Shown: positions 1-64,000 of the stretch, piece after piece | Numbering within the stretch: the first letter of the stretch is position 1 | Layout: the number at the start of each line of letters is the position of its first letter | Origin: a virus | Reading direction: 5' to 3' (one strand) | DNA: 64,000 bases | IMG/VR virus record: IMGVR_UViG_3300044470_000095 | Span: 5,624 to 69,623 of that record | Made by a program: the position numbers and the translations under genes | The notes under the pieces: generated by a model | Database searches by the model: none | Seen by the model: only the letters and a program-made list of their open reading frames with translations | What the model was told of the DNA's origin: nothing

Positions 1-64
1 CAGCAAGCGTGCGGCCGGAAATCTCGGCGGTGTACGTGGTGCGCTTTGTCAGTTCGATGTACAT
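1..64 (-). CDS. Partial early-left hypothetical protein (MYIELTKRTTY..., runs off window)
   Basis: ATG at 64 preceded by purine-rich GAAGAGAGC; frame open to window edge. Confidence 0.45.
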   Translation of the reverse strand, partial: MYIELTKRTTYTAEISGRTLA

Positions 65-508
65 GCTCTCTTCTGTATGACTTCGTTGAATTAGTGCCGG
101 TTACGTTTTCTCCGGCGCTCCCACAAAGGAGCCGTGCGCCATGTTTATCGGTCATCGAATGCATTACGCTTTGCAGACCTCTTTACTGCCGCAATTCAGT
201 GCAACCTCTGGTTGCCGTCAAGCCGTTCTATGGTCTACTGACTCCAGGCTTTCTCATGCCGCCAATTACCGCATCACCACTCCCGCCGGCATACTCGTGC
301 AGCCTTGCGCCGGAAACGCCATACACTTGCGTGTGCTGCAACGTATAATTCTTGCCGGTTACGTCTCCGGCGCGGACTTTCACCGCCGTCTTGTAGCCTT
401 GTGCCCGATAGGGGCTTTTTTGGTCTTCGACCGGCTTTCCTTCGACCGTCTACCTATCGTGTCCAGCATTAGCGCGGGGATTAGCTGGCGAATCTCATAT
501 TTACGCGC
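65..508 (-). ncRNA. Putative structured ncRNA cluster downstream of the hammerhead
   Basis: No credible ORF on the sense strand; many hairpins with GNRA-type loops; two copies of GCGCCGGAG(A/AAAA)CGTAACCGGCA at ~96-118 and ~353-373. Confidence 0.6.
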
Positions 509-560
509 GATTCCTACGCTTTCGCGTTTCGTCCGAATTTCACGGACTCATCAGGAAATC
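509..560 (-). ncRNA. Type I hammerhead ribozyme
   Basis: Minus strand reads GATTTC-CTGATGA-GTCCG(TGAAATT)CGGAC-GAAA-CGC(GAAA)GCG-TA-GGAATC: full core, stems I-III, GUA cleavage triplet. Confidence 0.92.
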
Positions 561-649
561 TTGCCGTCACGACCTCGGCTACGTGCTCCCTCAGGACTTC
601 CGCTTTCGCGGGTTGCAAGAGTCTTTCGAAAACTGCTTGCGGGTAAAAC

Positions 650-1015
650 TCAGTCTCCAGTCCAAACCGGCCTAAAATCGCGGCGCGGCTTTTGCAGATC
701 GACCGTGATCGGGTCGTAATCGACAAACGGAACCCGCAGTCCGGCAGCGCGCAACGCCTCCGGCGAGTCGTGCCGAACTTCTTCCACCTGGCTGTTCACA
801 TGCATTTCTTCCCAAGCCGTCTGCACGCCGTCGAGATAAACCGGAACGAGCTTGGTCTTGAAACCGAACTTGACGGCGTTGGCGTTGCGAATGATCGGAA
901 AACCAGTGCCGCACAGTGCTTCGATCATGCGTAAAACAGAGTTCCCCGCGTTCGCGCCGATAGTCTTTTGATCGCCGTTACCGAGGGCTACTTGCGGGGT
1001 CGTCGTTGTTTGCAT
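650..1015 (-). CDS. First gene of the pL operon, hypothetical protein (N position)
   Basis: 121-aa ORF directly after the pL promoter and an AC-rich leader. Confidence 0.75.
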   Translation of the reverse strand: MQTTTTPQVALGNGDQKTIGANAGNSVLRMIEALCGTGFPIIRNANAVKFGFKTKLVPVYLDGVQTAWEEMHVNSQVEEVRHDSPEALRAAGLRVPFVDYDPITVDLQKPRRDFRPVWTGD

Positions 1016-1048
1016 GATCTGACTGGCGGTTGGTGGGTCGATGAACGT

Positions 1049-1089
1049 ATAATAGCACTGCTATTTTGCATGTCAATAGCAAAGCTAGT
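1049..1089 (-). promoter_or_regulatory. pL promoter with OL operators
   Basis: TTGACA-N16-TATTAT with extended -10 TG; operators AATAGCACTGCTATT (1051-1065) and AATAGCAAAGCTAGT (1075-1089) match those at OR. Confidence 0.85.
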
Positions 1090-1217
1090 AAATAATTCGA
1101 AAAAGAGTAAAATATTCCCCAACCGCCGAAAAGCGGCGAAAAAATACCGGCGCAGGCCGGTGGATGTAGGTAGTTGATGTATCAGGTAGGCGAGGCGGCG
1201 CGAACCGCCCCGCGTTC

Positions 1218-1313
1218 CTAGGAAGTCATCAAGCCGATGAGAACTTGCAGGAGTGCTGCAAGCGCCCAAAGGTTGATTTCCACCTGTATTGCTTTGGTTT
1301 TCAGCTTAAACAT
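1218..1313 (-). CDS. 31-aa hydrophobic peptide (type I toxin-like) with a long structured leader
   Basis: MFKLKTKAIQVEINLWALAALLQVLIGLMTS: basic N-terminus plus one TM segment; GC hairpin after the stop. Confidence 0.5.
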   Translation of the reverse strand: MFKLKTKAIQVEINLWALAALLQVLIGLMTS

Positions 1314-1579
1314 GAATGTCTCACGAGTAAGCAGTCGCACCAGGCCTGAGCGACCACTATGGAAATGGTGGCCGTTCTTTTCAGCGGTTACGAAGTGGTC
1401 TGGCCTCACGGTCAGTTTTCTTTACCGCCTTGTAGCAGCACTACGCTACCCCTCGATGTGCGCACAAAGAGGGCGGATTACTCCCCGTCGCAGTGGCGGG
1501 GAGTTCCGAATTCAATTATTGAACGCTTGTTGGGCAGACTTCGTAGCTGTTGATGGCGACGATAACGCCATTGTTAGGG

Positions 1580-1843
1580 CTATTTTCGAGTTGCGTACCA
1601 TCCTCTTGCGTTCATGCAACTTGCAAACATGCTATTACGATTGCCGGCATTCGCATCATATGTGACTTGGTATTTTCTACCTTGCGCTGTCGCTAGGTTC
1701 TCCTGATATGCGCTTGCCGAATCCTGCATGCAGGCGTACTTATCTTGCGCAAACTCCCCTTGCGTGCCGCCGTCCTTGTGATAGATGGTTTGGCACCCAG
1801 CTAATCCCGTTGAAAATAAAATCGGAAGCAATATTTTTTTCAT
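1580..1843 (-). CDS. Small lipoprotein in the immunity region (possible superinfection exclusion)
   Basis: Lipobox LAGC after a hydrophobic signal; downstream of cI. Confidence 0.7.
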   Translation of the reverse strand: MKKILLPILFSTGLAGCQTIYHKDGGTQGEFAQDKYACMQDSASAYQENLATAQGRKYQVTYDANAGNRNSMFASCMNARGWYATRK

Positions 1844-1879
1844 ATTTCCCTTAGTTCGGCATTCGGCGTGCCGTTGCGC

Positions 1880-2242
1880 CTATTTCGATACCTTGCATGG
1901 AAAGGCTGCGTAAAGAGACCTTGCGACTAGTATTTCTGCTGAGAAGTTCCATTGATCTGGATGAGCTACAAGATAATTTTTAGTAATTGCAATAAGTTGG
2001 CCTGGCGTGACATTTTGCGGCGCGCAAATAGAAACGCCGTCAAGCGTGTCATAAACCCCGGTTATATAGCCAAGCAATTGAAATTCGAATTGATAGTCTT
2101 CCTGCGAAAGTGCGCGATTTTCCTTCACTCTATTGTCGGCCTCAATCCATTGATGAAGTTCGCTGCCAGTGTGAAAAGCGCCAGTTCCGGCCCCATGTGC
2201 GGAAAATGAAATAAAAGCAATGAGTGAAATTATTTTCTTCAT
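1880..2242 (-). CDS. Rap1a/Tai-family periplasmic immunity protein
   Basis: Signal peptide; TGxEL...GYITGVYD...ICAPxxVTxGQL...YLxxHP...AFPC pattern. Confidence 0.8.
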   Translation of the reverse strand: MKKIISLIAFISFSAHGAGTGAFHTGSELHQWIEADNRVKENRALSQEDYQFEFQLLGYITGVYDTLDGVSICAPQNVTPGQLIAITKNYLVAHPDQWNFSAEILVARSLYAAFPCKVSK

Positions 2243-2253
2243 GGCGTGTGCGC

Positions 2254-2757
2254 TTATTTCTCGGTAATTTTCGATTTTCCCGGCTTCTTTCCGCCAAATG
2301 GATTAGAGACGGATACGTTGCCAGGTTTTGAATCTGTCAGCATGTTGTTGGCACTATGCTCAAGCTCGTGCTGCTGTTCCTGGGATAATTGGCGATACAT
2401 CATAATCAGAGCTGCCTCTGGGCCGGTCAGATTTGTAAAGTTCATAACCAATTGACTTGGCGGCGTGGCGGCGGATGACGCTGCGTACTCAACAGCCATT
2501 TCAGCTAAAGTCGGACTGAAATCTCCAATCCTCACATTAAGCCCATCGGCAAATGCCTTTGCGGCCTTCAAGTTCAGTGATCGCTTGGCATTCAAATACT
2601 GCCAAACCATTCCTTGTGTTCCTATTTCAAACTGCAAACCAAAAGCACCCTGCGATAAATCTTGTTTTTCAAATAACGCTTTCAAGCGATTGGCATCCTC
2701 AACCTGCCAATCGTCCAATTTTGCTTTATTCGCTTTTGCTGGTTCTTTTTTCATCAT
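2254..2757 (-). CDS. cI: CI-like repressor (HTH, no S24 peptidase domain)
   Basis: LSQGAFG...QGMVWQYLNAKRSLN...FSPTLA HTH; divergent from cro. Confidence 0.85.
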   Translation of the reverse strand: MMKKEPAKANKAKLDDWQVEDANRLKALFEKQDLSQGAFGLQFEIGTQGMVWQYLNAKRSLNLKAAKAFADGLNVRIGDFSPTLAEMAVEYAASSAATPPSQLVMNFTNLTGPEAALIMMYRQLSQEQQHELEHSANNMLTDSKPGNVSVSNPFGGKKPGKSKITEK

Positions 2758-2760
2758 TCG

Positions 2761-2828
2761 AGCATAGCAATGCTATTTTAAAGTGCAACGAGCAAAGCTG
2801 TTGACATGATAAATAGCTGTGCTATTAT
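2761..2828. promoter_or_regulatory. OR region with pR, pRM and three operators
   Basis: pR TTGACA(2801)-N16-TATTAT; pRM TTGCAC-N16-TATGCT on minus strand; ATAGC-N3-GCTAT sites at ~2764 and ~2813, degenerate site at ~2789; both genes likely leaderless. Confidence 0.85.
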
Positions 2829-2834
2829 GTTTGC

Positions 2835-3071
2835 ATGGATATACAAACATACCTCACCGAAAACGACATTAGCAAAGCCGAATTTGCTCGGAAAATTGGC
2901 GTTTCAAGCGACCTTGTGTATCAGTGGATAAAGGGGTTACGCCCAGTCGCAATCCCGCATTGCAAAACAATATTTGCGGAAACAAAAGGTATTGTGACTC
3001 TTCAAATATTGCGTCCGAATGACTGGCAAAAAATCTGGCCCGAACTCTCCCAAACAGAGGTAGCGAAATGA
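2835..3071 (+). CDS. cro: Cro/YdaS-like HTH regulator
   Basis: SKAEFARKIGVSSDLVYQW...LRPNDWQKIWPEL. Confidence 0.9.
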   Translation: MDIQTYLTENDISKAEFARKIGVSSDLVYQWIKGLRPVAIPHCKTIFAETKGIVTLQILRPNDWQKIWPELSQTEVAK

Positions 3072-3229
3072 CCTGCCGCCGCTGCCAATCACCGGTCCCA
3101 ATCGCAATGAAAGCTCGCACAGATCCAGGCGAACAATCGTACTGCGCGCCGTGCGTCGAGACGATGGGCGAGGGATACGAGCGGAACCTGGGCGACGTGC
3201 TGGATTTGACGCCGCTTGAGTTTGAGTGA
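3068..3229 (+). CDS. Small CxxC...CxxC zinc-finger protein (53 aa)
   Basis: ATGA overlap with cro; MTCRRCQ...YCAPC. Confidence 0.65.
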   Translation: MTCRRCQSPVPIAMKARTDPGEQSYCAPCVETMGEGYERNLGDVLDLTPLEFE

Positions 3230-3303
3230 TTTGGTTTCGAGTTCATGAAAAAAATTTTCACATAAAACCGACCTTCAACCATCGTCAATTCGATTGCATC
3301 CAA

Positions 3304-3664
3304 ATGAAGACACTTGACTTACGCATCCGGCGCCCCATCAAACCGATCAATTCCGAGGACTGGAAGACATGGGACTCGGAAGCGAAGGTCATTACCGACA
3401 TGGTGAAAAGCAGCGGTCTCCAAGGCACAAAGCGGCGGCGCACGCCTCTCCGAGCGCGATATGGAGGCGTTGATGGACGGTTGCGGCAGCGAGTCGTGGA
3501 TTCACTATTGGCTGCTCAAGCGGGGCTATGACCCGCGATCACTGCGCCGGATCGAATCCGATATCGAAAAGGAAAATCGCGAACTCCGCGAAAAGCTGGC
3601 AACCGTCGAGGCTGAACGCGCAGTTGAGTTACGACTATTCACAAAATTGAGGAGCGCTGCGTGA
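3304..3664 (+). pseudogene. cII: CII-like regulator broken by a frameshifting internal deletion
   Basis: N-terminal (..KSSGL) and C-terminal (SKAQSGGARL..LMDGCGSE..RGYDPRSLRR) parts are in different frames, joined at TCTCCAAG ~3417-3424. Confidence 0.65.
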
Positions 3665-3894
3665 AAACTGCACTGACCGCCCAAGAAAAAAACGAAATAG
3701 TTCGCCATGCTTTGCTTGCCGAAGCCGGCGAATGGAATCCAATCAGCCCGACAGAACTTGCTCGAAAAATCAATCAACCCTGGTGTGTTATCGACGGCTT
3801 CGCAAGTTCGGCTGCGGTTTGCCCAATCCTGAAAAGGATCGGCGCGCAGAAAGCCGGTCGCGGATCGCACGTCAAATACTGGATGCCAAAATGA
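3661..3894 (+). CDS. Hypothetical protein (winged-HTH-like)
   Basis: GTGA overlap; coupled within the operon. Confidence 0.6.
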   Translation: MKTALTAQEKNEIVRHALLAEAGEWNPISPTELARKINQPWCVIDGFASSAAVCPILKRIGAQKAGRGSHVKYWMPK

Positions 3895-4268
3895 CGATTC
3901 GCATACCTCCCGCAAGGTGCGTCAATCAGCATCGCGTTGGCCGCTTCATATTCGAGCGCGGCCCGAAGTCGAAAGCGTCGATCTTGCAATTCATGCGCCG
4001 ACACTGCGCCGATTTTTCCGTGCATGAGGTCGTCAAGAAAATGATTGGTCTTGGCTTGATCGAAGAATTTGGCGGATTGCTTTATATCTGCGAAGAACTC
4101 AAGACGCACTATACCGACATCGACGCCGCCCGCTCCGCGCAGCAAGCGGTAATCACGCCGCCGCGCACGTTTGTTCGATCTGGAACGCTTGACTGCAAGG
4201 CTCTGTATGCCGGCGCGCTGGGGCGCATTGGCACGTTGCGGTCGCCATTGAATATGGGAAACCCATGA
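3891..4268 (+). CDS. Hypothetical protein
   Basis: ATGA overlaps at both ends. Confidence 0.6.
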   Translation: MTIRIPPARCVNQHRVGRFIFERGPKSKASILQFMRRHCADFSVHEVVKKMIGLGLIEEFGGLLYICEELKTHYTDIDAARSAQQAVITPPRTFVRSGTLDCKALYAGALGRIGTLRSPLNMGNP

Positions 4269-6868
4269 CTGACGCATACCACGAATTTTTGCGCGGCAAG
4301 ATCAAACTGGCGCAGCGCAAGGGTTTTGACGTTCCTCTTGACGAAATAAATTCCGGTCTGAAGCCTCACACTCGGGACATTGTCCGGTGGGCACTTGCCG
4401 GCGGCCAGCGCGCAATCTTCGCTTCGTTTGGCCTGCACAAGACGGCAACGCAACTCGAAATTATGAGGCTCATTGGCGCGCATTACGATGGTCTGCGCGG
4501 CATCGTTTTGCCGCTTGGGGTGCGCCAAGAGTTCATGCGCGAGGTTGTAAAACGCTTTACCGGAGAATATGCCGTCGACCTTCGCTTTATTCGCTCCGAT
4601 GCCGAGATCGGCGACGACCGCACTATCTACATGACGAATTACGAATCGGTGCGCGAAGGCAAGATCGATATTTCAAAATTTCGCGCAACAACACTTGATG
4701 AGGCGAGCGTTTTACGCAGTTACGGTAGCAAGACCTATCAGGAGTTCTTGCCCGCGTTCGAGCCGGTCGAGTTCAAATTCGTTGCTACCGCAACGCCAAG
4801 CCCCAACCGCTTTAAAGAACTGATCCATTACGCCGGCTACCTGGGTGTCATGGATACGGGGCAAGCGCTTACACGATTCTTCCAGCGCGACAGCGAGAAG
4901 GCTGGAAATCTCACGCTCTACCCGCACAAAGAAGCTGAATTCTGGATGTGGGTTGCGAGCTGGGCGGTTTTCATTCAGCGACCAAGCGATCTTGGCTATT
5001 CCGACGAAGGCTACGAACTTCCGCCGCTCGACGTCCGCTATCACGAGGTGCCGAGCAATTACGCTGCCGCCGGCGCCGAAAAGAACGGTCAAGGCCTGTT
5101 GATACCGAATGTCGCAATGAGTTTGTCATCCGCCGCCGGCGAGAAACGCCACAGCATGGATGCGCGGGTCGCCAAGGTTGCGGAAATCATGGCCGAGTCG
5201 CCAGACGATCATTTCGTGATCTGGCACGATTTGGAAGACGAGCGCCACGCGATTCAACGGGAAATTTCCAGTGTGGTCAGTGTTTGGGGTACGCAGGAAC
5301 TCGAAGAGAGAGAGCAGCGCATTGCGGATTTCAGCGACGGCAAGATCAAGGATTTATCGACCAAGCCCATCATCGCCGGGTCGGGGTGCAATTTCCAAGT
5401 GCATTGCCACCGCGAGATATTCGCTGGCATCGGCTTCAAATTCAACGACTTCATTCAGGCGATCCACCGTGTTCAGCGCTTCCAGCAAGCGCACCCGGTA
5501 CGGATCGACATCGTTCACACCGAGGTCGAGCGCAAGGTGTTGGCTGACCTGCAGGCGAAATGGCGACAACACGATGAGATGCAGGTCAAGATGTCCGAAA
5601 TCATCCGCACCTACGGCCTGGACCAGCTGCAGATGCAAGACACGCTGGCGCGCACCATCGGCGTCGAGCGCGCCGAGGTTCGCGGAAAATACTTCACGGT
5701 TGCCAACAACGATTGCGTGCTGGAAGCGCGGACGAAGGAAGCGAACTCGGTCGGCTTGATCGTGACATCAGTTCCTTTCGCGAACCATTATGAGTATACG
5801 CCGAGCTACAACGACTTCGGCCACACCCAGGATAACAATCATTTCTGGTCGCAGATGGATTTCCTGACTCCTGAGCTTTACCGGATACTGCAACCTGGTC
5901 GAATCTACGCCTGCCACGTCAAGGACCGGATCAATTTCGGCAACGTGACCGGATTCGGCTTGCCGACCAGCAGTCCGTTCCACTGCGAAGCGACCATGCA
6001 CGGTATCAAGCACGGTTTCGACTATCTCGGCGTCATCACCGTTGTAACGGACGTGGTGCGCGAGAACAATCAAACCTACCGCCTCGGATACTCGGAAGTC
6101 TGCAAGGACGGCACGAAGATGAGCGTCGGCTCGCCGGAATACATTATTCTTTTTCACAAGCCGCAGTCGGATCGATCGCGCGGCTATGCCGACGTGCCAG
6201 TCAGTAAGGAAAAGCCTCTATGTATGGACGATGACGGCGTTATAGGTCCATTTGATAGAAGAGCGGCGCCTGTTGCTGGGACCGGCTACAGCGTCGCGCG
6301 CTGGCAGATTGATGCGCATGCATTCTGGCGCTCAAGCGGCAACCGGCTGTTGACGGCTGAAGAGTTGGCGGCCTACGGAACGGCGAAACTGGCCAAGATG
6401 TTCACCGAGATGTCGCTGAACAACGTCTACGACTACGAATACCATGTGCGCGTCGGCGAAGCGCTGCTGGCCAAGAAGTCGCTGCCCGCCGATTACATGA
6501 GCCTGGCGCCCGGCAGCAACGATCCGGTGGTGTGGCACGACATCGTGCGCATGCGGACATTGAATGGCGAGCAGTCGGCGCGCGCGGTCGAGAAACACGT
6601 ATGTCCGTTCCAGATCGATATCGTCGACCGCCTCATCACACGCTACAGCAACCCAGGTGATTTGGTCTACGATCCGTTCGCCGGATTGGGTACAGTGCCA
6701 GTACGTGCGCTGAAGCTGGGGCGTCGTGGTGCCGGCTCCGAATTGAGTTCCGCCTACTTTGCCGACCAGGTGCATTACCTGCAGGCGATGGAGCGCGAAA
6801 TCAGCATGCCGACACTTTTTGATTTCGAGCAAATGGAAGCGTTGGAAGCGATGGAGGCCGTAGCGTGA
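4265..6868 (+). CDS. SNF2-type helicase fused to a beta-class N4/N6 DNA methyltransferase
   Basis: Helicase motifs FGLHKT, LDEAS, TATPSPN, QAIHRVQRF; MTase TSVPF (motif IV variant) and DPFAGLGT (motif I). Confidence 0.9.
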   Translation: MTDAYHEFLRGKIKLAQRKGFDVPLDEINSGLKPHTRDIVRWALAGGQRAIFASFGLHKTATQLEIMRLIGAHYDGLRGIVLPLGVRQEFMREVVKRFTGEYAVDLRFIRSDAEIGDDRTIYMTNYESVREGKIDISKFRATTLDEASVLRSYGSKTYQEFLPAFEPVEFKFVATATPSPNRFKELIHYAGYLGVMDTGQALTRFFQRDSEKAGNLTLYPHKEAEFWMWVASWAVFIQRPSDLGYSDEGYELPPLDVRYHEVPSNYAAAGAEKNGQGLLIPNVAMSLSSAAGEKRHSMDARVAKVAEIMAESPDDHFVIWHDLEDERHAIQREISSVVSVWGTQELEEREQRIADFSDGKIKDLSTKPIIAGSGCNFQVHCHREIFAGIGFKFNDFIQAIHRVQRFQQAHPVRIDIVHTEVERKVLADLQAKWRQHDEMQVKMSEIIRTYGLDQLQMQDTLARTIGVERAEVRGKYFTVANNDCVLEARTKEANSVGLIVTSVPFANHYEYTPSYNDFGHTQDNNHFWSQMDFLTPELYRILQPGRIYACHVKDRINFGNVTGFGLPTSSPFHCEATMHGIKHGFDYLGVITVVTDVVRENNQTYRLGYSEVCKDGTKMSVGSPEYIILFHKPQSDRSRGYADVPVSKEKPLCMDDDGVIGPFDRRAAPVAGTGYSVARWQIDAHAFWRSSGNRLLTAEELAAYGTAKLAKMFTEMSLNNVYDYEYHVRVGEALLAKKSLPADYMSLAPGSNDPVVWHDIVRMRTLNGEQSARAVEKHVCPFQIDIVDRLITRYSNPGDLVYDPFAGLGTVPVRALKLGRRGAGSELSSAYFADQVHYLQAMEREISMPTLFDFEQMEALEAMEAVA

Positions 6869-7392
6869 GCGAATGCCTACTTATGCGAGATCGCAGCATC
6901 GCGGTCACACCAGCCGAGAGCGAAGCCGCCCACAAGGTATTGACAAAAGGTTTGCGCGGCATCGACGACAAGAATCAAAAGCGGTGGCTGCGATTCCTGA
7001 AAAACGTCTTCAACCTTGAAGATGGCGAAATCGCTGAAATCGGCACGCGCATTCCGCGCTGCGGCCCATTCCATCGTTACCACATGGCCGTCGAGCAGGC
7101 TGTTTTCAACGCGCAAGAGCGCTTCCAGCATTTCGAGCAGTTCCGCAACTGGCTGAAGATCGGATCCGGGTTCTGCGACTGGTGTGCCGGCCCTAAAGGT
7201 GGAGTCATCCCAATCCCGCGCTCGATCAGTTACGCCGAGTTGGAAGAAGACCCGATGCGCGAGTTTCACGCCGACATGCTGGTGTTCCTGCGCGGCCCGC
7301 ACGCGGCATTCTATCTTTGGAAGCATCTGGGCGCGACCAAGGCCAACGAGATGATGGAAACCGTGTTGCGCGAGTTCGAGAGGCAAGGATGA
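6865..7392 (+). CDS. DUF1367/NinB-like protein
   Basis: FEQFRNWLKIGSGFCDW..IPIPRSISYA. Confidence 0.7.
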   Translation: MSECLLMRDRSIAVTPAESEAAHKVLTKGLRGIDDKNQKRWLRFLKNVFNLEDGEIAEIGTRIPRCGPFHRYHMAVEQAVFNAQERFQHFEQFRNWLKIGSGFCDWCAGPKGGVIPIPRSISYAELEEDPMREFHADMLVFLRGPHAAFYLWKHLGATKANEMMETVLREFERQG

Positions 7393-7796
7393 CTATCACC
7401 ACCTCCAGAGAGCAGCGCCGCCAACTTGCACGCGACAACGCCAAACTACCATCCGCTCTCGTCGAAATTCCACCGCATGAATGGCCGGAAATAACGCCTA
7501 CAGGATTAGTCAAGGTATTTAGATCAAGGAATTTTCTTGTTCAAGTATATGAGGCAGAACATCTTGATGGCTATCGCCGGCTTTCGATATGCCGCTCTGC
7601 GATAGACACGGAATCTGGACGATGGAAAGAAAATATTACCTGGGACGAACTGCAACAATTGAAGCGTGAAGCTGGGTACGGTGATATTGATGCCGTTGAA
7701 GTTTTTCCGGCAGATCGAGATGTCGTGAATGTTGCAAACATGAGGCATCTGTTTTTGATGGAATCGCCGCTTTCGTTTGCATGGCGGAAGAAATGA
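7389..7796 (+). CDS. Conserved phage protein
   Basis: ITWDELQQLKREAGYGD..AVEVFP...VNVANMRHL. Confidence 0.75.
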   Translation: MTITTSREQRRQLARDNAKLPSALVEIPPHEWPEITPTGLVKVFRSRNFLVQVYEAEHLDGYRRLSICRSAIDTESGRWKENITWDELQQLKREAGYGDIDAVEVFPADRDVVNVANMRHLFLMESPLSFAWRKK

Positions 7797-8218
7797 TGCG
7801 TCGCTCTACACTCAAACCGTCGACCACGCCCATGAAGCGCAGCGCCTTCAAACCACGCTTCGCCAAATCAAACGCGCTGACGGTGCCGGTGCGCAAGCCG
7901 ATGAAGTCGCACGGCAAGAAGCGCCCGACAGCCGAGGAAAGTGCCTGGATGGCCTTTGTCGCTGGCTTCGGCTGCGTGGTCTGCTGGAACGATCACGGAC
8001 AACGAACACCTTGCGATGTGCATCATATCGTTGAAGGTGGCCGGCGGTTAGGACATCTTTGGACAATCGGCCTTTGTCCTGGCCATCATCGCAATAATGA
8101 GCCGGGAAAGCTAGCTCGCCATGTGAATAAATCGAGATTTGAGGCGACGTATGGCGATGAGTACGAGCTGCACGCTTACCTTTTGACGCAGTACGAATTG
8201 AAGAGGCTCGGACAGTGA
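7793..8218 (+). CDS. Ref-family/HNH-like recombination nuclease
   Basis: GCVVC...HHI...GHLWTIGLCPGHHR...FEATYG. Confidence 0.75.
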   Translation: MMRRSTLKPSTTPMKRSAFKPRFAKSNALTVPVRKPMKSHGKKRPTAEESAWMAFVAGFGCVVCWNDHGQRTPCDVHHIVEGGRRLGHLWTIGLCPGHHRNNEPGKLARHVNKSRFEATYGDEYELHAYLLTQYELKRLGQ

Positions 8219-9195
8219 CCGACTTACCTGACCCATTGACGCCGGCGGATTGCGATTTGTCCGACTTCCAGTACATGGAACTCGACGTCAGGCGCTTGCG
8301 TGATTCGAAATTCGCGTCAACACCGAGTGGCGATGCTTTTCGCGCTGGCGTGCTTCTCTGGTGCGCGTCGTGGCACCAGATACCCGCCGGCTCGCTGCCA
8401 GACGACGATATTGAACTCGCCAACCTCTCCGGTTTTGGCCGCATGCCTGTATCGGTCAAGGAATGGAAGAAGCTGCGCGCCGAGGCGCTGACCGGCTTCA
8501 TCAAATGCAGCGATGGCCGCCTCTATCATCCAGTGATAGCTGAAAAAGCGCAGGCCGCATTCGCCGCAAAAGGAACATACGCATACAAGAAATTTCTTGA
8601 CCGCATGCGCAAAGAGAACATGGTGCGCGAGAAAACCGGCAAGCCGTTGTTTGGAATTCCTACTGTTGAGCAATGGAAATCCGGCGCATACCCCCATGGA
8701 GTTCCACCTGAAAGCAATCAATTTCCAACGGAATTACCTACAATTTCCAGTGGAATTCCAGAGGAAAACCTTCTTAAAGGGAACGGAGAGGGAACGGAAC
8801 GGAGAGGGAACGGAGAGGGAGACTTATTAAAACCTGCCGATCCTGTCGGATCGGGCGGCGATGCCGCCAAGAGTCCGGCTGAGTTGACCAAGGACGAACT
8901 CTGGAAGGTTGGCAAGTCGCTGCTCAGTGGCGCTGGCATGCCGCCGGCGCAGTGCGGCAGCTTCGTCGGCAAGCTCTGCAAGGATTACGGCGACGCCATT
9001 GTGATTGACGCCGTGCGCGCCACGGTGGTTGCCCGACCTGCCGACCCCGCCGAATACCTCAAGGCGACCTGCATGCGCGCAAAGGGAGAACGTGCATCCG
9101 CGCCGGTCACGAATCTCAAAGCCGCCCAGGAAGCCTCTAACGCCGAAGCCAGGCGTCGCCTTGGAATTGATGATGAAAGGACCATTGATGCATAG
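8215..9195 (+). CDS. Replication initiator, DUF1376 (YdaU-like) N-terminus
   Basis: PLTPADCDL..FQYMELDVRRL...WHQIPAGSLPDDD...DGRLYHPVIAE. Confidence 0.85.
   Translation: MTDLPDPLTPADCDLSDFQYMELDVRRLRDSKFASTPSGDAFRAGVLLWCASWHQIPAGSLPDDDIELANLSGFGRMPVSVKEWKKLRAEALTGFIKCSDGRLYHPVIAEKAQAAFAAKGTYAYKKFLDRMRKENMVREKTGKPLFGIPTVEQWKSGAYPHGVPPESNQFPTELPTISSGIPEENLLKGNGEGTERRGNGEGDLLKPADPVGSGGDAAKSPAELTKDELWKVGKSLLSGAGMPPAQCGSFVGKLCKDYGDAIVIDAVRATVVARPADPAEYLKATCMRAKGERASAPVTNLKAAQEASNAEARRRLGIDDERTIDA
8650..8822 (+). repeat. Putative origin iterons inside the initiator gene
   Basis: Clustered GGAATTCC-like palindromes (8653-8765) and three GGAACGGAGAG copies (8780-8817); lambda-O-like location. Confidence 0.5.
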
Positions 9196-9937
9196 CCGGG
9201 ATTTTGACGAGTTTTCGCTCCTACTGGACGACGCCTACGACCTGATCGGCTCGGGTGTGAACAAGGTGATTAGCGGGGGCGCAAAGGCGCTTTTTTTCAA
9301 AGCGATGGCCCCGTATTCGCTCGATGTTTTCCGCGCTGCGTTGTCGGCGCATTGCTTGGACAAGGTGCACGGGCGCTTCACGCCGAAGCCTGCCGACATC
9401 ATCAAGCAAATCGAGGGGAGCGCGGCAAACGACGGCCGGCCATCCAGCGACGAGGCTTGGGCCATTGCATTGACCAGCCGCGACGAGTCCGACACGGTTA
9501 TTTGGACGCAGGAAATCGCCGAGGCGTTTGCCATCTGTTCACCGGTTTTCCCGGATGAAGTTGGCGCGCGCATGGCGTTCAAAGACGCCTACACCCGCTT
9601 GGTGGGCGTGGCGCGCGCCACGCCCACGCCGGCGCAGTGGCGCGCATCGCTTGGATGGGATGCCGCGAAACGCGAGGCCGCTATCGTCAAAGCTGGGAAT
9701 TGCGGGCTGTTATGCGCGCCGACAGTTGCGGCGCTTTTGCTGGCGCCGGCCGGAACGTCGGAACCATACGGCAAAGCGTGCGCGCAGATCGACGCCATCA
9801 AGAAAATGATGGCTGACATGAATGCGGAAAAGCAGCGTGAGGCCGCGCTCCATGCGCAGCGCGAGCATGACAAGAATGCCGCCGCACATCAGCGCCAAGC
9901 TGAATTGGCCAAAAACTACACCAAGGATGCGGCATGA
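9188..9937 (+). CDS. Replication-associated protein (helicase-loader position)
   Basis: GRFTPKPADII...GRPSSDEAWAIAL..DESDTVIWTQE..ARMAFKDAY. Confidence 0.7.
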   Translation: MHSRDFDEFSLLLDDAYDLIGSGVNKVISGGAKALFFKAMAPYSLDVFRAALSAHCLDKVHGRFTPKPADIIKQIEGSAANDGRPSSDEAWAIALTSRDESDTVIWTQEIAEAFAICSPVFPDEVGARMAFKDAYTRLVGVARATPTPAQWRASLGWDAAKREAAIVKAGNCGLLCAPTVAALLLAPAGTSEPYGKACAQIDAIKKMMADMNAEKQREAALHAQREHDKNAAAHQRQAELAKNYTKDAA

Positions 9938-10254
9938 ACGGTCAAAAACTCAAGGAATCCGGCCAACAGCTCGCATTGTTCAACGCTGGCCAGGTCTGGC
10001 TCGACCAGACCATCGAGAACATGAAAACCTTTTGCAAGGTTCGCAAAGAGATCGGTCGACCGGAATTCCGCTTCGAAGAATTCCGGAAAGTTGCGAACGA
10101 GCGCGGCTGGCCCCTGCCGTCAACGCACAAAGCATGGGGAAGCCTCCCGCGCGTCGCCGTGAAGCATGGGCTGATCCGCCCAACCGGCCGCTACGCAAAA
10201 GCGACGAGTGCAGCTACGCATGCGCATCCTGTTGCGATATGGAGTGTCCTATGA
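9934..10254 (+). CDS. Conserved phage hypothetical protein
   Basis: PSTHKAWGSL...HAHPVAIW; ATGA-coupled. Confidence 0.7.
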   Translation: MNGQKLKESGQQLALFNAGQVWLDQTIENMKTFCKVRKEIGRPEFRFEEFRKVANERGWPLPSTHKAWGSLPRVAVKHGLIRPTGRYAKATSAATHAHPVAIWSVL

Positions 10255-10412
10255 ATTCGCTGAACTACCAGCGCGCATTCAATTTTTTGAGAATTGCCAT
10301 GTTCCTCGGTGCCGAAATCCGCTCGGACTATGCCGGCAATTTGGCGCCGGCCACTTATTGGTGCGCGGCCTCCGTGCTGAATATCGCAACTTTACCAGGA
10401 GTTTCAAAATGA
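10251..10412 (+). CDS. Small membrane-protein homolog, diverged; paralog of 10764-10919
   Basis: FNFLRIAMFLGA..YWCAASVLNIATLP. Confidence 0.55.
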   Translation: MNSLNYQRAFNFLRIAMFLGAEIRSDYAGNLAPATYWCAASVLNIATLPGVSK

Positions 10413-10762
10413 TTTCGATAACCCTTCCCTGGCCCGACGCCGCATTAATGCCAAATCGCGCCAATGGTCAGCATTGGGCGAAGACTGCCAGTAAGCGCGC
10501 CAAGGCCAAGGAATTGGGCTGGGCGCTCGCGCACAACGCCGGCAAGGGAGCAATACTTCCCGATGGCGATATTTCGCTAGATATCGTTTTCGTGCGCCCA
10601 AACGATGAAAGTGCGCGTGACGCCGACGGATTGCTTTCGGCGTTGAAACCGTCACTTGACGGCATCGCGCTTGCGCTGAAAATTAACGACAGCCGGTTTT
10701 GGCCAATCACCATGAACCGGATTTACGGGCCTGCCGAGGTTCGGATAACCATAGGAGCATAA
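10409..10762 (+). CDS. rusA: RusA-like Holliday junction resolvase
   Basis: ITLPWP..LMPN...RDADGLLSALKPSLDGIA.ALKINDSRF. Confidence 0.8.
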   Translation: MISITLPWPDAALMPNRANGQHWAKTASKRAKAKELGWALAHNAGKGAILPDGDISLDIVFVRPNDESARDADGLLSALKPSLDGIALALKINDSRFWPITMNRIYGPAEVRITIGA

Positions 10763-10763
10763 A

Positions 10764-10919
10764 TTGAATTTTCTACACGATCCACGAATTTTCAACTTTG
10801 CAATTATCGCCATGTTCGTCGGCGCGGCGATCCGGTGGGCTTTCGTTGGGAATTGGTCACAGGTCTGCTATTGATCGGCGGCTGCGGTCATCAACATTAC
10901 AACTTTGCCGAAAAAATAA
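10764..10919 (+). pseudogene. Small membrane-protein gene with a premature TGA
   Basis: ..DPRIFNFAIIAMFVGAAIRW..VCY*SAAAVINITTLP; TGA at 10872 where the paralog has Trp. Confidence 0.6.
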
Positions 10920-10927
10920 GGAATTCT

Positions 10928-11440
10928 ATGGACATCGAAAAAATTACCAACGCTTTGCAAATGGCTGGATTGGGGGATGAACACGAATCGCTGATGTTTG
11001 GAGCGATTGGCGAGAAAGCATCCAATCCGAAAGATATCGTTGGAGTTCGCAAGGCTCCAATGTCAACAGTATCCGGTGCTGTGCTTGCCGAACTTGGCGT
11101 GGCAATGCTTGAGGGTGCCAGCAAATACGGTCGTCACAATTATCGCGCTGTCGGCGTTCGCGCATCGGTCTACTACGATGCAACCATGCGCCACATGATC
11201 GGATGGTGGGAGGGGCAAGACATTGATCCTAACAGCGGCATGTCGCACGTTATCAAGGCTATTGCATCGCTTGTGGTGCTGCGTGACGCGATGATTCAAG
11301 GTAAGCTGACAGATGACCGTGCGCCGCGATCCAATGCCTTCTACGATGATTTAAACATCAAGGCCGCAGCGATCATCGACAAATATGCCGACAAAAATCC
11401 AAAGCACTACACCATCGAGGACGGACAAGATGCAATCTAA
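10928..11440 (+). CDS. dATP/dGTP diphosphohydrolase-domain protein (DUF5664-like)
   Basis: NPKD..G.RK.PM...EGASKYGRHNYR...YYDATMRH...GQDIDPNSGMSH. Confidence 0.8.
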   Translation: MDIEKITNALQMAGLGDEHESLMFGAIGEKASNPKDIVGVRKAPMSTVSGAVLAELGVAMLEGASKYGRHNYRAVGVRASVYYDATMRHMIGWWEGQDIDPNSGMSHVIKAIASLVVLRDAMIQGKLTDDRAPRSNAFYDDLNIKAAAIIDKYADKNPKHYTIEDGQDAI

Positions 11441-11845
11441 ACTTGGGTCATTGCAACATGCAGTTGCAATAACGCCGGTTCTCACAAGTAACGGCGATGC
11501 GCATTCAGGTTTCAGAGATGAACACGGCTTGATTGGTTGTTTCAAGGGAGGCAAGGATCAAAGGCTGGCGGAATTGGTTTCAGTGAATCGCTTGCGCCAA
11601 CACTATCAGCCGCAGATAGTGGATCACAACTAGCGCCCACCCTTATGCAAGGAGCGCAAGTTCGCCGTTTGATGCCAATTGAATGTGAGCGCCTACAAGG
11701 ATTTGATGATGGTTATACCGATGTTCCATTCAACAGAAAACAAGCAGCAGATGGAAACCGTTATAAAGCATTAGGGAATAGTATGGCAGTTCCAGTTATG
11801 CGCTGGATTGGATCGCGCATTCAAGAAGTTGAAGATATTTTTTAA
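11430..11845 (+). pseudogene. C5-cytosine methyltransferase remnant
   Basis: Keeps RRLMPIECERLQGF and RYKALGNSMAVPV (motifs IX-X); catalytic N-half missing; frameshift at ~11550. Confidence 0.8.
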
Positions 11846-11858
11846 CCAAGGAGCAATC

Positions 11859-12188
11859 ATGCAAAAAGTAGACTTAAGCCAGATGAATATCGAACGGCTT
11901 GCAAAGAATTCAGCAAGATTTGAAGCGATAGCCAAATATGAATTAATGTCGAGCGAGGAAAAATTGGCGGTTGCCTCAAAAATAAAGTTATTTGGTTCGC
12001 CAACGTCATTTGACGATGTTGCCAAATACGCCGACGCCCTAATCGTCGCAATCCATGAAGTTCTAGCCGACCAAATCCACGCGCCAGCAGTCATGCTAGA
12101 ACTCGATCCAACGCATCAAGACTGCTGCGGCCAATGTGCGGGAAATTGCCCACCAGAAGAAGGATGGGGACCGTCTAACAATGGCTAA
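11859..12188 (+). CDS. Hypothetical protein
   Basis: AAGGAG RBS; ORF. Confidence 0.6.
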   Translation: MQKVDLSQMNIERLAKNSARFEAIAKYELMSSEEKLAVASKIKLFGSPTSFDDVAKYADALIVAIHEVLADQIHAPAVMLELDPTHQDCCGQCAGNCPPEEGWGPSNNG

Positions 12189-12606
12189 GTCGAAAAAGCC
12201 GCACAAGCCCTATAAGCCGAAGCCATGCGTTTTGCCGCTCGGCATCCGCGATGCGGCGAAAATGGAAATACCGGGCTATCAGGCAAGTCTTGCGCTCGGC
12301 CAGCCGCATTTCATCGATCAGCACGTCTACGATCTATTGAGCAATGCCGACATGGTGCGCAGGATCGCGCCAAACGGCCATTCAGTGCTGCCGTATGCTC
12401 AGGGCATGGTAGAGGCATGCGCAGCGATCCAAGAGCGCACACAGCGCACAGGAAAGTTGGGCATAACCGGCGACGAATTGCACTTGTTGAGAATCGGTAC
12501 GGGCAAGACGATGGCGTATCTGCAAACGGTATCGAATATCGAAATTGACCGGGCCGCACGCGCTGCGTTGCGTGAGTTTGACCGAACCGGAGTGCTGCGC
12601 GTATGA
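12181..12606 (+). CDS. Conserved phage hypothetical protein
   Basis: MAKSKKPHKPYKPK N-terminus; coupled. Confidence 0.7.
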   Translation: MAKSKKPHKPYKPKPCVLPLGIRDAAKMEIPGYQASLALGQPHFIDQHVYDLLSNADMVRRIAPNGHSVLPYAQGMVEACAAIQERTQRTGKLGITGDELHLLRIGTGKTMAYLQTVSNIEIDRAARAALREFDRTGVLRV

Positions 12607-12612
12607 ACAACT

Positions 12613-12909
12613 ATGCATTGCGCACCGAATTGCCCATATCTCGAGAAAGACCCGATAAGAATGTGCAATGGCACCTGCAAACTCGACGGAAAACCATTGT
12701 GGTATTACGACTATTATTTGGCGCACTGCAAAGACCAAGTAGACGTAATTTTAGCTACGTTATTAGGTCTTTCAGTAATTTGGTTTCCCACTATATTAAT
12801 TTACGCATTCGGTCGCTGTATTGAGCCGAAACTCGGCGATGATGGCGAAGAGATTGATTCGACTCGCCCGCGAAGCCGCCGAGTGGAATGTAAAAAATCC
12901 ACCGGATGA
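12613..12909 (+). CDS. Hypothetical protein (Cys-rich part plus TM segment, possibly chimeric)
   Basis: ORF fills the operon gap. Confidence 0.5.
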   Translation: MHCAPNCPYLEKDPIRMCNGTCKLDGKPLWYYDYYLAHCKDQVDVILATLLGLSVIWFPTILIYAFGRCIEPKLGDDGEEIDSTRPRSRRVECKKSTG

Positions 12910-12915
12910 CAAATC

Positions 12916-13119
12916 ATGAAATCCGACGATCTGCGCGCATGGCAAGCGCACATGGCCTATACATACGATACGGCTGCTGTCGCCCTTGGAATCAGCCGTG
13001 CGACTTATGCGAGATACATCAGCGGCGCGGAGATTCCGTTGGTTGTTGGGCTGGCTTGCTCGGCGCTGGCTTTGGGGCTGTCATCGTGGGAAAATGCTGC
13101 AACTGCAAACACAGCGTAA
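12916..13119 (+). CDS. Small XRE-type HTH protein
   Basis: DLRAWQAHMAYTYDTAAVALGISRATYARY. Confidence 0.75.
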   Translation: MKSDDLRAWQAHMAYTYDTAAVALGISRATYARYISGAEIPLVVGLACSALALGLSSWENAATANTA

Positions 13120-13159
13120 TCCGGATACCCTGATTTTTCACACAACGAAGGAGATTCAG

Positions 13160-13534
13160 ATGTCTGACCAATTAATCGAGCAAGAGATTCAAGCAAAAGG
13201 ATTGACCGCGCCACGAGTAACGCCGGATCGTATTGAGGCGGTTATCTCGGGAGAATATTATTTCACCGCCGAAGATGGCGTCGTCGTCGCAATGCCTTTG
13301 CAAGACATTCCAAATAACCACGCGCAGTCGATGGAACTTCTGACATTCTGTGTTTTGGTTCTTGTCAACGGATTCACAGTGACCGGAGAATCGGCGTGCG
13401 CAAGTCCCGAAAACTTCGATGCCGAACTCGGCAAGAAGATTGCGCGCCAAAATGCAGTCAACAAAATATGGACCTTGGAGGGTTATTTGTTGAAGTCGAA
13501 ATTGGCTGAAACTATCGACCCGCCTAACGCCTAA
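13160..13534 (+). CDS. Gp49-family phage protein
   Basis: LTFCVLVLVNGFTVTGESACASPENFDAELGKKIAR. Confidence 0.85.
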   Translation: MSDQLIEQEIQAKGLTAPRVTPDRIEAVISGEYYFTAEDGVVVAMPLQDIPNNHAQSMELLTFCVLVLVNGFTVTGESACASPENFDAELGKKIARQNAVNKIWTLEGYLLKSKLAETIDPPNA

Positions 13535-13536
13535 AA

Positions 13537-13770
13537 ATGCACGACGACAATATCGACGTAAAGGCGCTGTACCGGCTCCGAATCAACAAGGAACCGAGCA
13601 CGGCATGCCCGACCTCGTACTATTCCGACCCAGCGCAAGGCGTGAAGCTAGTAGGCGAGTCGGCATGTGGGAAATGCCTGTATTCGGGTAGCGGCACAAA
13701 AGGGTCGTATTGCGGGCGGTTGCAGCAATGGGGCGTGCGGTGCGAGTGGTTCAGAATTTCAAAAAAATAA
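13537..13770 (+). CDS. Hypothetical Cys-containing protein
   Basis: ORF in operon; YSDPA..ESACGKC. Confidence 0.6.
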   Translation: MHDDNIDVKALYRLRINKEPSTACPTSYYSDPAQGVKLVGESACGKCLYSGSGTKGSYCGRLQQWGVRCEWFRISKK

Positions 13771-13792
13771 CATCAATCCATAGGGTGAAAAA

Positions 13793-14377
13793 ATGACCAA
13801 ACAAATACATTACGACTCACCGGAAGCGGCCAGCATTCAAACCGTTACCGGCTGGATGTCGAGTACCGGGCAGTTTTGGGGCAAGGACGAGCACATGGCG
13901 CGGTACTGCGGCTGTACGCACATGCCTTGCAAGACCTGCGGCAGTACCATTGAAGTGCACTCATATTGCCGCGCGTGCGCCGACAAGCGCGAACTGGAAA
14001 AGTTTTCCGCAATGGAAAAGCAAGACTGGGACGGCAGCGGCATGCTGTTCCATCACGAAACATATTTCAATGAATTGCAGGAGGTTCTTGATTACTGCAT
14101 GGACAATGAAATAGCGCCGGAAGAATTGCAACTGGTGATTTGCGAGCCGGTATTCGCTGGACAGATCGATCCAAGAGACCACTACGGCGACGATCTTCCG
14201 GAGGATGGCGACATGCCAAAGGCTATTGCCGATGCGTTCGATGCGCTGAACAAAGTAATTCATGCTTGCGGAGAGCCGCTTTCGTGGAGTCCGGGTAAGA
14301 CGCGCGTCAGCGATAAGACGATAGAAGAATTGACCGCGCAATATCTCGCCGATACCGAAAAAGAGGCAACCGAATGA
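13793..14377 (+). CDS. Conserved phage protein with a zinc ribbon
   Basis: TVTGW.SS.G.FWGKDEHMARYCGCTH.PC..C. Confidence 0.75.
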   Translation: MTKQIHYDSPEAASIQTVTGWMSSTGQFWGKDEHMARYCGCTHMPCKTCGSTIEVHSYCRACADKRELEKFSAMEKQDWDGSGMLFHHETYFNELQEVLDYCMDNEIAPEELQLVICEPVFAGQIDPRDHYGDDLPEDGDMPKAIADAFDALNKVIHACGEPLSWSPGKTRVSDKTIEELTAQYLADTEKEATE

Positions 14378-14889
14378 TCGACCTTCAAGAACTCAAGCGG
14401 ATGGCAAAATTAGCCACTCCCGGCCCGTGGGGAATCTCCAAAGACGGACAGACGGTCACAAGCAATCAATATCATCCGGTTGTAAGACTTGCCGAACCAT
14501 TCCACCGGCAATGTAAGCATGGAACGGGGCAGGATGCTGAATTTATTGCCGCCGCCAATCCGCAAGCCATCCTTGAACTCATCGAACGGCTGGAGCGGGC
14601 GGAAGCGCCGCCGGAGCTAAACTGGATTGATGTTAAAACCTCATTGCCAGATGAATTTGAAACGGTTCTTGTGACAGGCAGGGCGCTCTGCGGTTCCTGG
14701 TTTGGGATTAACAGAGCATTGCTGCGTGATAATGAATGGCACTTCGAGGATGCTGAATTTCAGGGGGGCTGTGACCCAGATATCACAGATTGCATCACGC
14801 ATTGGATTAGGTCTGAAGACATACCAATCCCACATCAATTGCAGGCATTGCGAGCAAAAACTTATGAAACCATCAATCAGCAGAAATAA
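14374..14889 (+). CDS. Ead/Ea22-like protein with a DUF551-like C-terminus
   Basis: ATPGPW...DAEFIAAANPQAILELI; WIDVKTSLPD...ITHW. Confidence 0.8.
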   Translation: MIDLQELKRMAKLATPGPWGISKDGQTVTSNQYHPVVRLAEPFHRQCKHGTGQDAEFIAAANPQAILELIERLERAEAPPELNWIDVKTSLPDEFETVLVTGRALCGSWFGINRALLRDNEWHFEDAEFQGGCDPDITDCITHWIRSEDIPIPHQLQALRAKTYETINQQK

Positions 14890-14985
14890 GCGGGTATTGT
14901 CTGCGATTGTTGTTGCCGTTTTAAAGTTGCAACACTTGACAGTATATGCTATTATCGCCGCGAATAAGCCAGCCGGGAGACTAAA

Positions 14986-15543
14986 TTGAATTTTGCAAAG
15001 TCATATTCAAGAGCGGTAAATTCAAGCAATCTTCGAGATAGCGAACGGCATCATACCTGCGAGGCCCTGGCAGCTTCAGGCTGGGCGAGCCGCGACGTAT
15101 CATCACTTGGCGCTTTGCTTTTGAGGATCACATTGGCGGACGGTAGTGCAAAGAAAGTCTTTGAATCTGGCTGTCGAAACTTTGCCGAAGCCCTGCGCGT
15201 ATGGATTCCAATGGTAAGAAGCAAGGGAGAGCATCGTCGCTGGTGTAAAGGTGGTAGCGCTCCAAAACGTGACGCAGCGACGGCAGAGGCGCTTTATGTG
15301 CGCGTGGGCGAATCGTCCCTAGCCTATTTCCTTGACTCCAGGTGCTTGCCATGCGAGGGCGCTGGCGTCGATCATGACCGTCGAACGTGTATTCACTGCA
15401 AAGGAACCGGGATAGCCGAACTCGTCATGAAGCAATTCGAGAAAGAGATAGCTTTAGACCTAGTTTCCGATTTGCAAGGAATTATTCAATCACACACCTC
15501 GCGGGCGGCATATTTGATGCGTGAAGCGGAGTTTGGCGATTGA
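14986..15543 (+). CDS. Q: Late antitermination protein Q-like
   Basis: CLPCEGAG/CIHCKGTG zinc finger; last nin-region gene before the late promoter. Confidence 0.7.
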   Translation: MNFAKSYSRAVNSSNLRDSERHHTCEALAASGWASRDVSSLGALLLRITLADGSAKKVFESGCRNFAEALRVWIPMVRSKGEHRRWCKGGSAPKRDAATAEALYVRVGESSLAYFLDSRCLPCEGAGVDHDRRTCIHCKGTGIAELVMKQFEKEIALDLVSDLQGIIQSHTSRAAYLMREAEFGD

Positions 15544-15660
15544 AAATCTAGGCTTGAAAATATTATTTAAAGGATGGCGGTATGCGTCAAGCAAATCTCA
15601 AATCAAGACAATATCGTAATACGATCAAGGGGGTATTCGGAACTTTCTGTTGATTTCTGA

Positions 15661-16089
15661 CTAAAGCTCTTCGCCAGCTTGTTTCAGTGCTTTTCGGATG
15701 CCTTCCGACACATTCCCATTGCCCAGCGTGGTAGCAATAGCAATGCTTTCGGCGTCGAGGTAGGTATTGACCTTCCGGCCTGAAATCTCAACTGGACGGC
15801 CAACGGCACGCTTTTCTGGAACGACTTCATCAAAGTCTGGCGGTGCGTAATGGGTCGGGTTTTCGCAAATCATCTTGGCTTTTTCGAGCGTCAGGTCTTG
15901 CAGCTCAAACCGGTCAATCACAACGTCGCCGATTTGAAGGTTCGTCAGATACCCGCCAACGCCTCGCTGCCCGCTTCCCTGTTCCTTTACGGCAGCCATT
16001 AGATTGCGAGGACCGATATTAGCATCGAAGTCGGTCACCCATGGGCCGCCACGCCCATGCTGAGTATTCACGGTGATTTTGTTTTTCAT
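15661..16089 (-). CDS. Moron gene with a C-terminal GRP/ribbon-helix DNA-binding motif
   Basis: VGRP..GRKVNTYLD...GNGNVSEGIRKAL. Confidence 0.7.
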   Translation of the reverse strand: MKNKITVNTQHGRGGPWVTDFDANIGPRNLMAAVKEQGSGQRGVGGYLTNLQIGDVVIDRFELQDLTLEKAKMICENPTHYAPPDFDEVVPEKRAVGRPVEISGRKVNTYLDAESIAIATTLGNGNVSEGIRKALKQAGEEL

Positions 16090-16092
16090 GGC

Positions 16093-16422
16093 TTATTCCC
16101 CGAAAGCGTTGCCAGTGTGCTGCTCGTAGGCATTGGCGTAGGCACTGCCGTAAGACTTGTCGATAGCCTTTTCCGTGGCAGCCGGGCATGCAGCCAGATA
16201 AACATCAAATTTCACATACAGGCCGAAGTGCTTACGAATTTCAGACTTGATGTTGTCGATTTGCTTTTGGCTAGTGAATTCGCCGCCAGTGACCGTAACG
16301 ACTGCGTCGCCATCTTTGTCGGCAGCAGCGAAAGCCTTCACCGCATTCATGTCGCCCTTGAAGCCGTTCAGATAAACGCGAACTTCGCCGGTCGTCGGGT
16401 GAATCCACTTTGCTGCTTTCAT
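16093..16422 (-). CDS. Moron hypothetical protein
   Basis: GGAG RBS; WIHPTTGEVRVYLN. Confidence 0.7.
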   Translation of the reverse strand: MKAAKWIHPTTGEVRVYLNGFKGDMNAVKAFAAADKDGDAVVTVTGGEFTSQKQIDNIKSEIRKHFGLYVKFDVYLAACPAATEKAIDKSYGSAYANAYEQHTGNAFGE

Positions 16423-16471
16423 GATGTTCTCCAGTCGGTTGGTGGTTTGCGTTGCTGCATCCCATGACTGA

Positions 16472-16517
16472 ATTATATACGCAAAAAATTAGATTGCAAC
16501 AATTTTATACGTATAAA
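16472..16517 (-). promoter_or_regulatory. Moron promoter with a palindromic operator
   Basis: TTGCAA...TATAAT on minus strand; palindrome TTTATACGTATAAA (16504-16517) and a related site over the -10. Confidence 0.65.
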
Positions 16518-16622
16518 GCTAAATATTTTTCATCCACCAAGGAATCCGAAGAAAGTGATTGTTGGGTCAGCCTACCAAGCGACCGGAATCAACCACTAAA
16601 TCCGGATACCCAAAAATAATGC

Positions 16623-16652
16623 TTGACAAAAGAAAACAACGCATTTTATAAT
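16623..16652 (+). promoter_or_regulatory. Late promoter (pR'-like)
   Basis: TTGACA-N18-TATAAT, followed by hairpin TTCCTCGC...GCGAGGAA. Confidence 0.75.
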
Positions 16653-16835
16653 CACGCGAAATACATTATTCCTCGCTATGCCTAAGTCTGGAAACAGCAG
16701 TCGGCGAGGAACGGCGCAATAAAAACTTCGGCAACGTACCCGCGCCTCTAGAATTTCGCAACAATACCACCCGCCCGTAGTCGCAAAGCAGAGGATGCCC
16801 GCCAGCAGCGGGCTTTATCGTTTTCAGAGGCCAGA

Positions 16836-17003
16836 ATGCCGACAAAACAGGACGCCAGGCGCTACATCGACGGCAGGGTGAGGGAACACAAGCCGCCGCC
16901 CAGCCCCGCCGAGATTCGCCGGCAGATGGGCTGGGAACTTATCGAAAGCGCCCGCAAGCCTGATTTTCCGCTGCCGAGCGAGCAAGTGCCGAAGACGGAT
17001 TAA
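16836..17003 (+). CDS. Small phage protein (55 aa)
   Basis: GAGG RBS; MPTKQDARRY...HKPPPSPAEIRRQMGWEL. Confidence 0.65.
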   Translation: MPTKQDARRYIDGRVREHKPPPSPAEIRRQMGWELIESARKPDFPLPSEQVPKTD

Positions 17004-17241
17004 TTTCAAAATTGTCAGTTGTTAAGGATTGCTTAACAACTGACAGCTAGCTTGATAATGAATGCGCCAGTAATGCGCATGGGGAGCGAATACACCGCCC
17101 TTTGGGATATTCGGGGTGCAATGACGCTGAAATTAATGCGTAGCACATCGGGAGGCCGGGCCATTATCAATTTGTTGCTTTACGAAAAGCAACCGAGACA
17201 CGCAAGGCGATATCGTGAAAATCGCCGACCGATTCACATAT

Positions 17242-17322
17242 ACCCTTTTACCTCAGTGGCAGAGGAATCCGATGCGCGCTACAACCGGACAGTCGGTGGT
17301 TCGATTCCACCAAGGGGCACCA
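17242..17322 (+). tRNA. Degenerate tRNA with an expanded anticodon loop (possibly derived from Arg-ACG)
   Basis: Intact D arm CCTC/GAGG, T arm GGTGG-TTCGATT-CCACC and encoded CCA; ~14-nt anticodon loop; 1-72 mismatch. Confidence 0.7.
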
Positions 17323-17369
17323 CTACCGCGCTGTGAAGCGCCACATCCCCTAGCGGGAAACTGAATTTT

Positions 17370-17456
17370 GGATATTTGGCTGAGTGGACTAAGGCAGCGG
17401 CTTGCTAAGCCGTAGGGTGTAATGCCCCGCACGTTCGAATCGTGCAATATCCGCCA
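17370..17456 (+). tRNA. tRNA-Ser(GCT)
   Basis: GGATATT/AATATCC acceptor stem, GCGGC-TTGCTAA-GCCGT, long variable arm, TTCGAAT, GCCA end. Confidence 0.95.
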
Positions 17457-17491
17457 GAGTTTCCATCCGTGCCGATCAGTCACGGACTTTC

Positions 17492-17524
17492 GCCGCGCCG
17501 TAAATGGCTGCGGCTTTTTTTATT
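17492..17524 (+). terminator. Rho-independent terminator
   Basis: GCCGCGCC..GGCTGCGGC followed by T7. Confidence 0.75.
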
Positions 17525-17536
17525 CAAGGACATCAA

Positions 17537-17842
17537 ATGTCGGTACTATCAGGCCCAGCAACGCCGGTATTTGAATCTGGCTTGCTATACAACAATATTA
17601 CGACCGCAACGACTGCGCTCGTCAAATCTGGCGCGGGCACGCTTGGCCGCCTAATCATCAACACTGCCGGCGCAGGGTCAAGCGCAGCTATTTACGACGG
17701 GTTATCAGCAAGTGGTACATTGATCGCTACGGTATCGACCGCAACCCAGAATAGCCTATCATTCGGCATCGCCTTCGCAGCCGGATTGTGTGTCGTGACT
17801 TCGGGTGGGTCGGCGGCAAATATCACTGTTGCTTATGCGTAA
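17537..17842 (+). CDS. Small beta-rich virion-type protein; paralog of 30313-30672
   Basis: NITTATTALVKSGAGTLGRLIINTAG. Confidence 0.7.
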   Translation: MSVLSGPATPVFESGLLYNNITTATTALVKSGAGTLGRLIINTAGAGSSAAIYDGLSASGTLIATVSTATQNSLSFGIAFAAGLCVVTSGGSAANITVAYA

Positions 17843-17868
17843 GCATCATTAAAGGCAAAACGTGAATA

Positions 17869-18429
17869 ATGCAAAGCGAACAGGAGAAATTATATAAAGC
17901 ATTGACGCCTTTGCAGCGGCAAGTTGCCGACAATGTTATAAAAAAAGGGATGAGTGGCGTAGATGCTTATAAAGCATCAAAAGGAAAGGCAAAGACCGAG
18001 AACGCTATTAAATCCGGGGCTAGCGAAATCCTTGCAAATCCTTACGTAATAGCATACATGGATTCCATGCGCTCTAGCGCCCTTAAAGACACCATCATGA
18101 CGCGAGAAGAGGCGCTAGAGCGACTTACGCGAACTGCCCGCACCTCGCTATCAGACCTGGTCGAATTCGGCTCCTACGAGGTCGAAACGACGGATGGCAA
18201 AAAGGTGAAACAATCTCTGTGGCGCATTAAGGATTCAGCAGCGCAAGATCCGGAAAAGATTGCCGCCATATCAGAGTTATCCGCTGGTAAGGATGGGTTG
18301 AAGATCAAGACGCATTCTTCGTTACAAGCCATTAAACAAATTAGCGACATGCAAGGATGGAACTTGCAAGGCGATGACGGTAAAGAAAAAGATTCCGATG
18401 TGCGTATTCATGGTGGATTGCCAGATTAA
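17869..18429 (+). CDS. terS: Terminase small subunit
   Basis: LTPLQ..DAYKAS...ASEILANP...MTREEALERL; upstream of terL. Confidence 0.85.
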   Translation: MQSEQEKLYKALTPLQRQVADNVIKKGMSGVDAYKASKGKAKTENAIKSGASEILANPYVIAYMDSMRSSALKDTIMTREEALERLTRTARTSLSDLVEFGSYEVETTDGKKVKQSLWRIKDSAAQDPEKIAAISELSAGKDGLKIKTHSSLQAIKQISDMQGWNLQGDDGKEKDSDVRIHGGLPD

Positions 18430-18502
18430 TTGTGCAGCACAACACACTATGGAAAGTCTCAAAAACGTCGGGTTAATACAATGACGGATTGTGCGGTGCG
18501 CA

Positions 18503-19780
18503 ATGCCTGATATTTATCTTCCAGTTCTGCATGCTGGGCAAGTCAATATCTGGCAAAAACGTACACGGCTGGATGTTATTCGATGCGGTCGGCGGTGGGG
18601 TAAGACGAAAGACCTTGTAACCATTGCCGGCGATGGCGCAGCTAAAGGGAAAAAGGTCGGCATTTTCACGCCAGAGCATAAGCAGCTTGCCGAGCCGTTT
18701 GATGAGTTGCGCGAGATATTGGCACCGATCACGAAATCGGTAAATTCGTCAAGCGGGATTATCCGCACCACGACGGATGGGAAACTAGATTTTTGGACGT
18801 TGAACGACAATGATCTAGCGGGGCGCGGCAGGGAATACGACATCGTTCTAATTGACGAGGCCGCATTCACAAAGAAAACCCAGATGTTGAATATCTGGAA
18901 AAAGTCGATCAAGCCGACAATGTTGACGACCAAGGGATTCGCCAGGGTCTATAGCACGCCTTATGGCGATGACCCTGAAAATTTCTTTTGGCAATGCTGC
19001 AATAACCCGGAACTAGGATTTACGGAATTTCACGCTCCAACAAGCAGCAACCCATATGTACCGGAAGATGAATTAGAAAAAGAACGGCTAAATAATCATC
19101 CACTTGTATTTCGGCAAGAATATTTGGCAGAGTTCGTTGATTGGTCTGGCGTAGCATTTTTTAGCGTAGACAGCCTCACGGTTGATGGACAAGGCGTACC
19201 AATGCCAAACGGATGCGATTACGTATTCGCCGTCATTGATTCAGCCATGAAAGACGGCAGTGGAAATGATGGCACGGCGGTTATTTATTGCGCGATCTCG
19301 AAGTATTATGGCCATAGAATGGTCATTCTAGATTGGGATATTGTGCAGATTAACTCTGATTTGCTGATTAATTGGTTGCCCAATGTTTTTGCGCAATTGG
19401 AATATTTCGCCAAATTAACAAAAGCACGTCTTGGCTCTGCTGGCGCATGGATCGAAGACAAGCAGTCCGGCATAACCCTAAACCAACATTCTGTGCGTAT
19501 GGGGTGGCCGGCACGAGCGATTGAGGGCGATATTACAGCGGTCGGTAAGGATGGCCGCGCGATTGGTGCATCTGGCCCGGTATATCGTGGTGAAGTCAAA
19601 ATTAGCCAACCAGCATTTGAAAAAACCAAAGAATTTAAGGGGCAGAATCGTAATCACTGCCTTTCGCAAATTACGTCATATAGGATAGGCGACAAGGACG
19701 CGGCAAAGCGCAGCGATGACTTGGCAGACTGTTTTACATATGCCGTCATCATTGGATTAAACGGCCCAGATGGGTTTTAG
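18503..19780 (+). CDS. terL: Terminase large subunit
   Basis: CGRRWGKT Walker A, LIDEAAF Walker B, FRQEYLAEF, DDLAD nuclease motif. Confidence 0.95.
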   Translation: MPDIYLPVLHAGQVNIWQKRTRLDVIRCGRRWGKTKDLVTIAGDGAAKGKKVGIFTPEHKQLAEPFDELREILAPITKSVNSSSGIIRTTTDGKLDFWTLNDNDLAGRGREYDIVLIDEAAFTKKTQMLNIWKKSIKPTMLTTKGFARVYSTPYGDDPENFFWQCCNNPELGFTEFHAPTSSNPYVPEDELEKERLNNHPLVFRQEYLAEFVDWSGVAFFSVDSLTVDGQGVPMPNGCDYVFAVIDSAMKDGSGNDGTAVIYCAISKYYGHRMVILDWDIVQINSDLLINWLPNVFAQLEYFAKLTKARLGSAGAWIEDKQSGITLNQHSVRMGWPARAIEGDITAVGKDGRAIGASGPVYRGEVKISQPAFEKTKEFKGQNRNHCLSQITSYRIGDKDAAKRSDDLADCFTYAVIIGLNGPDGF

Positions 19781-19788
19781 GATAATTA

Positions 19789-21219
19789 ATGTCTGAAATC
19801 TCATTGAATGGAAGCTGCGTCGGAAACGCTCTATCCGATCTGTTGATGTATGACGAGCTGCAACCAGGCGACGAAGTAAGCTATCAGGCTTGCAAAAATA
19901 TATTCATGTATCACCCGCTTGGCCGGAAAATGGCCGAGCTTCCCGTTTCAATGGCAATGAGCCAGCGCCGGGAGATTACGGTTCCTGGTGCGCCTGAAAA
20001 GATGATTGTCGACGCATTCCTGCGAGAATGGGATGCGCTGCAAGCCGATAGGCATATTGCGAACGTCAAGGTATTGAGCCGCGTGTATGGCGTGGCATCG
20101 ATCATCTATGGCGCTGAGGGCGTGCCGACTGATAGGCCAATCGATCCGAACTCGCTATTCGATCTGGAAATTTATTTTAACGATCTTGACCCGCTCAATA
20201 CCGCCGGCAGTCTGGTATTGAATCAAGACCCGAATGCGCCTGATTTTCAGAAACATGCCGCAATCACAGTAGCGGGACAGGTATATCATCGCAGCCGTTC
20301 ATGTACGATCATGAACGAAAACCCGATTTATATCGGATACACCAATTCCGGCTTCGGCTATGTCGGGCGGTCAGTCTATCAGCGCGCATTTTTCCCGCTG
20401 AAGTCGTTTGTCCAGTCGATGATTACCGATGACTTGGTGACGAAAAAAGCCGGTGTATTGGTCGCCAAGATGAAGCAAGCTGGGTCTGTGGTTGACCGGG
20501 CGATGCTGGCGTTTCAGGGAATCAAGCGTAATCTTTTGAAAGAAGCCAAGACGACAAATGTCATTGGCATCGGCACTGATGAGTCTATCGAGACTCTCAA
20601 TATGCAAAACGCAGATACGGCCATGACCGTTGCGCGCAAGAATATTCTGGAAAACATTGCCGCAGCTTCGGCGATGCCAGCAAAATTGCTTAATTCGGAA
20701 TCGTTCGCGGAAGGGTTCGGAGAGGGCACGGAAGACGCGAAGGATATTGTTCGATTCCTGAACGGCATGCGTATTGAAATGCAGCCGCTCTACGATTTTT
20801 TCGATCCGATTGTCATGCGCCGCGCATGGAATCCCGAGTTCTATAAAACTGTGCAAGCAGAAATCCCAGAATATCGGAAAATCGGCTACACGCAAGCGTT
20901 TTACGAATGGAAGAATGCGTTCAAGGCGGTTTGGCCGAATTTGATCGAGGAAGCGCCAGGCGAGGCCAGCAAGGAAGATAAAGTAAAAATGGATGCGGCG
21001 GTCGCCATTCTCGAAACGCTGATGCCGCAGATGGACCCAGACAACAAGATCGCGTTAATGGATTGGTTCTCCTCCAACATCGGAGAGTGCAAGAATATTT
21101 TCCCGCACCCGCTTGTGTTGGATATGGATGCTTTGCGTAATTACGAACCGCCAGCACCGCCGTCAATGGGCGAGGATGGATCAGATGGCAAGTCGGAATC
21201 TACGGAAACCAAGGCTTGA
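19789..21219 (+). CDS. Portal protein (DUF1073-like)
   Basis: Follows terL; SRVYG, YHRSR, GRSVYQR patterns. Confidence 0.85.
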   Translation: MSEISLNGSCVGNALSDLLMYDELQPGDEVSYQACKNIFMYHPLGRKMAELPVSMAMSQRREITVPGAPEKMIVDAFLREWDALQADRHIANVKVLSRVYGVASIIYGAEGVPTDRPIDPNSLFDLEIYFNDLDPLNTAGSLVLNQDPNAPDFQKHAAITVAGQVYHRSRSCTIMNENPIYIGYTNSGFGYVGRSVYQRAFFPLKSFVQSMITDDLVTKKAGVLVAKMKQAGSVVDRAMLAFQGIKRNLLKEAKTTNVIGIGTDESIETLNMQNADTAMTVARKNILENIAAASAMPAKLLNSESFAEGFGEGTEDAKDIVRFLNGMRIEMQPLYDFFDPIVMRRAWNPEFYKTVQAEIPEYRKIGYTQAFYEWKNAFKAVWPNLIEEAPGEASKEDKVKMDAAVAILETLMPQMDPDNKIALMDWFSSNIGECKNIFPHPLVLDMDALRNYEPPAPPSMGEDGSDGKSESTETKA

Positions 21220-21491
21220 GACGTTGGTTTCTTGGTCTTTGGCTTGATTCCTTGTTGTGATTCTGGCTTTGCTGGCGGGGCATCAATTCCCAATGCAATC
21301 TGGATATCATATTGCGGTGATTGATCCGGTCGAATGATTTCAATTTCCGTTGTTGGTGGCAAATCGAAATGCTTGATTGCGCGGCGCACGATGATTTCAA
21401 ATGATCGTTGCGATAGCGGCCCGGACAGATGCACAGACGCATCGATCTGCGAGCGGACAAAGCCTTTGATGTCTTCGATGTTGTGTGTCAT
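21141..21491 (-). CDS. Hypothetical protein; paralog of 21488-21787
   Basis: Shared IK.F(V/I)R.Q...PL..RS..II..RAI..F.LP.T pattern. Confidence 0.65.
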   Translation of the reverse strand: MTHNIEDIKGFVRSQIDASVHLSGPLSQRSFEIIVRRAIKHFDLPPTTEIEIIRPDQSPQYDIQIALGIDAPPAKPESQQGIKPKTKKPTSQALVSVDSDLPSDPSSPIDGGAGGS

Positions 21492-21787
21492 TTTTCGTTT
21501 CCTTGTATTTGAAAATAGTCATCGGCATCACGGTATCCGGGGATGTCGATTTCAATGTCAGTTAGATAATCCCTAGTATATTGGGAAGTATCGCTTCTAA
21601 AAGTGACGATGATACTGCGGCTGAATGAAACGACGATATCTGCCGTTTCTGGAAGTTCAAACTTTCGGATGGCACGGTCGCGGATTATTGAATACGAACG
21701 CTCGGTTAATGGCGCTTTAGTAAGCTTCATGGTTGATTCTACTTGTTCACGAATAAACTTTTTAACCTCTTCCTTGCTGTCGGTCAT
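21488..21787 (-). CDS. Hypothetical protein; paralog of 21141-21491
   Basis: ATGA-coupled; shared motif. Confidence 0.7.
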   Translation of the reverse strand: MTDSKEEVKKFIREQVESTMKLTKAPLTERSYSIIRDRAIRKFELPETADIVVSFSRSIIVTFRSDTSQYTRDYLTDIEIDIPGYRDADDYFQIQGNEK

Positions 21788-22113
21788 AGGATTCCTATTC
21801 GGTTCGAATTGTGAATGTGTATGCAGTATGTAATTGGCGGAAGCTCGCGAACTCCGAGAAAATATTCAAGCGCATCGGGAGAGCAGGTTTTTGTATCGAT
21901 TTCGACGGTTGCCATGAATCCATCGCTGCGCCGACTCACGCCAGCAAGCTTGACGCCATTCGGCATTAAATGCGCGCACAGTGCCATAAACGACGCCTCT
22001 TGTGATATTGGAGAGTCTGGCGCTTTGGTTAGCAGCAAATCAAGCATCGCGTCATTGAGATAGCCATGCAACCACGATAGTAGTTGTTCTTGCGTGGCGT
22101 TATCGGGCGGCAT
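21784..22113 (-). CDS. Hypothetical protein
   Basis: Likely start MPPDNATQ with AGGGG RBS. Confidence 0.55.
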   Translation of the reverse strand: MPPDNATQEQLLSWLHGYLNDAMLDLLLTKAPDSPISQEASFMALCAHLMPNGVKLAGVSRRSDGFMATVEIDTKTCSPDALEYFLGVRELPPITYCIHIHNSNRIGIL

Positions 22114-22439
22114 GTTCAAACCCCTTTTTGGTTGCGTAGTTGGTGCATTAAACACATTTGCGTTTTCTCCCAATCAATCAATACCCGGGGCGTAATCGGG
22201 AGTTTTTTGGGGATAACCATCACAATGGTGCGCCGTAATACGAATTTTCGTGCCGATCCTTGAGCTTAACCAGTTTTTTAGCGGCGCGAATAAAAATTGC
22301 GAGTAATTCCGCGCCTTGCATGTGAGTTCGTTCTTTCATATGTCGTCCGCGCACTCTTGCGTTTTTTCTTTGCCGCAAGTGCATTTGAAATCATAATCGT
22401 CGTTTATATCGACTTGATCGCGGTCGTTTAGTTCGATGT

Positions 22440-22745
22440 TCATCGCGTCACGATCCTTATGTATTTTGGAGTAACAAGCGTGATGGTGTAAGTATTGCCC
22501 ATTCCGCAGATGTATTGATACGATGCTTGCTCTTGTTGTACAACATACAATAGCTTATTGCACGGATAGCCAAAATTGATTATCTCGCCAGACATCGCAA
22601 TAGCGCGCTTTTCGCTCAGTTGCCACCACTTTGATTGATCTTGATTCTGGAGCAAGTAAATATGGAAATGTTCAGACAGCGGAATTGATTGAGATCGGGA
22701 GAGGCTTGCGACAGCTATTAAGATGCAAAAAATAAAGGTTTTCAT
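22440..22745 (-). CDS. Small exported protein
   Basis: Signal-peptide-like N-terminus; GYPC...YICG Cys pair. Confidence 0.6.
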   Translation of the reverse strand: MKTFIFCILIAVASLSRSQSIPLSEHFHIYLLQNQDQSKWWQLSEKRAIAMSGEIINFGYPCNKLLYVVQQEQASYQYICGMGNTYTITLVTPKYIRIVTR

Positions 22746-22903
22746 TTCGATTCCCTTTCGGCAATAAGTTCTTTGTAAGCCTTGGATTTATAAAGCCCGG
22801 ACACGACCATGCTGACCTTCATCGCGGCTTGTGTGCCGGATAAGGCGGGATTGGCTCGCATCAAGCGAATTGCTTTTTCGGTTTTGGTCAATGTAATCTC
22901 CAT
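22742..22903 (-). CDS. Small HTH-like protein (53 aa) heading the reverse cassette
   Basis: MEITLTKTEKAIRLMRANPALSGTQAAMKV..SGLYKSK; ATGA overlap with the next gene. Confidence 0.55.
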   Translation of the reverse strand: MEITLTKTEKAIRLMRANPALSGTQAAMKVSMVVSGLYKSKAYKELIAERESK

Positions 22904-22943
22904 AAAAATAACTACACCACAGTATATACACGAATAGGCGATT

Positions 22944-23753
22944 GTGGCAAATTTTTACGATACGATCACCGAAGCGATCCGGGATATCGAGGCGCATGGC
23001 TTCGACAGCGAGCAGCGGATCACACGATGGATCGGATTAATTGAGCAAGCCGCAAAAGATTCGATGACGCCGGAGCATGTGGTAAATCAGGCCCTATCCG
23101 GCATGATGCAAGGCATCTACAAAAAGATGATCGAGCGCGGCGGCATCATGAAAATGCACAAGGGTATTTCGCGCTTTACGATTGACCGGCTGTCGCCGAA
23201 ACTGCGCAATGAGTTGGATCGCCGGATCATGGCAAGCGCCCAGCTTATCAAATTAAACCGCCAGCAAGCCATTGCGCAGACCATCCAGCGGTTTAGCGGG
23301 TGGGCATCATCAATACCTGGGGGCGGCAGCAAAGCGGTTGATGTGATGGACGTTAAGGCCAATCTCAAGAAGTCGTTTTCAGCGCAGACTTATGAATATC
23401 GCCGAGTTGCTATTGACCAGGGGCATAAACTAGTTGCCTCGCTGAATGAAATCATTGCGGTAGATGGTGGAGCGATTGCAGGGGAATGGAATAGCCATTG
23501 GCGGCAAAAAAATTACTCTTTTCGGCCAGACCATAAAGCGCGGGATGGCAAGGTCTATGCAATTCGCGGTAATTGGGCCTTAGAAAAAGGCTTGATGACA
23601 AAAGGCGCAGGTTACTACGACGATATGACGGCTGCGGGTGAAGAGGTATTTTGCAGATGCAGTGTTACGTGGCTTTACAATCTCCGAGACCTTCCACCCG
23701 AGATGCTCACGGCGGCGGGTGAAAAAGCTCTCGAATCAGCAAGAATGCAATAA
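22944..23753 (+). CDS. Head morphogenesis protein (MuF/SPP1 gp7-like)
   Basis: W.SHW..Y..RPDH..RDGK.Y...GEEVFCRC. Confidence 0.85.
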   Translation: MANFYDTITEAIRDIEAHGFDSEQRITRWIGLIEQAAKDSMTPEHVVNQALSGMMQGIYKKMIERGGIMKMHKGISRFTIDRLSPKLRNELDRRIMASAQLIKLNRQQAIAQTIQRFSGWASSIPGGGSKAVDVMDVKANLKKSFSAQTYEYRRVAIDQGHKLVASLNEIIAVDGGAIAGEWNSHWRQKNYSFRPDHKARDGKVYAIRGNWALEKGLMTKGAGYYDDMTAAGEEVFCRCSVTWLYNLRDLPPEMLTAAGEKALESARMQ

Positions 23754-23773
23754 ACCAAACAACAAACAAACAC

Positions 23774-23799
23774 AAGCCGCCTTCGGGCGGTTTTTTATT
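23774..23799 (+). terminator. Rho-independent terminator
   Basis: GCCGCC-TTCG-GGCGG followed by T6. Confidence 0.8.
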
Positions 23800-23809
23800 G
23801 GGAAAACAA

Positions 23810-25567
23810 ATGACAGATGCGCTTATTCCAAAAGACGCCGCTGGAATCGCGTTAATGTCGAACGGCAAGGTGCTGTTGCTGAAGCGTGGCGACGGCGGCG
23901 ATTACCCCGGTCATTGGTGCTTCCCAGGTGGCCATTCTGAAATAGGCGAGAGCGCAGAGCAAACGGCCCTACGCGAGACTTTGGAAGAGTCGGGCTATGC
24001 TGTTATAGGCAGCTTGAAACAAATCGCTTACACGGCAAATGGCGATATCAATTTCACGACATTCGGCAAGAACGTGCAGGAATTTGAGCCGACGCTTTCG
24101 GATGAACATGCCGAGGCCGGATGGTTTGAATCCGGCAAATACCCGGAACCATTGCACCCCGGATGCAAGCTGATTCTCGACGGCCCGGCGCTTGACGCAA
24201 TCGATATCCGCAAGATGAACGAGCTGGACATCGCTCGCGCAATGTCTGCGGGGTACGTTTCATCGCCGCAACGCTATATGAATGTGTGGCTGTTCGCAAT
24301 CCGCATTACCGGAACCGGCGTAGCGTATCGCAAGAGCCTGGAAGAGTTCGTTTTTCGCAATCCAGAGATGTATCTCAACGATGATTTTCTGGCGCGATGC
24401 AACGGCCTGCAAGTGATTGCCGAGCATCCAGAAAAAGCCACGCTCAACAACGCGGAATTTCAAGATAGAACAATCGGCTCGATCTTCTTGCCCTATATCC
24501 AAGGCAATGAGGTTTGGGGCATAGCAAAAATTTATGACGCCAAAGCGGCGGATGTCATGGCGAAATTCCAGCTATCGACATCGCCCACTGTCGTATTCAG
24601 CAATCCAGTAGCAAACAGCACTATCACGCTGGATGATGGTGCAGCCCTTTTAATCGAGGGCAAACCAAGTCTTCTCGACCACGTAGCAATTTGTATTCGC
24701 GGTGTTTGGGATAAAGGCGGTCCGCCATCCGGCGTGTCAACTAATCAACTCGAAGGAAATGAAATGACAGAAGCAGAACTGAAAGCCAAAGCGGACGCCG
24801 AGGCGCAGGAAAAGGAAGCCGAAGCGAAAGCCAAGGCCAAGGCAGACAGCGAAGCCGCTGCCAAGGCCGATGCAGAAACTGCGCGTTGGGGTAAATTCAT
24901 GGATACCCTTGACAAGATCAATAAGCGCATGGATTCGCTTGAATCGAATCTGCCAGCGCCCACGATGACTGCTGCCGACAAGGCCAAGAAGGACGCAGAG
25001 GAAGAAGCCAAGAAAAAGGCTGACGCCGACATCGAAGAAAAAAAGAAAGTCGCCGCTGACAAAGCGAAAAAGGACGCGGAAGAAGACGCCAAGGCAAAAG
25101 CCGACGCGGAAGAAACCCGCAAGCGCATCGCCGATCTGGAAGCAAATTTGCCGAAGCGCGTTTCGGATGACGACTATGCGCAGATGGCCGATTGCCAAAT
25201 GAAAGCCGATAGCGTCTATTCGGCGTTCGGAGATTCAGCACCATCTCCGATTCGGAGTGAAAACTTGATGTCGTACAAAAAGCGCTTGCTGCACGGCTTG
25301 AAATCGAATAGCCCAGCATGGAAAGCGGTCGACATTTACAAGCTCGATGATTCCGTTGTTGGCATCGCCGAAGCGCAAATTTACGCCGACTCGATCCAAG
25401 TCGCAAATCATCCTATCGATATCGCCGCAGGCACTTTGCGCAAGATCGAAAAGAAAGACGAAAACGGTCAATTGATCCGCACTTTCGTCGGTGACCCGGA
25501 AGCGTGGATGGACGCATTCAAATCTCCCAACATGAAGCAAGTCGGCATCTCGAAAGGTAATCAATAA
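23810..25567 (+). CDS. NUDIX hydrolase fused to a DUF2213-type prohead protease/scaffold
   Basis: Nudix box GGHSEIGESAEQTALRETLEESG; LLDHVAIC..GVWDK; KADAE-rich coiled coil. Confidence 0.85.
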   Translation: MTDALIPKDAAGIALMSNGKVLLLKRGDGGDYPGHWCFPGGHSEIGESAEQTALRETLEESGYAVIGSLKQIAYTANGDINFTTFGKNVQEFEPTLSDEHAEAGWFESGKYPEPLHPGCKLILDGPALDAIDIRKMNELDIARAMSAGYVSSPQRYMNVWLFAIRITGTGVAYRKSLEEFVFRNPEMYLNDDFLARCNGLQVIAEHPEKATLNNAEFQDRTIGSIFLPYIQGNEVWGIAKIYDAKAADVMAKFQLSTSPTVVFSNPVANSTITLDDGAALLIEGKPSLLDHVAICIRGVWDKGGPPSGVSTNQLEGNEMTEAELKAKADAEAQEKEAEAKAKAKADSEAAAKADAETARWGKFMDTLDKINKRMDSLESNLPAPTMTAADKAKKDAEEEAKKKADADIEEKKKVAADKAKKDAEEDAKAKADAEETRKRIADLEANLPKRVSDDDYAQMADCQMKADSVYSAFGDSAPSPIRSENLMSYKKRLLHGLKSNSPAWKAVDIYKLDDSVVGIAEAQIYADSIQVANHPIDIAAGTLRKIEKKDENGQLIRTFVGDPEAWMDAFKSPNMKQVGISKGNQ

Positions 25568-26451
25568 TGGCCTCGCAAATCTCTTTTAACCCGATGCTGA
25601 CTACTACCGTCGGCAATGGCTTCAGCATCCAGTCTGAAGGCTACGTTCAAGGCCAAGCCCTTGACGACCCGGCAATCCGCTATCAATTGGCAAACGGCGT
25701 TTTGGCGTCTACGGAAACATTCCCGATGTGGGGCGGCGTGGCAATTTACGAAAATATTCCGAATCCGGGGCTGAACAACGTCATGGGCGGGAATGTCGGC
25801 CGCGCCACAAGCAACGCCAATATCACCGGCTTCAGCGTGTTCAACCAGGGTCGCGCGATGGTCAACTGGCCGCAAAACCAAGTCCCTATCGCACTGCCGT
25901 TGATGTCCGTTCCTCTTTTCCGGCTCGGTTCTGGTGCGCGCATTCCGGTCGCTTGCGATTCATCGCTGGCATCGTTGCAAGGCGGTCTGATTAACCAGCA
26001 GGTCACATGGGACATCAACAACCAAGTGCTGCAACCGTATGACGCATCGACCGCAACGTATTCGTTGACCTCGATCACTTCCAGCTACTCAGCGACTACC
26101 GGGCTTTACACGTTCGCCGTGGTCGCTGCCGTCGCTACTCTGGTTGGTGGCGTCGGTGATAGCATCAATATCGGCGGCGTTACCGGCACTGGCGCTGCGC
26201 TGGTCAACGGCGATCAGGTCGTGACCGCATGGACTGACAGCCAGCATTTCAGCTTCCAGGTGGCGGCGGCATCGGGCGCAATCGCAACCGGCGCGCTGTC
26301 CGGCACGTTGGTATTGAATTCGGGCACTGGCGCATTGAATGTCAAGGTTCTTGAGGTCAATGTCGGCAATAGCAAAACTGTCGTGTGGAGTCCTACTTTG
26401 CTTACCGCAAACTGGAATTACAGCGGTACGGTTGCTCTCATTCAAATCTAA
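25567..26451 (+). CDS. Head decoration/cement protein
   Basis: Between protease and capsid genes; PMWGGVAI, RLGSGARIPV. Confidence 0.75.
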   Translation: MASQISFNPMLTTTVGNGFSIQSEGYVQGQALDDPAIRYQLANGVLASTETFPMWGGVAIYENIPNPGLNNVMGGNVGRATSNANITGFSVFNQGRAMVNWPQNQVPIALPLMSVPLFRLGSGARIPVACDSSLASLQGGLINQQVTWDINNQVLQPYDASTATYSLTSITSSYSATTGLYTFAVVAAVATLVGGVGDSINIGGVTGTGAALVNGDQVVTAWTDSQHFSFQVAAASGAIATGALSGTLVLNSGTGALNVKVLEVNVGNSKTVVWSPTLLTANWNYSGTVALIQI

Positions 26452-26463
26452 GGAGCCAAGGAA

Positions 26464-27480
26464 ATGGCAAATCAAGCATCAAGCTACACAATCCAGAATC
26501 CCGCGTATATCGTACCGGAAATTCTGACCACCTACCAGCAAGCGTCGGGCGCATTCAACCTGCTTGCTGGCGGCAATCCAATGGTGCGCCTGAGTGATGG
26601 CGACTTGCAGGTCTACATCAAACATTTGGACGTTCGCACCAAAGTCGGTGCCGGCCAATCCGCCGCAAATCTGTTGCCTGGCGTGGACATCACGACCGAC
26701 ATGATTTCGACGCCGACGTACATGTTTCGCATGCGCTCGGAATACGATCACCATGACACGGCGTCGATGGGTCGCTGGGGCATCTCGATTGTGGAAGCGC
26801 AACGTCTTGGCGCTCGCCAAGGTATTTTCCAGCAATTGCGCAACGTCCTTTTGTTCGGGTTCAACCCGGCAAACGGCGAAGGTTTGATGAATGCGCAATT
26901 CGCCACTACGATGAATCTGCCTGCCGATACCAATGGCAATACCTCGATCAGCACTTACGACAGCGGCCAGTTGGGGCAATTCATCGCCATTCAAATCGGC
27001 GCGGCGAAAGTTCGTTGCAATCAAATCGGCATGCCTGCCCGCGTGACCATTTTGACGACTCAACATGTCATGGAAATGCTGTCGTATCAGGTCGTGCAGT
27101 TGACTCAATACCAGCGTCCAGGCGCTGGCGTTACGTCGCCTGCTGGCGTGGCAACCGATGTCGCCGGATGGATGGGCGACGAGGTAACATGGTCTTGCGA
27201 TGATACATTGATCGGCAAGGGTGCTGGCGGTAACGACGTTATCATCATCTCGATTCCCGAGGTCAAAAAGCCGGTTGTGGACAAGATCAACACAAATTAC
27301 TTTGCACAGATCACTCCCGGCCTCGCCGCGTGCAATTTGCAATACATGGACATGGCCGCGCCGCGTGAACTGCCCTGCCCGATTCCGGGCGGCGCAATCG
27401 ATATCACGTCGGAACTGTGCGCAACATCCGGATGGGCTGTTCGCGGCCAAGCAACAACCATCATTTCCTGCGCATTTTAG
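26464..27480 (+). CDS. Major capsid protein
   Basis: 338 aa, expected position, followed by a terminator. Confidence 0.8.
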   Translation: MANQASSYTIQNPAYIVPEILTTYQQASGAFNLLAGGNPMVRLSDGDLQVYIKHLDVRTKVGAGQSAANLLPGVDITTDMISTPTYMFRMRSEYDHHDTASMGRWGISIVEAQRLGARQGIFQQLRNVLLFGFNPANGEGLMNAQFATTMNLPADTNGNTSISTYDSGQLGQFIAIQIGAAKVRCNQIGMPARVTILTTQHVMEMLSYQVVQLTQYQRPGAGVTSPAGVATDVAGWMGDEVTWSCDDTLIGKGAGGNDVIIISIPEVKKPVVDKINTNYFAQITPGLAACNLQYMDMAAPRELPCPIPGGAIDITSELCATSGWAVRGQATTIISCAF

Positions 27481-27500
27481 TCCAGGTGGGATGCTGCATT

Positions 27501-27523
27501 AAGGACGCTTCGGCGTCCTTTTC
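27501..27523 (+). terminator. Terminator after the capsid gene
   Basis: AAGGACGC-TTCG-GCGTCCTT-TT. Confidence 0.7.
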
Positions 27524-27619
27524 CATTTGCGGAGAGGATAGGCTAGATCGGTCGACAAGCGAGTTCCCTGCTCGTTTCCTCTCCCATCATTTTCAGGGTG
27601 TTTAATTAGGGATTAAATC

Positions 27620-28141
27620 ATGGCAAAGCTATACGTCGCAAATTGCACGAAACAAAAACACGAATTTTTGTACAACCCACCAGAGCAAAAAGGCCACATA
27701 AAGGAACCGATTGACAGCGGGCGGCAGGAAGTCATCTGGAAGAAAGACGGCTCGGCAACGCTTGACGAGTTGATGCTCATCGTGGAGCAGCACAGCATTT
27801 ATGGGATGGTCAACGTGAGAGACATTGACCGCACCAAACGCTTTACGCATTTTTGCTACAGCATCGACAAGCCTATTAATATCGAAAAAATCATGTACAC
27901 CGTTGAGGCAAACGACGCTTTTCTTGAAGCTCAATCGCTCGATTTGCGCAAGGAAACGGCGTCGATGATTAGCCACTCTCTTTCTACCGTCGCGGCGCAA
28001 CAAGACAATGCGCTTACGCACATGGAAATCGAGGTCAAGGAACTTGCGCCAGCCGGGAAAGAGGCTCGTGTCGATGAAACAATTGTGATTGAACAGGGGC
28101 GAAATTCTCAGCGCGGTCGCGGTCACCCACGCAATAATTAA
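27620..28141 (+). CDS. Virion morphogenesis hypothetical protein
   Basis: KLYVANCTKQ.H.F.Y; post-capsid position. Confidence 0.7.
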   Translation: MAKLYVANCTKQKHEFLYNPPEQKGHIKEPIDSGRQEVIWKKDGSATLDELMLIVEQHSIYGMVNVRDIDRTKRFTHFCYSIDKPINIEKIMYTVEANDAFLEAQSLDLRKETASMISHSLSTVAAQQDNALTHMEIEVKELAPAGKEARVDETIVIEQGRNSQRGRGHPRNN

Positions 28142-28143
28142 TC

Positions 28144-28842
28144 ATGGTTACACTCACCGGGTTTCAACAATTCATTTACCAGTACATGCAGATACCGGCG
28201 TCTGCATTGCCGAGTAATTCGCAATCGATTGTCACTGCACTGGCAATTGCGCAGAGCATCGTTAATCCGACGATCTGCGCAGTTCAATCGCCGTTGCAGG
28301 GCTATGCTGGGCCAAGTTTGTATGATCTAGCCGTGTATAACTTGGCCGGCGACAACCTGATTAATTATGCCATCGATCAATCGGTGGAAATATCCGGCAT
28401 CGCATGGCTGGCTGGCGTGGCGACAGTCACGACTGCCGCGCCATTCAGTTTTGCAACCGGCGACATGATTTCGATCTACGGCGCGGCTCCGAGCGGGTAT
28501 AACTCGCCATCGACATCGAATAATCAATCTGGAGCAGTTCCAATAACGGTAACGGGTGCGGATACATTCACTTACCCATTGGCGACGAATCCGGGGACGT
28601 ATGCAGGCGGCGGTGTGGCGTCGGAAATATTCTTTTCTTCAGCCCGCAAGCAGTTCGGCATCAATTCATTCGTCGGTGGCACGATAGCATCGAGCGCGGA
28701 TGTATCGACAAGCGAATCGTTGAATGTACCGGAACAATTGAAAGAATTGACGCTTGCCAATTTGCAACAGTTAAAAACGCCTTTTGGCAGACGTTATTTG
28801 GAGATTGCTGGACAATACGGGCAAATTTGGGGCTTGTCGTGA
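28144..28842 (+). CDS. Head-tail adaptor (DUF4054-like) with an inserted beta-domain
   Basis: YDLAVYNLA...LKTPFGRRYL. Confidence 0.75.
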   Translation: MVTLTGFQQFIYQYMQIPASALPSNSQSIVTALAIAQSIVNPTICAVQSPLQGYAGPSLYDLAVYNLAGDNLINYAIDQSVEISGIAWLAGVATVTTAAPFSFATGDMISIYGAAPSGYNSPSTSNNQSGAVPITVTGADTFTYPLATNPGTYAGGGVASEIFFSSARKQFGINSFVGGTIASSADVSTSESLNVPEQLKELTLANLQQLKTPFGRRYLEIAGQYGQIWGLS

Positions 28843-29324
28843 AAATCCATTTAGGTGTCGTGGATATTCCGTATTCCAAGCAATCCAGCGATAAAGTACC
28901 ACAAGCCAAAAAAGGCAAGCTCAATAAGCCGGTGAAGGTAAAAACTGGCGAACAGACGACGGGAGATGTCGCCCAATGGATTGAAAATAAATATGGACTC
29001 ATGCAAGGATTTGTCGATTTGCACAAGCCTGAAATTGTGCAGATGATGACAGATTCCATTCAAGGATCAATCGAAAATATTCTTGCTGGCGGAAAGCCGA
29101 AATCCAATCCGTTTGGTTCGGCGACATCAAAGATCGAAAAGCTGTTCAAATTTACATATTTGGATAAAGAAGAAGCCGCGCAAGCAGGAATCAAAGGTGT
29201 TCCAACGCAAGCGGCTTTGGATGGCGTTAATCATCGACTGAAAAGTGGAAAAGGCGTGCGGCGTCCGTCCTTCATTGATACGGGGCTGATGCAGTCGAGT
29301 TTCCAATGTTGGACGGATGACTAA
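28839..29324 (+). CDS. Neck/tail completion protein
   Basis: RPSFIDTGL motif. Confidence 0.7.
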   Translation: MKIHLGVVDIPYSKQSSDKVPQAKKGKLNKPVKVKTGEQTTGDVAQWIENKYGLMQGFVDLHKPEIVQMMTDSIQGSIENILAGGKPKSNPFGSATSKIEKLFKFTYLDKEEAAQAGIKGVPTQAALDGVNHRLKSGKGVRRPSFIDTGLMQSSFQCWTDD

Positions 29325-30268
29325 TGCCAAGCGTATTTGAAACAGAACAAGCGCCAGGGCAATTGCAGGCCGGACTTGATGCGGGAGTTGATACCCTATC
29401 GCAGCGGCAGACAATCACATTCCAGCAATACGTGCGCAAGGTATTGCCCGTAGACGGCTGGATATTCTGGCTTGCGACAGGGCAATCGATTGATGCCATC
29501 GGATCGCTGCACCACTCCGTTCGATTGGAGCAGCGAGAAGATGAAACGATTGGTGTCAACCGCGTGACATTCACAGCGGAACAGGCAATACAAGATTTCA
29601 ATCTGGTTGAGCCGAACATGGTCTACATCGCCACGGTCGGCGAATTTCAGTTCGCATTTTCCAATCAGGATAATTTTTACGAACAGGCTGGTCTTTTCCA
29701 TTATTCCGGCGACGCCGTCTATCCGACGCTTGCGGAACAGGTGGTTAATTCCGTCGCCGATTTGGATTTAGCCGATCAGATCGTAACGAACAGTCTGCCG
29801 GTTTGGTTGACGCTTTCGACTGCAACGGTATTCGGCGCGGCTAATCCGACATTCCCGATTTACCCGTCATTCCTTGTACCACAAGACGCTGCGCCTCCAT
29901 ACGCCTCAGTACACATCGGCGAGAACGACACGGAAGCAATTGGCGGCGCGCCGTATATCGATCAAACGAGTTCGCATTGGCAACTGTGCAAAGACAAGGT
30001 GCGGATCACGCTATACGGTGTTCGCAATGCCGACGCACTCGGATTTCAGGATTTCATCAATGCCTACACGATGGGCCTAACTCCCGGATTCGGCGTGATG
30101 AATATGCCGGTTATCCGTGATGCGAAGCGCGCACAAACAGAGCTTGGCGTCATCGCGCAAAAGAAGGTAATCGACTACGAAATAAGCTATTACCAGAACA
30201 CAGTCAGGGATTTGGCTCGGCAATTTATTTTATCGTGCCCAATTAGATACATTCCCCGCACTCTGTAA
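29324..30268 (+). CDS. Head closure/tail terminator-type protein
   Basis: Position; VLPVDGWIFW, YPSFLVP..PPY. Confidence 0.7.
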   Translation: MPSVFETEQAPGQLQAGLDAGVDTLSQRQTITFQQYVRKVLPVDGWIFWLATGQSIDAIGSLHHSVRLEQREDETIGVNRVTFTAEQAIQDFNLVEPNMVYIATVGEFQFAFSNQDNFYEQAGLFHYSGDAVYPTLAEQVVNSVADLDLADQIVTNSLPVWLTLSTATVFGAANPTFPIYPSFLVPQDAAPPYASVHIGENDTEAIGGAPYIDQTSSHWQLCKDKVRITLYGVRNADALGFQDFINAYTMGLTPGFGVMNMPVIRDAKRAQTELGVIAQKKVIDYEISYYQNTVRDLARQFILSCPIRYIPRTL

Positions 30269-30312
30269 TTTTCAACCATCCGCATTTGCGGATTTTTATT
30301 TAGGAAACTAAA

Positions 30313-30672
30313 ATGCCGCAATCTCCAATCGCAACAGAATCTTTTGCCAAACTCCCGTCCGGGAAAACGGCACCGTTGAATATGGATGCCACTGGCAATC
30401 AATTGATGGCCAGTGGTTTGAACTCATCCCTGAATATCACGGCGGCAACCGTCGTAAAAGCAACGCCAGGCCGACTTGTGCGCGTCAACGTCCTGACCGC
30501 TGGTGCTGCCGGGACTGCAAGCGATTGCGCAACTATAGGCGCGGTAGCAGCCGCCAATCTCATCTACAACATCCCGGCGACTGTCGGCATTTATTACCTT
30601 GATTGGCCGTGCACAGTCGGCATCGTCATCACGCCAGGTGCATCGCAGGTACTTTCCGTTTCATTCATTTAA
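30313..30672 (+). CDS. Small beta-rich virion protein
   Basis: LNITAATVVKATPGRLVRVNV. Confidence 0.7.
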   Translation: MPQSPIATESFAKLPSGKTAPLNMDATGNQLMASGLNSSLNITAATVVKATPGRLVRVNVLTAGAAGTASDCATIGAVAAANLIYNIPATVGIYYLDWPCTVGIVITPGASQVLSVSFI

Positions 30673-30681
30673 GGCCCAATC

Positions 30682-32064
30682 ATGGCAATCGTAAAGGTCA
30701 ATGTTCGGATTCAGGTAGGCGCTACTCCGATCACATTCCAAGAGCAGGGCGCGCTTGTTTCGACCGGCGGCACTACGCTTGCGCCAAACGCTTCATCGCT
30801 GTTGACTCAGATGTCCGATTTGACTCCGTTGCTTGCTGGCGGGATTGCAATCACATCGGCAACCGAGGCAACCACTACCGTAACGATCACGACCGCGACC
30901 GCGCACGGATTCACGACAGGCGATTCGATCACCGTCGCCGGGTTCACCACTCCCGGGTATAACGGGACGTGGATAATCACCGTCACAGCCCCGACCACGT
31001 TCACCTATACCACGGCAAGCGGGCTGACTACGCCGGCAGTCGGTACGGGTGTCGCAACGGACGCCGACGTAGCGGAACTGGTGGCAATGGCCACCACATA
31101 CTTCGCGCAAGGAAACGGCACAGCGGTTTATGTGCTGGAAATGGGGCACGGGACGGTAGTTGCGGATATCGCGGCGTTTTCTGCGTACCTGATTGCGAAT
31201 CCCGCCGCATCGTTTTATACGGCGGCAGCGGGAACCGTTTTCTACCGATACCTTATCCCGCGTGAATGGACATCGCAAGCCACCTTTATTTCGCTGGTCG
31301 CAAGCTACACGTCCAACACGGCGCTGCAATATTTTCACGTCACAGCCACACTCGCCACCTATTCCAGCTATACGGCAATCAATGGCAAGGGCGTGTTGAT
31401 GAACATCGAAGCGCCGACGATTCCATCAACCGAATTCACTTCGGCGGTAGCGTTCGCGGTGCAATTGGGGTACGCGCCGAGTTCGACGAATCAAGTGACT
31501 CAACTGTGCTACAACTACGCATTCGGCGTGACACCGTATCCGATCACATCGGTTCAAGTGGCATTGTTCAAAGCCGCAAACGTGAATTACATCACGACCG
31601 GGGCCGAAGGCGGTATCGGTAATCTCATGCTGGTCAACGGCACAAACGCCGACGGCAATCCGGGGAATTATTGGTACGCGATCGACTATGTGCAATTGCA
31701 GGAAAACCAGTCAATTTCCAATGCCATTATTAATGGCAGCAATGGCCCTCCGTTGGATTACGATCAGTCTGGCATTAACTATTTGCAGTCCGTCGCAGCC
31801 GATACCGCAGCGACCGCCGTAGCCGTTAATCTGGCGCTTGGCCCTGTATTCACGTACAAGATGACCGACGCGGACTTCACGTCGTTCTTGAATGGTGGTA
31901 CGGCTCCTATCGGCGTGCTTATCAATGCGGTTCCCTTCGCATCGTGGATTGCGTTGAACCCATCGACTTATGTAATCGGCCAATACGGCGGTATCAGCAT
32001 GAGCTTTACGCCTCAGCGCGGATTCAACAATATCGTCTTTAACGTCGATGTGGTTCAACCCTAA
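30682..32064 (+). CDS. Tail sheath protein
   Basis: NYITTGAEGG, YWYAIDYVQ, YDQSGIN.LQ; precedes the tube gene. Confidence 0.85.
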   Translation: MAIVKVNVRIQVGATPITFQEQGALVSTGGTTLAPNASSLLTQMSDLTPLLAGGIAITSATEATTTVTITTATAHGFTTGDSITVAGFTTPGYNGTWIITVTAPTTFTYTTASGLTTPAVGTGVATDADVAELVAMATTYFAQGNGTAVYVLEMGHGTVVADIAAFSAYLIANPAASFYTAAAGTVFYRYLIPREWTSQATFISLVASYTSNTALQYFHVTATLATYSSYTAINGKGVLMNIEAPTIPSTEFTSAVAFAVQLGYAPSSTNQVTQLCYNYAFGVTPYPITSVQVALFKAANVNYITTGAEGGIGNLMLVNGTNADGNPGNYWYAIDYVQLQENQSISNAIINGSNGPPLDYDQSGINYLQSVAADTAATAVAVNLALGPVFTYKMTDADFTSFLNGGTAPIGVLINAVPFASWIALNPSTYVIGQYGGISMSFTPQRGFNNIVFNVDVVQP

Positions 32065-32077
32065 TTGAAAGAAGAGC

Positions 32078-32518
32078 ATGGCAACTAATCCATTGATCGC
32101 TCAAGGCCAACTTAATCGAGTCGCAGCGAGTCTCAGTTTCGCCAAAAATCCAACGCTGAATATCACGGCACCCTATTTGGGGAAAGAGGGTATTTCTACC
32201 TCGTTTGAAGGTGAGCAAACGCTAGTCATTCCAACGAATACTGGGACTGTCATGTCGCCGGAACCATACCAGATGATTACGGTAACGGCTCATATCTTGC
32301 GCAGCCAGCCGCTTTCGGCGACGTACATGGCGTTTATCCAGCAATCGACTTTGTGCGGGCCATTCACCATTACATCGGATAGCGGAGCATTCCCGCAGAT
32401 ACAGGTCTACAACGGCGCGATCAAAACGACTGCTGCGATGTTGATGAATGGCACTCAAGCAGATTTCACGCTCGAGCTGACCGGCTACTGGCTCATCAAC
32501 AATTCGCTCTGGCAGTAA
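32078..32518 (+). CDS. Tail tube protein
   Basis: 146 aa after the sheath gene; NPLIAQG.LNR. Confidence 0.75.
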   Translation: MATNPLIAQGQLNRVAASLSFAKNPTLNITAPYLGKEGISTSFEGEQTLVIPTNTGTVMSPEPYQMITVTAHILRSQPLSATYMAFIQQSTLCGPFTITSDSGAFPQIQVYNGAIKTTAAMLMNGTQADFTLELTGYWLINNSLWQ

Positions 32519-32545
32519 TTTCAACTTCGCATAACAGGGAAAAAT

Positions 32546-33154
32546 ATGCGCATCAACCGTGATTTAAACCTCGTCATCCCCCTAAAGCTGGAAGAGGGGG
32601 AATTCTTTATTCATTCGACGCCGATTAGTTCAGAAACTTTCCGGCAATATTTTCTTGTGCTTTCCAAAGTGCTGAACCAGATTCACTCCGAAGGATTGCA
32701 CGTTGTCGGGCCGCGCATCGCGTCCATGCTTTTGCAAAGGATCGCGGAAGAGGGGGACCCGGAAAACATTCCATCTGGATGGCTTGGAAATGCCGACTCG
32801 TGGTCTGGCAGGTTTGGCGTGAAAAATGGCCTATTCAATGAAATACGTCGGCTATCGAATGTCATCATGCCAACCGAAAACGGCTGGCAATCCGTTCCGC
32901 TCTACGATGTCATCAAGCAAGAACTTATCCCGCAACAAAAGATCGAGGAGGTTGAAAGCCTAATCGTTTTTTTTACATGCGTCTGGCACATTCACAGCCG
33001 CGAGGAAATGGAGAAATTCCTAGTGCTATCGGAGAAAGCGTGGAATACGCGCACATCCTCATTGACCTGTACGGAATATCTCGACTCTTTACCGACATCG
33101 ACCGCGACAGAGACTTTTGTTCCAACCGTGAAACAGTCGTCAATTCCGGGTTAA
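32546..33154 (+). CDS. Tail assembly chaperone (possible -1 frameshift extension to 33264)
   Basis: Between tube and tape measure genes; T8 run at 32967-32974. Confidence 0.7.
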   Translation: MRINRDLNLVIPLKLEEGEFFIHSTPISSETFRQYFLVLSKVLNQIHSEGLHVVGPRIASMLLQRIAEEGDPENIPSGWLGNADSWSGRFGVKNGLFNEIRRLSNVIMPTENGWQSVPLYDVIKQELIPQQKIEEVESLIVFFTCVWHIHSREEMEKFLVLSEKAWNTRTSSLTCTEYLDSLPTSTATETFVPTVKQSSIPG

Positions 33155-33263
33155 GCTGGATTGCAAATGAAGGGTTTGGGGAATTTTTCGATAGTATTGA
33201 TCGAGATTTTCCCTACTCCAATGCGCATGAATTTCGGCAGCGATATTTGAAAGGAGGTATCTA

Positions 33264-35306
33264 ATGTCTGACAATAAAACAATTCTAACTATCGATACCG
33301 TTTTCGATTCGTTCAAGGAATTTGAAACGCTCTTTTCCAAGTACAAAAACGATCTAAAGGAATTGCCCGGCGGGTGGGAGAAGGTCGATAAGGAAATTGG
33401 AAAAATCCACAATCCGTTTGAGGGAATCCAAAAGACGGCCAAGGCGATGCAAGCGTCGTTCAATGCGCTAAAATCCATCGCAAAAGAAACTGGCGCACAG
33501 ATCAAGGCATCGGCGACCAATCAGGATAAATTCCGTGTTGCGACCATCGGCGCGGCTAAGTCGTTCGGCGTCATCGCAAAGAGCGCCGTCAATACGGGCA
33601 AATCAATCGCAGGCATCACGAAAAGCATTGCCGGGTGGGTTGGTATAGCCGCAGGCATTGGCGGCGCGCTGGTGGGCGGTACGCTGTTTGGATTCGACAA
33701 ACTTGCGCAGTCGCAGGGCGGGCAGAGAAAATCCGCGCAGGGTCTCGGCATGTCTACCGGGGAATTGTCGGCGACGAAAATTACGTATGACAAGGTTTTA
33801 GACGATTCGGAAAGTGTTTTAGCAAAAATCAACGAGGCTAAAAACGATTTTTCAAAGAGAGGCCAGTTTTACGCCAACGGGATATCAAGCAAGGATTTTG
33901 AAGGAAGTAACGCGGAAATCCTGAATAAATTGGTTTTAAAGGCCAAAGATACGACTGATAAAGGCGGGAAAAATTATCAGCAATATGCGCAAGCAAAAGG
34001 GCTGACCGATCTGCTAGGCACGTCGAACGTCACGCGCATTCACGAACAGCAGCGCGAAGAATTAAATTTGCTTGGTGCTACCAATGCAAAGCGCATCAAG
34101 CAATTGTCGCAAGACGAGCAATCACTGCGCAAGTTCCAAGATTTCACGGCATCAATTCAAACCGCCGGGCAGCATATCGAAAATGTATTGGGAGACCATC
34201 TCGTTAGATTGGCTGGCCCACTCGGGAATCTATCCGATGCATTCTCAAATGCTGTGGCGAAATTGCTAGACACAGGTAAAATCGACGAATGGATTAATGC
34301 GCTATCGGATGACATCAAGCAATTTGTCGATTGGATAAGTTCCGATGAGGGTAAAAAAGGCATACAAGGATTCTTTGATGGGGCCGCCGAAGCCGCAGAA
34401 GCCGCCGCAACATTTGTGAAATCTTTATCGTGGGTTGCTGGTGTTTTTAAGTGGGTAGGAACAGCGATTGGCGAGTCTATTGGGTTTGTTGTTGTTACAT
34501 TTGAAAAAGTATGCGATTTCTTTGCAAAGTTCATTCCCGGAATTAACTCGAGCAAACCCAGCGCACCCGCTCCAACTCAACCTACTGCAAATGGATCGCC
34601 GTATCCAAAAATGAGTAGTAAAAGCGCATTAGCTGCGGAAGCTGCAAAACAAGCAGTCGAGGCAAATAGGAATGCTGACTATACAAATCAAGGAAAAAGC
34701 ATTCCCGTTAAACAAAACGAAATTGCAAAATTAGCCGCTGCAACGCAGGCTAAATATGGCATCCCTGCGGAAGTAACGCAAGCCCAATATAATATTGAAA
34801 GCGGTGGCGGGAAGCATATGCCATCTGGCAGTAACAATCCTTTTGGGATTAAAGCCACAAAAGACGACATCAAGTCAGGTAAATTTGTCGAGGCAATGAC
34901 AACCGAGCATTTGAATGGGATAGATGTTCGTATTCTGCAAAAGTTCAAGAAGTTCGATTCTCTGGCGGATGCATTCGATGCGCATGCGAAGCTGCTGGCA
35001 ACAAGGCCGCAATACGCGAACGCTAGAAAACATGCGGACGACCCGAAGGCTTTCGCTGACGCCTTGACCGGCGTATATGCAACCGATCCTCATTATGGAG
35101 AAAAGTTGAAAGCTGAAATTAGCAAGCAAGCCCCAAGAGTGAGTCAAAATACGGCAAATGCTTCACAATCATCGCAACAACAAGCCCAATCAAAATCACC
35201 GCAGGCAGGGCGCACATATCAGCAGCCGGTTAATGTCACGATCAACAAATCAGCCGGCGCAGATGTCAATACAACTGTCAATGCAATGTCTCCGTCGAGC
35301 GTATGA
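33264..35306 (+). CDS. Tape measure protein with a C-terminal GH73 glucosaminidase domain
   Basis: Helical Ala/Lys-rich body; AQYNIESG..NNPFGIKA..TTE..YATDPHY. Confidence 0.85.
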   Translation: MSDNKTILTIDTVFDSFKEFETLFSKYKNDLKELPGGWEKVDKEIGKIHNPFEGIQKTAKAMQASFNALKSIAKETGAQIKASATNQDKFRVATIGAAKSFGVIAKSAVNTGKSIAGITKSIAGWVGIAAGIGGALVGGTLFGFDKLAQSQGGQRKSAQGLGMSTGELSATKITYDKVLDDSESVLAKINEAKNDFSKRGQFYANGISSKDFEGSNAEILNKLVLKAKDTTDKGGKNYQQYAQAKGLTDLLGTSNVTRIHEQQREELNLLGATNAKRIKQLSQDEQSLRKFQDFTASIQTAGQHIENVLGDHLVRLAGPLGNLSDAFSNAVAKLLDTGKIDEWINALSDDIKQFVDWISSDEGKKGIQGFFDGAAEAAEAAATFVKSLSWVAGVFKWVGTAIGESIGFVVVTFEKVCDFFAKFIPGINSSKPSAPAPTQPTANGSPYPKMSSKSALAAEAAKQAVEANRNADYTNQGKSIPVKQNEIAKLAAATQAKYGIPAEVTQAQYNIESGGGKHMPSGSNNPFGIKATKDDIKSGKFVEAMTTEHLNGIDVRILQKFKKFDSLADAFDAHAKLLATRPQYANARKHADDPKAFADALTGVYATDPHYGEKLKAEISKQAPRVSQNTANASQSSQQQAQSKSPQAGRTYQQPVNVTINKSAGADVNTTVNAMSPSSV

Positions 35307-36061
35307 GCGATAACCGAACGCAGTTTCAAAACTCGTATGAGATATCCCCGATCCTGCTTATTCAGGGCGTGGCATCGACCATGCCTGGTGGGATGCTGCC
35401 GATTATCGCGGTCTTGCAATCACAGGATTTCAGCGACGGGATATTGACTGGGCCGACTGGCGACATCGCGTATGGGAACACCTTTGCATCGTTTAGAGTA
35501 TTGCCTGGCGGGACGCTGATTCAAAACCAGATCGGAAAGTACCCGTTTGCAAATCAGACGGTAGCGGCAAATGCAATCATCACGCAGCCACTGAATATCT
35601 CTCTGGAAATGCATTGCCCGCCACGGTCCCCAGGGTACGGACATTTGCAACGGCAGGCAATTTTAAGCAACCTGCAAGATACGCTAACGAATCACACCGC
35701 ACAAGGTGGATGGTTCGCAGTCGCAACGCCAGCATATCTCTACAACAACTTGATATTGACAAGCCTGCGAGACATTACGGGCGGCGAAACAAAGAATTGG
35801 CAAACGACTTTTCAATGGGATTTTGAAGCCCCATTAATCACGGAAGACACGTCTGGAAATTCGACAAATTCCTTGATGAATGTGATTCAGAATTTTCTCA
35901 AGCCAAATACTCCGCAGGGCGTAACTCCCCCGTGGTCTGGCTTGCAGATAGTAATTGGAAGTCCAAATTCAGGCGCGACAACAACTTTCATACCGACATC
36001 CAGCAATTTAACTGGGGCGGCAGCAGTTCAATCAATACCTTCAACGGGAAATTTAGCATGA
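35303..36061 (+). CDS. Baseplate/tube initiator protein
   Basis: Follows the tape measure gene; YPFANQTVAANA. Confidence 0.7.
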   Translation: MSDNRTQFQNSYEISPILLIQGVASTMPGGMLPIIAVLQSQDFSDGILTGPTGDIAYGNTFASFRVLPGGTLIQNQIGKYPFANQTVAANAIITQPLNISLEMHCPPRSPGYGHLQRQAILSNLQDTLTNHTAQGGWFAVATPAYLYNNLILTSLRDITGGETKNWQTTFQWDFEAPLITEDTSGNSTNSLMNVIQNFLKPNTPQGVTPPWSGLQIVIGSPNSGATTTFIPTSSNLTGAAAVQSIPSTGNLA

Positions 36062-37482
36062 AATATCTATCGTTTTTGATGCTATTCGTTTGCTCGCTCG
36101 CATATGCCGGCCCATCAACGATCAATGCGACAATTCCAGCGGCAAATTCCGCCTTGCAATCAGCGCCAATACGAGCCAATTTCCTCGCCGCGCAGACGGA
36201 TATCAACAATCTCATCGAGCAAAATTATGGGGTGAGTGCGCCAGTTAATCCGATTGAAGGGCAGATGTGGATCAATACCGCATCAACGCCATTTGCTTGG
36301 AATGTTTTTGATGGCACGCATTGGGATACAGTCGGTACGATTAATGCGTCAACTGGCCTAGCACAGGCTTATTCGATCAACTGGACGGGCATAACCAATA
36401 CGCCAAATACATTGGCTGGATATGGCATCACGAATGCGGTATCGAGCGTTTCGTTGACGATGCCAAGCATTTTTACAGTAACGGGAAGCCCGATAACGGG
36501 AACGGGAACTTTTGTTGCATCGTTCAATAATCAGCCACAGGGAAATGTTTTTGCTGCGCCAGCGTCGTCTACTGGTGCGCCTACTTTCCGCGCACTTGTA
36601 ACAAGCGACCTGCCGGCAGGTACGCTGTTAAGCACCACCGCGCCAGCAAATAACCCGGCGACCGGAACGCCATCAAGCACAACATATTTGCGCGGCGACG
36701 GAACGTGGGCAACGCCACCAGGTAGTGCAGCAATCACAGGGCCAGGGTCGTCTACTAACGGATACCTGCCACAATGGAATGGCGCGACCGGGCTTGTACT
36801 CGAAGAAGGTCTGCCGGTCGGCACAACGGGAAACAATACCGTTGTCGAAACTAATGGCAGCGGTATCATTGCCGCATCGATCTTGCCCGCACCGACCGCA
36901 TCGACGCTGGGCGGCATCGAGAGCATTACAAGTCTGTCGAATAACTGGCTATCGTATATCGACACTTCCGGCGTGCCACATCAAGCACAACCAGGATTTT
37001 CCAATCTTTCCGGCTCGGCCGCATGTTCACAATTACCCGCGTTGACCGGATCGGTAACGACTTCGGCGGGCAGTTGTGCAACATCGATTGCCAGTTCCGG
37101 GGTGTCCGCTGGAGCCTATACCAGCGCGAATATTACCGTTGGCGCGGATGGCCGACTAACGGCAGCGGCGAGCGGAACGGGCGGGGGCGGGGGCGGATCC
37201 AACTACATCGCAAAAACCACGACCTATACGGCGGTCAATGGAGACAGCATCTTAGTCGATACCAGCGGTGGCGCATTTACGATCACATTGCCAGCTTCTC
37301 CAGGCGAATTCAATCAAGTCTGTGTATCCGATGCCGCCGGCACCTTCGGCACGAACACGCTGACGATTGCCGGCAACAGCTCGAACATCATGGGATCGTC
37401 GGCCAACATGACCGTGACGACGAACTATGCCTCATTTTGCCTGATGTATTACACCACTACACCCGGATGGAGAATTAAATAA
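36058..37482 (+). CDS. Fibre-like protein with a signal-peptide-like N-terminus
   Basis: PNTLAGYGIT, GAPTFRALV, YLRGDGTW, ITVGADGRLTAA; C-terminal VDTSGGAFTITLPASP. Confidence 0.8.
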   Translation: MKYLSFLMLFVCSLAYAGPSTINATIPAANSALQSAPIRANFLAAQTDINNLIEQNYGVSAPVNPIEGQMWINTASTPFAWNVFDGTHWDTVGTINASTGLAQAYSINWTGITNTPNTLAGYGITNAVSSVSLTMPSIFTVTGSPITGTGTFVASFNNQPQGNVFAAPASSTGAPTFRALVTSDLPAGTLLSTTAPANNPATGTPSSTTYLRGDGTWATPPGSAAITGPGSSTNGYLPQWNGATGLVLEEGLPVGTTGNNTVVETNGSGIIAASILPAPTASTLGGIESITSLSNNWLSYIDTSGVPHQAQPGFSNLSGSAACSQLPALTGSVTTSAGSCATSIASSGVSAGAYTSANITVGADGRLTAAASGTGGGGGGSNYIAKTTTYTAVNGDSILVDTSGGAFTITLPASPGEFNQVCVSDAAGTFGTNTLTIAGNSSNIMGSSANMTVTTNYASFCLMYYTTTPGWRIK

Positions 37483-38726
37483 TGCGTGACTACCTGAAGC
37501 GGCTCATTCTGGCCGCAGTATTACTTTGCTTTTATGCGACGAGCTTTGCTAGTGATTTTTCGCAATTTGTCGGAGGGTTCAATTTACAGCCGGCGATTTT
37601 CTTTGCTACGTCAACTACCTACACTATTCCTGTCGCTGGAACGTACCGCGTTTCTGCACTAGGCGGCGGTGGGTCAGGGGCTGCCGCAATTCTAGGCAGC
37701 GGCGGCACCCTAGACGATAACGCAAGCGGTGGTGGTGGTGGTGGATTTACCGAGATCGACGTTTATCTACCAGCTGGTACGACGCTCACAATAACGATAG
37801 GTGCCGGTGGCGCGGGGGCGACCGCGACAGGAGGCAGCAACGCCAATGTTGGCGTTGCTGGCAATGCTGGCGGTACAACCACCGTCACTGCTGCTGGGCT
37901 GTCGTTGTCGGCAACAGGCGGCGGCGGCGGTGGTTACAGCTTTACATCAACTGCCGCAGTGGTAGGTGCTGGCGGTGTCGGTTCGGGCGGTGGCAACAAT
38001 CAGAGCGGCGGCGCGGGTGGTCAAGCGCACTGTTATGGGGGGGTGAGTGGTACACCTGACGAGTGCGCAGGCGGCGGCGGGGCGGCAGGAACAGGTATCG
38101 GAGCCGGCGGAGCGGGCGGAGCGGCAGCTTCTACCTACGCGGGGTATGTCGCTTGTACAGGTGGCGGAGGTGGCGTCGGCGGGAACGCTGGAGGGGCTTG
38201 CACAAATACGACTGCAAGTCCTGCTGCTGGAGGTGGTGGTGGCACAGGCGGCGCGGGCGGCGCGGCAACAAACAATGCCGCCTCCGGCGGAGTAAATAGC
38301 GTTGGTAATGTTTCTCTTACAAGCGCCGATGGAATTCAACGCACAACTCCCGCAGCAACAACTACCAGTAATTCAGTAAATGTTGGATTCGATAGCATTT
38401 TCGATCCGTGGCGGTCCGCTACAGGGGGCGGGTCAGCGGGGATAGTGGCGTCAACGGGGACGAATTCGTCTTATGCGGGCACTGGCGGTGGATTGGGTGG
38501 ATTTTCTCTTTCTTCTAGTGGGACGGTAGGAACCGGGGTCACTCTAGTAGGGGGCACAGGTGGTTGTGCCATGATGACCGTTAGTGTCAGTATTTCTTGT
38601 GCGAATGAGACTTCGTTGTTTGGCGGCGGTAGCGGCGGCGTGGTGGCGCAAGGCGGTACATCGTCCTATACCGCCGTATCAGCCAAAGGCGGAAATGGTC
38701 TAGCAACAATCGAAAGGATCAAATAG
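37482..38726 (+). CDS. Glycine-rich fibre/receptor-binding-type protein with a signal-peptide-like N-terminus
   Basis: TYTIPVAGTYRV.ALGGGGSG; many GGGGG tracts. Confidence 0.8.
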   Translation: MRDYLKRLILAAVLLCFYATSFASDFSQFVGGFNLQPAIFFATSTTYTIPVAGTYRVSALGGGGSGAAAILGSGGTLDDNASGGGGGGFTEIDVYLPAGTTLTITIGAGGAGATATGGSNANVGVAGNAGGTTTVTAAGLSLSATGGGGGGYSFTSTAAVVGAGGVGSGGGNNQSGGAGGQAHCYGGVSGTPDECAGGGGAAGTGIGAGGAGGAAASTYAGYVACTGGGGGVGGNAGGACTNTTASPAAGGGGGTGGAGGAATNNAASGGVNSVGNVSLTSADGIQRTTPAATTTSNSVNVGFDSIFDPWRSATGGGSAGIVASTGTNSSYAGTGGGLGGFSLSSSGTVGTGVTLVGGTGGCAMMTVSVSISCANETSLFGGGSGGVVAQGGTSSYTAVSAKGGNGLATIERIK

Positions 38727-39106
38727 TGGCCATCTACAACATCACAGCAACCGGCCAGAATATCGAAGCCGAAGCCGCTTTCATGGCGGCGCAATATCCG
38801 AGTGGCGGCTACACGCTGGTCACGCCGGACGGCGCATTTGCTCCGTCGCTGGGCACCGTCATCACGCCGCGCGCATTCTTTGACCGCATCGGCGCTGCGA
38901 ACGAGGCGTGGCTTTACGCACAGGCGCAGACCAACTCGACGCTGGAAATGTACAAGGATACGATCTGGAGCGGGCCGGTTGATCTTGCTAATCCCCAGAC
39001 TGCGACAGACTTGACTTATTTGCTGACGCTGACAGGAACGCCGTTCACATCAGCTAGCCTTGTCGCGATAGTGAGTGCGCCGGTTCAAGCGAACGAAGTC
39101 GGCTGA
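38726..39106 (+). CDS. Fibre-associated chaperone-like protein
   Basis: ITPRAFFDR...VDLANP; follows the glycine-rich gene. Confidence 0.65.
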   Translation: MAIYNITATGQNIEAEAAFMAAQYPSGGYTLVTPDGAFAPSLGTVITPRAFFDRIGAANEAWLYAQAQTNSTLEMYKDTIWSGPVDLANPQTATDLTYLLTLTGTPFTSASLVAIVSAPVQANEVG

Positions 39107-39120
39107 AAGCCGTACTAACC

Positions 39121-39264
39121 ATGCAGCCATCTTCCGCAATCGGTGAATTCGCAATCGGGGAAAGCCAGATTGGTGATCCGCCATTCCAATGGGAAAATAC
39201 CATATTCTCACAGTATGCTAATTCTCCGATCATCATGCAACTGCTTGACTATTTCAAATTGTAA
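39121..39264 (+). pseudogene. N-terminal fragment of a DUF2612-like baseplate gene
   Basis: SAIGEFAIGESQIG..TIFSQYANSPII.QL, then stop at 47 aa. Confidence 0.6.
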
Positions 39265-39282
39265 CAAACGAAAATAGATAAA

Positions 39283-39663
39283 ATGGCAACCACACCGCAA
39301 TGGGACGATAGCGTAACAACCTGGGACGAAGCGGATACGTTCTGGGACGTTTCACGACCCGTTGTACAGGATTTGCCGGTAAATCCGAACACGATTTATA
39401 TCGCGTTCAATCCATCGAGTTCATCGAATTTCGTTTTTCAATGCACGCTTGACGGCGCAAATTATGTGGTTGTCGTGACATGGAATTTATTCGGTGAGCG
39501 GTACTACATCAATCTGTACAACACGCAACAAAAATTGATTCTCTGCACTGCGGTTGTTCCTTCGCCAAACACGTTCAATATCTCCCTGACAGGATCGATG
39601 TTCAGCGACTTATTGGTGTATCGCGAAGCATCTGGAAATTTTGAAATCATTCCGCCGACATAA
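39283..39663 (+). CDS. Baseplate plug-type protein with a WD-x5-WD-x5-WD extension
   Basis: TLDGANY..VTWNLFGERYYIN. Confidence 0.7.
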   Translation: MATTPQWDDSVTTWDEADTFWDVSRPVVQDLPVNPNTIYIAFNPSSSSNFVFQCTLDGANYVVVVTWNLFGERYYINLYNTQQKLILCTAVVPSPNTFNISLTGSMFSDLLVYREASGNFEIIPPT

Positions 39664-40652
39664 TGCGATATTACGATATTAAGATTACCGATCCAGATAC
39701 GGGAGATTTGGTAAGAGAATTTTCGTCGCTATACCCGGACGGGACAACGAATTTAGGCGCGTTGAATATCGAACTGGATATGGCCGTTTCCTCTGCGGCC
39801 ATGCCAATGGATCACGGCCAGTTGAAAATATGGGGTATCTCGATAGAGGATATCAGCAACGCAAATAATTTCGCACCACATCTTGCGGATGACAAAACAC
39901 TGACTCCCGGAAAGAAGATTCAAGTATTCGGCGGTATGTCAGATGGATTGCCATTCGCGCAGTCATGGCAGCATGGATTATTATTTTCTGGCGCGATTAA
40001 TCAATGCTTTGGCAACTGGCAGGACATTAATCAAACGCTTGATTTTGTCATTATCCCAACTTATGTTCCCGGCAATAGGCCGGTCAACATTGCATTCGAT
40101 TGGCCGGCAGGACAGCCGATGAGCGTGATGCTTCAAAACACTTTGGCGGTTGCATACCCCGGCTTTCAAATCGAAGTCAATGTAAATCCAAATTTGGTCC
40201 GCAATGCAGCGGAGCCGGGATTTTACGGTAACCTGCAACAGTTCTCGCAGTATTGTAAAGAAAATAGCTTGAGCCTACTTGGCTCGACAAACGGCTATAA
40301 AGGTGTCGATATTGTCGTTCAAAATAACAAGATTACCGCATCCGATTCGTTTAATCCGAGCGTTGATGTAACAGGGATCGAATTGATTGATCTTATCGGG
40401 CAACCGACATGGGTCAACATCAATACGATCACGTTTAAAACCGTCATGCGCGCAGATTTAACGTGGGGCAGCTTAATCTCTCTGCCGACACAGCCAAAAA
40501 CAGGGATGTCGGTGCAAGGCTATTCTGGCGTGCGAGACAGTTCAATTTTCCAGGGCGTTTATCAAATTACCAGTGTTCGGCATATCGGCAACTTTCGCCA
40601 GCCGGACGGGAATTCATGGGTGACGGTTTATGAGGCACTAATTCCCGGATAG
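39663..40652 (+). CDS. Baseplate hub protein
   Basis: MRYYDIKI...DLIGQPTW...HIGNFRQPDGNSWVT. Confidence 0.75.
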   Translation: MRYYDIKITDPDTGDLVREFSSLYPDGTTNLGALNIELDMAVSSAAMPMDHGQLKIWGISIEDISNANNFAPHLADDKTLTPGKKIQVFGGMSDGLPFAQSWQHGLLFSGAINQCFGNWQDINQTLDFVIIPTYVPGNRPVNIAFDWPAGQPMSVMLQNTLAVAYPGFQIEVNVNPNLVRNAAEPGFYGNLQQFSQYCKENSLSLLGSTNGYKGVDIVVQNNKITASDSFNPSVDVTGIELIDLIGQPTWVNINTITFKTVMRADLTWGSLISLPTQPKTGMSVQGYSGVRDSSIFQGVYQITSVRHIGNFRQPDGNSWVTVYEALIPG

Positions 40653-40702
40653 AAACTATTCTGGATCGCCAGCTTATTTACGAAAGTGCCGAGGTTTAGT
40701 AA

Positions 40703-41347
40703 ATGTCAACCGCACAAAAACTGCCGCTTAGTCGGTCACTCAATCGGCTTGCGCAAGGCGTAGTCAATGATGCGTTTCAAAAGTCCGGCCAGGCGCTTCC
40801 TTGCCGTGTGGTGAGGGTAGTTTCATCGAATGTGGTCACGGTTGCATTCCAGGTGAATAGCAAATTCACGTTGCCGCAAGTGACGATCCCGATGGCTGGG
40901 GCGGAATGGATTCGCTACCCAATTCAGCCAGGCAATGGCGGCGTTGTATTCCCCGCCGATGCGCGGCTCGCAGGGATATCGAATATCGGCGGTGGCACTG
41001 CTGATTTGTCGCAACCGGCAAATTTAACGGCATTGGTTTTCTTGCCGTTTGCCGACGCGAAATGGTCAGCAGTTGATTTGCAAGCGGTGACGATTTATGG
41101 GCCGAACGGCGTAGTTTTACGGGATACCGGAAATGCATCGAACATCACTTTGACACCATCCGGGATAGCGATAACAACACCAGAAATTACAGCGAACGTG
41201 CCGACGACAACGATCAACGGAAATGTCACTGTCAACGGGACAATTACTGCAAGCGGTGAGGTAACAGGGAATGGAATCACACTTTCTTCGCACATGCATG
41301 GTGGCGTTCAATCTGGCGGATCGAATACTAGCGGGCCATCTGGTTAA
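40703..41347 (+). CDS. Baseplate spike (gpV/gp138-like)
   Basis: C-terminal SHMHGGVQSG metal-binding tip. Confidence 0.85.
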   Translation: MSTAQKLPLSRSLNRLAQGVVNDAFQKSGQALPCRVVRVVSSNVVTVAFQVNSKFTLPQVTIPMAGAEWIRYPIQPGNGGVVFPADARLAGISNIGGGTADLSQPANLTALVFLPFADAKWSAVDLQAVTIYGPNGVVLRDTGNASNITLTPSGIAITTPEITANVPTTTINGNVTVNGTITASGEVTGNGITLSSHMHGGVQSGGSNTSGPSG

Positions 41348-41356
41348 GGATAAGAA

Positions 41357-41710
41357 ATGGCGTTAAGAACATGGGGCAGAGTATCCGATGAGTACGGGAA
41401 TTTAACATGGCAGGAAGTGACAACAGATGCCAATGGATACAATGACGCAGTGTGGATTACTGCGCTTATCCAAGCGTTGAAACTTAATATCAACGAATCG
41501 CCATTCAATTCAAATTACGGAATCAATGCGCGCCAATCAGTGGTAACGCAGATTTTCCCTGATTTTTACGTCGCACAGACTCAGCGACAATTCTCGCAAT
41601 ACTTCGCAAGCCTGTTGATTTCAAAAGTACAGGGAACAATTGACCCTACTTATAACGTCAGCATCATCACGCATTCCGGCGCAAAAATAATGACACAGAT
41701 TGCAACCTGA
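41357..41710 (+). CDS. Baseplate wedge/sheath initiator (gp25-like position)
   Basis: LKLNINESPF..YGI. Confidence 0.7.
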   Translation: MALRTWGRVSDEYGNLTWQEVTTDANGYNDAVWITALIQALKLNINESPFNSNYGINARQSVVTQIFPDFYVAQTQRQFSQYFASLLISKVQGTIDPTYNVSIITHSGAKIMTQIAT

Positions 41711-41711
41711 C

Positions 41712-43133
41712 ATGAGCATTTCAAATCTAGTTACCGTCACAAGTGCGGGCGCACAGCCACAAACTGCATCCGCGCTAAACGCTCAATTAATCGCGCTTGT
41801 TGCCGCTTCCAATCCTGGCTATACGGTTTTGCCTACCGGATTGATTGAGGATATCTCAAGCACGATTACGGGAGCGGTTTCGTTATGCGATCAAGCCGCT
41901 GTCGAGTTGCTTAACTCGCTTTCTGCGCAAGGGTCGAATCAGTTTTTGCTCAATCAATTGGGAGAGCAAGCTGGCATAGCGCAGGGACAACCGACGAACA
42001 CAAGTGTTTATGTCGTATTCAGCGGGCCGGCTGGCTTTGTGATACCAATCGGTTTTACTGTTTCCGATGGGACTTACCAATATGTCGTTCAAGATGGCGG
42101 CGTAATTGGCGCATCGAATGAGACACCGCCCTTATATACAATTTCGACCACATCGGGATCATTTGCGGTCCCATCTGGCACAGTCGTTGATTTGGTTACT
42201 TCAGTGCCGAGCACAATAAGCCTAACCGTAACAAATCCATCAAACGGCACGCCAGGCGTTGCGACGGGCGAGACGCTAGGCAGCTATCAATCTCGGGTAA
42301 TTCAGGCCAACCAAGCCCCGGCGCAAGGCATGCCAAGCCAATTGCGCACCACGCTCGGTGCTGTTGCTGGGGTACAGGCAAGATTGATTTCGATATTGCA
42401 AGAACCGTCTGGCGGCTGGGAAATTATTGTTGGCGGCGGCGATCCGTACCAAGTCGCCAATGCGATCATGACAGGAATTTTCGACATTAGCACATTGGCC
42501 GGATCACAGCTTGCCGTATCTAATATCACGCAAGCGGCAAATGGCGTAGTGACAACCAATCTCGCGCATGGACTTGCAACCGGCGCAGTTTTGGAATTGA
42601 TTGGCGTGATTGGTATGACCGCTATTAACGGCGTGTCGATGACAATTACTGTTTTAACGCCGACCACATTTGAAACGAACATCAACACAGGTGGATTTGG
42701 CGCGTATGTAAGTGGCGGTGCATTGACGCCGAATCCACGCAATATCATCACATCGCTGAATTATTTCCCCGATACCTATTCGATTGTTTTCGTCAATCCC
42801 CCGCAGCAGACGGTGACGATGACGATCAACTGGCTATCCATTGCGCCGAATTTCGTTCCTGCCGCTACCGTTGCGGCGGCAGTTCAACCGTCAATAGTTG
42901 CATATGTAAATTCCGTTTATGTCGGACAGCCGATGAGTCTGTTGCAATTGAAAGACGCATTTATCAGCGCCCTCCCCACATCGATACCCGAATCCAGTAT
43001 TTCAAAGCTGATTTTCTCTGTTTATATAAATGGCGTGTTGACCGCGCCAAGCGGAGGAAATGAATTGATATATGGTGACTTGGAAAGTTATTTTTTCGCC
43101 GTTAATTCTGGCATCACCGTTTTGAACGCATAG
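41712..43133 (+). CDS. Baseplate J-like protein with an inserted beta-domain
   Basis: GFVIPIGFTVSDG, GETLGSYQSRV, GGGDPYQVANAI. Confidence 0.85.
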   Translation: MSISNLVTVTSAGAQPQTASALNAQLIALVAASNPGYTVLPTGLIEDISSTITGAVSLCDQAAVELLNSLSAQGSNQFLLNQLGEQAGIAQGQPTNTSVYVVFSGPAGFVIPIGFTVSDGTYQYVVQDGGVIGASNETPPLYTISTTSGSFAVPSGTVVDLVTSVPSTISLTVTNPSNGTPGVATGETLGSYQSRVIQANQAPAQGMPSQLRTTLGAVAGVQARLISILQEPSGGWEIIVGGGDPYQVANAIMTGIFDISTLAGSQLAVSNITQAANGVVTTNLAHGLATGAVLELIGVIGMTAINGVSMTITVLTPTTFETNINTGGFGAYVSGGALTPNPRNIITSLNYFPDTYSIVFVNPPQQTVTMTINWLSIAPNFVPAATVAAAVQPSIVAYVNSVYVGQPMSLLQLKDAFISALPTSIPESSISKLIFSVYINGVLTAPSGGNELIYGDLESYFFAVNSGITVLNA

Positions 43134-43135
43134 CC

Positions 43136-43747
43136 ATGTTAAGCCAGACTATACCGTGCTACGTCTATTACGAATTTTCAGACGACGAAAATATTCAGGC
43201 ATTCTTTTCTGCTGCCAATGCGATGACGCAGCAATATGTGTCATGGTTCAATCAAATTTCACTTCCGATTTATACGGGTCTTTCGGGGACTTTGCTTGAT
43301 TGGATTGCGAATAATTTATATGGATACTACCGCCCAACTTTAGGCGGTGCATTAGTATCCGATGATATTATGCAGCGTTGCATGACATGGCAACTCTACA
43401 AAGGCGATGGGAAGACTTTTAATATTGAATGGCTAAAGCGGCGCGTCATGCGTTTTTTAACCGGGGCAAACGGAACCGATCCGGGGATCAATCAAACGTA
43501 TCAGATTAGCGTTACATTCGGAGCGCCGAATATCGTCTATATCAATATTCTTCCTGGTGTTGCGGTATTAAATGGAGGCGCAATTTTTAATGCGTTCCAA
43601 TTCAATCAAAAGCAATTCAACGAAATAGATCAAACTGTCTATAACTATTTGAGTGGCGAACTCCCTATTGTCTTACAAGAGGCGCTTAATTCTCGCGTTA
43701 TAGAATTTCCTTTCCAATATCAAGCCGTAGTGAGTGTGAACACATGA
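43136..43747 (+). CDS. Baseplate wedge protein (gpI/DUF2612-like)
   Basis: LLDWIA..LYG...YKGDGK.FNI.WLKRR. Confidence 0.75.
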   Translation: MLSQTIPCYVYYEFSDDENIQAFFSAANAMTQQYVSWFNQISLPIYTGLSGTLLDWIANNLYGYYRPTLGGALVSDDIMQRCMTWQLYKGDGKTFNIEWLKRRVMRFLTGANGTDPGINQTYQISVTFGAPNIVYINILPGVAVLNGGAIFNAFQFNQKQFNEIDQTVYNYLSGELPIVLQEALNSRVIEFPFQYQAVVSVNT

Positions 43748-44538
43748 GTATTTTTCTGGCTTCAAATAATGCCGTGTCGGAATTGGCTGCGCCAATCACA
43801 AACACGGCAACATCGATTTCGTTGACTGCTGGGACTGGGGCTTTATTTCCAACTCTTGGAGCAGGGCAACAATTCGCACTCACAGTTACCAGCGCATCGA
43901 ATCCAGCTAATATTGAGATCATGTATTGCACGGCGCGATCTGGTGATACTCTAACGGTTTTGCGCGCTCAAGAGCCGGTGGCCGGTGTGCAAACTGCATA
44001 CGCTTTTGCTCTCTACGATTCCGCGATCAATCTTTTTACGGCTGGCACATTCGGCGCATGTCAGCAAACGTCTGAATTTTTAGGGCAATACGAAGTCCCA
44101 TTTTTTCAAGGATATGGCGCAACAGCAAGCGCGCAAATCGTCGGCGACACGCCAGTTACTCAATTTTCAAAAAACATGATTCAGTCGGTATTCTGGTCTT
44201 TCCAGATTTCCACTGCGACGAATTTGGCGAATTCGATAAAAATGCAAATTGCATATACTGGCGATGCAATTGGGAATAATTATTGCATTCAGTTCAAATT
44301 CCAAAATATGACAGGAGCCAATTTGCTTTCTCCGTCATATACAATAACAACCGATATCATTCCGGGGCCAATAGCGGCGGGGACTGAATCATATTATCAA
44401 ACAGTGACGGCAATTATCCCATCATCTGCATTGACTTCCGAAGGATGGGTGAATTGCATTCTCAGTCGGTTGCCGGCAAACGTCAATGACACGAATACCG
44501 GAAATCTCCAAATAATCAACGTAACGATGGGGCAGTAA
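43744..44538 (+). CDS. Short tail-fibre protein (canonical position)
   Basis: FLASNNA..LAAPI...EIMYCTARSGDTLTV.RAQE anchor domain. Confidence 0.75.
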   Translation: MSIFLASNNAVSELAAPITNTATSISLTAGTGALFPTLGAGQQFALTVTSASNPANIEIMYCTARSGDTLTVLRAQEPVAGVQTAYAFALYDSAINLFTAGTFGACQQTSEFLGQYEVPFFQGYGATASAQIVGDTPVTQFSKNMIQSVFWSFQISTATNLANSIKMQIAYTGDAIGNNYCIQFKFQNMTGANLLSPSYTITTDIIPGPIAAGTESYYQTVTAIIPSSALTSEGWVNCILSRLPANVNDTNTGNLQIINVTMGQ

Positions 44539-44539
44539 A

Positions 44540-45394
44540 ATGACAGTATTGTTAGGTTCTGGCGGCTCAAATATCGCCACGCCATTTCCACAAAGTGTGG
44601 CATCGGTATATTGCAATTATCCCCTGGCAAGCGCAGAATGGTCGGCACCGCTGCCGGCGAATGACGGCAGTAGTCTTGTTGTCCCAACCGGGTCTCCGTC
44701 TGTAGCGGTCTATAGCAAAGCAAATGTGCTGCTATATACGTGTTTGCCGACATCAATTAACGCAGCCGCAAATGCCATCGGCGGTATTTTTCTGGATACC
44801 ATTAACGGTGTTGTATGGGTGGTGGCATTAACCGGAACTGCGGGCGTTGGATATCTCGGCACATTTAATTACACGACCGGCGTAGTCACGGCAATAGGGT
44901 CTGGATTCACAGGGCCTACGAATACAATTCCAACGGAATCAAGTGCCGTCAATCTTGTCAACGTCCGAATGGAGCGATCTTCTATCGGTTCTGGTAATTT
45001 GACTATGTGGAATGGGACGTGGAATTTCAGCATATCGACAACTACAGGAGCGATTGTCGTCGCTGAAAACCAATTGAAGCTAAACAGCATCGGATTGGCC
45101 GCAGGAGGAAGCTGGAATTACTCGACGCTAGACAAAACACTGTTTGCAAAAATTGCAGGGGAAGCCTCAACTAATATTTGCTCAATGACTATTTTTAGAA
45201 ACGGAAGACAGGTCAGTTTATCGTTTGATGCGAGCGGTGTCGGTGGGTTTGAAAACAATACAGTTTCATCTCCCATAATGCAATGGGGGGCGAATCAAGT
45301 TTGGTTGACCGGGCAACAGGGCATCGCAATGTATGTTAGCGCTTCGTTCGACCAGTGGCTACAAAATATTGCGACAGCACTAGGTATGCCATAA
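44540..45394 (+). CDS. Putative tail-associated beta-rich protein
   Basis: Coupled to the fibre gene; S/T/G-rich. Confidence 0.6.
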   Translation: MTVLLGSGGSNIATPFPQSVASVYCNYPLASAEWSAPLPANDGSSLVVPTGSPSVAVYSKANVLLYTCLPTSINAAANAIGGIFLDTINGVVWVVALTGTAGVGYLGTFNYTTGVVTAIGSGFTGPTNTIPTESSAVNLVNVRMERSSIGSGNLTMWNGTWNFSISTTTGAIVVAENQLKLNSIGLAAGGSWNYSTLDKTLFAKIAGEASTNICSMTIFRNGRQVSLSFDASGVGGFENNTVSSPIMQWGANQVWLTGQQGIAMYVSASFDQWLQNIATALGMP

Positions 45395-45403
45395 GGAATC
45401 ATC

Positions 45404-46435
45404 ATGCTAAACTATTACGGCCTGCTGGCCGTTTTTTTATACGCGATCACTTTGTGCTTGAGCGCATGTGGCGGCGGCGGTTCGACTTCGGAAGTAGTTT
45501 CGACTCCTGCGCAATTCGTTGAGATGCTATGGAATCCAGGACCAATATATCGCGCATCAACGCCGCAGGATGGGGATAAATACGGGATTTGCGACGTGTC
45601 GCAGCTTGTAGATATGTCCGAATCCGGCAATGTAGGAAATCCAATTTCCAATGTGCTGGAAAAATGCACAGACGGCACATTGGAAACTCCGAATTGGCAT
45701 TCCCCCTCGTTCTATAACAATACTGCGGGATGGGATGCTGCGCATTTTCAGCAATCGCCCGGTTGGAATGTTGAGGTCTTGAGCGGCGGTTCCGGCGCGC
45801 AGATGACACTCAGAATAACAGACGACGCGCAAGCCAACGGCGCGGATTGCGTATTGCGCGAGGTCTCGGTTTCATATGTTGACCCTAATCGGAACCTTGC
45901 CCAATGGCCTGGTTGGAGTAATCCAATCACGGTTCCGAATACCGTATTCAAATCCGAATACGACATCGAAAAATTTGCTAGCATTACAGGATCGTTTTCG
46001 GCAAAACTGGATTCGATATCTACTACGTCAGGATGCGCGGCATATCCAACGAACCTCATCGACAACGATGTGGCGATTCAATATTTTGATGCCGCTGGCA
46101 ATATTCTGCGCACCGACGTTCTAGGAGTTGCGATCTACGACCAGGGCGATAGCCACATATCGAACTCCGATTTGTTCTATTCAAACGGTTGCATTCAATC
46201 TTCCCCGATTTGCCAAGCCATCGTTGACGGACATCAGATTGGCATCCCGAGTCTTACTTCAGAATGGCAGTACTACAGCATCGAATACAAGCAACTCTTT
46301 GCGAGATATTTTCCCGCGCCTCCGGCTAGTTCCGCTTCGTCAAAGTGGATTCTATTTGAAGCATATTCAAGTAATCGAGATGGCAGTTCTATTTTTGAAA
46401 TCACCGATATGGATTTGAAAGGGGTTCCGCTGTGA
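45404..46435 (+). CDS. Lipoprotein
   Basis: LSAC-GGGGS lipobox; several Cys. Confidence 0.75.
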   Translation: MLNYYGLLAVFLYAITLCLSACGGGGSTSEVVSTPAQFVEMLWNPGPIYRASTPQDGDKYGICDVSQLVDMSESGNVGNPISNVLEKCTDGTLETPNWHSPSFYNNTAGWDAAHFQQSPGWNVEVLSGGSGAQMTLRITDDAQANGADCVLREVSVSYVDPNRNLAQWPGWSNPITVPNTVFKSEYDIEKFASITGSFSAKLDSISTTSGCAAYPTNLIDNDVAIQYFDAAGNILRTDVLGVAIYDQGDSHISNSDLFYSNGCIQSSPICQAIVDGHQIGIPSLTSEWQYYSIEYKQLFARYFPAPPASSASSKWILFEAYSSNRDGSSIFEITDMDLKGVPL

Positions 46436-46887
46436 ATGCACCGACAAACGAACATTTACTCAAACGCACGCTCACGATTCAGGTCTTCGCGCCAGATCAC
46501 CCAGATCGCAGCAATACGCCTGTTTTCGAGCATACACGCAAGCTGCTTATCAAAGACAATCCAGTGGCGAAATGCTCGGTCGATAACGGACATTGCGATC
46601 ATAATCACCCGCTTGAACTACATCATGCGCATGTCGAATGGTGCGACAGCTTGGGCGTGGATTGGGCAAAAGTTGCGCTCGCCGTGCCAGATTTCGATTG
46701 GGCTTCATTCGATCCGGCGCATCCTGAAACATTCATTGACAGCAAATGGAACGCCAACGTAGTGCTGTGCAAGAAGCACCACACCGGCGCGGATCACGGA
46801 ATTCATTGTCTGGATGGGCCAACATTCCAGATGCAGAAATTTCAAAAAACAGATTTCGTATTTTCGCCTGACGAAGAGTCCACATGA
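46432..46887 (+). CDS. HNH-like His/Cys protein
   Basis: PLELHH..VEW...VLCKKHHTG..GIH. Confidence 0.65.
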   Translation: MNAPTNEHLLKRTLTIQVFAPDHPDRSNTPVFEHTRKLLIKDNPVAKCSVDNGHCDHNHPLELHHAHVEWCDSLGVDWAKVALAVPDFDWASFDPAHPETFIDSKWNANVVLCKKHHTGADHGIHCLDGPTFQMQKFQKTDFVFSPDEEST

Positions 46888-47351
46888 ACGCATTCTCTCA
46901 CGATCCGGAACGCCGGAAAAATCCGCGATCAACCATGACGCACGATCAATTTCAGGAATTCACGATGGAAAGCCTCGAAGAAGGTAAAAAGCAATTCACT
47001 GAAATCAAGAGCGATGTCGCAACACTGACCGGGCACGTCACGAAATTGACCGGGCACATCGAGACATTGACATCGGCGCTTTCCGAGAATACCGAGCTGA
47101 CAAAGCAAACCGCAGTGCTTGCGCAGAAAACAGCCGACGATACTGCTGACCTTGTAAAGATTTCAAAATTCGGCAAAAAAGTATCGATTTGGGGTAGACT
47201 TACAGCGGCATTTGTTGCCGGGCGAGTCCGATGGGCAAGTAGTTTATCGAAGTTGCTTGCGCCGATTTTAATCGTGATCGCCATCGCTACAGCCATGTAC
47301 CACGGTGACAAAATTTCGTGGAAACAAATTCTTGAGGTAATTTCAAAATGA
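46884..47351 (+). CDS. Coiled-coil membrane protein (holin/antiholin-like)
   Basis: Coiled coil plus C-terminal TM segment; precedes the endolysin. Confidence 0.55.
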   Translation: MNAFSHDPERRKNPRSTMTHDQFQEFTMESLEEGKKQFTEIKSDVATLTGHVTKLTGHIETLTSALSENTELTKQTAVLAQKTADDTADLVKISKFGKKVSIWGRLTAAFVAGRVRWASSLSKLLAPILIVIAIATAMYHGDKISWKQILEVISK

Positions 47352-47821
47352 CACCGCAACAGCAAAACGATTTCATCGCCAGCTTAGTCCCTGGCGCACA
47401 GGCTGCGCAGAAAAAATGGGGCGTGTTTGCGAGCGTATCCATCGCACAGGCCATTTTCGAGTCGGCGTGGGGCACGAAAGCACCTGGCAATAATCTGTAC
47501 GGTATTCAGGCATTCAACTGGCCTGGCGCGACAGTAATGGAATCGACGCACGAATACGTGCATGGCGTCGATACGCCGGAACAGGAAAAGTTTCGCGCCT
47601 ATCCAAGCTCAGCGGAAAGCATCGCCGATCATGCCGCCTTTCTTGCAAACAACGGCAAGCCTACGCGTTATTTCGCCGCGCTGAATGCTGCCGATGGACC
47701 TAGTCAGGCAATCGCCATTGGTGCGGCTGGCTACAGTACCACACCGGGATACGGTCAGATGATCGCCAACGAAATCAAGGCGCGCAATTTACAGCAGTAC
47801 GACGTACATCAACCCACTTAA
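47348..47821 (+). CDS. Endolysin, GH73 glucosaminidase (FlgJ-like)
   Basis: AQAIFESAWG..NNLYGI..THEY..FRAY...GYSTTPGY. Confidence 0.9.
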   Translation: MTPQQQNDFIASLVPGAQAAQKKWGVFASVSIAQAIFESAWGTKAPGNNLYGIQAFNWPGATVMESTHEYVHGVDTPEQEKFRAYPSSAESIADHAAFLANNGKPTRYFAALNAADGPSQAIAIGAAGYSTTPGYGQMIANEIKARNLQQYDVHQPT

Positions 47822-47833
47822 AAGGATTTCAGC

Positions 47834-48145
47834 ATGTCTACAGTAACCGTAACAATCGCCGTCGCAGCTTCACAATTTCCGGCATCAACAACCACGTCCG
47901 GCACAGTAGTAACGCTTGTCGCTCCCGCAGGCGCTACCGTCATTCCCCCGCAAACTCTTGCGGTTGGCGTGGATACCGCAACATTTGCCAACGTACAGGA
48001 CGGCACAGGCTACACCGTCACGGCGCAAGCATTGGACGGCGCGGGCGCATCTCTCGGTGCGCAGATCGTATCGGCACCATTCGATGTTCTCGCGCCCAAA
48101 GTGGAAATCGCAATCCCGCAAACTATCACCGTAACGGTATCGTAA
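47834..48145 (+). CDS. Ig/FN3-like small protein
   Basis: ATFANV..G.GYTVTAQALD. Confidence 0.6.
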   Translation: MSTVTVTIAVAASQFPASTTTSGTVVTLVAPAGATVIPPQTLAVGVDTATFANVQDGTGYTVTAQALDGAGASLGAQIVSAPFDVLAPKVEIAIPQTITVTVS

Positions 48146-48250
48146 TGCGCCGGGTAGCGCATTGGTGGCGCGCATGGCGCTGTCGTCGAAAGACGGTCGC
48201 CATTGCTCTGCCTACTGCTTTCCACATCCACATTTCAAAGTGAGGAAACC

Positions 48251-48487
48251 ATGTTCTGGAATTACATCGCCTACGGTTTTTTGATTCTCGTCTACGCGGC
48301 ATTCGCCTGGGTCGGGAAGGCTCCGGTCGGGGGGTTGATCGCCGTCATTACCGGCGCACTGGCTGCGCTCGGAGCCAATCATGCAATCACGTCTGCGGCG
48401 AATCGCGCAACCGACGCGGCCAATATCGCAAATCCTGTGCCGCCGCAGAATGTCGCGGCAGCACCAACAACCGTCACAAAGGGATAG
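48251..48487 (+). CDS. Holin-like protein with two TM segments
   Basis: GAGG RBS; two hydrophobic segments. Confidence 0.6.
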   Translation: MFWNYIAYGFLILVYAAFAWVGKAPVGGLIAVITGALAALGANHAITSAANRATDAANIANPVPPQNVAAAPTTVTKG

Positions 48488-48489
48488 CC

Positions 48490-48768
48490 ATGAAATATCA
48501 CCACACAGTCTATCTGCCAGCACTGGCAATCATTCTTGCTCTTGCCTGGCTGCTGTCTGGCTGCGCAAGCATGTGCGATCCGAACGACGTTCAATGCAAG
48601 CAGGACGCCGTGAGTGACGCTGCTGACGTTGGCGCGGGCATCGGTGCGGCTCTTGATGTCATGTCGATTCTTGATGCGCCTAACGAGCCGACGCGCACCG
48701 AAACGCGCACATGCACTACTGATTTTTGGGGCAATCAAAATTGCACCGTAACCGTCGAAAGACACTAA
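48490..48768 (+). CDS. Lipoprotein
   Basis: LSGC lipobox. Confidence 0.65.
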   Translation: MKYHHTVYLPALAIILALAWLLSGCASMCDPNDVQCKQDAVSDAADVGAGIGAALDVMSILDAPNEPTRTETRTCTTDFWGNQNCTVTVERH

Positions 48769-48777
48769 GGGGATACC

Positions 48778-49158
48778 ATGAACAAACGTAACTTGATTAT
48801 CAGCGCCGCCATTGCCGGACTGCTTGCCGTATCGCTCACCGGCTGCGGAACCGTCAACGCGTGGAACGCAACTGCACTCACCACCGGCATGTCGGACTAT
48901 GCCGGGGCAAAAAAGAACACGCAAGAGCTTGACGATATCAAGCTTCGCGGTTGGCTGGACGGTTCGTGCGCGATTAACATAGGGGCGTTGCAACGGATTT
49001 CCAGCACGTCGGGAAGCCCGAATGCAGTTAATGCTGTATTCATGGCCTGCCCGGTCCCCAATGTCGGGGTGACGACGATCCTGCCGAGTGGAAACATGTC
49101 GGTGCAGACTACCGCGATTCAGCCAGCCGCCGCCATTCCTGCCGTACCCGCAAAATGA
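48778..49158 (+). CDS. Lipoprotein (possible spanin-like)
   Basis: LTGC lipobox. Confidence 0.7.
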   Translation: MNKRNLIISAAIAGLLAVSLTGCGTVNAWNATALTTGMSDYAGAKKNTQELDDIKLRGWLDGSCAINIGALQRISSTSGSPNAVNAVFMACPVPNVGVTTILPSGNMSVQTTAIQPAAAIPAVPAK

Positions 49159-49808
49159 TTTCACGTCAATACGCCGCGTGGCTGGCATTAATCAAGATTT
49201 ACGATGATGGTAGCCGCGCCAATTATTTCGATCATATTTTGAATATCGGTGACGATATCGTCGGCATCAAGACCATCGCAGATACCTTCACAATCACACC
49301 GGAAGGGACATACGACTGGCAAGGCTGGGAAGATGATGCCAATTTCATTCCTATCAACCATTCAGTATGGGGTGGCGTCCACGGCGAGTTTCTGGAAGCA
49401 GCGCAAGCTATCTATGCGGTCGTCAAGCCGCTTGCGCTTGCTTCAGGTAAGGACATAGCCATTCAAGGTCACTCGCGTGCTGGGAGCCTCGCTGACGCGC
49501 TGGCATCGCTGTTTGCGCTCGACGGCCACAAGACCACGCTGTCCATGTTTGAAGCGGCTCGATTCGGCTGGCAGAAATACTCGGATTGGGCGCAGCGGCA
49601 GGTCAAGAACCGTGTCATCAACATCGTCACTTCAACGCGCAACGGGCCGGATTTTATCGTCGATTTGCCGCCGTTTCCGTGGGTAGCGACGTATCCGCAA
49701 CTGGATTTGAAATATGCGCCGGGCGGTTTGAAAGACGCTATCCCGACCGAATGGCACATGTCGGACGCGGTATATCCTGGCTATCTCAAGTTGTTCCCGC
49801 AGACATGA
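49155..49808 (+). CDS. Class 3 lipase-like alpha/beta hydrolase
   Basis: GT..W..D, GVHGEF, GHSRAG nucleophile elbow, N..DFIVDLP, terminal H..Y. Confidence 0.8.
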   Translation: MISRQYAAWLALIKIYDDGSRANYFDHILNIGDDIVGIKTIADTFTITPEGTYDWQGWEDDANFIPINHSVWGGVHGEFLEAAQAIYAVVKPLALASGKDIAIQGHSRAGSLADALASLFALDGHKTTLSMFEAARFGWQKYSDWAQRQVKNRVINIVTSTRNGPDFIVDLPPFPWVATYPQLDLKYAPGGLKDAIPTEWHMSDAVYPGYLKLFPQT

Positions 49809-49914
49809 TTTTATTCGCCTTGCTCTGGTATTTCCCTATGTTCGCCTTCGCCTACTTCCAGCCGAATAAACACTCCGACAAAAAGACAGAACAGCGGCAA
49901 AGCGATGCACCAGA

Positions 49915-50310
49915 TTAGTAGGAATGTCGTGGCGCTGATTCATCCGGCGCGGTTTCTTCGCCAAATAAATCAGCGGTAAATTCGTCTTTTCCAGGCGGTA
50001 TCGGTTGACCTGCAGGAATAAAAGCCGTGCAGCATGGTTGTCCATCTTTCCCATATTGCCATTCAATCGGATATTCCGGTTCGTCTACTCGGTATGCAAA
50101 CGTGTTTCCGATAATCTTGCAAACCTCGTTATCATCGCACTCATCGAACTCAACTCCTTCGCGTATAGATTTATCTCTTGCGCATTCGCCGCACCAACTA
50201 TTGATGAAAATCTCGCCTTCAGTGCCATTGGAAGGCTGATATTTTTTGCCGACGCATGACCCTTCTACAATCAATGTAGCAAAGTCTGGTGGATATATTT
50301 TATGCGGCAT
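49915..50310 (-). CDS. Conserved Cys-containing phage protein
   Basis: YQPSNGTEGE.F..WC..C...PCCTAF. Confidence 0.75.
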   Translation of the reverse strand: MPHKIYPPDFATLIVEGSCVGKKYQPSNGTEGEIFINSWCGECARDKSIREGVEFDECDDNEVCKIIGNTFAYRVDEPEYPIEWQYGKDGQPCCTAFIPAGQPIPPGKDEFTADLFGEETAPDESAPRHSY

Positions 50311-50716
50311 GGCCTTCCCCATTCGGAGCGGTTGCTGCGAGCGCAGACTCACATGATTGTAGTGTTGTTGCGCATTCAATAAAATGGCCTCTCCGAGATT
50401 CCAAATATACGGCTGTGCTACCATCTTTCGTTTGCGCTACCAATGTAATAACTTTCATTGATCCGGCTAAAGCTTCGCGCAGCACTCGCACCTGTTCCTG
50501 CAACTTCGCAACTTGTGGATCGGGTGCGCGGTCATTCCATTGCTTGATAGCGTCCACGGTATTCACAGAGTGCCCGGCAGGCTTCGCGCTATCAGCCTTC
50601 GCAACCTCGAATTTAACCCCGCAGTTGCAGGCAATATTCATCCAGCGATGTGTGTCACCTTCGGAAAAGTAAATTTCCTTGCCCTTGCACATCGGGCATT
50701 CACGCAGTTTGCTCAT
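50300..50716 (-). CDS. Lar-like restriction alleviation zinc-finger protein
   Basis: LRECPMC...CNC...AIKQWNDR. Confidence 0.7.
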   Translation of the reverse strand: MSKLRECPMCKGKEIYFSEGDTHRWMNIACNCGVKFEVAKADSAKPAGHSVNTVDAIKQWNDRAPDPQVAKLQEQVRVLREALAGSMKVITLVAQTKDGSTAVYLESRRGHFIECATTLQSCESALAATAPNGEGHAA

Positions 50717-50769
50717 TATTTCCCTCCTTCGCATGCGCTTGCAACAGGGTGCGCAGATTCAAACATGTA

Positions 50770-51168
50770 TCATGCGATAGCTCCACCATTAAGAAGCCAC
50801 CGCATTCTTTCAAGGCTTGGAATTTCTTCTGAGTTTGGGAATGGAATAATTTTTGACGCTTTCACGCTTACAGGCATCCCATCCTTTCTAAATTTTACAA
50901 CCCCAATTACTTCAACTCTTTTGTTGAAATTTCTATGTGCAATATCCAAATATTCAATTGGTATTTCACATGATACCGATCTATTATCAATCACATCATA
51001 AACAACAAATTTTGATCCATTATGGGTGGTTAAAATCTCAAGCCTACCCTCAACAGAACTTTCTGCCTCATGCGACGGGGATAATATATACCCAGTTGCC
51101 TCGATCTGTAGGATGTCACGCAGCATGCGAGCATCCTCCACATCCAGTACGAAATTAATGTCACTCAT
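50770..51168 (-). CDS. Probable chimeric protein with an OB-fold-like C-terminus
   Basis: SVEGRLE..FVVYD..VSC..KRVEV.G.V...G.P; locally AT-rich. Confidence 0.55.
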   Translation of the reverse strand: MSDINFVLDVEDARMLRDILQIEATGYILSPSHEAESSVEGRLEILTTHNGSKFVVYDVIDNRSVSCEIPIEYLDIAHRNFNKRVEVIGVVKFRKDGMPVSVKASKIIPFPNSEEIPSLERMRWLLNGGAIA

Positions 51169-51556
51169 GATTGCCTTTCTGCTGCGCCACGAGAGCGCGG
51201 ATTTTTCCCAATACTTCAGCATAAATATGCCGCCGCCCTTCTAAGGGGATTGCCGATAACCCTTCATCCATTTCGACAAACAGAGCGTTAATCGCAGCAT
51301 CCCGTTCCGCATTCAACTTATCCGCCTCATGCTCGGCTGGTTGCTCGATAGGCGCGCGGTCGGGTGGTAATTTATCCAACAAACTCGCAATCGTCTTTTG
51401 CGAAGTCTCAATCATTGCGCACAGAGTATCAACCGCTGTTCTGAGTCCGGTAACGACATAATCATCGTCAATGCAGTCGGCACAATCTTTCATCATCTCG
51501 GCTTGGGTCTTCGGATTTTTTGTGCTTGCTCCACAGTTCATTGTGCAGTGTTTCAT
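51161..51556 (-). CDS. Hypothetical protein
   Basis: Coupled ORF with RBS. Confidence 0.6.
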   Translation of the reverse strand: MKHCTMNCGASTKNPKTQAEMMKDCADCIDDDYVVTGLRTAVDTLCAMIETSQKTIASLLDKLPPDRAPIEQPAEHEADKLNAERDAAINALFVEMDEGLSAIPLEGRRHIYAEVLGKIRALVAQQKGNHE

Positions 51557-52077
51557 TTTCTCTCCTTTAGGTTTGTATAAACAATCGCATGAACAACCAA
51601 ATAGAAATCCTGCAAGACGATCAACTCGGTTTCTGCGTCAGGTGTATAGCTACTTTCTGCCTCAATCAGCAAGTCGCGTAGAGCATCAAATGCCTTGCGC
51701 AACTCAAATACCTTATTGTCATTCGCAAAGCAATACGGGCATGGTTCCGCTATAGCTGCGTTGTAACATAGCAGACCGTAGGCATCCATATCATTGTAAT
51801 CAAAGTAGGCTGGCCCAGCCACTGGAGAACGATCGGCCTCGTTAGGAACTGGCGGGAGTTTCATTCTGCACGCTCTGGCAGAATAATATTTGGCATCATA
51901 CGCTTTGCTGGTTTTCAAGTCATTGTCCACGGTATCATCTACGAACATCCTAAACAGTTCAGCCGTTTTATCCGACTTTTTATTTTCACTGTACGACTCA
52001 CTGTCAGCTTGCTGCCAGTATGTTTGGCCTAGCTGAAATGCGTATTTCAGTGCTGCGCGTAATTGATTCTCAGTCAT
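51553..52077 (-). CDS. Hypothetical protein (mosaic)
   Basis: LGQTYWQQADSESY N-terminal module. Confidence 0.6.
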   Translation of the reverse strand: MTENQLRAALKYAFQLGQTYWQQADSESYSENKKSDKTAELFRMFVDDTVDNDLKTSKAYDAKYYSARACRMKLPPVPNEADRSPVAGPAYFDYNDMDAYGLLCYNAAIAEPCPYCFANDNKVFELRKAFDALRDLLIEAESSYTPDAETELIVLQDFYLVVHAIVYTNLKERK

Positions 52078-52502
52078 GGATTCCTCCCTGCACAGGTGCA
52101 CCAAAACTCTTTCGCAACACGCCCAGCTTCCACGATTGAAAACCACGACAACCCTTCTTCGTAAGCATCTTCCATAGCTGAAAGCATATGCCGCTCCCGT
52201 TCCTGCGCTTCATCTAGCGGCTGCGGGGATACCTTCGGGAGAGCGTCGTAGATCGCATCAAATATTGCCCTCATTGAGTGAATGGACATCTTTGCCAGCA
52301 TCGAATCATCGAGTGTCTTTGCGTGATAAATTGCCCATGCAGTATCATGAAACTCTGCCCTGGAAAGCGACGTGCAACATGCGACAATGGCTGGTGGCTG
52401 CGCTACCGTTGTCGGGCAGGATAATGTAGGCGCTCCAGATAACCCGCGCACTTCCGTCGCATCCTTCAGTGATTCCGGTAATTCAATCAGTTTGTTATCC
52501 AT
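52074..52502 (-). CDS. Hypothetical protein
   Basis: GAGG RBS; coupled. Confidence 0.55.
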   Translation of the reverse strand: MDNKLIELPESLKDATEVRGLSGAPTLSCPTTVAQPPAIVACCTSLSRAEFHDTAWAIYHAKTLDDSMLAKMSIHSMRAIFDAIYDALPKVSPQPLDEAQERERHMLSAMEDAYEEGLSWFSIVEAGRVAKEFWCTCAGRNP

Positions 52503-52667
52503 TTTTAGCCTCGTTCCAGATTTTTAATTCGTATTCGGCAAGTAGAGAGGAAATCTCCTTATCCCTCTTCGATTGCTTCCTCTTGCAGTCGTTTGGATTC
52601 GTTGATATGGGCGTCGATTTCGGCTTCGCTGATTACCGGGTAACGGTTGGATGGGTTAGACATTTTA

Positions 52668-52937
52668 CTAACCTATTTTCACATAAGGGAAAAGATCAGG
52701 GAATTTTTTTATGCGATTGATAAAAAACGATCCAACAGATTCGGCATTCTTGAATTGCCCGAATTCGTCTTCCGTAAAATTGGCGTAATGATAAAGCGAT
52801 CCCGGAGATCCGTCTTTCTTGTCCGGGAATTGCACGGCCAGCGTGTTGGTTGCCAAGTCGTGGCCGATACTCTTTACTTGACTGCTAACGACTTCGATCA
52901 TGTCAAATGTCGGGCGTTGCTTGATTTCGTTATCCAT
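52668..52937 (-). CDS. KTSC-domain protein
   Basis: VSSQVKSIGHD..TLAVQF..LYHY..F.NAESVGSF. Confidence 0.85.
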   Translation of the reverse strand: MDNEIKQRPTFDMIEVVSSQVKSIGHDLATNTLAVQFPDKKDGSPGSLYHYANFTEDEFGQFKNAESVGSFFINRIKKFPDLFPYVKIG

Positions 52938-52957
52938 GATGTGAATCTCCAATGTTG

Positions 52958-54688
52958 TTAAGCTGCGGATTTGATGGTCTTCGCCGCGACAGTTTGAATA
53001 TGCCGAATGATCGCTGCGTAGATGCTTGACAGGTCTGTTTCGTAGTATAGCTTCGCATTCTTTTGTTGAACTGCGGAAAAGCCAAGCCGGTTAAGAAAAT
53101 CAGCAGTCACCATGAAGCCAAGTTCGGTATTGATGTTGCCGAGATTGACCAATGCCGATGACTTCGACGCATTGACAGTGCGCGGGGCCGAAGTCCCGTA
53201 AAACGATTGACGAATTTGCGCCGGCGCAACTGCATCGATTGCCTGGGCAAACGTAACGGGAGCGATTGCCACTTCGATAGATTGATTGGCAATCACTTGC
53301 GCAGCAACCTCAGCGTCGGCCCTTTCCTTGGCTTCCGCTGCTGCCTTTGCCGTTGCTTTATCTTCCACTTCCTTTTGAATCTTGACGCGCAATGACTCCA
53401 ATTCGTCGGCCTTGGTTTTCTTATGCGCATCGATGCGAGTAGTCACAATCAATTGAAAGTCATCCATCGGCTTCACAATGATTTGCGACAAGTCGGCGAA
53501 CAGGAGCCCAAATCCCGCTGATGTTTCCTTGTACCATGCGAGCTTTGCACGAATATCCTTTGCTGATAAATCAGCGGCAATCTTGCCATTTGCCATTGCC
53601 GTATCGACGGCATCCTGCCAGCCCTTAATGGACTTCTTGCCCTTCATTGCTACCGCGAAGTCTGGCGCTAGGACAGTGATTCGTATTGGGATCGTTTCAA
53701 GTTCAAGCGCTGCAATATGTTCGGCGTATTCCGTTTTGGCTTTATTGAAAATTGCCAGCCGACGGACTTCGGTTTCACGTTCGACGACTTTTTCGCGATC
53801 CAATGCGGCCAAGCGAAATTCTTCTTTCCACAAATCAATCTGTGCAGCAGCTTCGCCGATAGTTACAGTTTGCGAAAGCATCGCTTGTTTGACCATCTCC
53901 AATTTTTCGACGGCCTCGCGACAGGTCTTCCCGGCCTCTTTTGCATTTGCGAAATCCTGGTCAGTTACCGGCGTGGTTTTGATGGATGCAAGGAACGCGG
54001 TTTTAGCGGCTCCGAACGCCTCAATGTTATTCGTCGTCACTTCTCCTCGCGCTTGAATGAAAAGAGCGGGGAGGGCCATTGTCGGCTCTGCTTGCGGCTT
54101 TTCAGCAATGACGGTCGGAACGTACACGGCCAAATCTTTTTCAAATTGCGCCCAGCCAGCACGAAGCCGATCAAACCAGGCTTCATCCGGCAAAACGTCC
54201 ATATAGACCATCTTTCCAGGAGTGCCATCGGACACAGTGAAAACTACCCTCTTCGCACCAGTTATCATAAGGATCTGCTGGCACTGAGGCATAAACTCTT
54301 CGGGGAGTTCGCCGGCCGATACGGATGCCACAAGTTTTTCGTTCCATTGCTTATGCTCGAATGCGTCTTCTTCAGACATAGTTAGGCCATCACACGATGC
54401 CGATAATTTTCCATCGGAGCAAGTTACCGGATACAGGTCGTCGCCGATTACGGTTGCCTCTATGATCGGGCGCGCCATCGCTTCAACTTCATGTCCGTAA
54501 TCGAGAATATTGCTTTGGATCCAATCGCTGAACTCTTTAGCTATGCCGCAATGCTTCATGCGCAGAAGTTCGGATCGTTTCACTTTCGATGAAATGCCTA
54601 ACATCGCGGCTGCTTCGCTAGCGCCGAAATGATTCAAGCGGAATTGATGCCATTCCGGCGACCCTTGCATAAGGTTGTGAATTTTCAT
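52958..54688 (-). CDS. YqaJ/lambda-exonuclease-family recombinase with a coiled-coil extension
   Basis: QGSPEW..R..FGASE, GHEVE, SASCDG, FEHK, QCQQ. Confidence 0.9.
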   Translation of the reverse strand: MKIHNLMQGSPEWHQFRLNHFGASEAAAMLGISSKVKRSELLRMKHCGIAKEFSDWIQSNILDYGHEVEAMARPIIEATVIGDDLYPVTCSDGKLSASCDGLTMSEEDAFEHKQWNEKLVASVSAGELPEEFMPQCQQILMITGAKRVVFTVSDGTPGKMVYMDVLPDEAWFDRLRAGWAQFEKDLAVYVPTVIAEKPQAEPTMALPALFIQARGEVTTNNIEAFGAAKTAFLASIKTTPVTDQDFANAKEAGKTCREAVEKLEMVKQAMLSQTVTIGEAAAQIDLWKEEFRLAALDREKVVERETEVRRLAIFNKAKTEYAEHIAALELETIPIRITVLAPDFAVAMKGKKSIKGWQDAVDTAMANGKIAADLSAKDIRAKLAWYKETSAGFGLLFADLSQIIVKPMDDFQLIVTTRIDAHKKTKADELESLRVKIQKEVEDKATAKAAAEAKERADAEVAAQVIANQSIEVAIAPVTFAQAIDAVAPAQIRQSFYGTSAPRTVNASKSSALVNLGNINTELGFMVTADFLNRLGFSAVQQKNAKLYYETDLSSIYAAIIRHIQTVAAKTIKSAA

Positions 54689-54696
54689 AATATTTC

Positions 54697-55548
54697 CTAT
54701 TCCGGCACGTAAGTATCATCGAAGTCAGCATCGACAACATCATCGATAACCGGCGATTCCCACGACTTGATTTCCGACTTTTGCGATTCAGTCAAAGGCG
54801 CTTTGGAGTCCAAGAACACGATCAGCGTATCGATCGTCTTTTTCTTCGTTTCGATCAACTTGCGCCACGTTTCCTTGTTCGCGTCGAACTTTTCTGACGC
54901 TAGGAATTCCGGCTTTTTGACCTCTGCGTTCACTTCCTGCTTTGGTGTAATATCAACTTCGCCGATGTCGAATGTCTTACCTTCCATTTCGTCAGCGGTC
55001 GGCGCGCTGCCGGTCATTTCTGGGAATGCAATACGCAACGCTTGGGCTTGGGCGCATTTCGCAATCTGGCCGCGCGGGCGCTTTTGCCACATCGTATTTG
55101 GTGCAATCGACTTTTCTTTGCCGCCTTTTACAGCATAGTTCTCGATCCAGTATTCGACAGCCGCGAACTCGGCAATTGCGCCATTCGCCATTTGGCGCTT
55201 AACAACTACTCTGCACCATTCCGGGACGTTGATTTTTGTGCGATCAAGATCAAATTCAACCATCGGGCCAAATTCCGGCTCACTGATTCCGGCGAGTTGC
55301 CCGCTGCGCGCTGCTTGTGTTCGGTATAGTCCGACTCCCGGCATGATGACATCGCGCATAGAATTTGAAGCACGATCCCACATTGGCACAATATGTACGG
55401 GCTTTTGCAGCGGGTCGAGTTTGGCGGCTCGGCAATAATCAAGAACCAATTCCACGCTACCCTTGGATGCACCTGGGTATAGGCTGTTTTGCATTACAGC
55501 GACTAAGCTGCCGGCGTCCTGTTGGGTTGTTGCAACTTCGTTTGTCAT
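54697..55548 (-). CDS. bet: Red-beta/Bet single-strand annealing protein
   Basis: YCRAAKLDPLQKPVHIVP...MWQKRPRGQIAKCAQAQALR.AFPE. Confidence 0.9.
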   Translation of the reverse strand: MTNEVATTQQDAGSLVAVMQNSLYPGASKGSVELVLDYCRAAKLDPLQKPVHIVPMWDRASNSMRDVIMPGVGLYRTQAARSGQLAGISEPEFGPMVEFDLDRTKINVPEWCRVVVKRQMANGAIAEFAAVEYWIENYAVKGGKEKSIAPNTMWQKRPRGQIAKCAQAQALRIAFPEMTGSAPTADEMEGKTFDIGEVDITPKQEVNAEVKKPEFLASEKFDANKETWRKLIETKKKTIDTLIVFLDSKAPLTESQKSEIKSWESPVIDDVVDADFDDTYVPE

Positions 55549-55590
55549 TTTATTCTCCAATTAATTATAGGTATCCGGATTTGAGTGTGT

Positions 55591-55794
55591 TTACCAACAT
55601 GGGACTGACTCCACAAGACGAGCAATCGAAATCAATATTTCTCGGAAACAAACAGGCGTTGAGTTACGAATACGAGTTTTATGCTTACCTCCGACCATTG
55701 CAAGCATTCCAATGCGCCGCGCTTTTTCGTAGCCATGTTTTGCCAAAGCAGTCGGATGAATACGTTGCTCAGTTCGGTGACGTTTTTGGGTCAT
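55591..55794 (-). pseudogene. Probable C-terminal fragment of a phage gene
   Basis: GYEKARRIG..RIRNSTP..FREILISIAR reads like a C-terminal end with no N-terminal part. Confidence 0.45.
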
Positions 55795-55836
55795 CAGATT
55801 CAGCTATCGCAATATCCAAGACGACCCGCGCATTAG

Positions 55837-56121
55837 CTAGGGCAGCGCGTGCGCTTGCTTCGCCGCATCGATCTGCTTTTGATAGAGGCGCAATTCCTTT
55901 ATCGCTTCTATATCGGAGCAACCGTTTTCCATCCATGTTATTACCGTGGACAAATCCGGCAAGTTCAACGACCCCGTTGGTTGCGTTGTAGTGGGATGCG
56001 ATTGCGCGAGCGCTTGCTTGACCGCCTCAGTTGCGTAGGCGCGCATTTGGTCGGCGTCGTATAAATCGCAAGCTAAGTAGATGGTCTTTGGCAATTCCGG
56101 CAGCGTCTTAGTGTCGTTCAT
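55837..56121 (-). CDS. Hypothetical mosaic protein
   Basis: LPELP, YDADQMRAYA and WMENGC..AIKELR modules. Confidence 0.6.
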   Translation of the reverse strand: MNDTKTLPELPKTIYLACDLYDADQMRAYATEAVKQALAQSHPTTTQPTGSLNLPDLSTVITWMENGCSDIEAIKELRLYQKQIDAAKQAHALP

Positions 56122-56135
56122 TTGATTTTCCATTC

Positions 56136-56420
56136 TTAATGATTATGTACAAACCATATAGCTTCCGCACCGGCAGTGTTGAACTTAACTAGCAGATAGT
56201 CGGTGCCAATCATTCCATGCGGGACACATTCGGACAACAATCCTTTTATTTGCAAATTGCGGGCAATCAAACATTGACCATATGATGCTGGTCCATCATA
56301 ATTTTGCGCAGAAACAAATTTAATGAAATTGGATTTCTCTTCATTTGGAACTTCTGCAGGCAATTCACACAAATATAATCTCAAAAATTTGCGTTGCGCA
56401 GAGGTCAGTTTGATTGTCAT
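56136..56420 (-). CDS. Hypothetical protein
   Basis: RBS; KLTSAQ N-terminus. Confidence 0.6.
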   Translation of the reverse strand: MTIKLTSAQRKFLRLYLCELPAEVPNEEKSNFIKFVSAQNYDGPASYGQCLIARNLQIKGLLSECVPHGMIGTDYLLVKFNTAGAEAIWFVHNH

Positions 56421-56514
56421 TTGATTTCCACCTTTCCCCGAGTAACTCGTTGACTGCTCCCTGCGTCCAATTCCTGCGCCTGGTCAGCAAGCGCTTGCAG
56501 ATTCGCTTCCGTGA

Positions 56515-57027
56515 TCATTTTCGCAACGAGATCGGCGCGGATGTATTCGATATCCGAATCCCTGAAGGGGGAATCCACCCAATCGGCTTGATCTTCATTC
56601 TCATATTCTCAGGAACCACGTCACTGCTGAAATTCAGCCAAATCCGTTCCGGCCAGGTATTAATCGCAGAAACCTCGCCGCGACCATCTTCCACCACGTT
56701 GCCAAGAGTCGCATGATCGTATTCGGTCATTCCCTTTTGAGTATCGAAACTCACATGCTTGTCTTTGAATATTTCGGGCGGTTTTTTCTTGAACTCGACC
56801 ATCGCCGCGACATAGGCTTTGCGGGCTTCGTTCGCCTCCCATGCGAGTTGCATTTGCATGAGTTTTTCAAGGCGGTCAAGATCGGCCCCGCTTTCCATCG
56901 CGTAACGCAATAGATCGCCAGGTGTTGCGGTCGTCGTGACAGCGCGCTGCTGTTGAACTGTCGGGGCCTTGTGTTGCAGTTGTTCAGTCATTTCTACTTC
57001 TTGCATTTCGATTGTTTCTTGTTCCAT
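56515..57027 (-). pseudogene. Truncated ERF-family annealase fused to unrelated fragments
   Basis: DLDRLEKLM...ARKAY..AM..F...I.KD....YDHATL, then an abrupt switch to WPERIWL. Confidence 0.7.
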
Positions 57028-57042
57028 TTGATTCTCCAAAAG

Positions 57043-57152
57043 AAAAACCCGCTTAGAACTACGCACTACTCTCTTGGAAGGGAGTGGAAAAGCCTTTCGG
57101 ATTTTCTGAATAGCACGTAGATCGAAGCGGGTTCATAGACATCCCTTCCAAG
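57043..57152 (-). promoter_or_regulatory. Attenuator-like leader with alternative pairing
   Basis: AACCCGCTT/AAGCGGGTT long stem followed by a U-tract; upstream CTTGGAAGGG complementary to internal CCCTTCCAAG; TTGACA at 57187-57192. Confidence 0.6.
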
Positions 57153-57200
57153 GATTAATGCATATTTTTGCAAACCAGCTTTCGGATGTCAAGCATTATT

Positions 57201-57773
57201 TCAATTATCGAACCAAAAAACAATGCGGTGATTTTCACCATCGATACCATCAAATCCGATGATGATTTCCTTGATGCTTCCACCGATAACAAATTCAGCC
57301 GGGACATCTACGGAGAATTCGACGGCATCCTTTGAATTCGTCCATCCGCAGTCTGGATAAAGCAAATTCCAATCGGTGTCGCCATCGCTAGCAATGGATG
57401 CATGCAATGCTGCCAATCCCTCTTTGTCTTTCATGCCAGATACCGGGATAACCGCCGTAGGCAAAAATGTCTGCAAGTCGCGTAATTCATGCAAATACAG
57501 ATAGCTGTGGTTATGCCCATCGACATCCCACGAATCAGATTCGGATTTGATCGCATCGCATACATTGAATGGCAGGCCGCGAGGCAAAAAAGAAAAAGAA
57601 AACTTGCCTCTCACGCCTTTTGCCAGCAATGCAAACAGATCGTAATTTCGACCAGTAAATCGGTCTTGAAATGCGACCGTCAAACCTTCTTGATATGGAT
57701 CGCTCCAAATGTCAGCAGTTACCCATTTGCCGTCGATTTGTTTTTCTTTGTACAGGTGAATATCGCATCCCAT
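57201..57773 (-). CDS. Conserved phage protein (MGCDIH family)
   Basis: MGCDIH..RNYDLFA.LA..RGLP..DGHNHSYL..RIVFWFDN. Confidence 0.8.
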   Translation of the reverse strand: MGCDIHLYKEKQIDGKWVTADIWSDPYQEGLTVAFQDRFTGRNYDLFALLAKGVRGKFSFSFLPRGLPFNVCDAIKSESDSWDVDGHNHSYLYLHELRDLQTFLPTAVIPVSGMKDKEGLAALHASIASDGDTDWNLLYPDCGWTNSKDAVEFSVDVPAEFVIGGSIKEIIIGFDGIDGENHRIVFWFDN

Positions 57774-57777
57774 TTTA

Positions 57778-58020
57778 TTACTCCTTCGTTGGTTGTGGTT
57801 CATGCGCCTGACCTATCGGCCATAGCATGCGATTTGCGTCATCCAGTAATCCATCATGCCGGAGCCTGACTGCCTTCTCGTGCGCTTCCTGCCGCGCCGC
57901 CGCGACAGTCTCGGACTTGTGCGCAGCGATAACCTGCGCGTCGTCTTGATCCATCTTGCCGGCGATGCAGAGCAAGGCGAAGACGATTAGAGCGGACATT
58001 GCGTAGTCGAGAGGGTTCAT
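57778..58020 (-). CDS. Small membrane-anchored protein
   Basis: N-terminal TM segment; AGGAG RBS. Confidence 0.6.
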   Translation of the reverse strand: MNPLDYAMSALIVFALLCIAGKMDQDDAQVIAAHKSETVAAARQEAHEKAVRLRHDGLLDDANRMLWPIGQAHEPQPTKE

Positions 58021-58100
58021 GATTCACTCCTTGTAAATGCGGTAGTGGGTATATTCTTGCCAGTCTCCGTGGCTTCGGCGCATTGCTGTATTCGCGGAAA

Positions 58101-58865
58101 TCACGCCGCCACCTTTTCTTCCTTCGGCGACCACAATTCAACATGAGCATCGATAAATGAAAGTGCAGCGAGATATTCGATTCCGTGTTCGTTCATGCGG
58201 TGTGATTCAGCGAGCTTCAACTCGAATTGGTCGCGGGTTCCGAAAAAGCAACCGGCGCGAATGCGAACGCCCTTATCGGTAATGAATGCGAGTAAATAAT
58301 CGTTGCGCGAACCGATTGGGCCAAGTTGAATAAAAGGACGGTCGCCAACGAGTTTTAAATCGTGCAGGTCCGCGCCGCGCAGGTTCGCGCCGCGCAGGCC
58401 CGCGCCGCCCAGGCCCGCGCCGCCCAGGTCCGCGCCGCGCAGGTTCGCGCCGCCCAGGTTCGCGCCGTGCAGGTCCGCGCCGCGCAGGTCCGCGCCGCGC
58501 AGGTTCGCGCCGCGCAGGCCCGCGCCGCCCAGGTCCGCGCCGCGCAGGTCCGCGCCGCGCAGGTTCGCGCCGCGCAGGCCCGCGCCGCCCAGGTTCGCGC
58601 CGTGCAGGTCCGCGCCGCGCAGGTTCGCGCCGCCCAGGTTCGCGCCGCGCAGGTTCGCGCCGCCCAGGCCCGCGCCGTGCAGGTCCGCGCCGTGCAGGTC
58701 CGCGCCGCGCAGGTTCGCGCCGCCCAGGTTCGCGCCGTGCAGGTCCGCGCCGGCTTTCAATGCCATCAACAAAGTGATTTTCAGCGAGTTCTCTTCGGCC
58801 TCATGCGCAAAAAGTACCAGTTCATTGAATCTGTCTTTGATTTCGATTTTCAAAATTTTCTCCAT
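58101..58865 (-). CDS. Pentapeptide-repeat protein with a GCF-containing C-terminal cap
   Basis: 26 x GA(D/N/G)L(R/G/H); GPIGSR..AGCFFG. Confidence 0.9.
58363..58752. repeat. 15-bp coding tandem repeat, 26 units
   Basis: Coding-strand consensus GGCGCG-RRC-CTG-SRC. Confidence 0.95.
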
Positions 58866-58883
58866 TTATTAAATTAATCACCA

Positions 58884-59022
58884 GATATCTTTCGTTCTCA
58901 TTTCGATTCTCCCGGTGGTTTGTGCTGCCGATGTGAGACAGTATTATTCATTACGGAGGCCGCGTCAACTTCTTTTTGCAAATATATTAAAAATACTTGA
59001 CATGCTTGCGACGCACATATAG
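58884..59022. repeat. Direct repeat A copy 1 (139 bp, divergent promoter region)
   Basis: Matches 63770-63908 with one mismatch; contains rightward TTGACA-N17-TAGGAT and a leftward TTGACG promoter. Confidence 0.95.
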
Positions 59023-59047
59023 GATGTAATGAAACGGAGGAAATACC

Positions 59048-59230
59048 ATGACCATGCAAGAATTAATCGACTTTTACGGCAGTGAAATTAAAGTGGCTGC
59101 TGCCATTGGCATGTCGCATCAAACGATAAAAAATTGGGCGCATAGCCAGGCGATACCCAGAACGGCACAGTTAGCGATTCAGACTATCTCGAAAGGCAAG
59201 CTCAAAGCCGACGAGGAATGCTTTAAATGA
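59048..59230 (+). CDS. Second Cro-like HTH protein
   Basis: ELIDFYGS..VAAAIGMSHQTIKNW..IP...IQTISKGKLKAD. Confidence 0.85.
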   Translation: MTMQELIDFYGSEIKVAAAIGMSHQTIKNWAHSQAIPRTAQLAIQTISKGKLKADEECFK

Positions 59231-59292
59231 CCTGCATGCACTGTCAAAACCCGCAAGGGAAAATTTAGGCATTTATCCCCTCATGACAAGTA

Positions 59293-60393
59293 ATGATGGA
59301 GGAGCAAGAAATGTTAAATAATACGATTGAACTGCCGCGTATATCAAATAATCGCGGAACAAAATATACTTTCATCGGTTATCCGTACAACCTTTTGAAA
59401 GCCTGCCAAATGCCGCGCATACACGATGTTTTCCTTGATTGTGTTGTTTATCTATATAGAACAAAAGATGATGCAGAGGATGGCGAGAGGGCCGGTGGAA
59501 GTGGATTTGTGGTCGCAATTCCGTTCAAGTCTGATATAAAAAGTGGTATGGGGGTGCATTTTGTGGTCACCAATAGACACGTTATAAAAGAAGCTCCCGT
59601 TGTTAGATTAAATACTAAAGACGGTAATGTGTCAGTTATAGACCTAAAAGAAGAACAGTGGATAGCGCATCCAGATGGTGATGATATAGCAGTTTGTGCT
59701 ATTAATTTAGATAGGGGTACACATAAATTTGCGGCGGTATCGCCATCAAATTTCATCACAAAAGAACTAATTGATAAGGAGGATATCGGGATTGGAGACG
59801 ATATATTTGTCGTTGGAAGATTTATCAATCACGAAGGAATTCAGAAAAATTCTCCTAGCGTAAGATTTGGAAGCATTGCGCAAATGCCTGGGGATAAAAT
59901 AAGGCAGAACACAGGATTTGAGCAAGAAAGTTTTCTTATCGAAGCGAAGTCAATTGGAGGATATAGCGGAGCGCCAGTTTTCCTTCATATTTTACCTTTT
60001 TCCTCTCGACCAGAAAAATATGAGCCAAGCAAATTAAAAGTTTCCAGTTTTAGAGGGCCTTGGTTATTGGGCATTGATTGGGGTCACTTAACAAGCATAG
60101 ATGAAGTTGTTGATTTTTCTGGGGATAGAATTGGCGCGCACGGAAATTTTGTTAAATCAAATACCGGAATGATGTGCGTAGTGCCAGCATGGAAATTATC
60201 TGAGTTATTTGAATCAGTGGAAGTGACAGAATTCATGGATAACGTAGAGCAAAAATGGATAAAAGATAAAGCGTGGGCACCGGGACAAACTGATTCTAAA
60301 AATCATTCTATAGATCTATCGCCTTTGGAAAACCCGGATCATCGAGAAGACTTTAACAATCTTCTCGACGCGGCAGTCAAAGGGAAGCAATAA
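59293..60393 (+). CDS. Trypsin-like serine protease (IS passenger)
   Basis: GSGF, VTNRHV (His), DDIAV (Asp), GGYSGAPVF (Ser); AT-rich. Confidence 0.85.
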   Translation: MMEEQEMLNNTIELPRISNNRGTKYTFIGYPYNLLKACQMPRIHDVFLDCVVYLYRTKDDAEDGERAGGSGFVVAIPFKSDIKSGMGVHFVVTNRHVIKEAPVVRLNTKDGNVSVIDLKEEQWIAHPDGDDIAVCAINLDRGTHKFAAVSPSNFITKELIDKEDIGIGDDIFVVGRFINHEGIQKNSPSVRFGSIAQMPGDKIRQNTGFEQESFLIEAKSIGGYSGAPVFLHILPFSSRPEKYEPSKLKVSSFRGPWLLGIDWGHLTSIDEVVDFSGDRIGAHGNFVKSNTGMMCVVPAWKLSELFESVEVTEFMDNVEQKWIKDKAWAPGQTDSKNHSIDLSPLENPDHREDFNNLLDAAVKGKQ

Positions 60394-61264
60394 GCTGCTT
60401 GAACATTCCGGCAGGATCATGGCGGTTGTTATAGCGAAAGCTGAATTCGTTGACGTACTTTTGAAGATGTTGTGGAGATACGTGAATGTGAGTGCTGGTG
60501 ATGCCGCATTTCAAGTGCTTCCAGAAACCCTCTGTACCGTTGATGTGGTGGATGCCATTTACGTATTGTTCGATGCCGTGCTGAACGGTTCCGTGTTTGT
60601 AGCCAAGGCGCGGAAGCTGTTTATAGCTGACCATTTCATCGGTGCTGATCGTAGCCCCTTTGGTAACGGTGGCTTGAATGATTGGCTCTAGGGTTTTGCG
60701 TGTTGTGTCGGTAACGACTTGGCAATTGATGTTTCCGTTGCGTTCAAGCGCACCGAATACAATAGACTTGGTTTTTGCGGAGCCAGCACCTTGAGTGCCT
60801 TTTGTGCGTTTGTTGGCGTGCTTATTCTTCTCTTTGCCGCCGACATAAGTTTCATCAAGTTCAACATGGCCGGACATTGGGGGATTGGTATCGTTCTTTC
60901 CGCCCATGAGTTTGCGAAGTTCATGGCCGATACGCCATGCAGTTTTATAGGTTACGCCAAGTTGCCGTTCAAGTTCTTTTGCAGATACGCCATTGCGAGT
61001 TGCAGTCATGAGGTACATAGCATGAAACCACAGAGTCAAAGCAGTTGTGGACTTCTCAAATGGGGTTCCAGCGCACGGATAGGCATGATGTCCGCACCAT
61101 TGGCAAGCGTAGGCGCGACGGCCTGTAATGCGGTGGAATTTTGTATCGACTACACCACAGCCTGGGCAAGTCGGCTTATTGCCAAACTTACGCGCCATGA
61201 TCGCGTCAAGGCAAGCATCGTCCGTTGGGTATTCGGTTTGGAACTGTTTGAACGTGTATTTCAT
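60377..61264 (-). CDS. tnp: IS1595-family DDE transposase
   Basis: Zn ribbon CPGC/CQWC, HTH, VELDETYVGG, STDE, HINGTEGFW, YVNEFSFRYN. Confidence 0.95.
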   Translation of the reverse strand: MKYTFKQFQTEYPTDDACLDAIMARKFGNKPTCPGCGVVDTKFHRITGRRAYACQWCGHHAYPCAGTPFEKSTTALTLWFHAMYLMTATRNGVSAKELERQLGVTYKTAWRIGHELRKLMGGKNDTNPPMSGHVELDETYVGGKEKNKHANKRTKGTQGAGSAKTKSIVFGALERNGNINCQVVTDTTRKTLEPIIQATVTKGATISTDEMVSYKQLPRLGYKHGTVQHGIEQYVNGIHHINGTEGFWKHLKCGITSTHIHVSPQHLQKYVNEFSFRYNNRHDPAGMFKQLIASL

Positions 61265-61449
61265 GATTTATCCCCTCTACTTGCTTTGAAGTATAGGGGA
61301 TAGACTACTTGCTGTCAAGGGATAAATGCCAAAATTTATCGATATCGGCTGCCGATTGACCAGGCTGGAATTTGTGAATCTTGCGTGCAGAAAAAGGCGC
61401 GTGAACTCGATGAATATTTGAGTGAGCGCGGTGCTGACTGGGAGATGAA

Positions 61450-61638
61450 ATGAACGAATCCGATTATATTTTCAGTGCTGCTGACGGCGATTTTGCTGCG
61501 ATGTTACATGCGCAGATAACCGAACAAAACCGCCTACGCGCCGCGTCTGTAGTTTCCGAGTTCAAGCTCCTGCCGCCAAAGTTGCAAACCGAAACGCTGG
61601 CATATCTCAATCAATTCTGTCTGCGGGAGAAATCATGA
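61450..61638 (+). CDS. Hypothetical protein
   Basis: ATGA-coupled. Confidence 0.55.
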   Translation: MNESDYIFSAADGDFAAMLHAQITEQNRLRAASVVSEFKLLPPKLQTETLAYLNQFCLREKS

Positions 61639-62030
61639 TCTCAATCACTCAATCCGCAATAGACGACATCTGCCAAAACTATCAGCATGGCGTACACGGC
61701 CATACGCTCAAGCACTTTGCGCGCAAGTACAAAATGGCGACAGGAGCCGTCCGAAAAATATTGGCTGGGCATACAGTAGCGCATGAGCGCAATATCAAGA
61801 AACATAAACCCCATGCGCCAGACACGACGCTGCAAATTATCGCCGACAATTCCGCCGTATTTGTCAAAACTCCAAGGCAATTTCGTATGCATTCAATCCT
61901 CCTATTTTTCAGTTTTCGTGCTTCTCATCAATCTAGCCAATTGATACGCCGAATTTCGCGCCAAGATGCCGAGCCAGTTTTCTTGCAGGAAAATTACGTG
62001 GTTTCATTTCTCTCTCCGTTAGTTAATTAA
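61635..62030 (+). CDS. HTH-like N-terminus with a probably spurious or chimeric C-terminus
   Basis: TLKHFARKYKMATGAVRKIL. Confidence 0.45.
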   Translation: MISITQSAIDDICQNYQHGVHGHTLKHFARKYKMATGAVRKILAGHTVAHERNIKKHKPHAPDTTLQIIADNSAVFVKTPRQFRMHSILLFFSFRASHQSSQLIRRISRQDAEPVFLQENYVVSFLSPLVN

Positions 62031-62211
62031 TCCCAACTCCAAACGCGCCTTCAACCACTGTTGAAAAGACATGCTCTTGTACGTCTTGCGCATCACATAT
62101 AGATGATATAGGTTTTTCGATTGCGGGTACATTTTTGTCTCCTTCTGGTTTCTTAAACCATTCTTGCCAATCGCCGTGGCATCGGCGCATTACTGTGTTT
62201 GCGGAAATCAT
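62023..62211 (-). CDS. Small hypothetical protein
   Basis: Coupled to the hexapeptide gene; partly duplicated at the window end. Confidence 0.45.
   Translation of the reverse strand: MISANTVMRRCHGDWQEWFKKPEGDKNVPAIEKPISSICDAQDVQEHVFSTVVEGAFGVGIN
62094..62194. repeat. Direct repeat B copy 1
   Basis: Identical to 63900-64000. Confidence 0.95.
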
Positions 62212-62945
62212 GGTTCGATTTGATCCGGCATGTCAAACCAAAATGCAATCAGATTGCATATTCCGAGGTAATGTTTACCAATTTTTGATGATCCATGTTT
62301 TTGATGAACGGCATCGCGGAATCTCAGAAGATCTCCTTGAAAACACCCGCGAGCTAATTCGATACCTGTTTTTGTTCGATACGCCGTCAATGTGCCGTTT
62401 TCACTTCCGACGCCTTGATAACATTGAATATCAAGCGATTTTTTGATTTCCGCAAAGCCGCACACAGTGGCATAGCCGCACACAGTGGCATAGCCGCACA
62501 CAGTGGCAGAGTCGCGCACAATGGCAGAGTCGCGCACAATGGCAGAGCCGCACACAATGGCAGAGCCGCACACAGTGGCATAGTCGCACACAGTGGCAGA
62601 GTCGCACACAATGGCAGAGCCGCGCACAATGGCAGAGCCGCGCACAATGGCAGAGCCGCACACAATGGCATAGTCGCGCACAATGGCAGAGCCGCGCACA
62701 GTGGCAGAGTCGCGCACAATGGCAGAGCCGCGCACAATGGCAGAGCCGCGCACCCAGCATGTCCCAGTAGCCGAAAGATTTTTTTCGCTTTCAATATATC
62801 CACCAAGATCACCTGCTGCGACATATAAGCCAACCGCAACAAGAGCGCGAATGCGATACAGCTTTCTTCCAAGGAATTCCTTGGTGTCGTTTTCCAGTAA
62901 TTCATATTTTGCGTTTGCCAATTTATTCTCCTTGTTTAATTTCAA
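62208..62945 (-). CDS. Hexapeptide-repeat (left-handed beta-helix) phage protein with a GCF cap
   Basis: KYEL..LYRIRAL..GDLGGYIESEKNLS; ~17 x (G/D)(S/Y)A(I/T)V(R/C); GVGSE..RGCFQG. Confidence 0.9.
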   Translation of the reverse strand: MKLNKENKLANAKYELLENDTKEFLGRKLYRIRALVAVGLYVAAGDLGGYIESEKNLSATGTCWVRGSAIVRGSAIVRDSATVRGSAIVRDYAIVCGSAIVRGSAIVRGSAIVCDSATVCDYATVCGSAIVCGSAIVRDSAIVRDSATVCGYATVCGYATVCGFAEIKKSLDIQCYQGVGSENGTLTAYRTKTGIELARGCFQGDLLRFRDAVHQKHGSSKIGKHYLGICNLIAFWFDMPDQIEP

Positions 62946-63166
62946 CGATCCCGAAAATACTCAGCCTTCGCCCGCTTCTTCGCCTGATAGCAATCCTCAT
63001 CCCACGAAATATGGTCAATATCGACGGGGCAATCTGGCCTTGAAACATATCCATAAACTAGCGCGGAACCTTGCGAGCGGTAATGCTCAAGCAACGAATC
63101 CGCAGGGTTCGCGGTCGCGCTAGATACGCATTGCGAGCTGGCTACTATCTGCGGGGCGTTGTTCAT
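62942..63166 (-). CDS. Small hypothetical protein
   Basis: ORF overlapping the next start codon. Confidence 0.4.
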   Translation of the reverse strand: MNNAPQIVASSQCVSSATANPADSLLEHYRSQGSALVYGYVSRPDCPVDIDHISWDEDCYQAKKRAKAEYFRDR

Positions 63167-63242
63167 GCAAGTCCGCATCGCCGCCGATGGTGCAGCCGGT
63201 CGGCAGCGGGTGCGTTATCGATAATCATTTGTGCAATTGTTT

Positions 63243-63766
63243 TCATTTTTCACTCTCCAAGATTGCGGCGATGATGGCGTCAGAAATTACCTTGCCGCCG
63301 TAGCTAGATGGCTCAATTGACGAGGCTTCAGAATAACAGCGAGACTCTTTGCAGATCACGCGCAAGTCTATGACTGGCAAAGAGCTTCCAGATGCAACGA
63401 ATAAAATTCGCTCATTCAGAATTGCAAGCGCGGTTTTCAATTCGTCGGATAGGCCTGGTACGGCGTCATAAATCGTGCAGACATAAACTTTAGGAGAAGC
63501 CGCCGCCGCAAACGAAAGTGCATGCCGATAGTTCTGCTCAAAGATTTCACGCATACTGTTTAGCGTCCGCAGCGCATTGCCAACTGTTTTTGCATCGAAA
63601 TGTACAATTCCAGAATATCCAAGCGCATCATTGCCTCCGATACTCAAAATCAAATGCGAGCATCCGGCGCTTTATTGCGCAGATGATCGATAACCGCTTC
63701 GCCTTTTGGTACATAGCGCCCATTGTCGAAAATGGAGTCGCCTACCAATTTTATTTGAATCGACAT
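63243..63766 (-). pseudogene. SGNH/GDSL hydrolase with a frameshifting internal deletion
   Basis: LVGDSIFDN (block I) and SIGGNDAL...IEPS..GG are in different frames, joined at CCGGATGC ~63660-63667. Confidence 0.8.
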
Positions 63767-63769
63767 AAT

Positions 63770-64000
63770 GATATCTTCCGTTCTCATTTCGATTCTCCCG
63801 GTGGTTTGTGCTGCCGATGTGAGACAGTATTATTCATTACGGAGGCCGCGTCAACTTCTTTTTGCAAATATATTAAAAATACTTGACATGCTTGCGACGC
63901 ACATATAGATGATATAGGTTTTTCGATTGCGGGTACATTTTTGTCTCCTTCTGGTTTCTTAAACCATTCTTGCCAATCGCCGTGGCATCGGCGCATTACT
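63770..64000. repeat. Repeat A copy 2 fused to repeat B copy 2
   Basis: A (63770-63908) and B (63900-64000) overlap at CACATATAG. Confidence 0.95.

Follow-up and report, generated by a model that had tools for sequence, protein, structure and literature searches.

Organization of the locus

In the window (the entire 64-kb stretch of viral DNA analyzed, from a temperate phage) a gap of 585 nt, devoid of any credible gene, separates on the minus strand a 121-aa gene from a 298-aa gene. The promoter and the genes of the region are the following.

2835..3071, plus strand, cro-like gene, upstream of the promoter
2254..2757, minus strand, cI-like gene, upstream of the promoter
1076..1049, minus strand, sigma-70-type promoter (TTGACA, 16 nt, TATTAT; 11 of 12 consensus positions; TG before the -10)
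1015..650, minus strand, 121-aa gene, first in the operon, GC3 0.66
ATG at 64..62, minus strand, 298-aa gene running past the window edge, weak phrog_2889 and sulfatase-modifying-factor-like match

The promoter, a strong one of the repressor-controlled type, is overlapped by an inverted repeat (I2, 1050-1065 / 1075-1090) that has the look of an operator, and is presumably an early-left (PL-like) promoter driving the whole unit. The 298-aa gene is followed by a truncated RecT-like gene (75-aa fragment vs. phrog_148, 6.7e-14). No Pfam or PHROG match was found for the 121-aa gene, nor any relative among viral contigs.

The gap had been described in the initial annotation as ORF-poor and dense in hairpins. 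The first statement holds: none of the ORFs overlapping the gap (192 aa on the plus strand; 100, 70 and 51 aa) matches a PHROG family, and the GC3 of the 192-aa ORF is 0.53, vs. 0.66-0.73 in the flanking genes. The stretch is non-coding. The hairpins listed are all present, on the minus strand and where they had been placed, yet their density does not exceed chance, the folding energy of the 514..66 interval corresponding to z-scores of -0.72 (minus strand) and -1.19 (plus strand). These values are not significant; the evidence for structure in this region is comparative, not thermodynamic.

610..601 and 526..517, minus strand, CGCGAAAGCG hairpins
340..335 and 303..298, minus strand, UGCAGC / GCUGCA pair
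334..323, minus strand, ACACGCAAGUGU hairpin

Two copies of a two-hairpin motif

The suggestion that the gap hosts two dissimilar modules ending with a common 3' element was borne out, and the element is a widespread, covarying RNA motif. It is made up by an ACG triplet, a variable hairpin (P1), a 5-bp hairpin (P2) with the loop AG(N)CGUAA, and a final A. The window contains two instances, and no more, of the sequence GCCGGAG(N)CGTAACCGGC, both on the minus strand (371..354 and 116..96); 100 dinucleotide shuffles produced none. A covariance model derived from other phages picks the same two sites, with scores of 61.5 and 40.6 bits, the next best match scoring 10.8. The two copies reside 255 nt apart in one operon.

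389..353, minus strand, motif copy 1, 61.5 bits, helices supported by covariation in homologs
389..387, minus strand, ACG of copy 1
386..372, minus strand, P1 of copy 1 (4-bp stem, 7-nt loop)
371..354, minus strand, P2 of copy 1 (GCCGG, loop AGACGUAA, CCGGC)
353, minus strand, conserved A of copy 1
135..95, minus strand, motif copy 2, 40.6 bits
135..133, minus strand, ACG of copy 2
132..117, minus strand, P1 of copy 2 (6-bp stem, 4-nt loop)
116..96, minus strand, P2 of copy 2 (loop AGAAAACGUAA)
95, minus strand, conserved A of copy 2

Both copies feature the ACG and abutting hairpin before P2 (389..372; 135..117) and A-NN-AAUU after it, AAUU corresponding to residues 350..347 and 92..89. Neither copy is followed by a U-tract, and no intrinsic terminator was found at either. 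Residues 373..362 are able to pair with residues 318..307 (inverted repeat I7).

A hammerhead ribozyme upstream of the putative RNA units

A type-I hammerhead ribozyme is located in the upstream part of the gap.

560..509, minus strand, type-I hammerhead ribozyme (cmscan Hammerhead_3, 24.6 bits, E = 0.016)
560..555 with 514..509, minus strand, stem I, 6 bp
554..548, minus strand, CUGAUGA
547..543 with 535..531, minus strand, stem II, 5 bp, loop 542..536
530..527, minus strand, GAAA
526..524 with 519..517, minus strand, stem III, 3 bp plus A-U, GAAA loop
516 and 515, minus strand, U16.1 and A17

The core nucleotides are complete, and the core-adjacent pairs G514-C555, G547-C531 and A527-U516 are all Watson-Crick; an intact core and standard pairs at 1.1-2.1, 10.1-11.1 and 15.1-16.1 are the acceptance criteria given in PMC3088659. 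Stems II and III are closed and both appear in the minimum-energy fold, while stem I is open. The score is below the Rfam gathering score of Hammerhead_3 (48.5 bits; a lower clan match is hidden), as are those of other canonical-looking viral hammerheads with the same core (35.2 and 28.7 bits). Over 33 nt, identity to the hammerheads of another viral contig (L288) is 97%. From its sequence, the ribozyme is predicted to cut between residues 515 and 514.

Downstream of the predicted cleavage site two RNA units may be distinguished, the boundaries given being putative.

514..347, minus strand, putative RNA unit 1, ~168 nt, 5' hairpin formed by 513..509 with 494..490, motif copy 1 at the 3' end
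346..93, minus strand, putative RNA unit 2, ~250 nt, UGCAGC...GCUGCA stem (340..298) at its start, unique body, motif copy 2 last

Unit 1 is predicted to begin with a 5'-OH at G514, as a product of hammerhead cleavage. A 7-bp stem possibly closing unit 2 could be formed by UGAAUUG (~198..192, located by eye) and UAAUUCA (93..87). UGAAUUG contains AAUU at 196..193, and UAAUUCA falls just beyond the 3' end assigned to unit 2. When the interval 660..60 was compared by blastn to all other loci collected, the motif and the hammerhead core were the sole matches, and none was found for the unit bodies; in unit 1, only the motif part has counterparts in other loci. Similarity of the gap to the phage collection is likewise confined to the motif.

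The region had been interpreted as a ribozyme-released polycistronic RNA. The hammerhead supports part of this idea, but it is the sole ribozyme found and lies upstream of the first unit; no second one was found, nor any known ribozyme between or after the two units. Hammerhead and motif do not generally travel together. At E <= 0.1 the motif had no match in 100 hammerhead-bearing viral loci (of 120 fetched), and no convincing hammerhead was found in 123 other loci (120 of them fetched by the motif pattern). A core scan revealed hammerhead-like cores in 5 of 124 loci, the only convincing one being that of the window. A general partnership of the two elements was consequently rejected.

These figures also bear on the possibility that the motif is itself a new small self-cleaving ribozyme, freeing the units. 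Its small size, the invariant unpaired nucleotides set in variable helices, and its location at unit boundaries, beside processing elements (the hammerhead here, tRNAs elsewhere), would fit such a role. Yet the motif is not enriched near hammerheads, is unlike any known ribozyme class and carries no pointer to a cleavage site, and we regard self-cleavage as very unlikely.

Sequence conservation and covariation

At E <= 1e-5, 104 matches to the covariance model, 96 of which distinct, were retrieved from 100 sources picked among earlier hits. Both helices of the motif carry compensatory changes and the unpaired nucleotides are nearly invariant. In P1, all six modelled pairs vary on both sides, and the covariation score is 0.238 vs. 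0.066 in shuffles, none of 500 shuffles scoring as high. The covariation among homologs proposed as a check in the initial annotation is therefore found in both helices. Variation in P2 was counted in 51 loci, leaving the P2 stem free in the search pattern. GCUGG/CCAGC (20 loci), GCCGG/CCGGC (17) and GCGGG/CCCGC (6) stems predominate; UCCGG/CCGGA and GCCGU/GCGGC were found once each, and stems with a wobble or mismatch in six loci. When the loop was left free, ACGU was kept in 57 of 58 matches and the 5' ACG in all 58. Conservation extends to the 3' flank: among 135 distinct instances, the residue at position +1 is A in 87%, and G accounts for 4-18% of residues at positions +2 to +8, vs. a background of 28%.

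The ACG triplet and the CGU of the P2 loop may form a pseudoknot, for which covariation is not obtainable, both sides being invariant. In a degenerate copy found in L006 the loop is changed to AGU, with no compensating change for the ACG:CGU pairing. Searching for loops with A, C or G in place of U, which doubles as a chance control, returned 115 loci; none was judged a member of the family, because the ACG-plus-P1 context was missing. Hits in the genomes of Streptomyces, Nocardia, Acidobacteria and Wenzhouxiangella (11 of 40) were read as coding-sequence false positives.

The changes found on both sides of the helices would also be compatible with a DNA-level site, such as a protein operator or a priming signal, since single-stranded DNA with the sequence of the RNA would covary in the same manner; P2 moreover is palindrome-like (GCCGG...CCGGC). 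However, the motif always points the same way as the genes around it, and G-U wobbles are limited to the sense strand; nor would a duplex operator readily account for a variable abutting hairpin, a conserved single-stranded ACG and a conserved A. A DNA site seems highly improbable.

P2 may alternatively mimic the anticodon arm of tRNA-Thr(CGU), the upstream ACG being the cognate codon paired to it, and act as a decoy or handle, either for the ribosome or for a host enzyme that targets tRNAs. The 5-bp stem, the invariant CGUAA with which the loop ends (anticodon plus A37 and A38) and the invariant complementary ACG recall such an arm, and host tRNA-Thr(CGU) genes feature YUCGUAA loops. The motif is moreover found near phage tRNA and tmRNA genes, and in early operons, a common location of counter-defence genes. 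The details fit poorly. The loop is mostly the 8-nt AGACGUAA (75 of 124 pattern matches have the 1-nt insert) and measures 7 nt in 15 of 124; the position of U33 is occupied by G; host tRNA-Thr(CGU) anticodon stems, GCGCA in Pseudomonas, Janthinobacterium and Citrobacter, are unlike that of P2; and the first position of the supposed codon is A in 63%, G in 25%, C in 8% and U in 4%, without any loop change to match. Mimicry of this kind is an unlikely explanation.

Distribution and genomic setting of the motif

The motif was found in well over 100 viral contigs. It resides in Pseudomonas, Burkholderiales and enteric prophages, in Bordetella phages and in P1-like phage-plasmids, the last of these carrying it into 542 of 5426 complete E. 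coli genomes; no annotation covers it in the 25 E. coli matches listed. The single relative found of the 298-aa gene belongs to a locus (L128) in which the motif had no match. A single motif locus is present in each of the window, P1, IFTN2 and Arya, with just one copy in the last three. Two adjacent copies are found in the L081 provirus, and closely spaced pairs in L154, L006, L024 and L078 as well. In tandem arrays of Pseudomonas, a motif copy is followed at 5-6 nt by the beginning of the next conserved block.

The typical setting is an early-left operon of a temperate phage, between repressor and recombination genes. Neighbouring genes are co-directional. A CI-like repressor gene lies upstream in 15 of 60 loci, on the same strand in 13; a RecE-like exonuclease is found in 12 loci and an annealing protein in 11, always on the same strand (12/12 and 11/11). 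Surroundings may be rich in stable RNAs, as phage PHB04, which has tRNAs and tmRNA, and the leader of the P1 ban operon, which hosts a dicF-like region and tRNAs. A tRNA begins 4-6 nt past the motif in 5 of 155 loci (Arg, Arg, Met, Met, and Asn in P1, where the interval is 4 nt and the motif lies in the ban leader). Some Pseudomonas loci have a strong hairpin and U-tract 50-60 nt past the motif.

A start codon with a ribosome-binding site is located within 80 nt downstream in 29 of 81 instances, and the module is therefore often simply part of a 5' UTR. This proximity would suit a small riboswitch-like aptamer, sensing a common metabolite or ion and tuning the next early gene. The compact fold (~45 nt), in which helices vary and junction and loop nucleotides are conserved, resembles small riboswitch classes; in one subfamily a GCCGGC hairpin abutting the ribosome-binding site could swap partners with P2, and the 373..362 / 318..307 pairing offers an alternative structure in the window. 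Against this, the distance to the next gene is not fixed, ranging from 19 to ~300 nt, no gene is present within 400 nt in 17 of 81 instances, the downstream genes are unrelated, and some copies precede tRNAs. A consistent expression platform was not seen, and no Rfam riboswitch matches the motif. A sensor role consequently appears improbable.

The module might instead act in cis on elongation or termination, the nascent RNA binding RNA polymerase, or blocking Rho loading, to permit terminator read-through in a put- or nut-like manner. Its location in repressor-controlled early operons, on the sense strand and downstream of the promoter, would suit such a function, and a conserved host machine as target could account for unpaired nucleotides that hardly vary among phages of diverse hosts. 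The C/A-rich, G-poor flanks, which we take to resemble Rho-loading sites, and the hairpins with U-tracts of the Pseudomonas loci point the same way. Terminator-like sites, however, are found within 200 nt downstream in 13 of 82 instances, vs. 16 of 82 in the antisense control. The presence of one locus per genome, and not one in each early operon, in the window, P1, IFTN2 and Arya, together with the tRNAs which follow the motif by 4-6 nt, argues against an antiterminator of the put or nut type: at those five loci, cleavage by RNase P would sever the tether to the polymerase. We consider cis control of transcription rather unlikely.

A proposed model for RNA processing

The reading we favour, though tentatively, and with the odds somewhat against it, is that the gap yields discrete processed RNAs, of which the motif is the structured, factor-binding 3' end. 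Transcription from the PL-like promoter would give an early-left operon transcript including the non-coding 585-nt gap. By cutting after A515, the hammerhead would leave the ribozyme attached to the 3' end of the mRNA of the 121-aa gene, and would free a downstream RNA with a 5'-OH at G514. This RNA would consist of two units with unrelated bodies, each closed by an ACG-P1-P2-A module and followed by a G-poor single strand. The module may be the structured 3' domain of separate, stable RNAs excised from early transcripts, a host enzyme cutting just 3' of it. The enzyme would be RNase P where a tRNA comes 4-6 nt later; in the window, cleavage just 3' of the module would probably be carried out by RNase E, the A/U-rich tail presumably resembling its sites. 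The module may both block 3' exonucleases and dock a conserved host factor by its invariant unpaired nucleotides. Loop and flanking nucleotides that are nearly invariant over a wide host range suggest recognition more specific than a mere block to exonucleases. Some observations speak against an end module: the folding energy is unexceptional, a tRNA directly follows the motif in only 5 of 155 loci, and the module is often located in a 5' UTR.

More broadly, and with somewhat greater doubt, ACG-P1-P2(AG..CGUAA)-A may define a new class of compact, probably pseudoknotted RNAs that engage one conserved host machine in phages of beta- and gammaproteobacteria, P1 included. Candidate machines are the processing enzymes RNase P and RNase E, a tRNA-directed enzyme or the ribosome (through the ACG:CGU contact), and RNA polymerase or Rho. 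If so, the module would be a common handle for otherwise unrelated early non-coding RNAs. Near invariance of unpaired nucleotides from Bordetella to Escherichia hosts implies a specific partner, the identification of which could uncover a novel phage strategy for processing, stabilising or deploying early non-coding RNAs. As the motif is present in P1, a laboratory workhorse, its role is directly testable.

Comparison with known RNA families and phage systems

The Rfam search suggested at the outset has a divided outcome. The hammerhead, in itself ordinary, falls into a known class (Hammerhead_3); no Rfam 15 family covers the two-hairpin motif, a conserved, covarying RNA without a name in that release. 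At the motif, nothing was found at E <= 10 in residues 1-1300 of the window or in L145, at E <= 1 in P1, Arya and IFTN2, or at gathering level in 18 genome loci. Weak hits to sR21 and Ms_AS-8 in residues 1-1300 were dismissed. P1 (GGUGAAA..CC) has a weak local likeness to the last hairpin of the pemK RNA motif (RF02913); membership in that family was rejected, since the match, found in one Pseudomonas locus, reaches 17.9 bits vs. a gathering score of 34.8 (E = 1.2) and leaves P2 and ACG uncovered. No description of the motif was found in the literature, including a full-text search for its sequence; similar elements might be among the 224 candidate RNAs of PMC5737381.

The hammerheads reported next to genes in prophage transcripts (Perreault et al. 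2011, PMC3088659) share with the one described here the canonical core, the three helices, the intergenic location in a polycistronic phage transcript and the presumed role of cutting long transcripts into pieces. In contrast, the window has one copy, below the Rfam cut-off, which would release non-coding RNA and not a gene.

As the put RNA of phage HK022 (PMC9378689), the motif is a cis-encoded structured RNA of two stem-loops, located in a lambdoid early operon and with no need for a phage protein. A conserved host machine as target would be a further common trait. Yet put is 73 nt long, and is a V-shaped pair of long stem-loops with a triplex, according to PMC9378689. Run against the early region of HK022 (positions 20000-32000), the motif model gave a best score of 7.5 bits, with no match to put in sequence or structure. 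Moreover, put has a left and a right copy, in line with the presence of one such site in each early operon, while the motif is confined to one locus per genome and is abutted by tRNAs at some loci.

In the P1 record, the ban-operon leader that contains the motif (68.3-69.2 kb) also bears the annotation 'dicF-like region', although neither DicF nor C4 was matched in Rfam at the motif. DicF of Qin and C4 of P1/P7, the latter matured by RNase P, are small RNAs processed from prophage early or immunity transcripts. The putative RNAs of the window would be akin to them, as non-coding RNAs set inside repressor-controlled prophage operons and freed by host RNases. They would differ in that the conserved part is a 3' structural module, common to otherwise unrelated RNA bodies.

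The early-left region of the phage

The window corresponds to positions 5624-69623 of an IMG/VR virus record 69.6 kb long, and the elements of interest reside on its minus strand. Genes and promoter are laid out as in a lambdoid early-left operon.

Features of the early region, in window positions
2835..3071, plus strand, cro-like gene (YdaS/HTH matches)
2254..2757, minus strand, cI-like gene, divergent to the cro-like gene
1880-2242, minus strand, Rap1a-immunity-like protein (PF18602, 1.2e-17)
1580-1843, minus strand, 87-aa lipoprotein
1076..1049, minus strand, strong predicted sigma-70 promoter (11/12 consensus positions), overlapped by inverted repeats
1015..650, minus strand, 121-aa gene, next after the promoter
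585 nt, minus strand, gap with no credible gene, between the 121-aa and 298-aa genes
start at 64, minus strand, 298-aa gene, followed by a truncated RecT-like gene

The Rap1a-immunity-like and lipoprotein genes, flanked by the cI-like gene on one side and the early-left promoter on the other, occupy a moron-like position. An imperfect palindromic hairpin with no U-tract is found at 615-640 (-), about 10 nt past the stop of the 121-aa gene (652..650) and upstream of a hammerhead. Left of the window (L002, 1-4600) the RecT-like gene is shortened to 75 aa, and followed by a lower-GC block, which may be a prophage end or an insertion, with ORFs for 295-aa zinc-finger transposase-like, 245-aa hexapeptide-repeat and 366-aa protease-like proteins. 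Elsewhere the phage carries an int-alpA RNA (27531-27598 (+), 40.5 bits) and two tRNA genes (17242-17319 (+) and 17370-17453 (+)).

The gap had been described in the initial annotation as ORF-poor, and indeed the ORFs overlapping it match no phage protein family; a long plus-strand ORF over the gap has a background-like GC3 of 0.53, vs. 0.66-0.73 in neighbouring genes. The hairpins and strings listed there all lie on the minus strand where they had been placed. The claim of a region dense in hairpins holds as to their presence, although the region folds no better than shuffled sequence (z-scores of -0.72 and -1.19 for the minus and plus strand, respectively), and the case for an RNA structure therefore rests on the comparison with other genomes.

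A conserved two-hairpin motif

The repeated string GCCGGAG(N)CGTAACCGGC does occur twice in the 64 kb (371..354 and 116..96), and 0/100 shuffled sequences contain it. Matches to phage genomes in blastn searches were restricted to about 40 nt around the first copy, in unannotated gaps of Bordetella phages. An exact-pattern scan of IMG/VR found the element in at least 120 contigs, an identical 1-nt insert being present in 75 of the 124 matches listed (the scan plus the window, locus L003 and Bordetella phage PHB04, L004). The element is a 5-bp hairpin (helix P2) with loop AG(N)CGUAA; genuine instances have a second hairpin, variable in sequence (helix P1), directly next to it, and ACG precedes this P1 hairpin.

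Motif copies in the gap
389..353, minus strand, copy 1
135..95, minus strand, copy 2

A covariance model trained on 26 sequences recovered the two copies and no other site in the window. Run on 100 loci, it gave 90 matches at E <= 0.01, 48 of them scoring at least 40 bits; 104 matches at E <= 1e-5 were obtained from 100 sources selected from earlier matches. The covariation anticipated among homologs was found in helix P1: all six modelled pairs show both-side changes in 96 distinct rows, and the score is 0.238 vs. 0.066 in shuffled alignments (0/500 shuffles as high). P2 is invariant in this set solely because the fetch pattern fixed it. When the stem was left free, 51 loci featured GCUGG/CCAGC (20), GCCGG/CCGGC (17), GCGGG/CCCGC (6), UCCGG/CCGGA (1), GCCGU/GCGGC (1), and wobbles or mismatches (6). 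When the loop was left free, ACGU was kept in 57 and the 5' ACG in 58 of 58 matches. P2 is followed by A in 87% of 135 distinct instances, and G is scarce at the seven positions beyond it. Altering the loop U in the search pattern gave hits in 115 loci, none judged a member because the ACG-plus-P1 context is missing; this result sets the chance background.

The initial annotation could assign the RNA cluster to no named Rfam family, and in Rfam scans no family covers the motif. The motif is undescribed as far as Rfam 15 and literature text searches show, the supplementary lists of candidate-RNA surveys falling outside this scope.

Distribution of the motif

Named phages carrying the motif are Bordetella phages, Enterobacter phages Arya and Tyrion, and P1, P7, D6, RCS47 and SJ46. 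It was found in 542 of 5426 complete E. coli genomes, 549 of 558 places being on plasmids of phage P1 size, with no annotation under it at the 25 places listed. In species genomes 29 of 40 pattern matches are real by manual reading (Pseudomonas, Alcaligenaceae, Oxalobacteraceae, Burkholderiaceae, Halopseudomonas, Aliidiomarina, Citrobacter, one Geminicoccus), and 11 were rejected as coding-sequence matches; all 28 species-genome loci run against the covariance model match it. Complete genomes have one locus each (single copies in P1, IFTN2 and Arya, one strong match in PHB04). One provirus (L081) has two adjacent copies, and tandem copies like those of the window reside in L081, L154, L006, L024 and L078.

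Neighbours of the motif

Among 60 loci, a CI-like repressor lies upstream of the motif in 15 (13 on the motif strand), a RecE-like exonuclease nearby in 12 (12/12 on the motif strand), and annealing proteins in 11 and 5, all on the motif strand. In phage P1 (L126) the motif sits in the ban-operon leader, about 610 nt past C1-controlled promoters and the 'dicF-like region'; tRNA-Asn begins 4 nt beyond the motif and is followed by tRNA-Thr. Control of elongation or of Rho, a role for which such early leaders would be a plausible place, is rather unlikely. No fixed spacing to the next start codon was found. An association with intrinsic terminators was discarded (13/82 motif instances vs. 16/82 in the antisense control).

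In five loci a tRNA starts 4-6 nt past the motif; 18 of 155 loci have a tRNA or tmRNA within 1.5 kb, and nearly all of these share the motif strand. In PHB04 a 2.7-kb stretch almost devoid of genes (480-3180 of L004) holds tRNA-Met, tRNA-Asn, tRNA-Pro, the motif, a permuted tmRNA (tag ANDDYIRAAA) and two unexplained gaps, roughly 480 and 670 nt long.

Other blocks were noticed around the motif. Pseudomonas prophages (L145, L132, L139, L149, L160, L163, L142) share, 60-100 nt 5' of the motif, an invariant segment about 43 nt long that starts GAUGCGGACGAAAC, ends CUGCAUCA and folds as a 7-bp stem plus inner hairpin. It has no Rfam match, begins 5-6 nt past the preceding motif copy in tandem arrays, and follows a tRNA-like fold in L142. 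A short block common to enteric loci, CAACAGGUAAG, is found just past the motif in L027, L082, L101 and L167, and at about 1258-1282 of the phage P1 locus L126; its varying position relative to the motif suggests shuffled RNA modules. Burkholderiales-2 RNA (RF02917) was detected in L003 (1161-1234 (-), 100 bits) and L156 (1448-1521 (-), 77 bits), 0.5-1.3 kb upstream of the motif and on the strand opposite to it.

A hammerhead in the gap

The sole relevant match in a permissive Rfam scan of window 1-1300 is a hammerhead at 573..521 (24.6 bits, E = 0.016), below the Rfam gathering score. Read by hand, the match is, as judged from sequence, a complete type-I hammerhead.

Parts of the hammerhead
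560..555 with 514..509, minus strand, stem I
554..548, minus strand, CUGAUGA
547..543 with 535..531, minus strand, stem II
530..527, minus strand, GAAA
526..524 with 519..517, minus strand, stem III with a GAAA cap
516 and 515, minus strand, U16.1 and A17

The three core-adjacent pairs are standard, and the element thus agrees with the acceptance rules of Perreault et al. (PMC3088659), who also report prophage transcripts with genes flanked by hammerheads. Core and stem II match hammerheads of viral contig L288 with 97% identity over 33 nt, and viral hammerheads of that type likewise score under Rfam cut-offs. Within about 5 kb of L288 (1892-6179) lie five exact-pattern hammerheads and one divergent copy, sharing stem II and its loop with the window hammerhead. 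Elements of this kind are already known. A general link between motif and hammerheads was rejected from the comparison loci.

Possible role and comparison with known RNAs

In the best-supported reading, offered tentatively, discrete RNAs are cut out of the early transcript, and the module would mark and protect their 3' ends. In the window, hammerhead cleavage would leave a downstream RNA beginning at G514, the 5' end of unit 1, the first of two proposed RNAs each ending in a motif copy; in the predicted fold its first bases can re-pair as a 5' hairpin. Where a tRNA lies 4-6 nt downstream, RNase P would make the 3' end, and in the arrays of Pseudomonas a motif copy is followed, 5-6 nt on, by the start of another conserved block. 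Both window copies are followed by A/U-rich AAUU, which we take to be RNase E site-like.

That ACG, AG..CGUAA and A are invariant implies a specific partner or a tertiary fold; ACG could pair with the loop CGU, both sides being invariant. Of the other readings, an aptamer is improbable, a new ribozyme very unlikely, and a site acting at the DNA level the least likely.

Among known RNAs, identity with put, the HK022 antiterminator RNA, was dismissed, no match being found in the HK022 early region; put has a larger fold (PMC9378689), different from that of the motif. Mimicry of an anticodon arm and codon is improbable: the loop end CGUAA is common to the motif and host tRNA-Thr(CGU), whereas the P2 stem differs.
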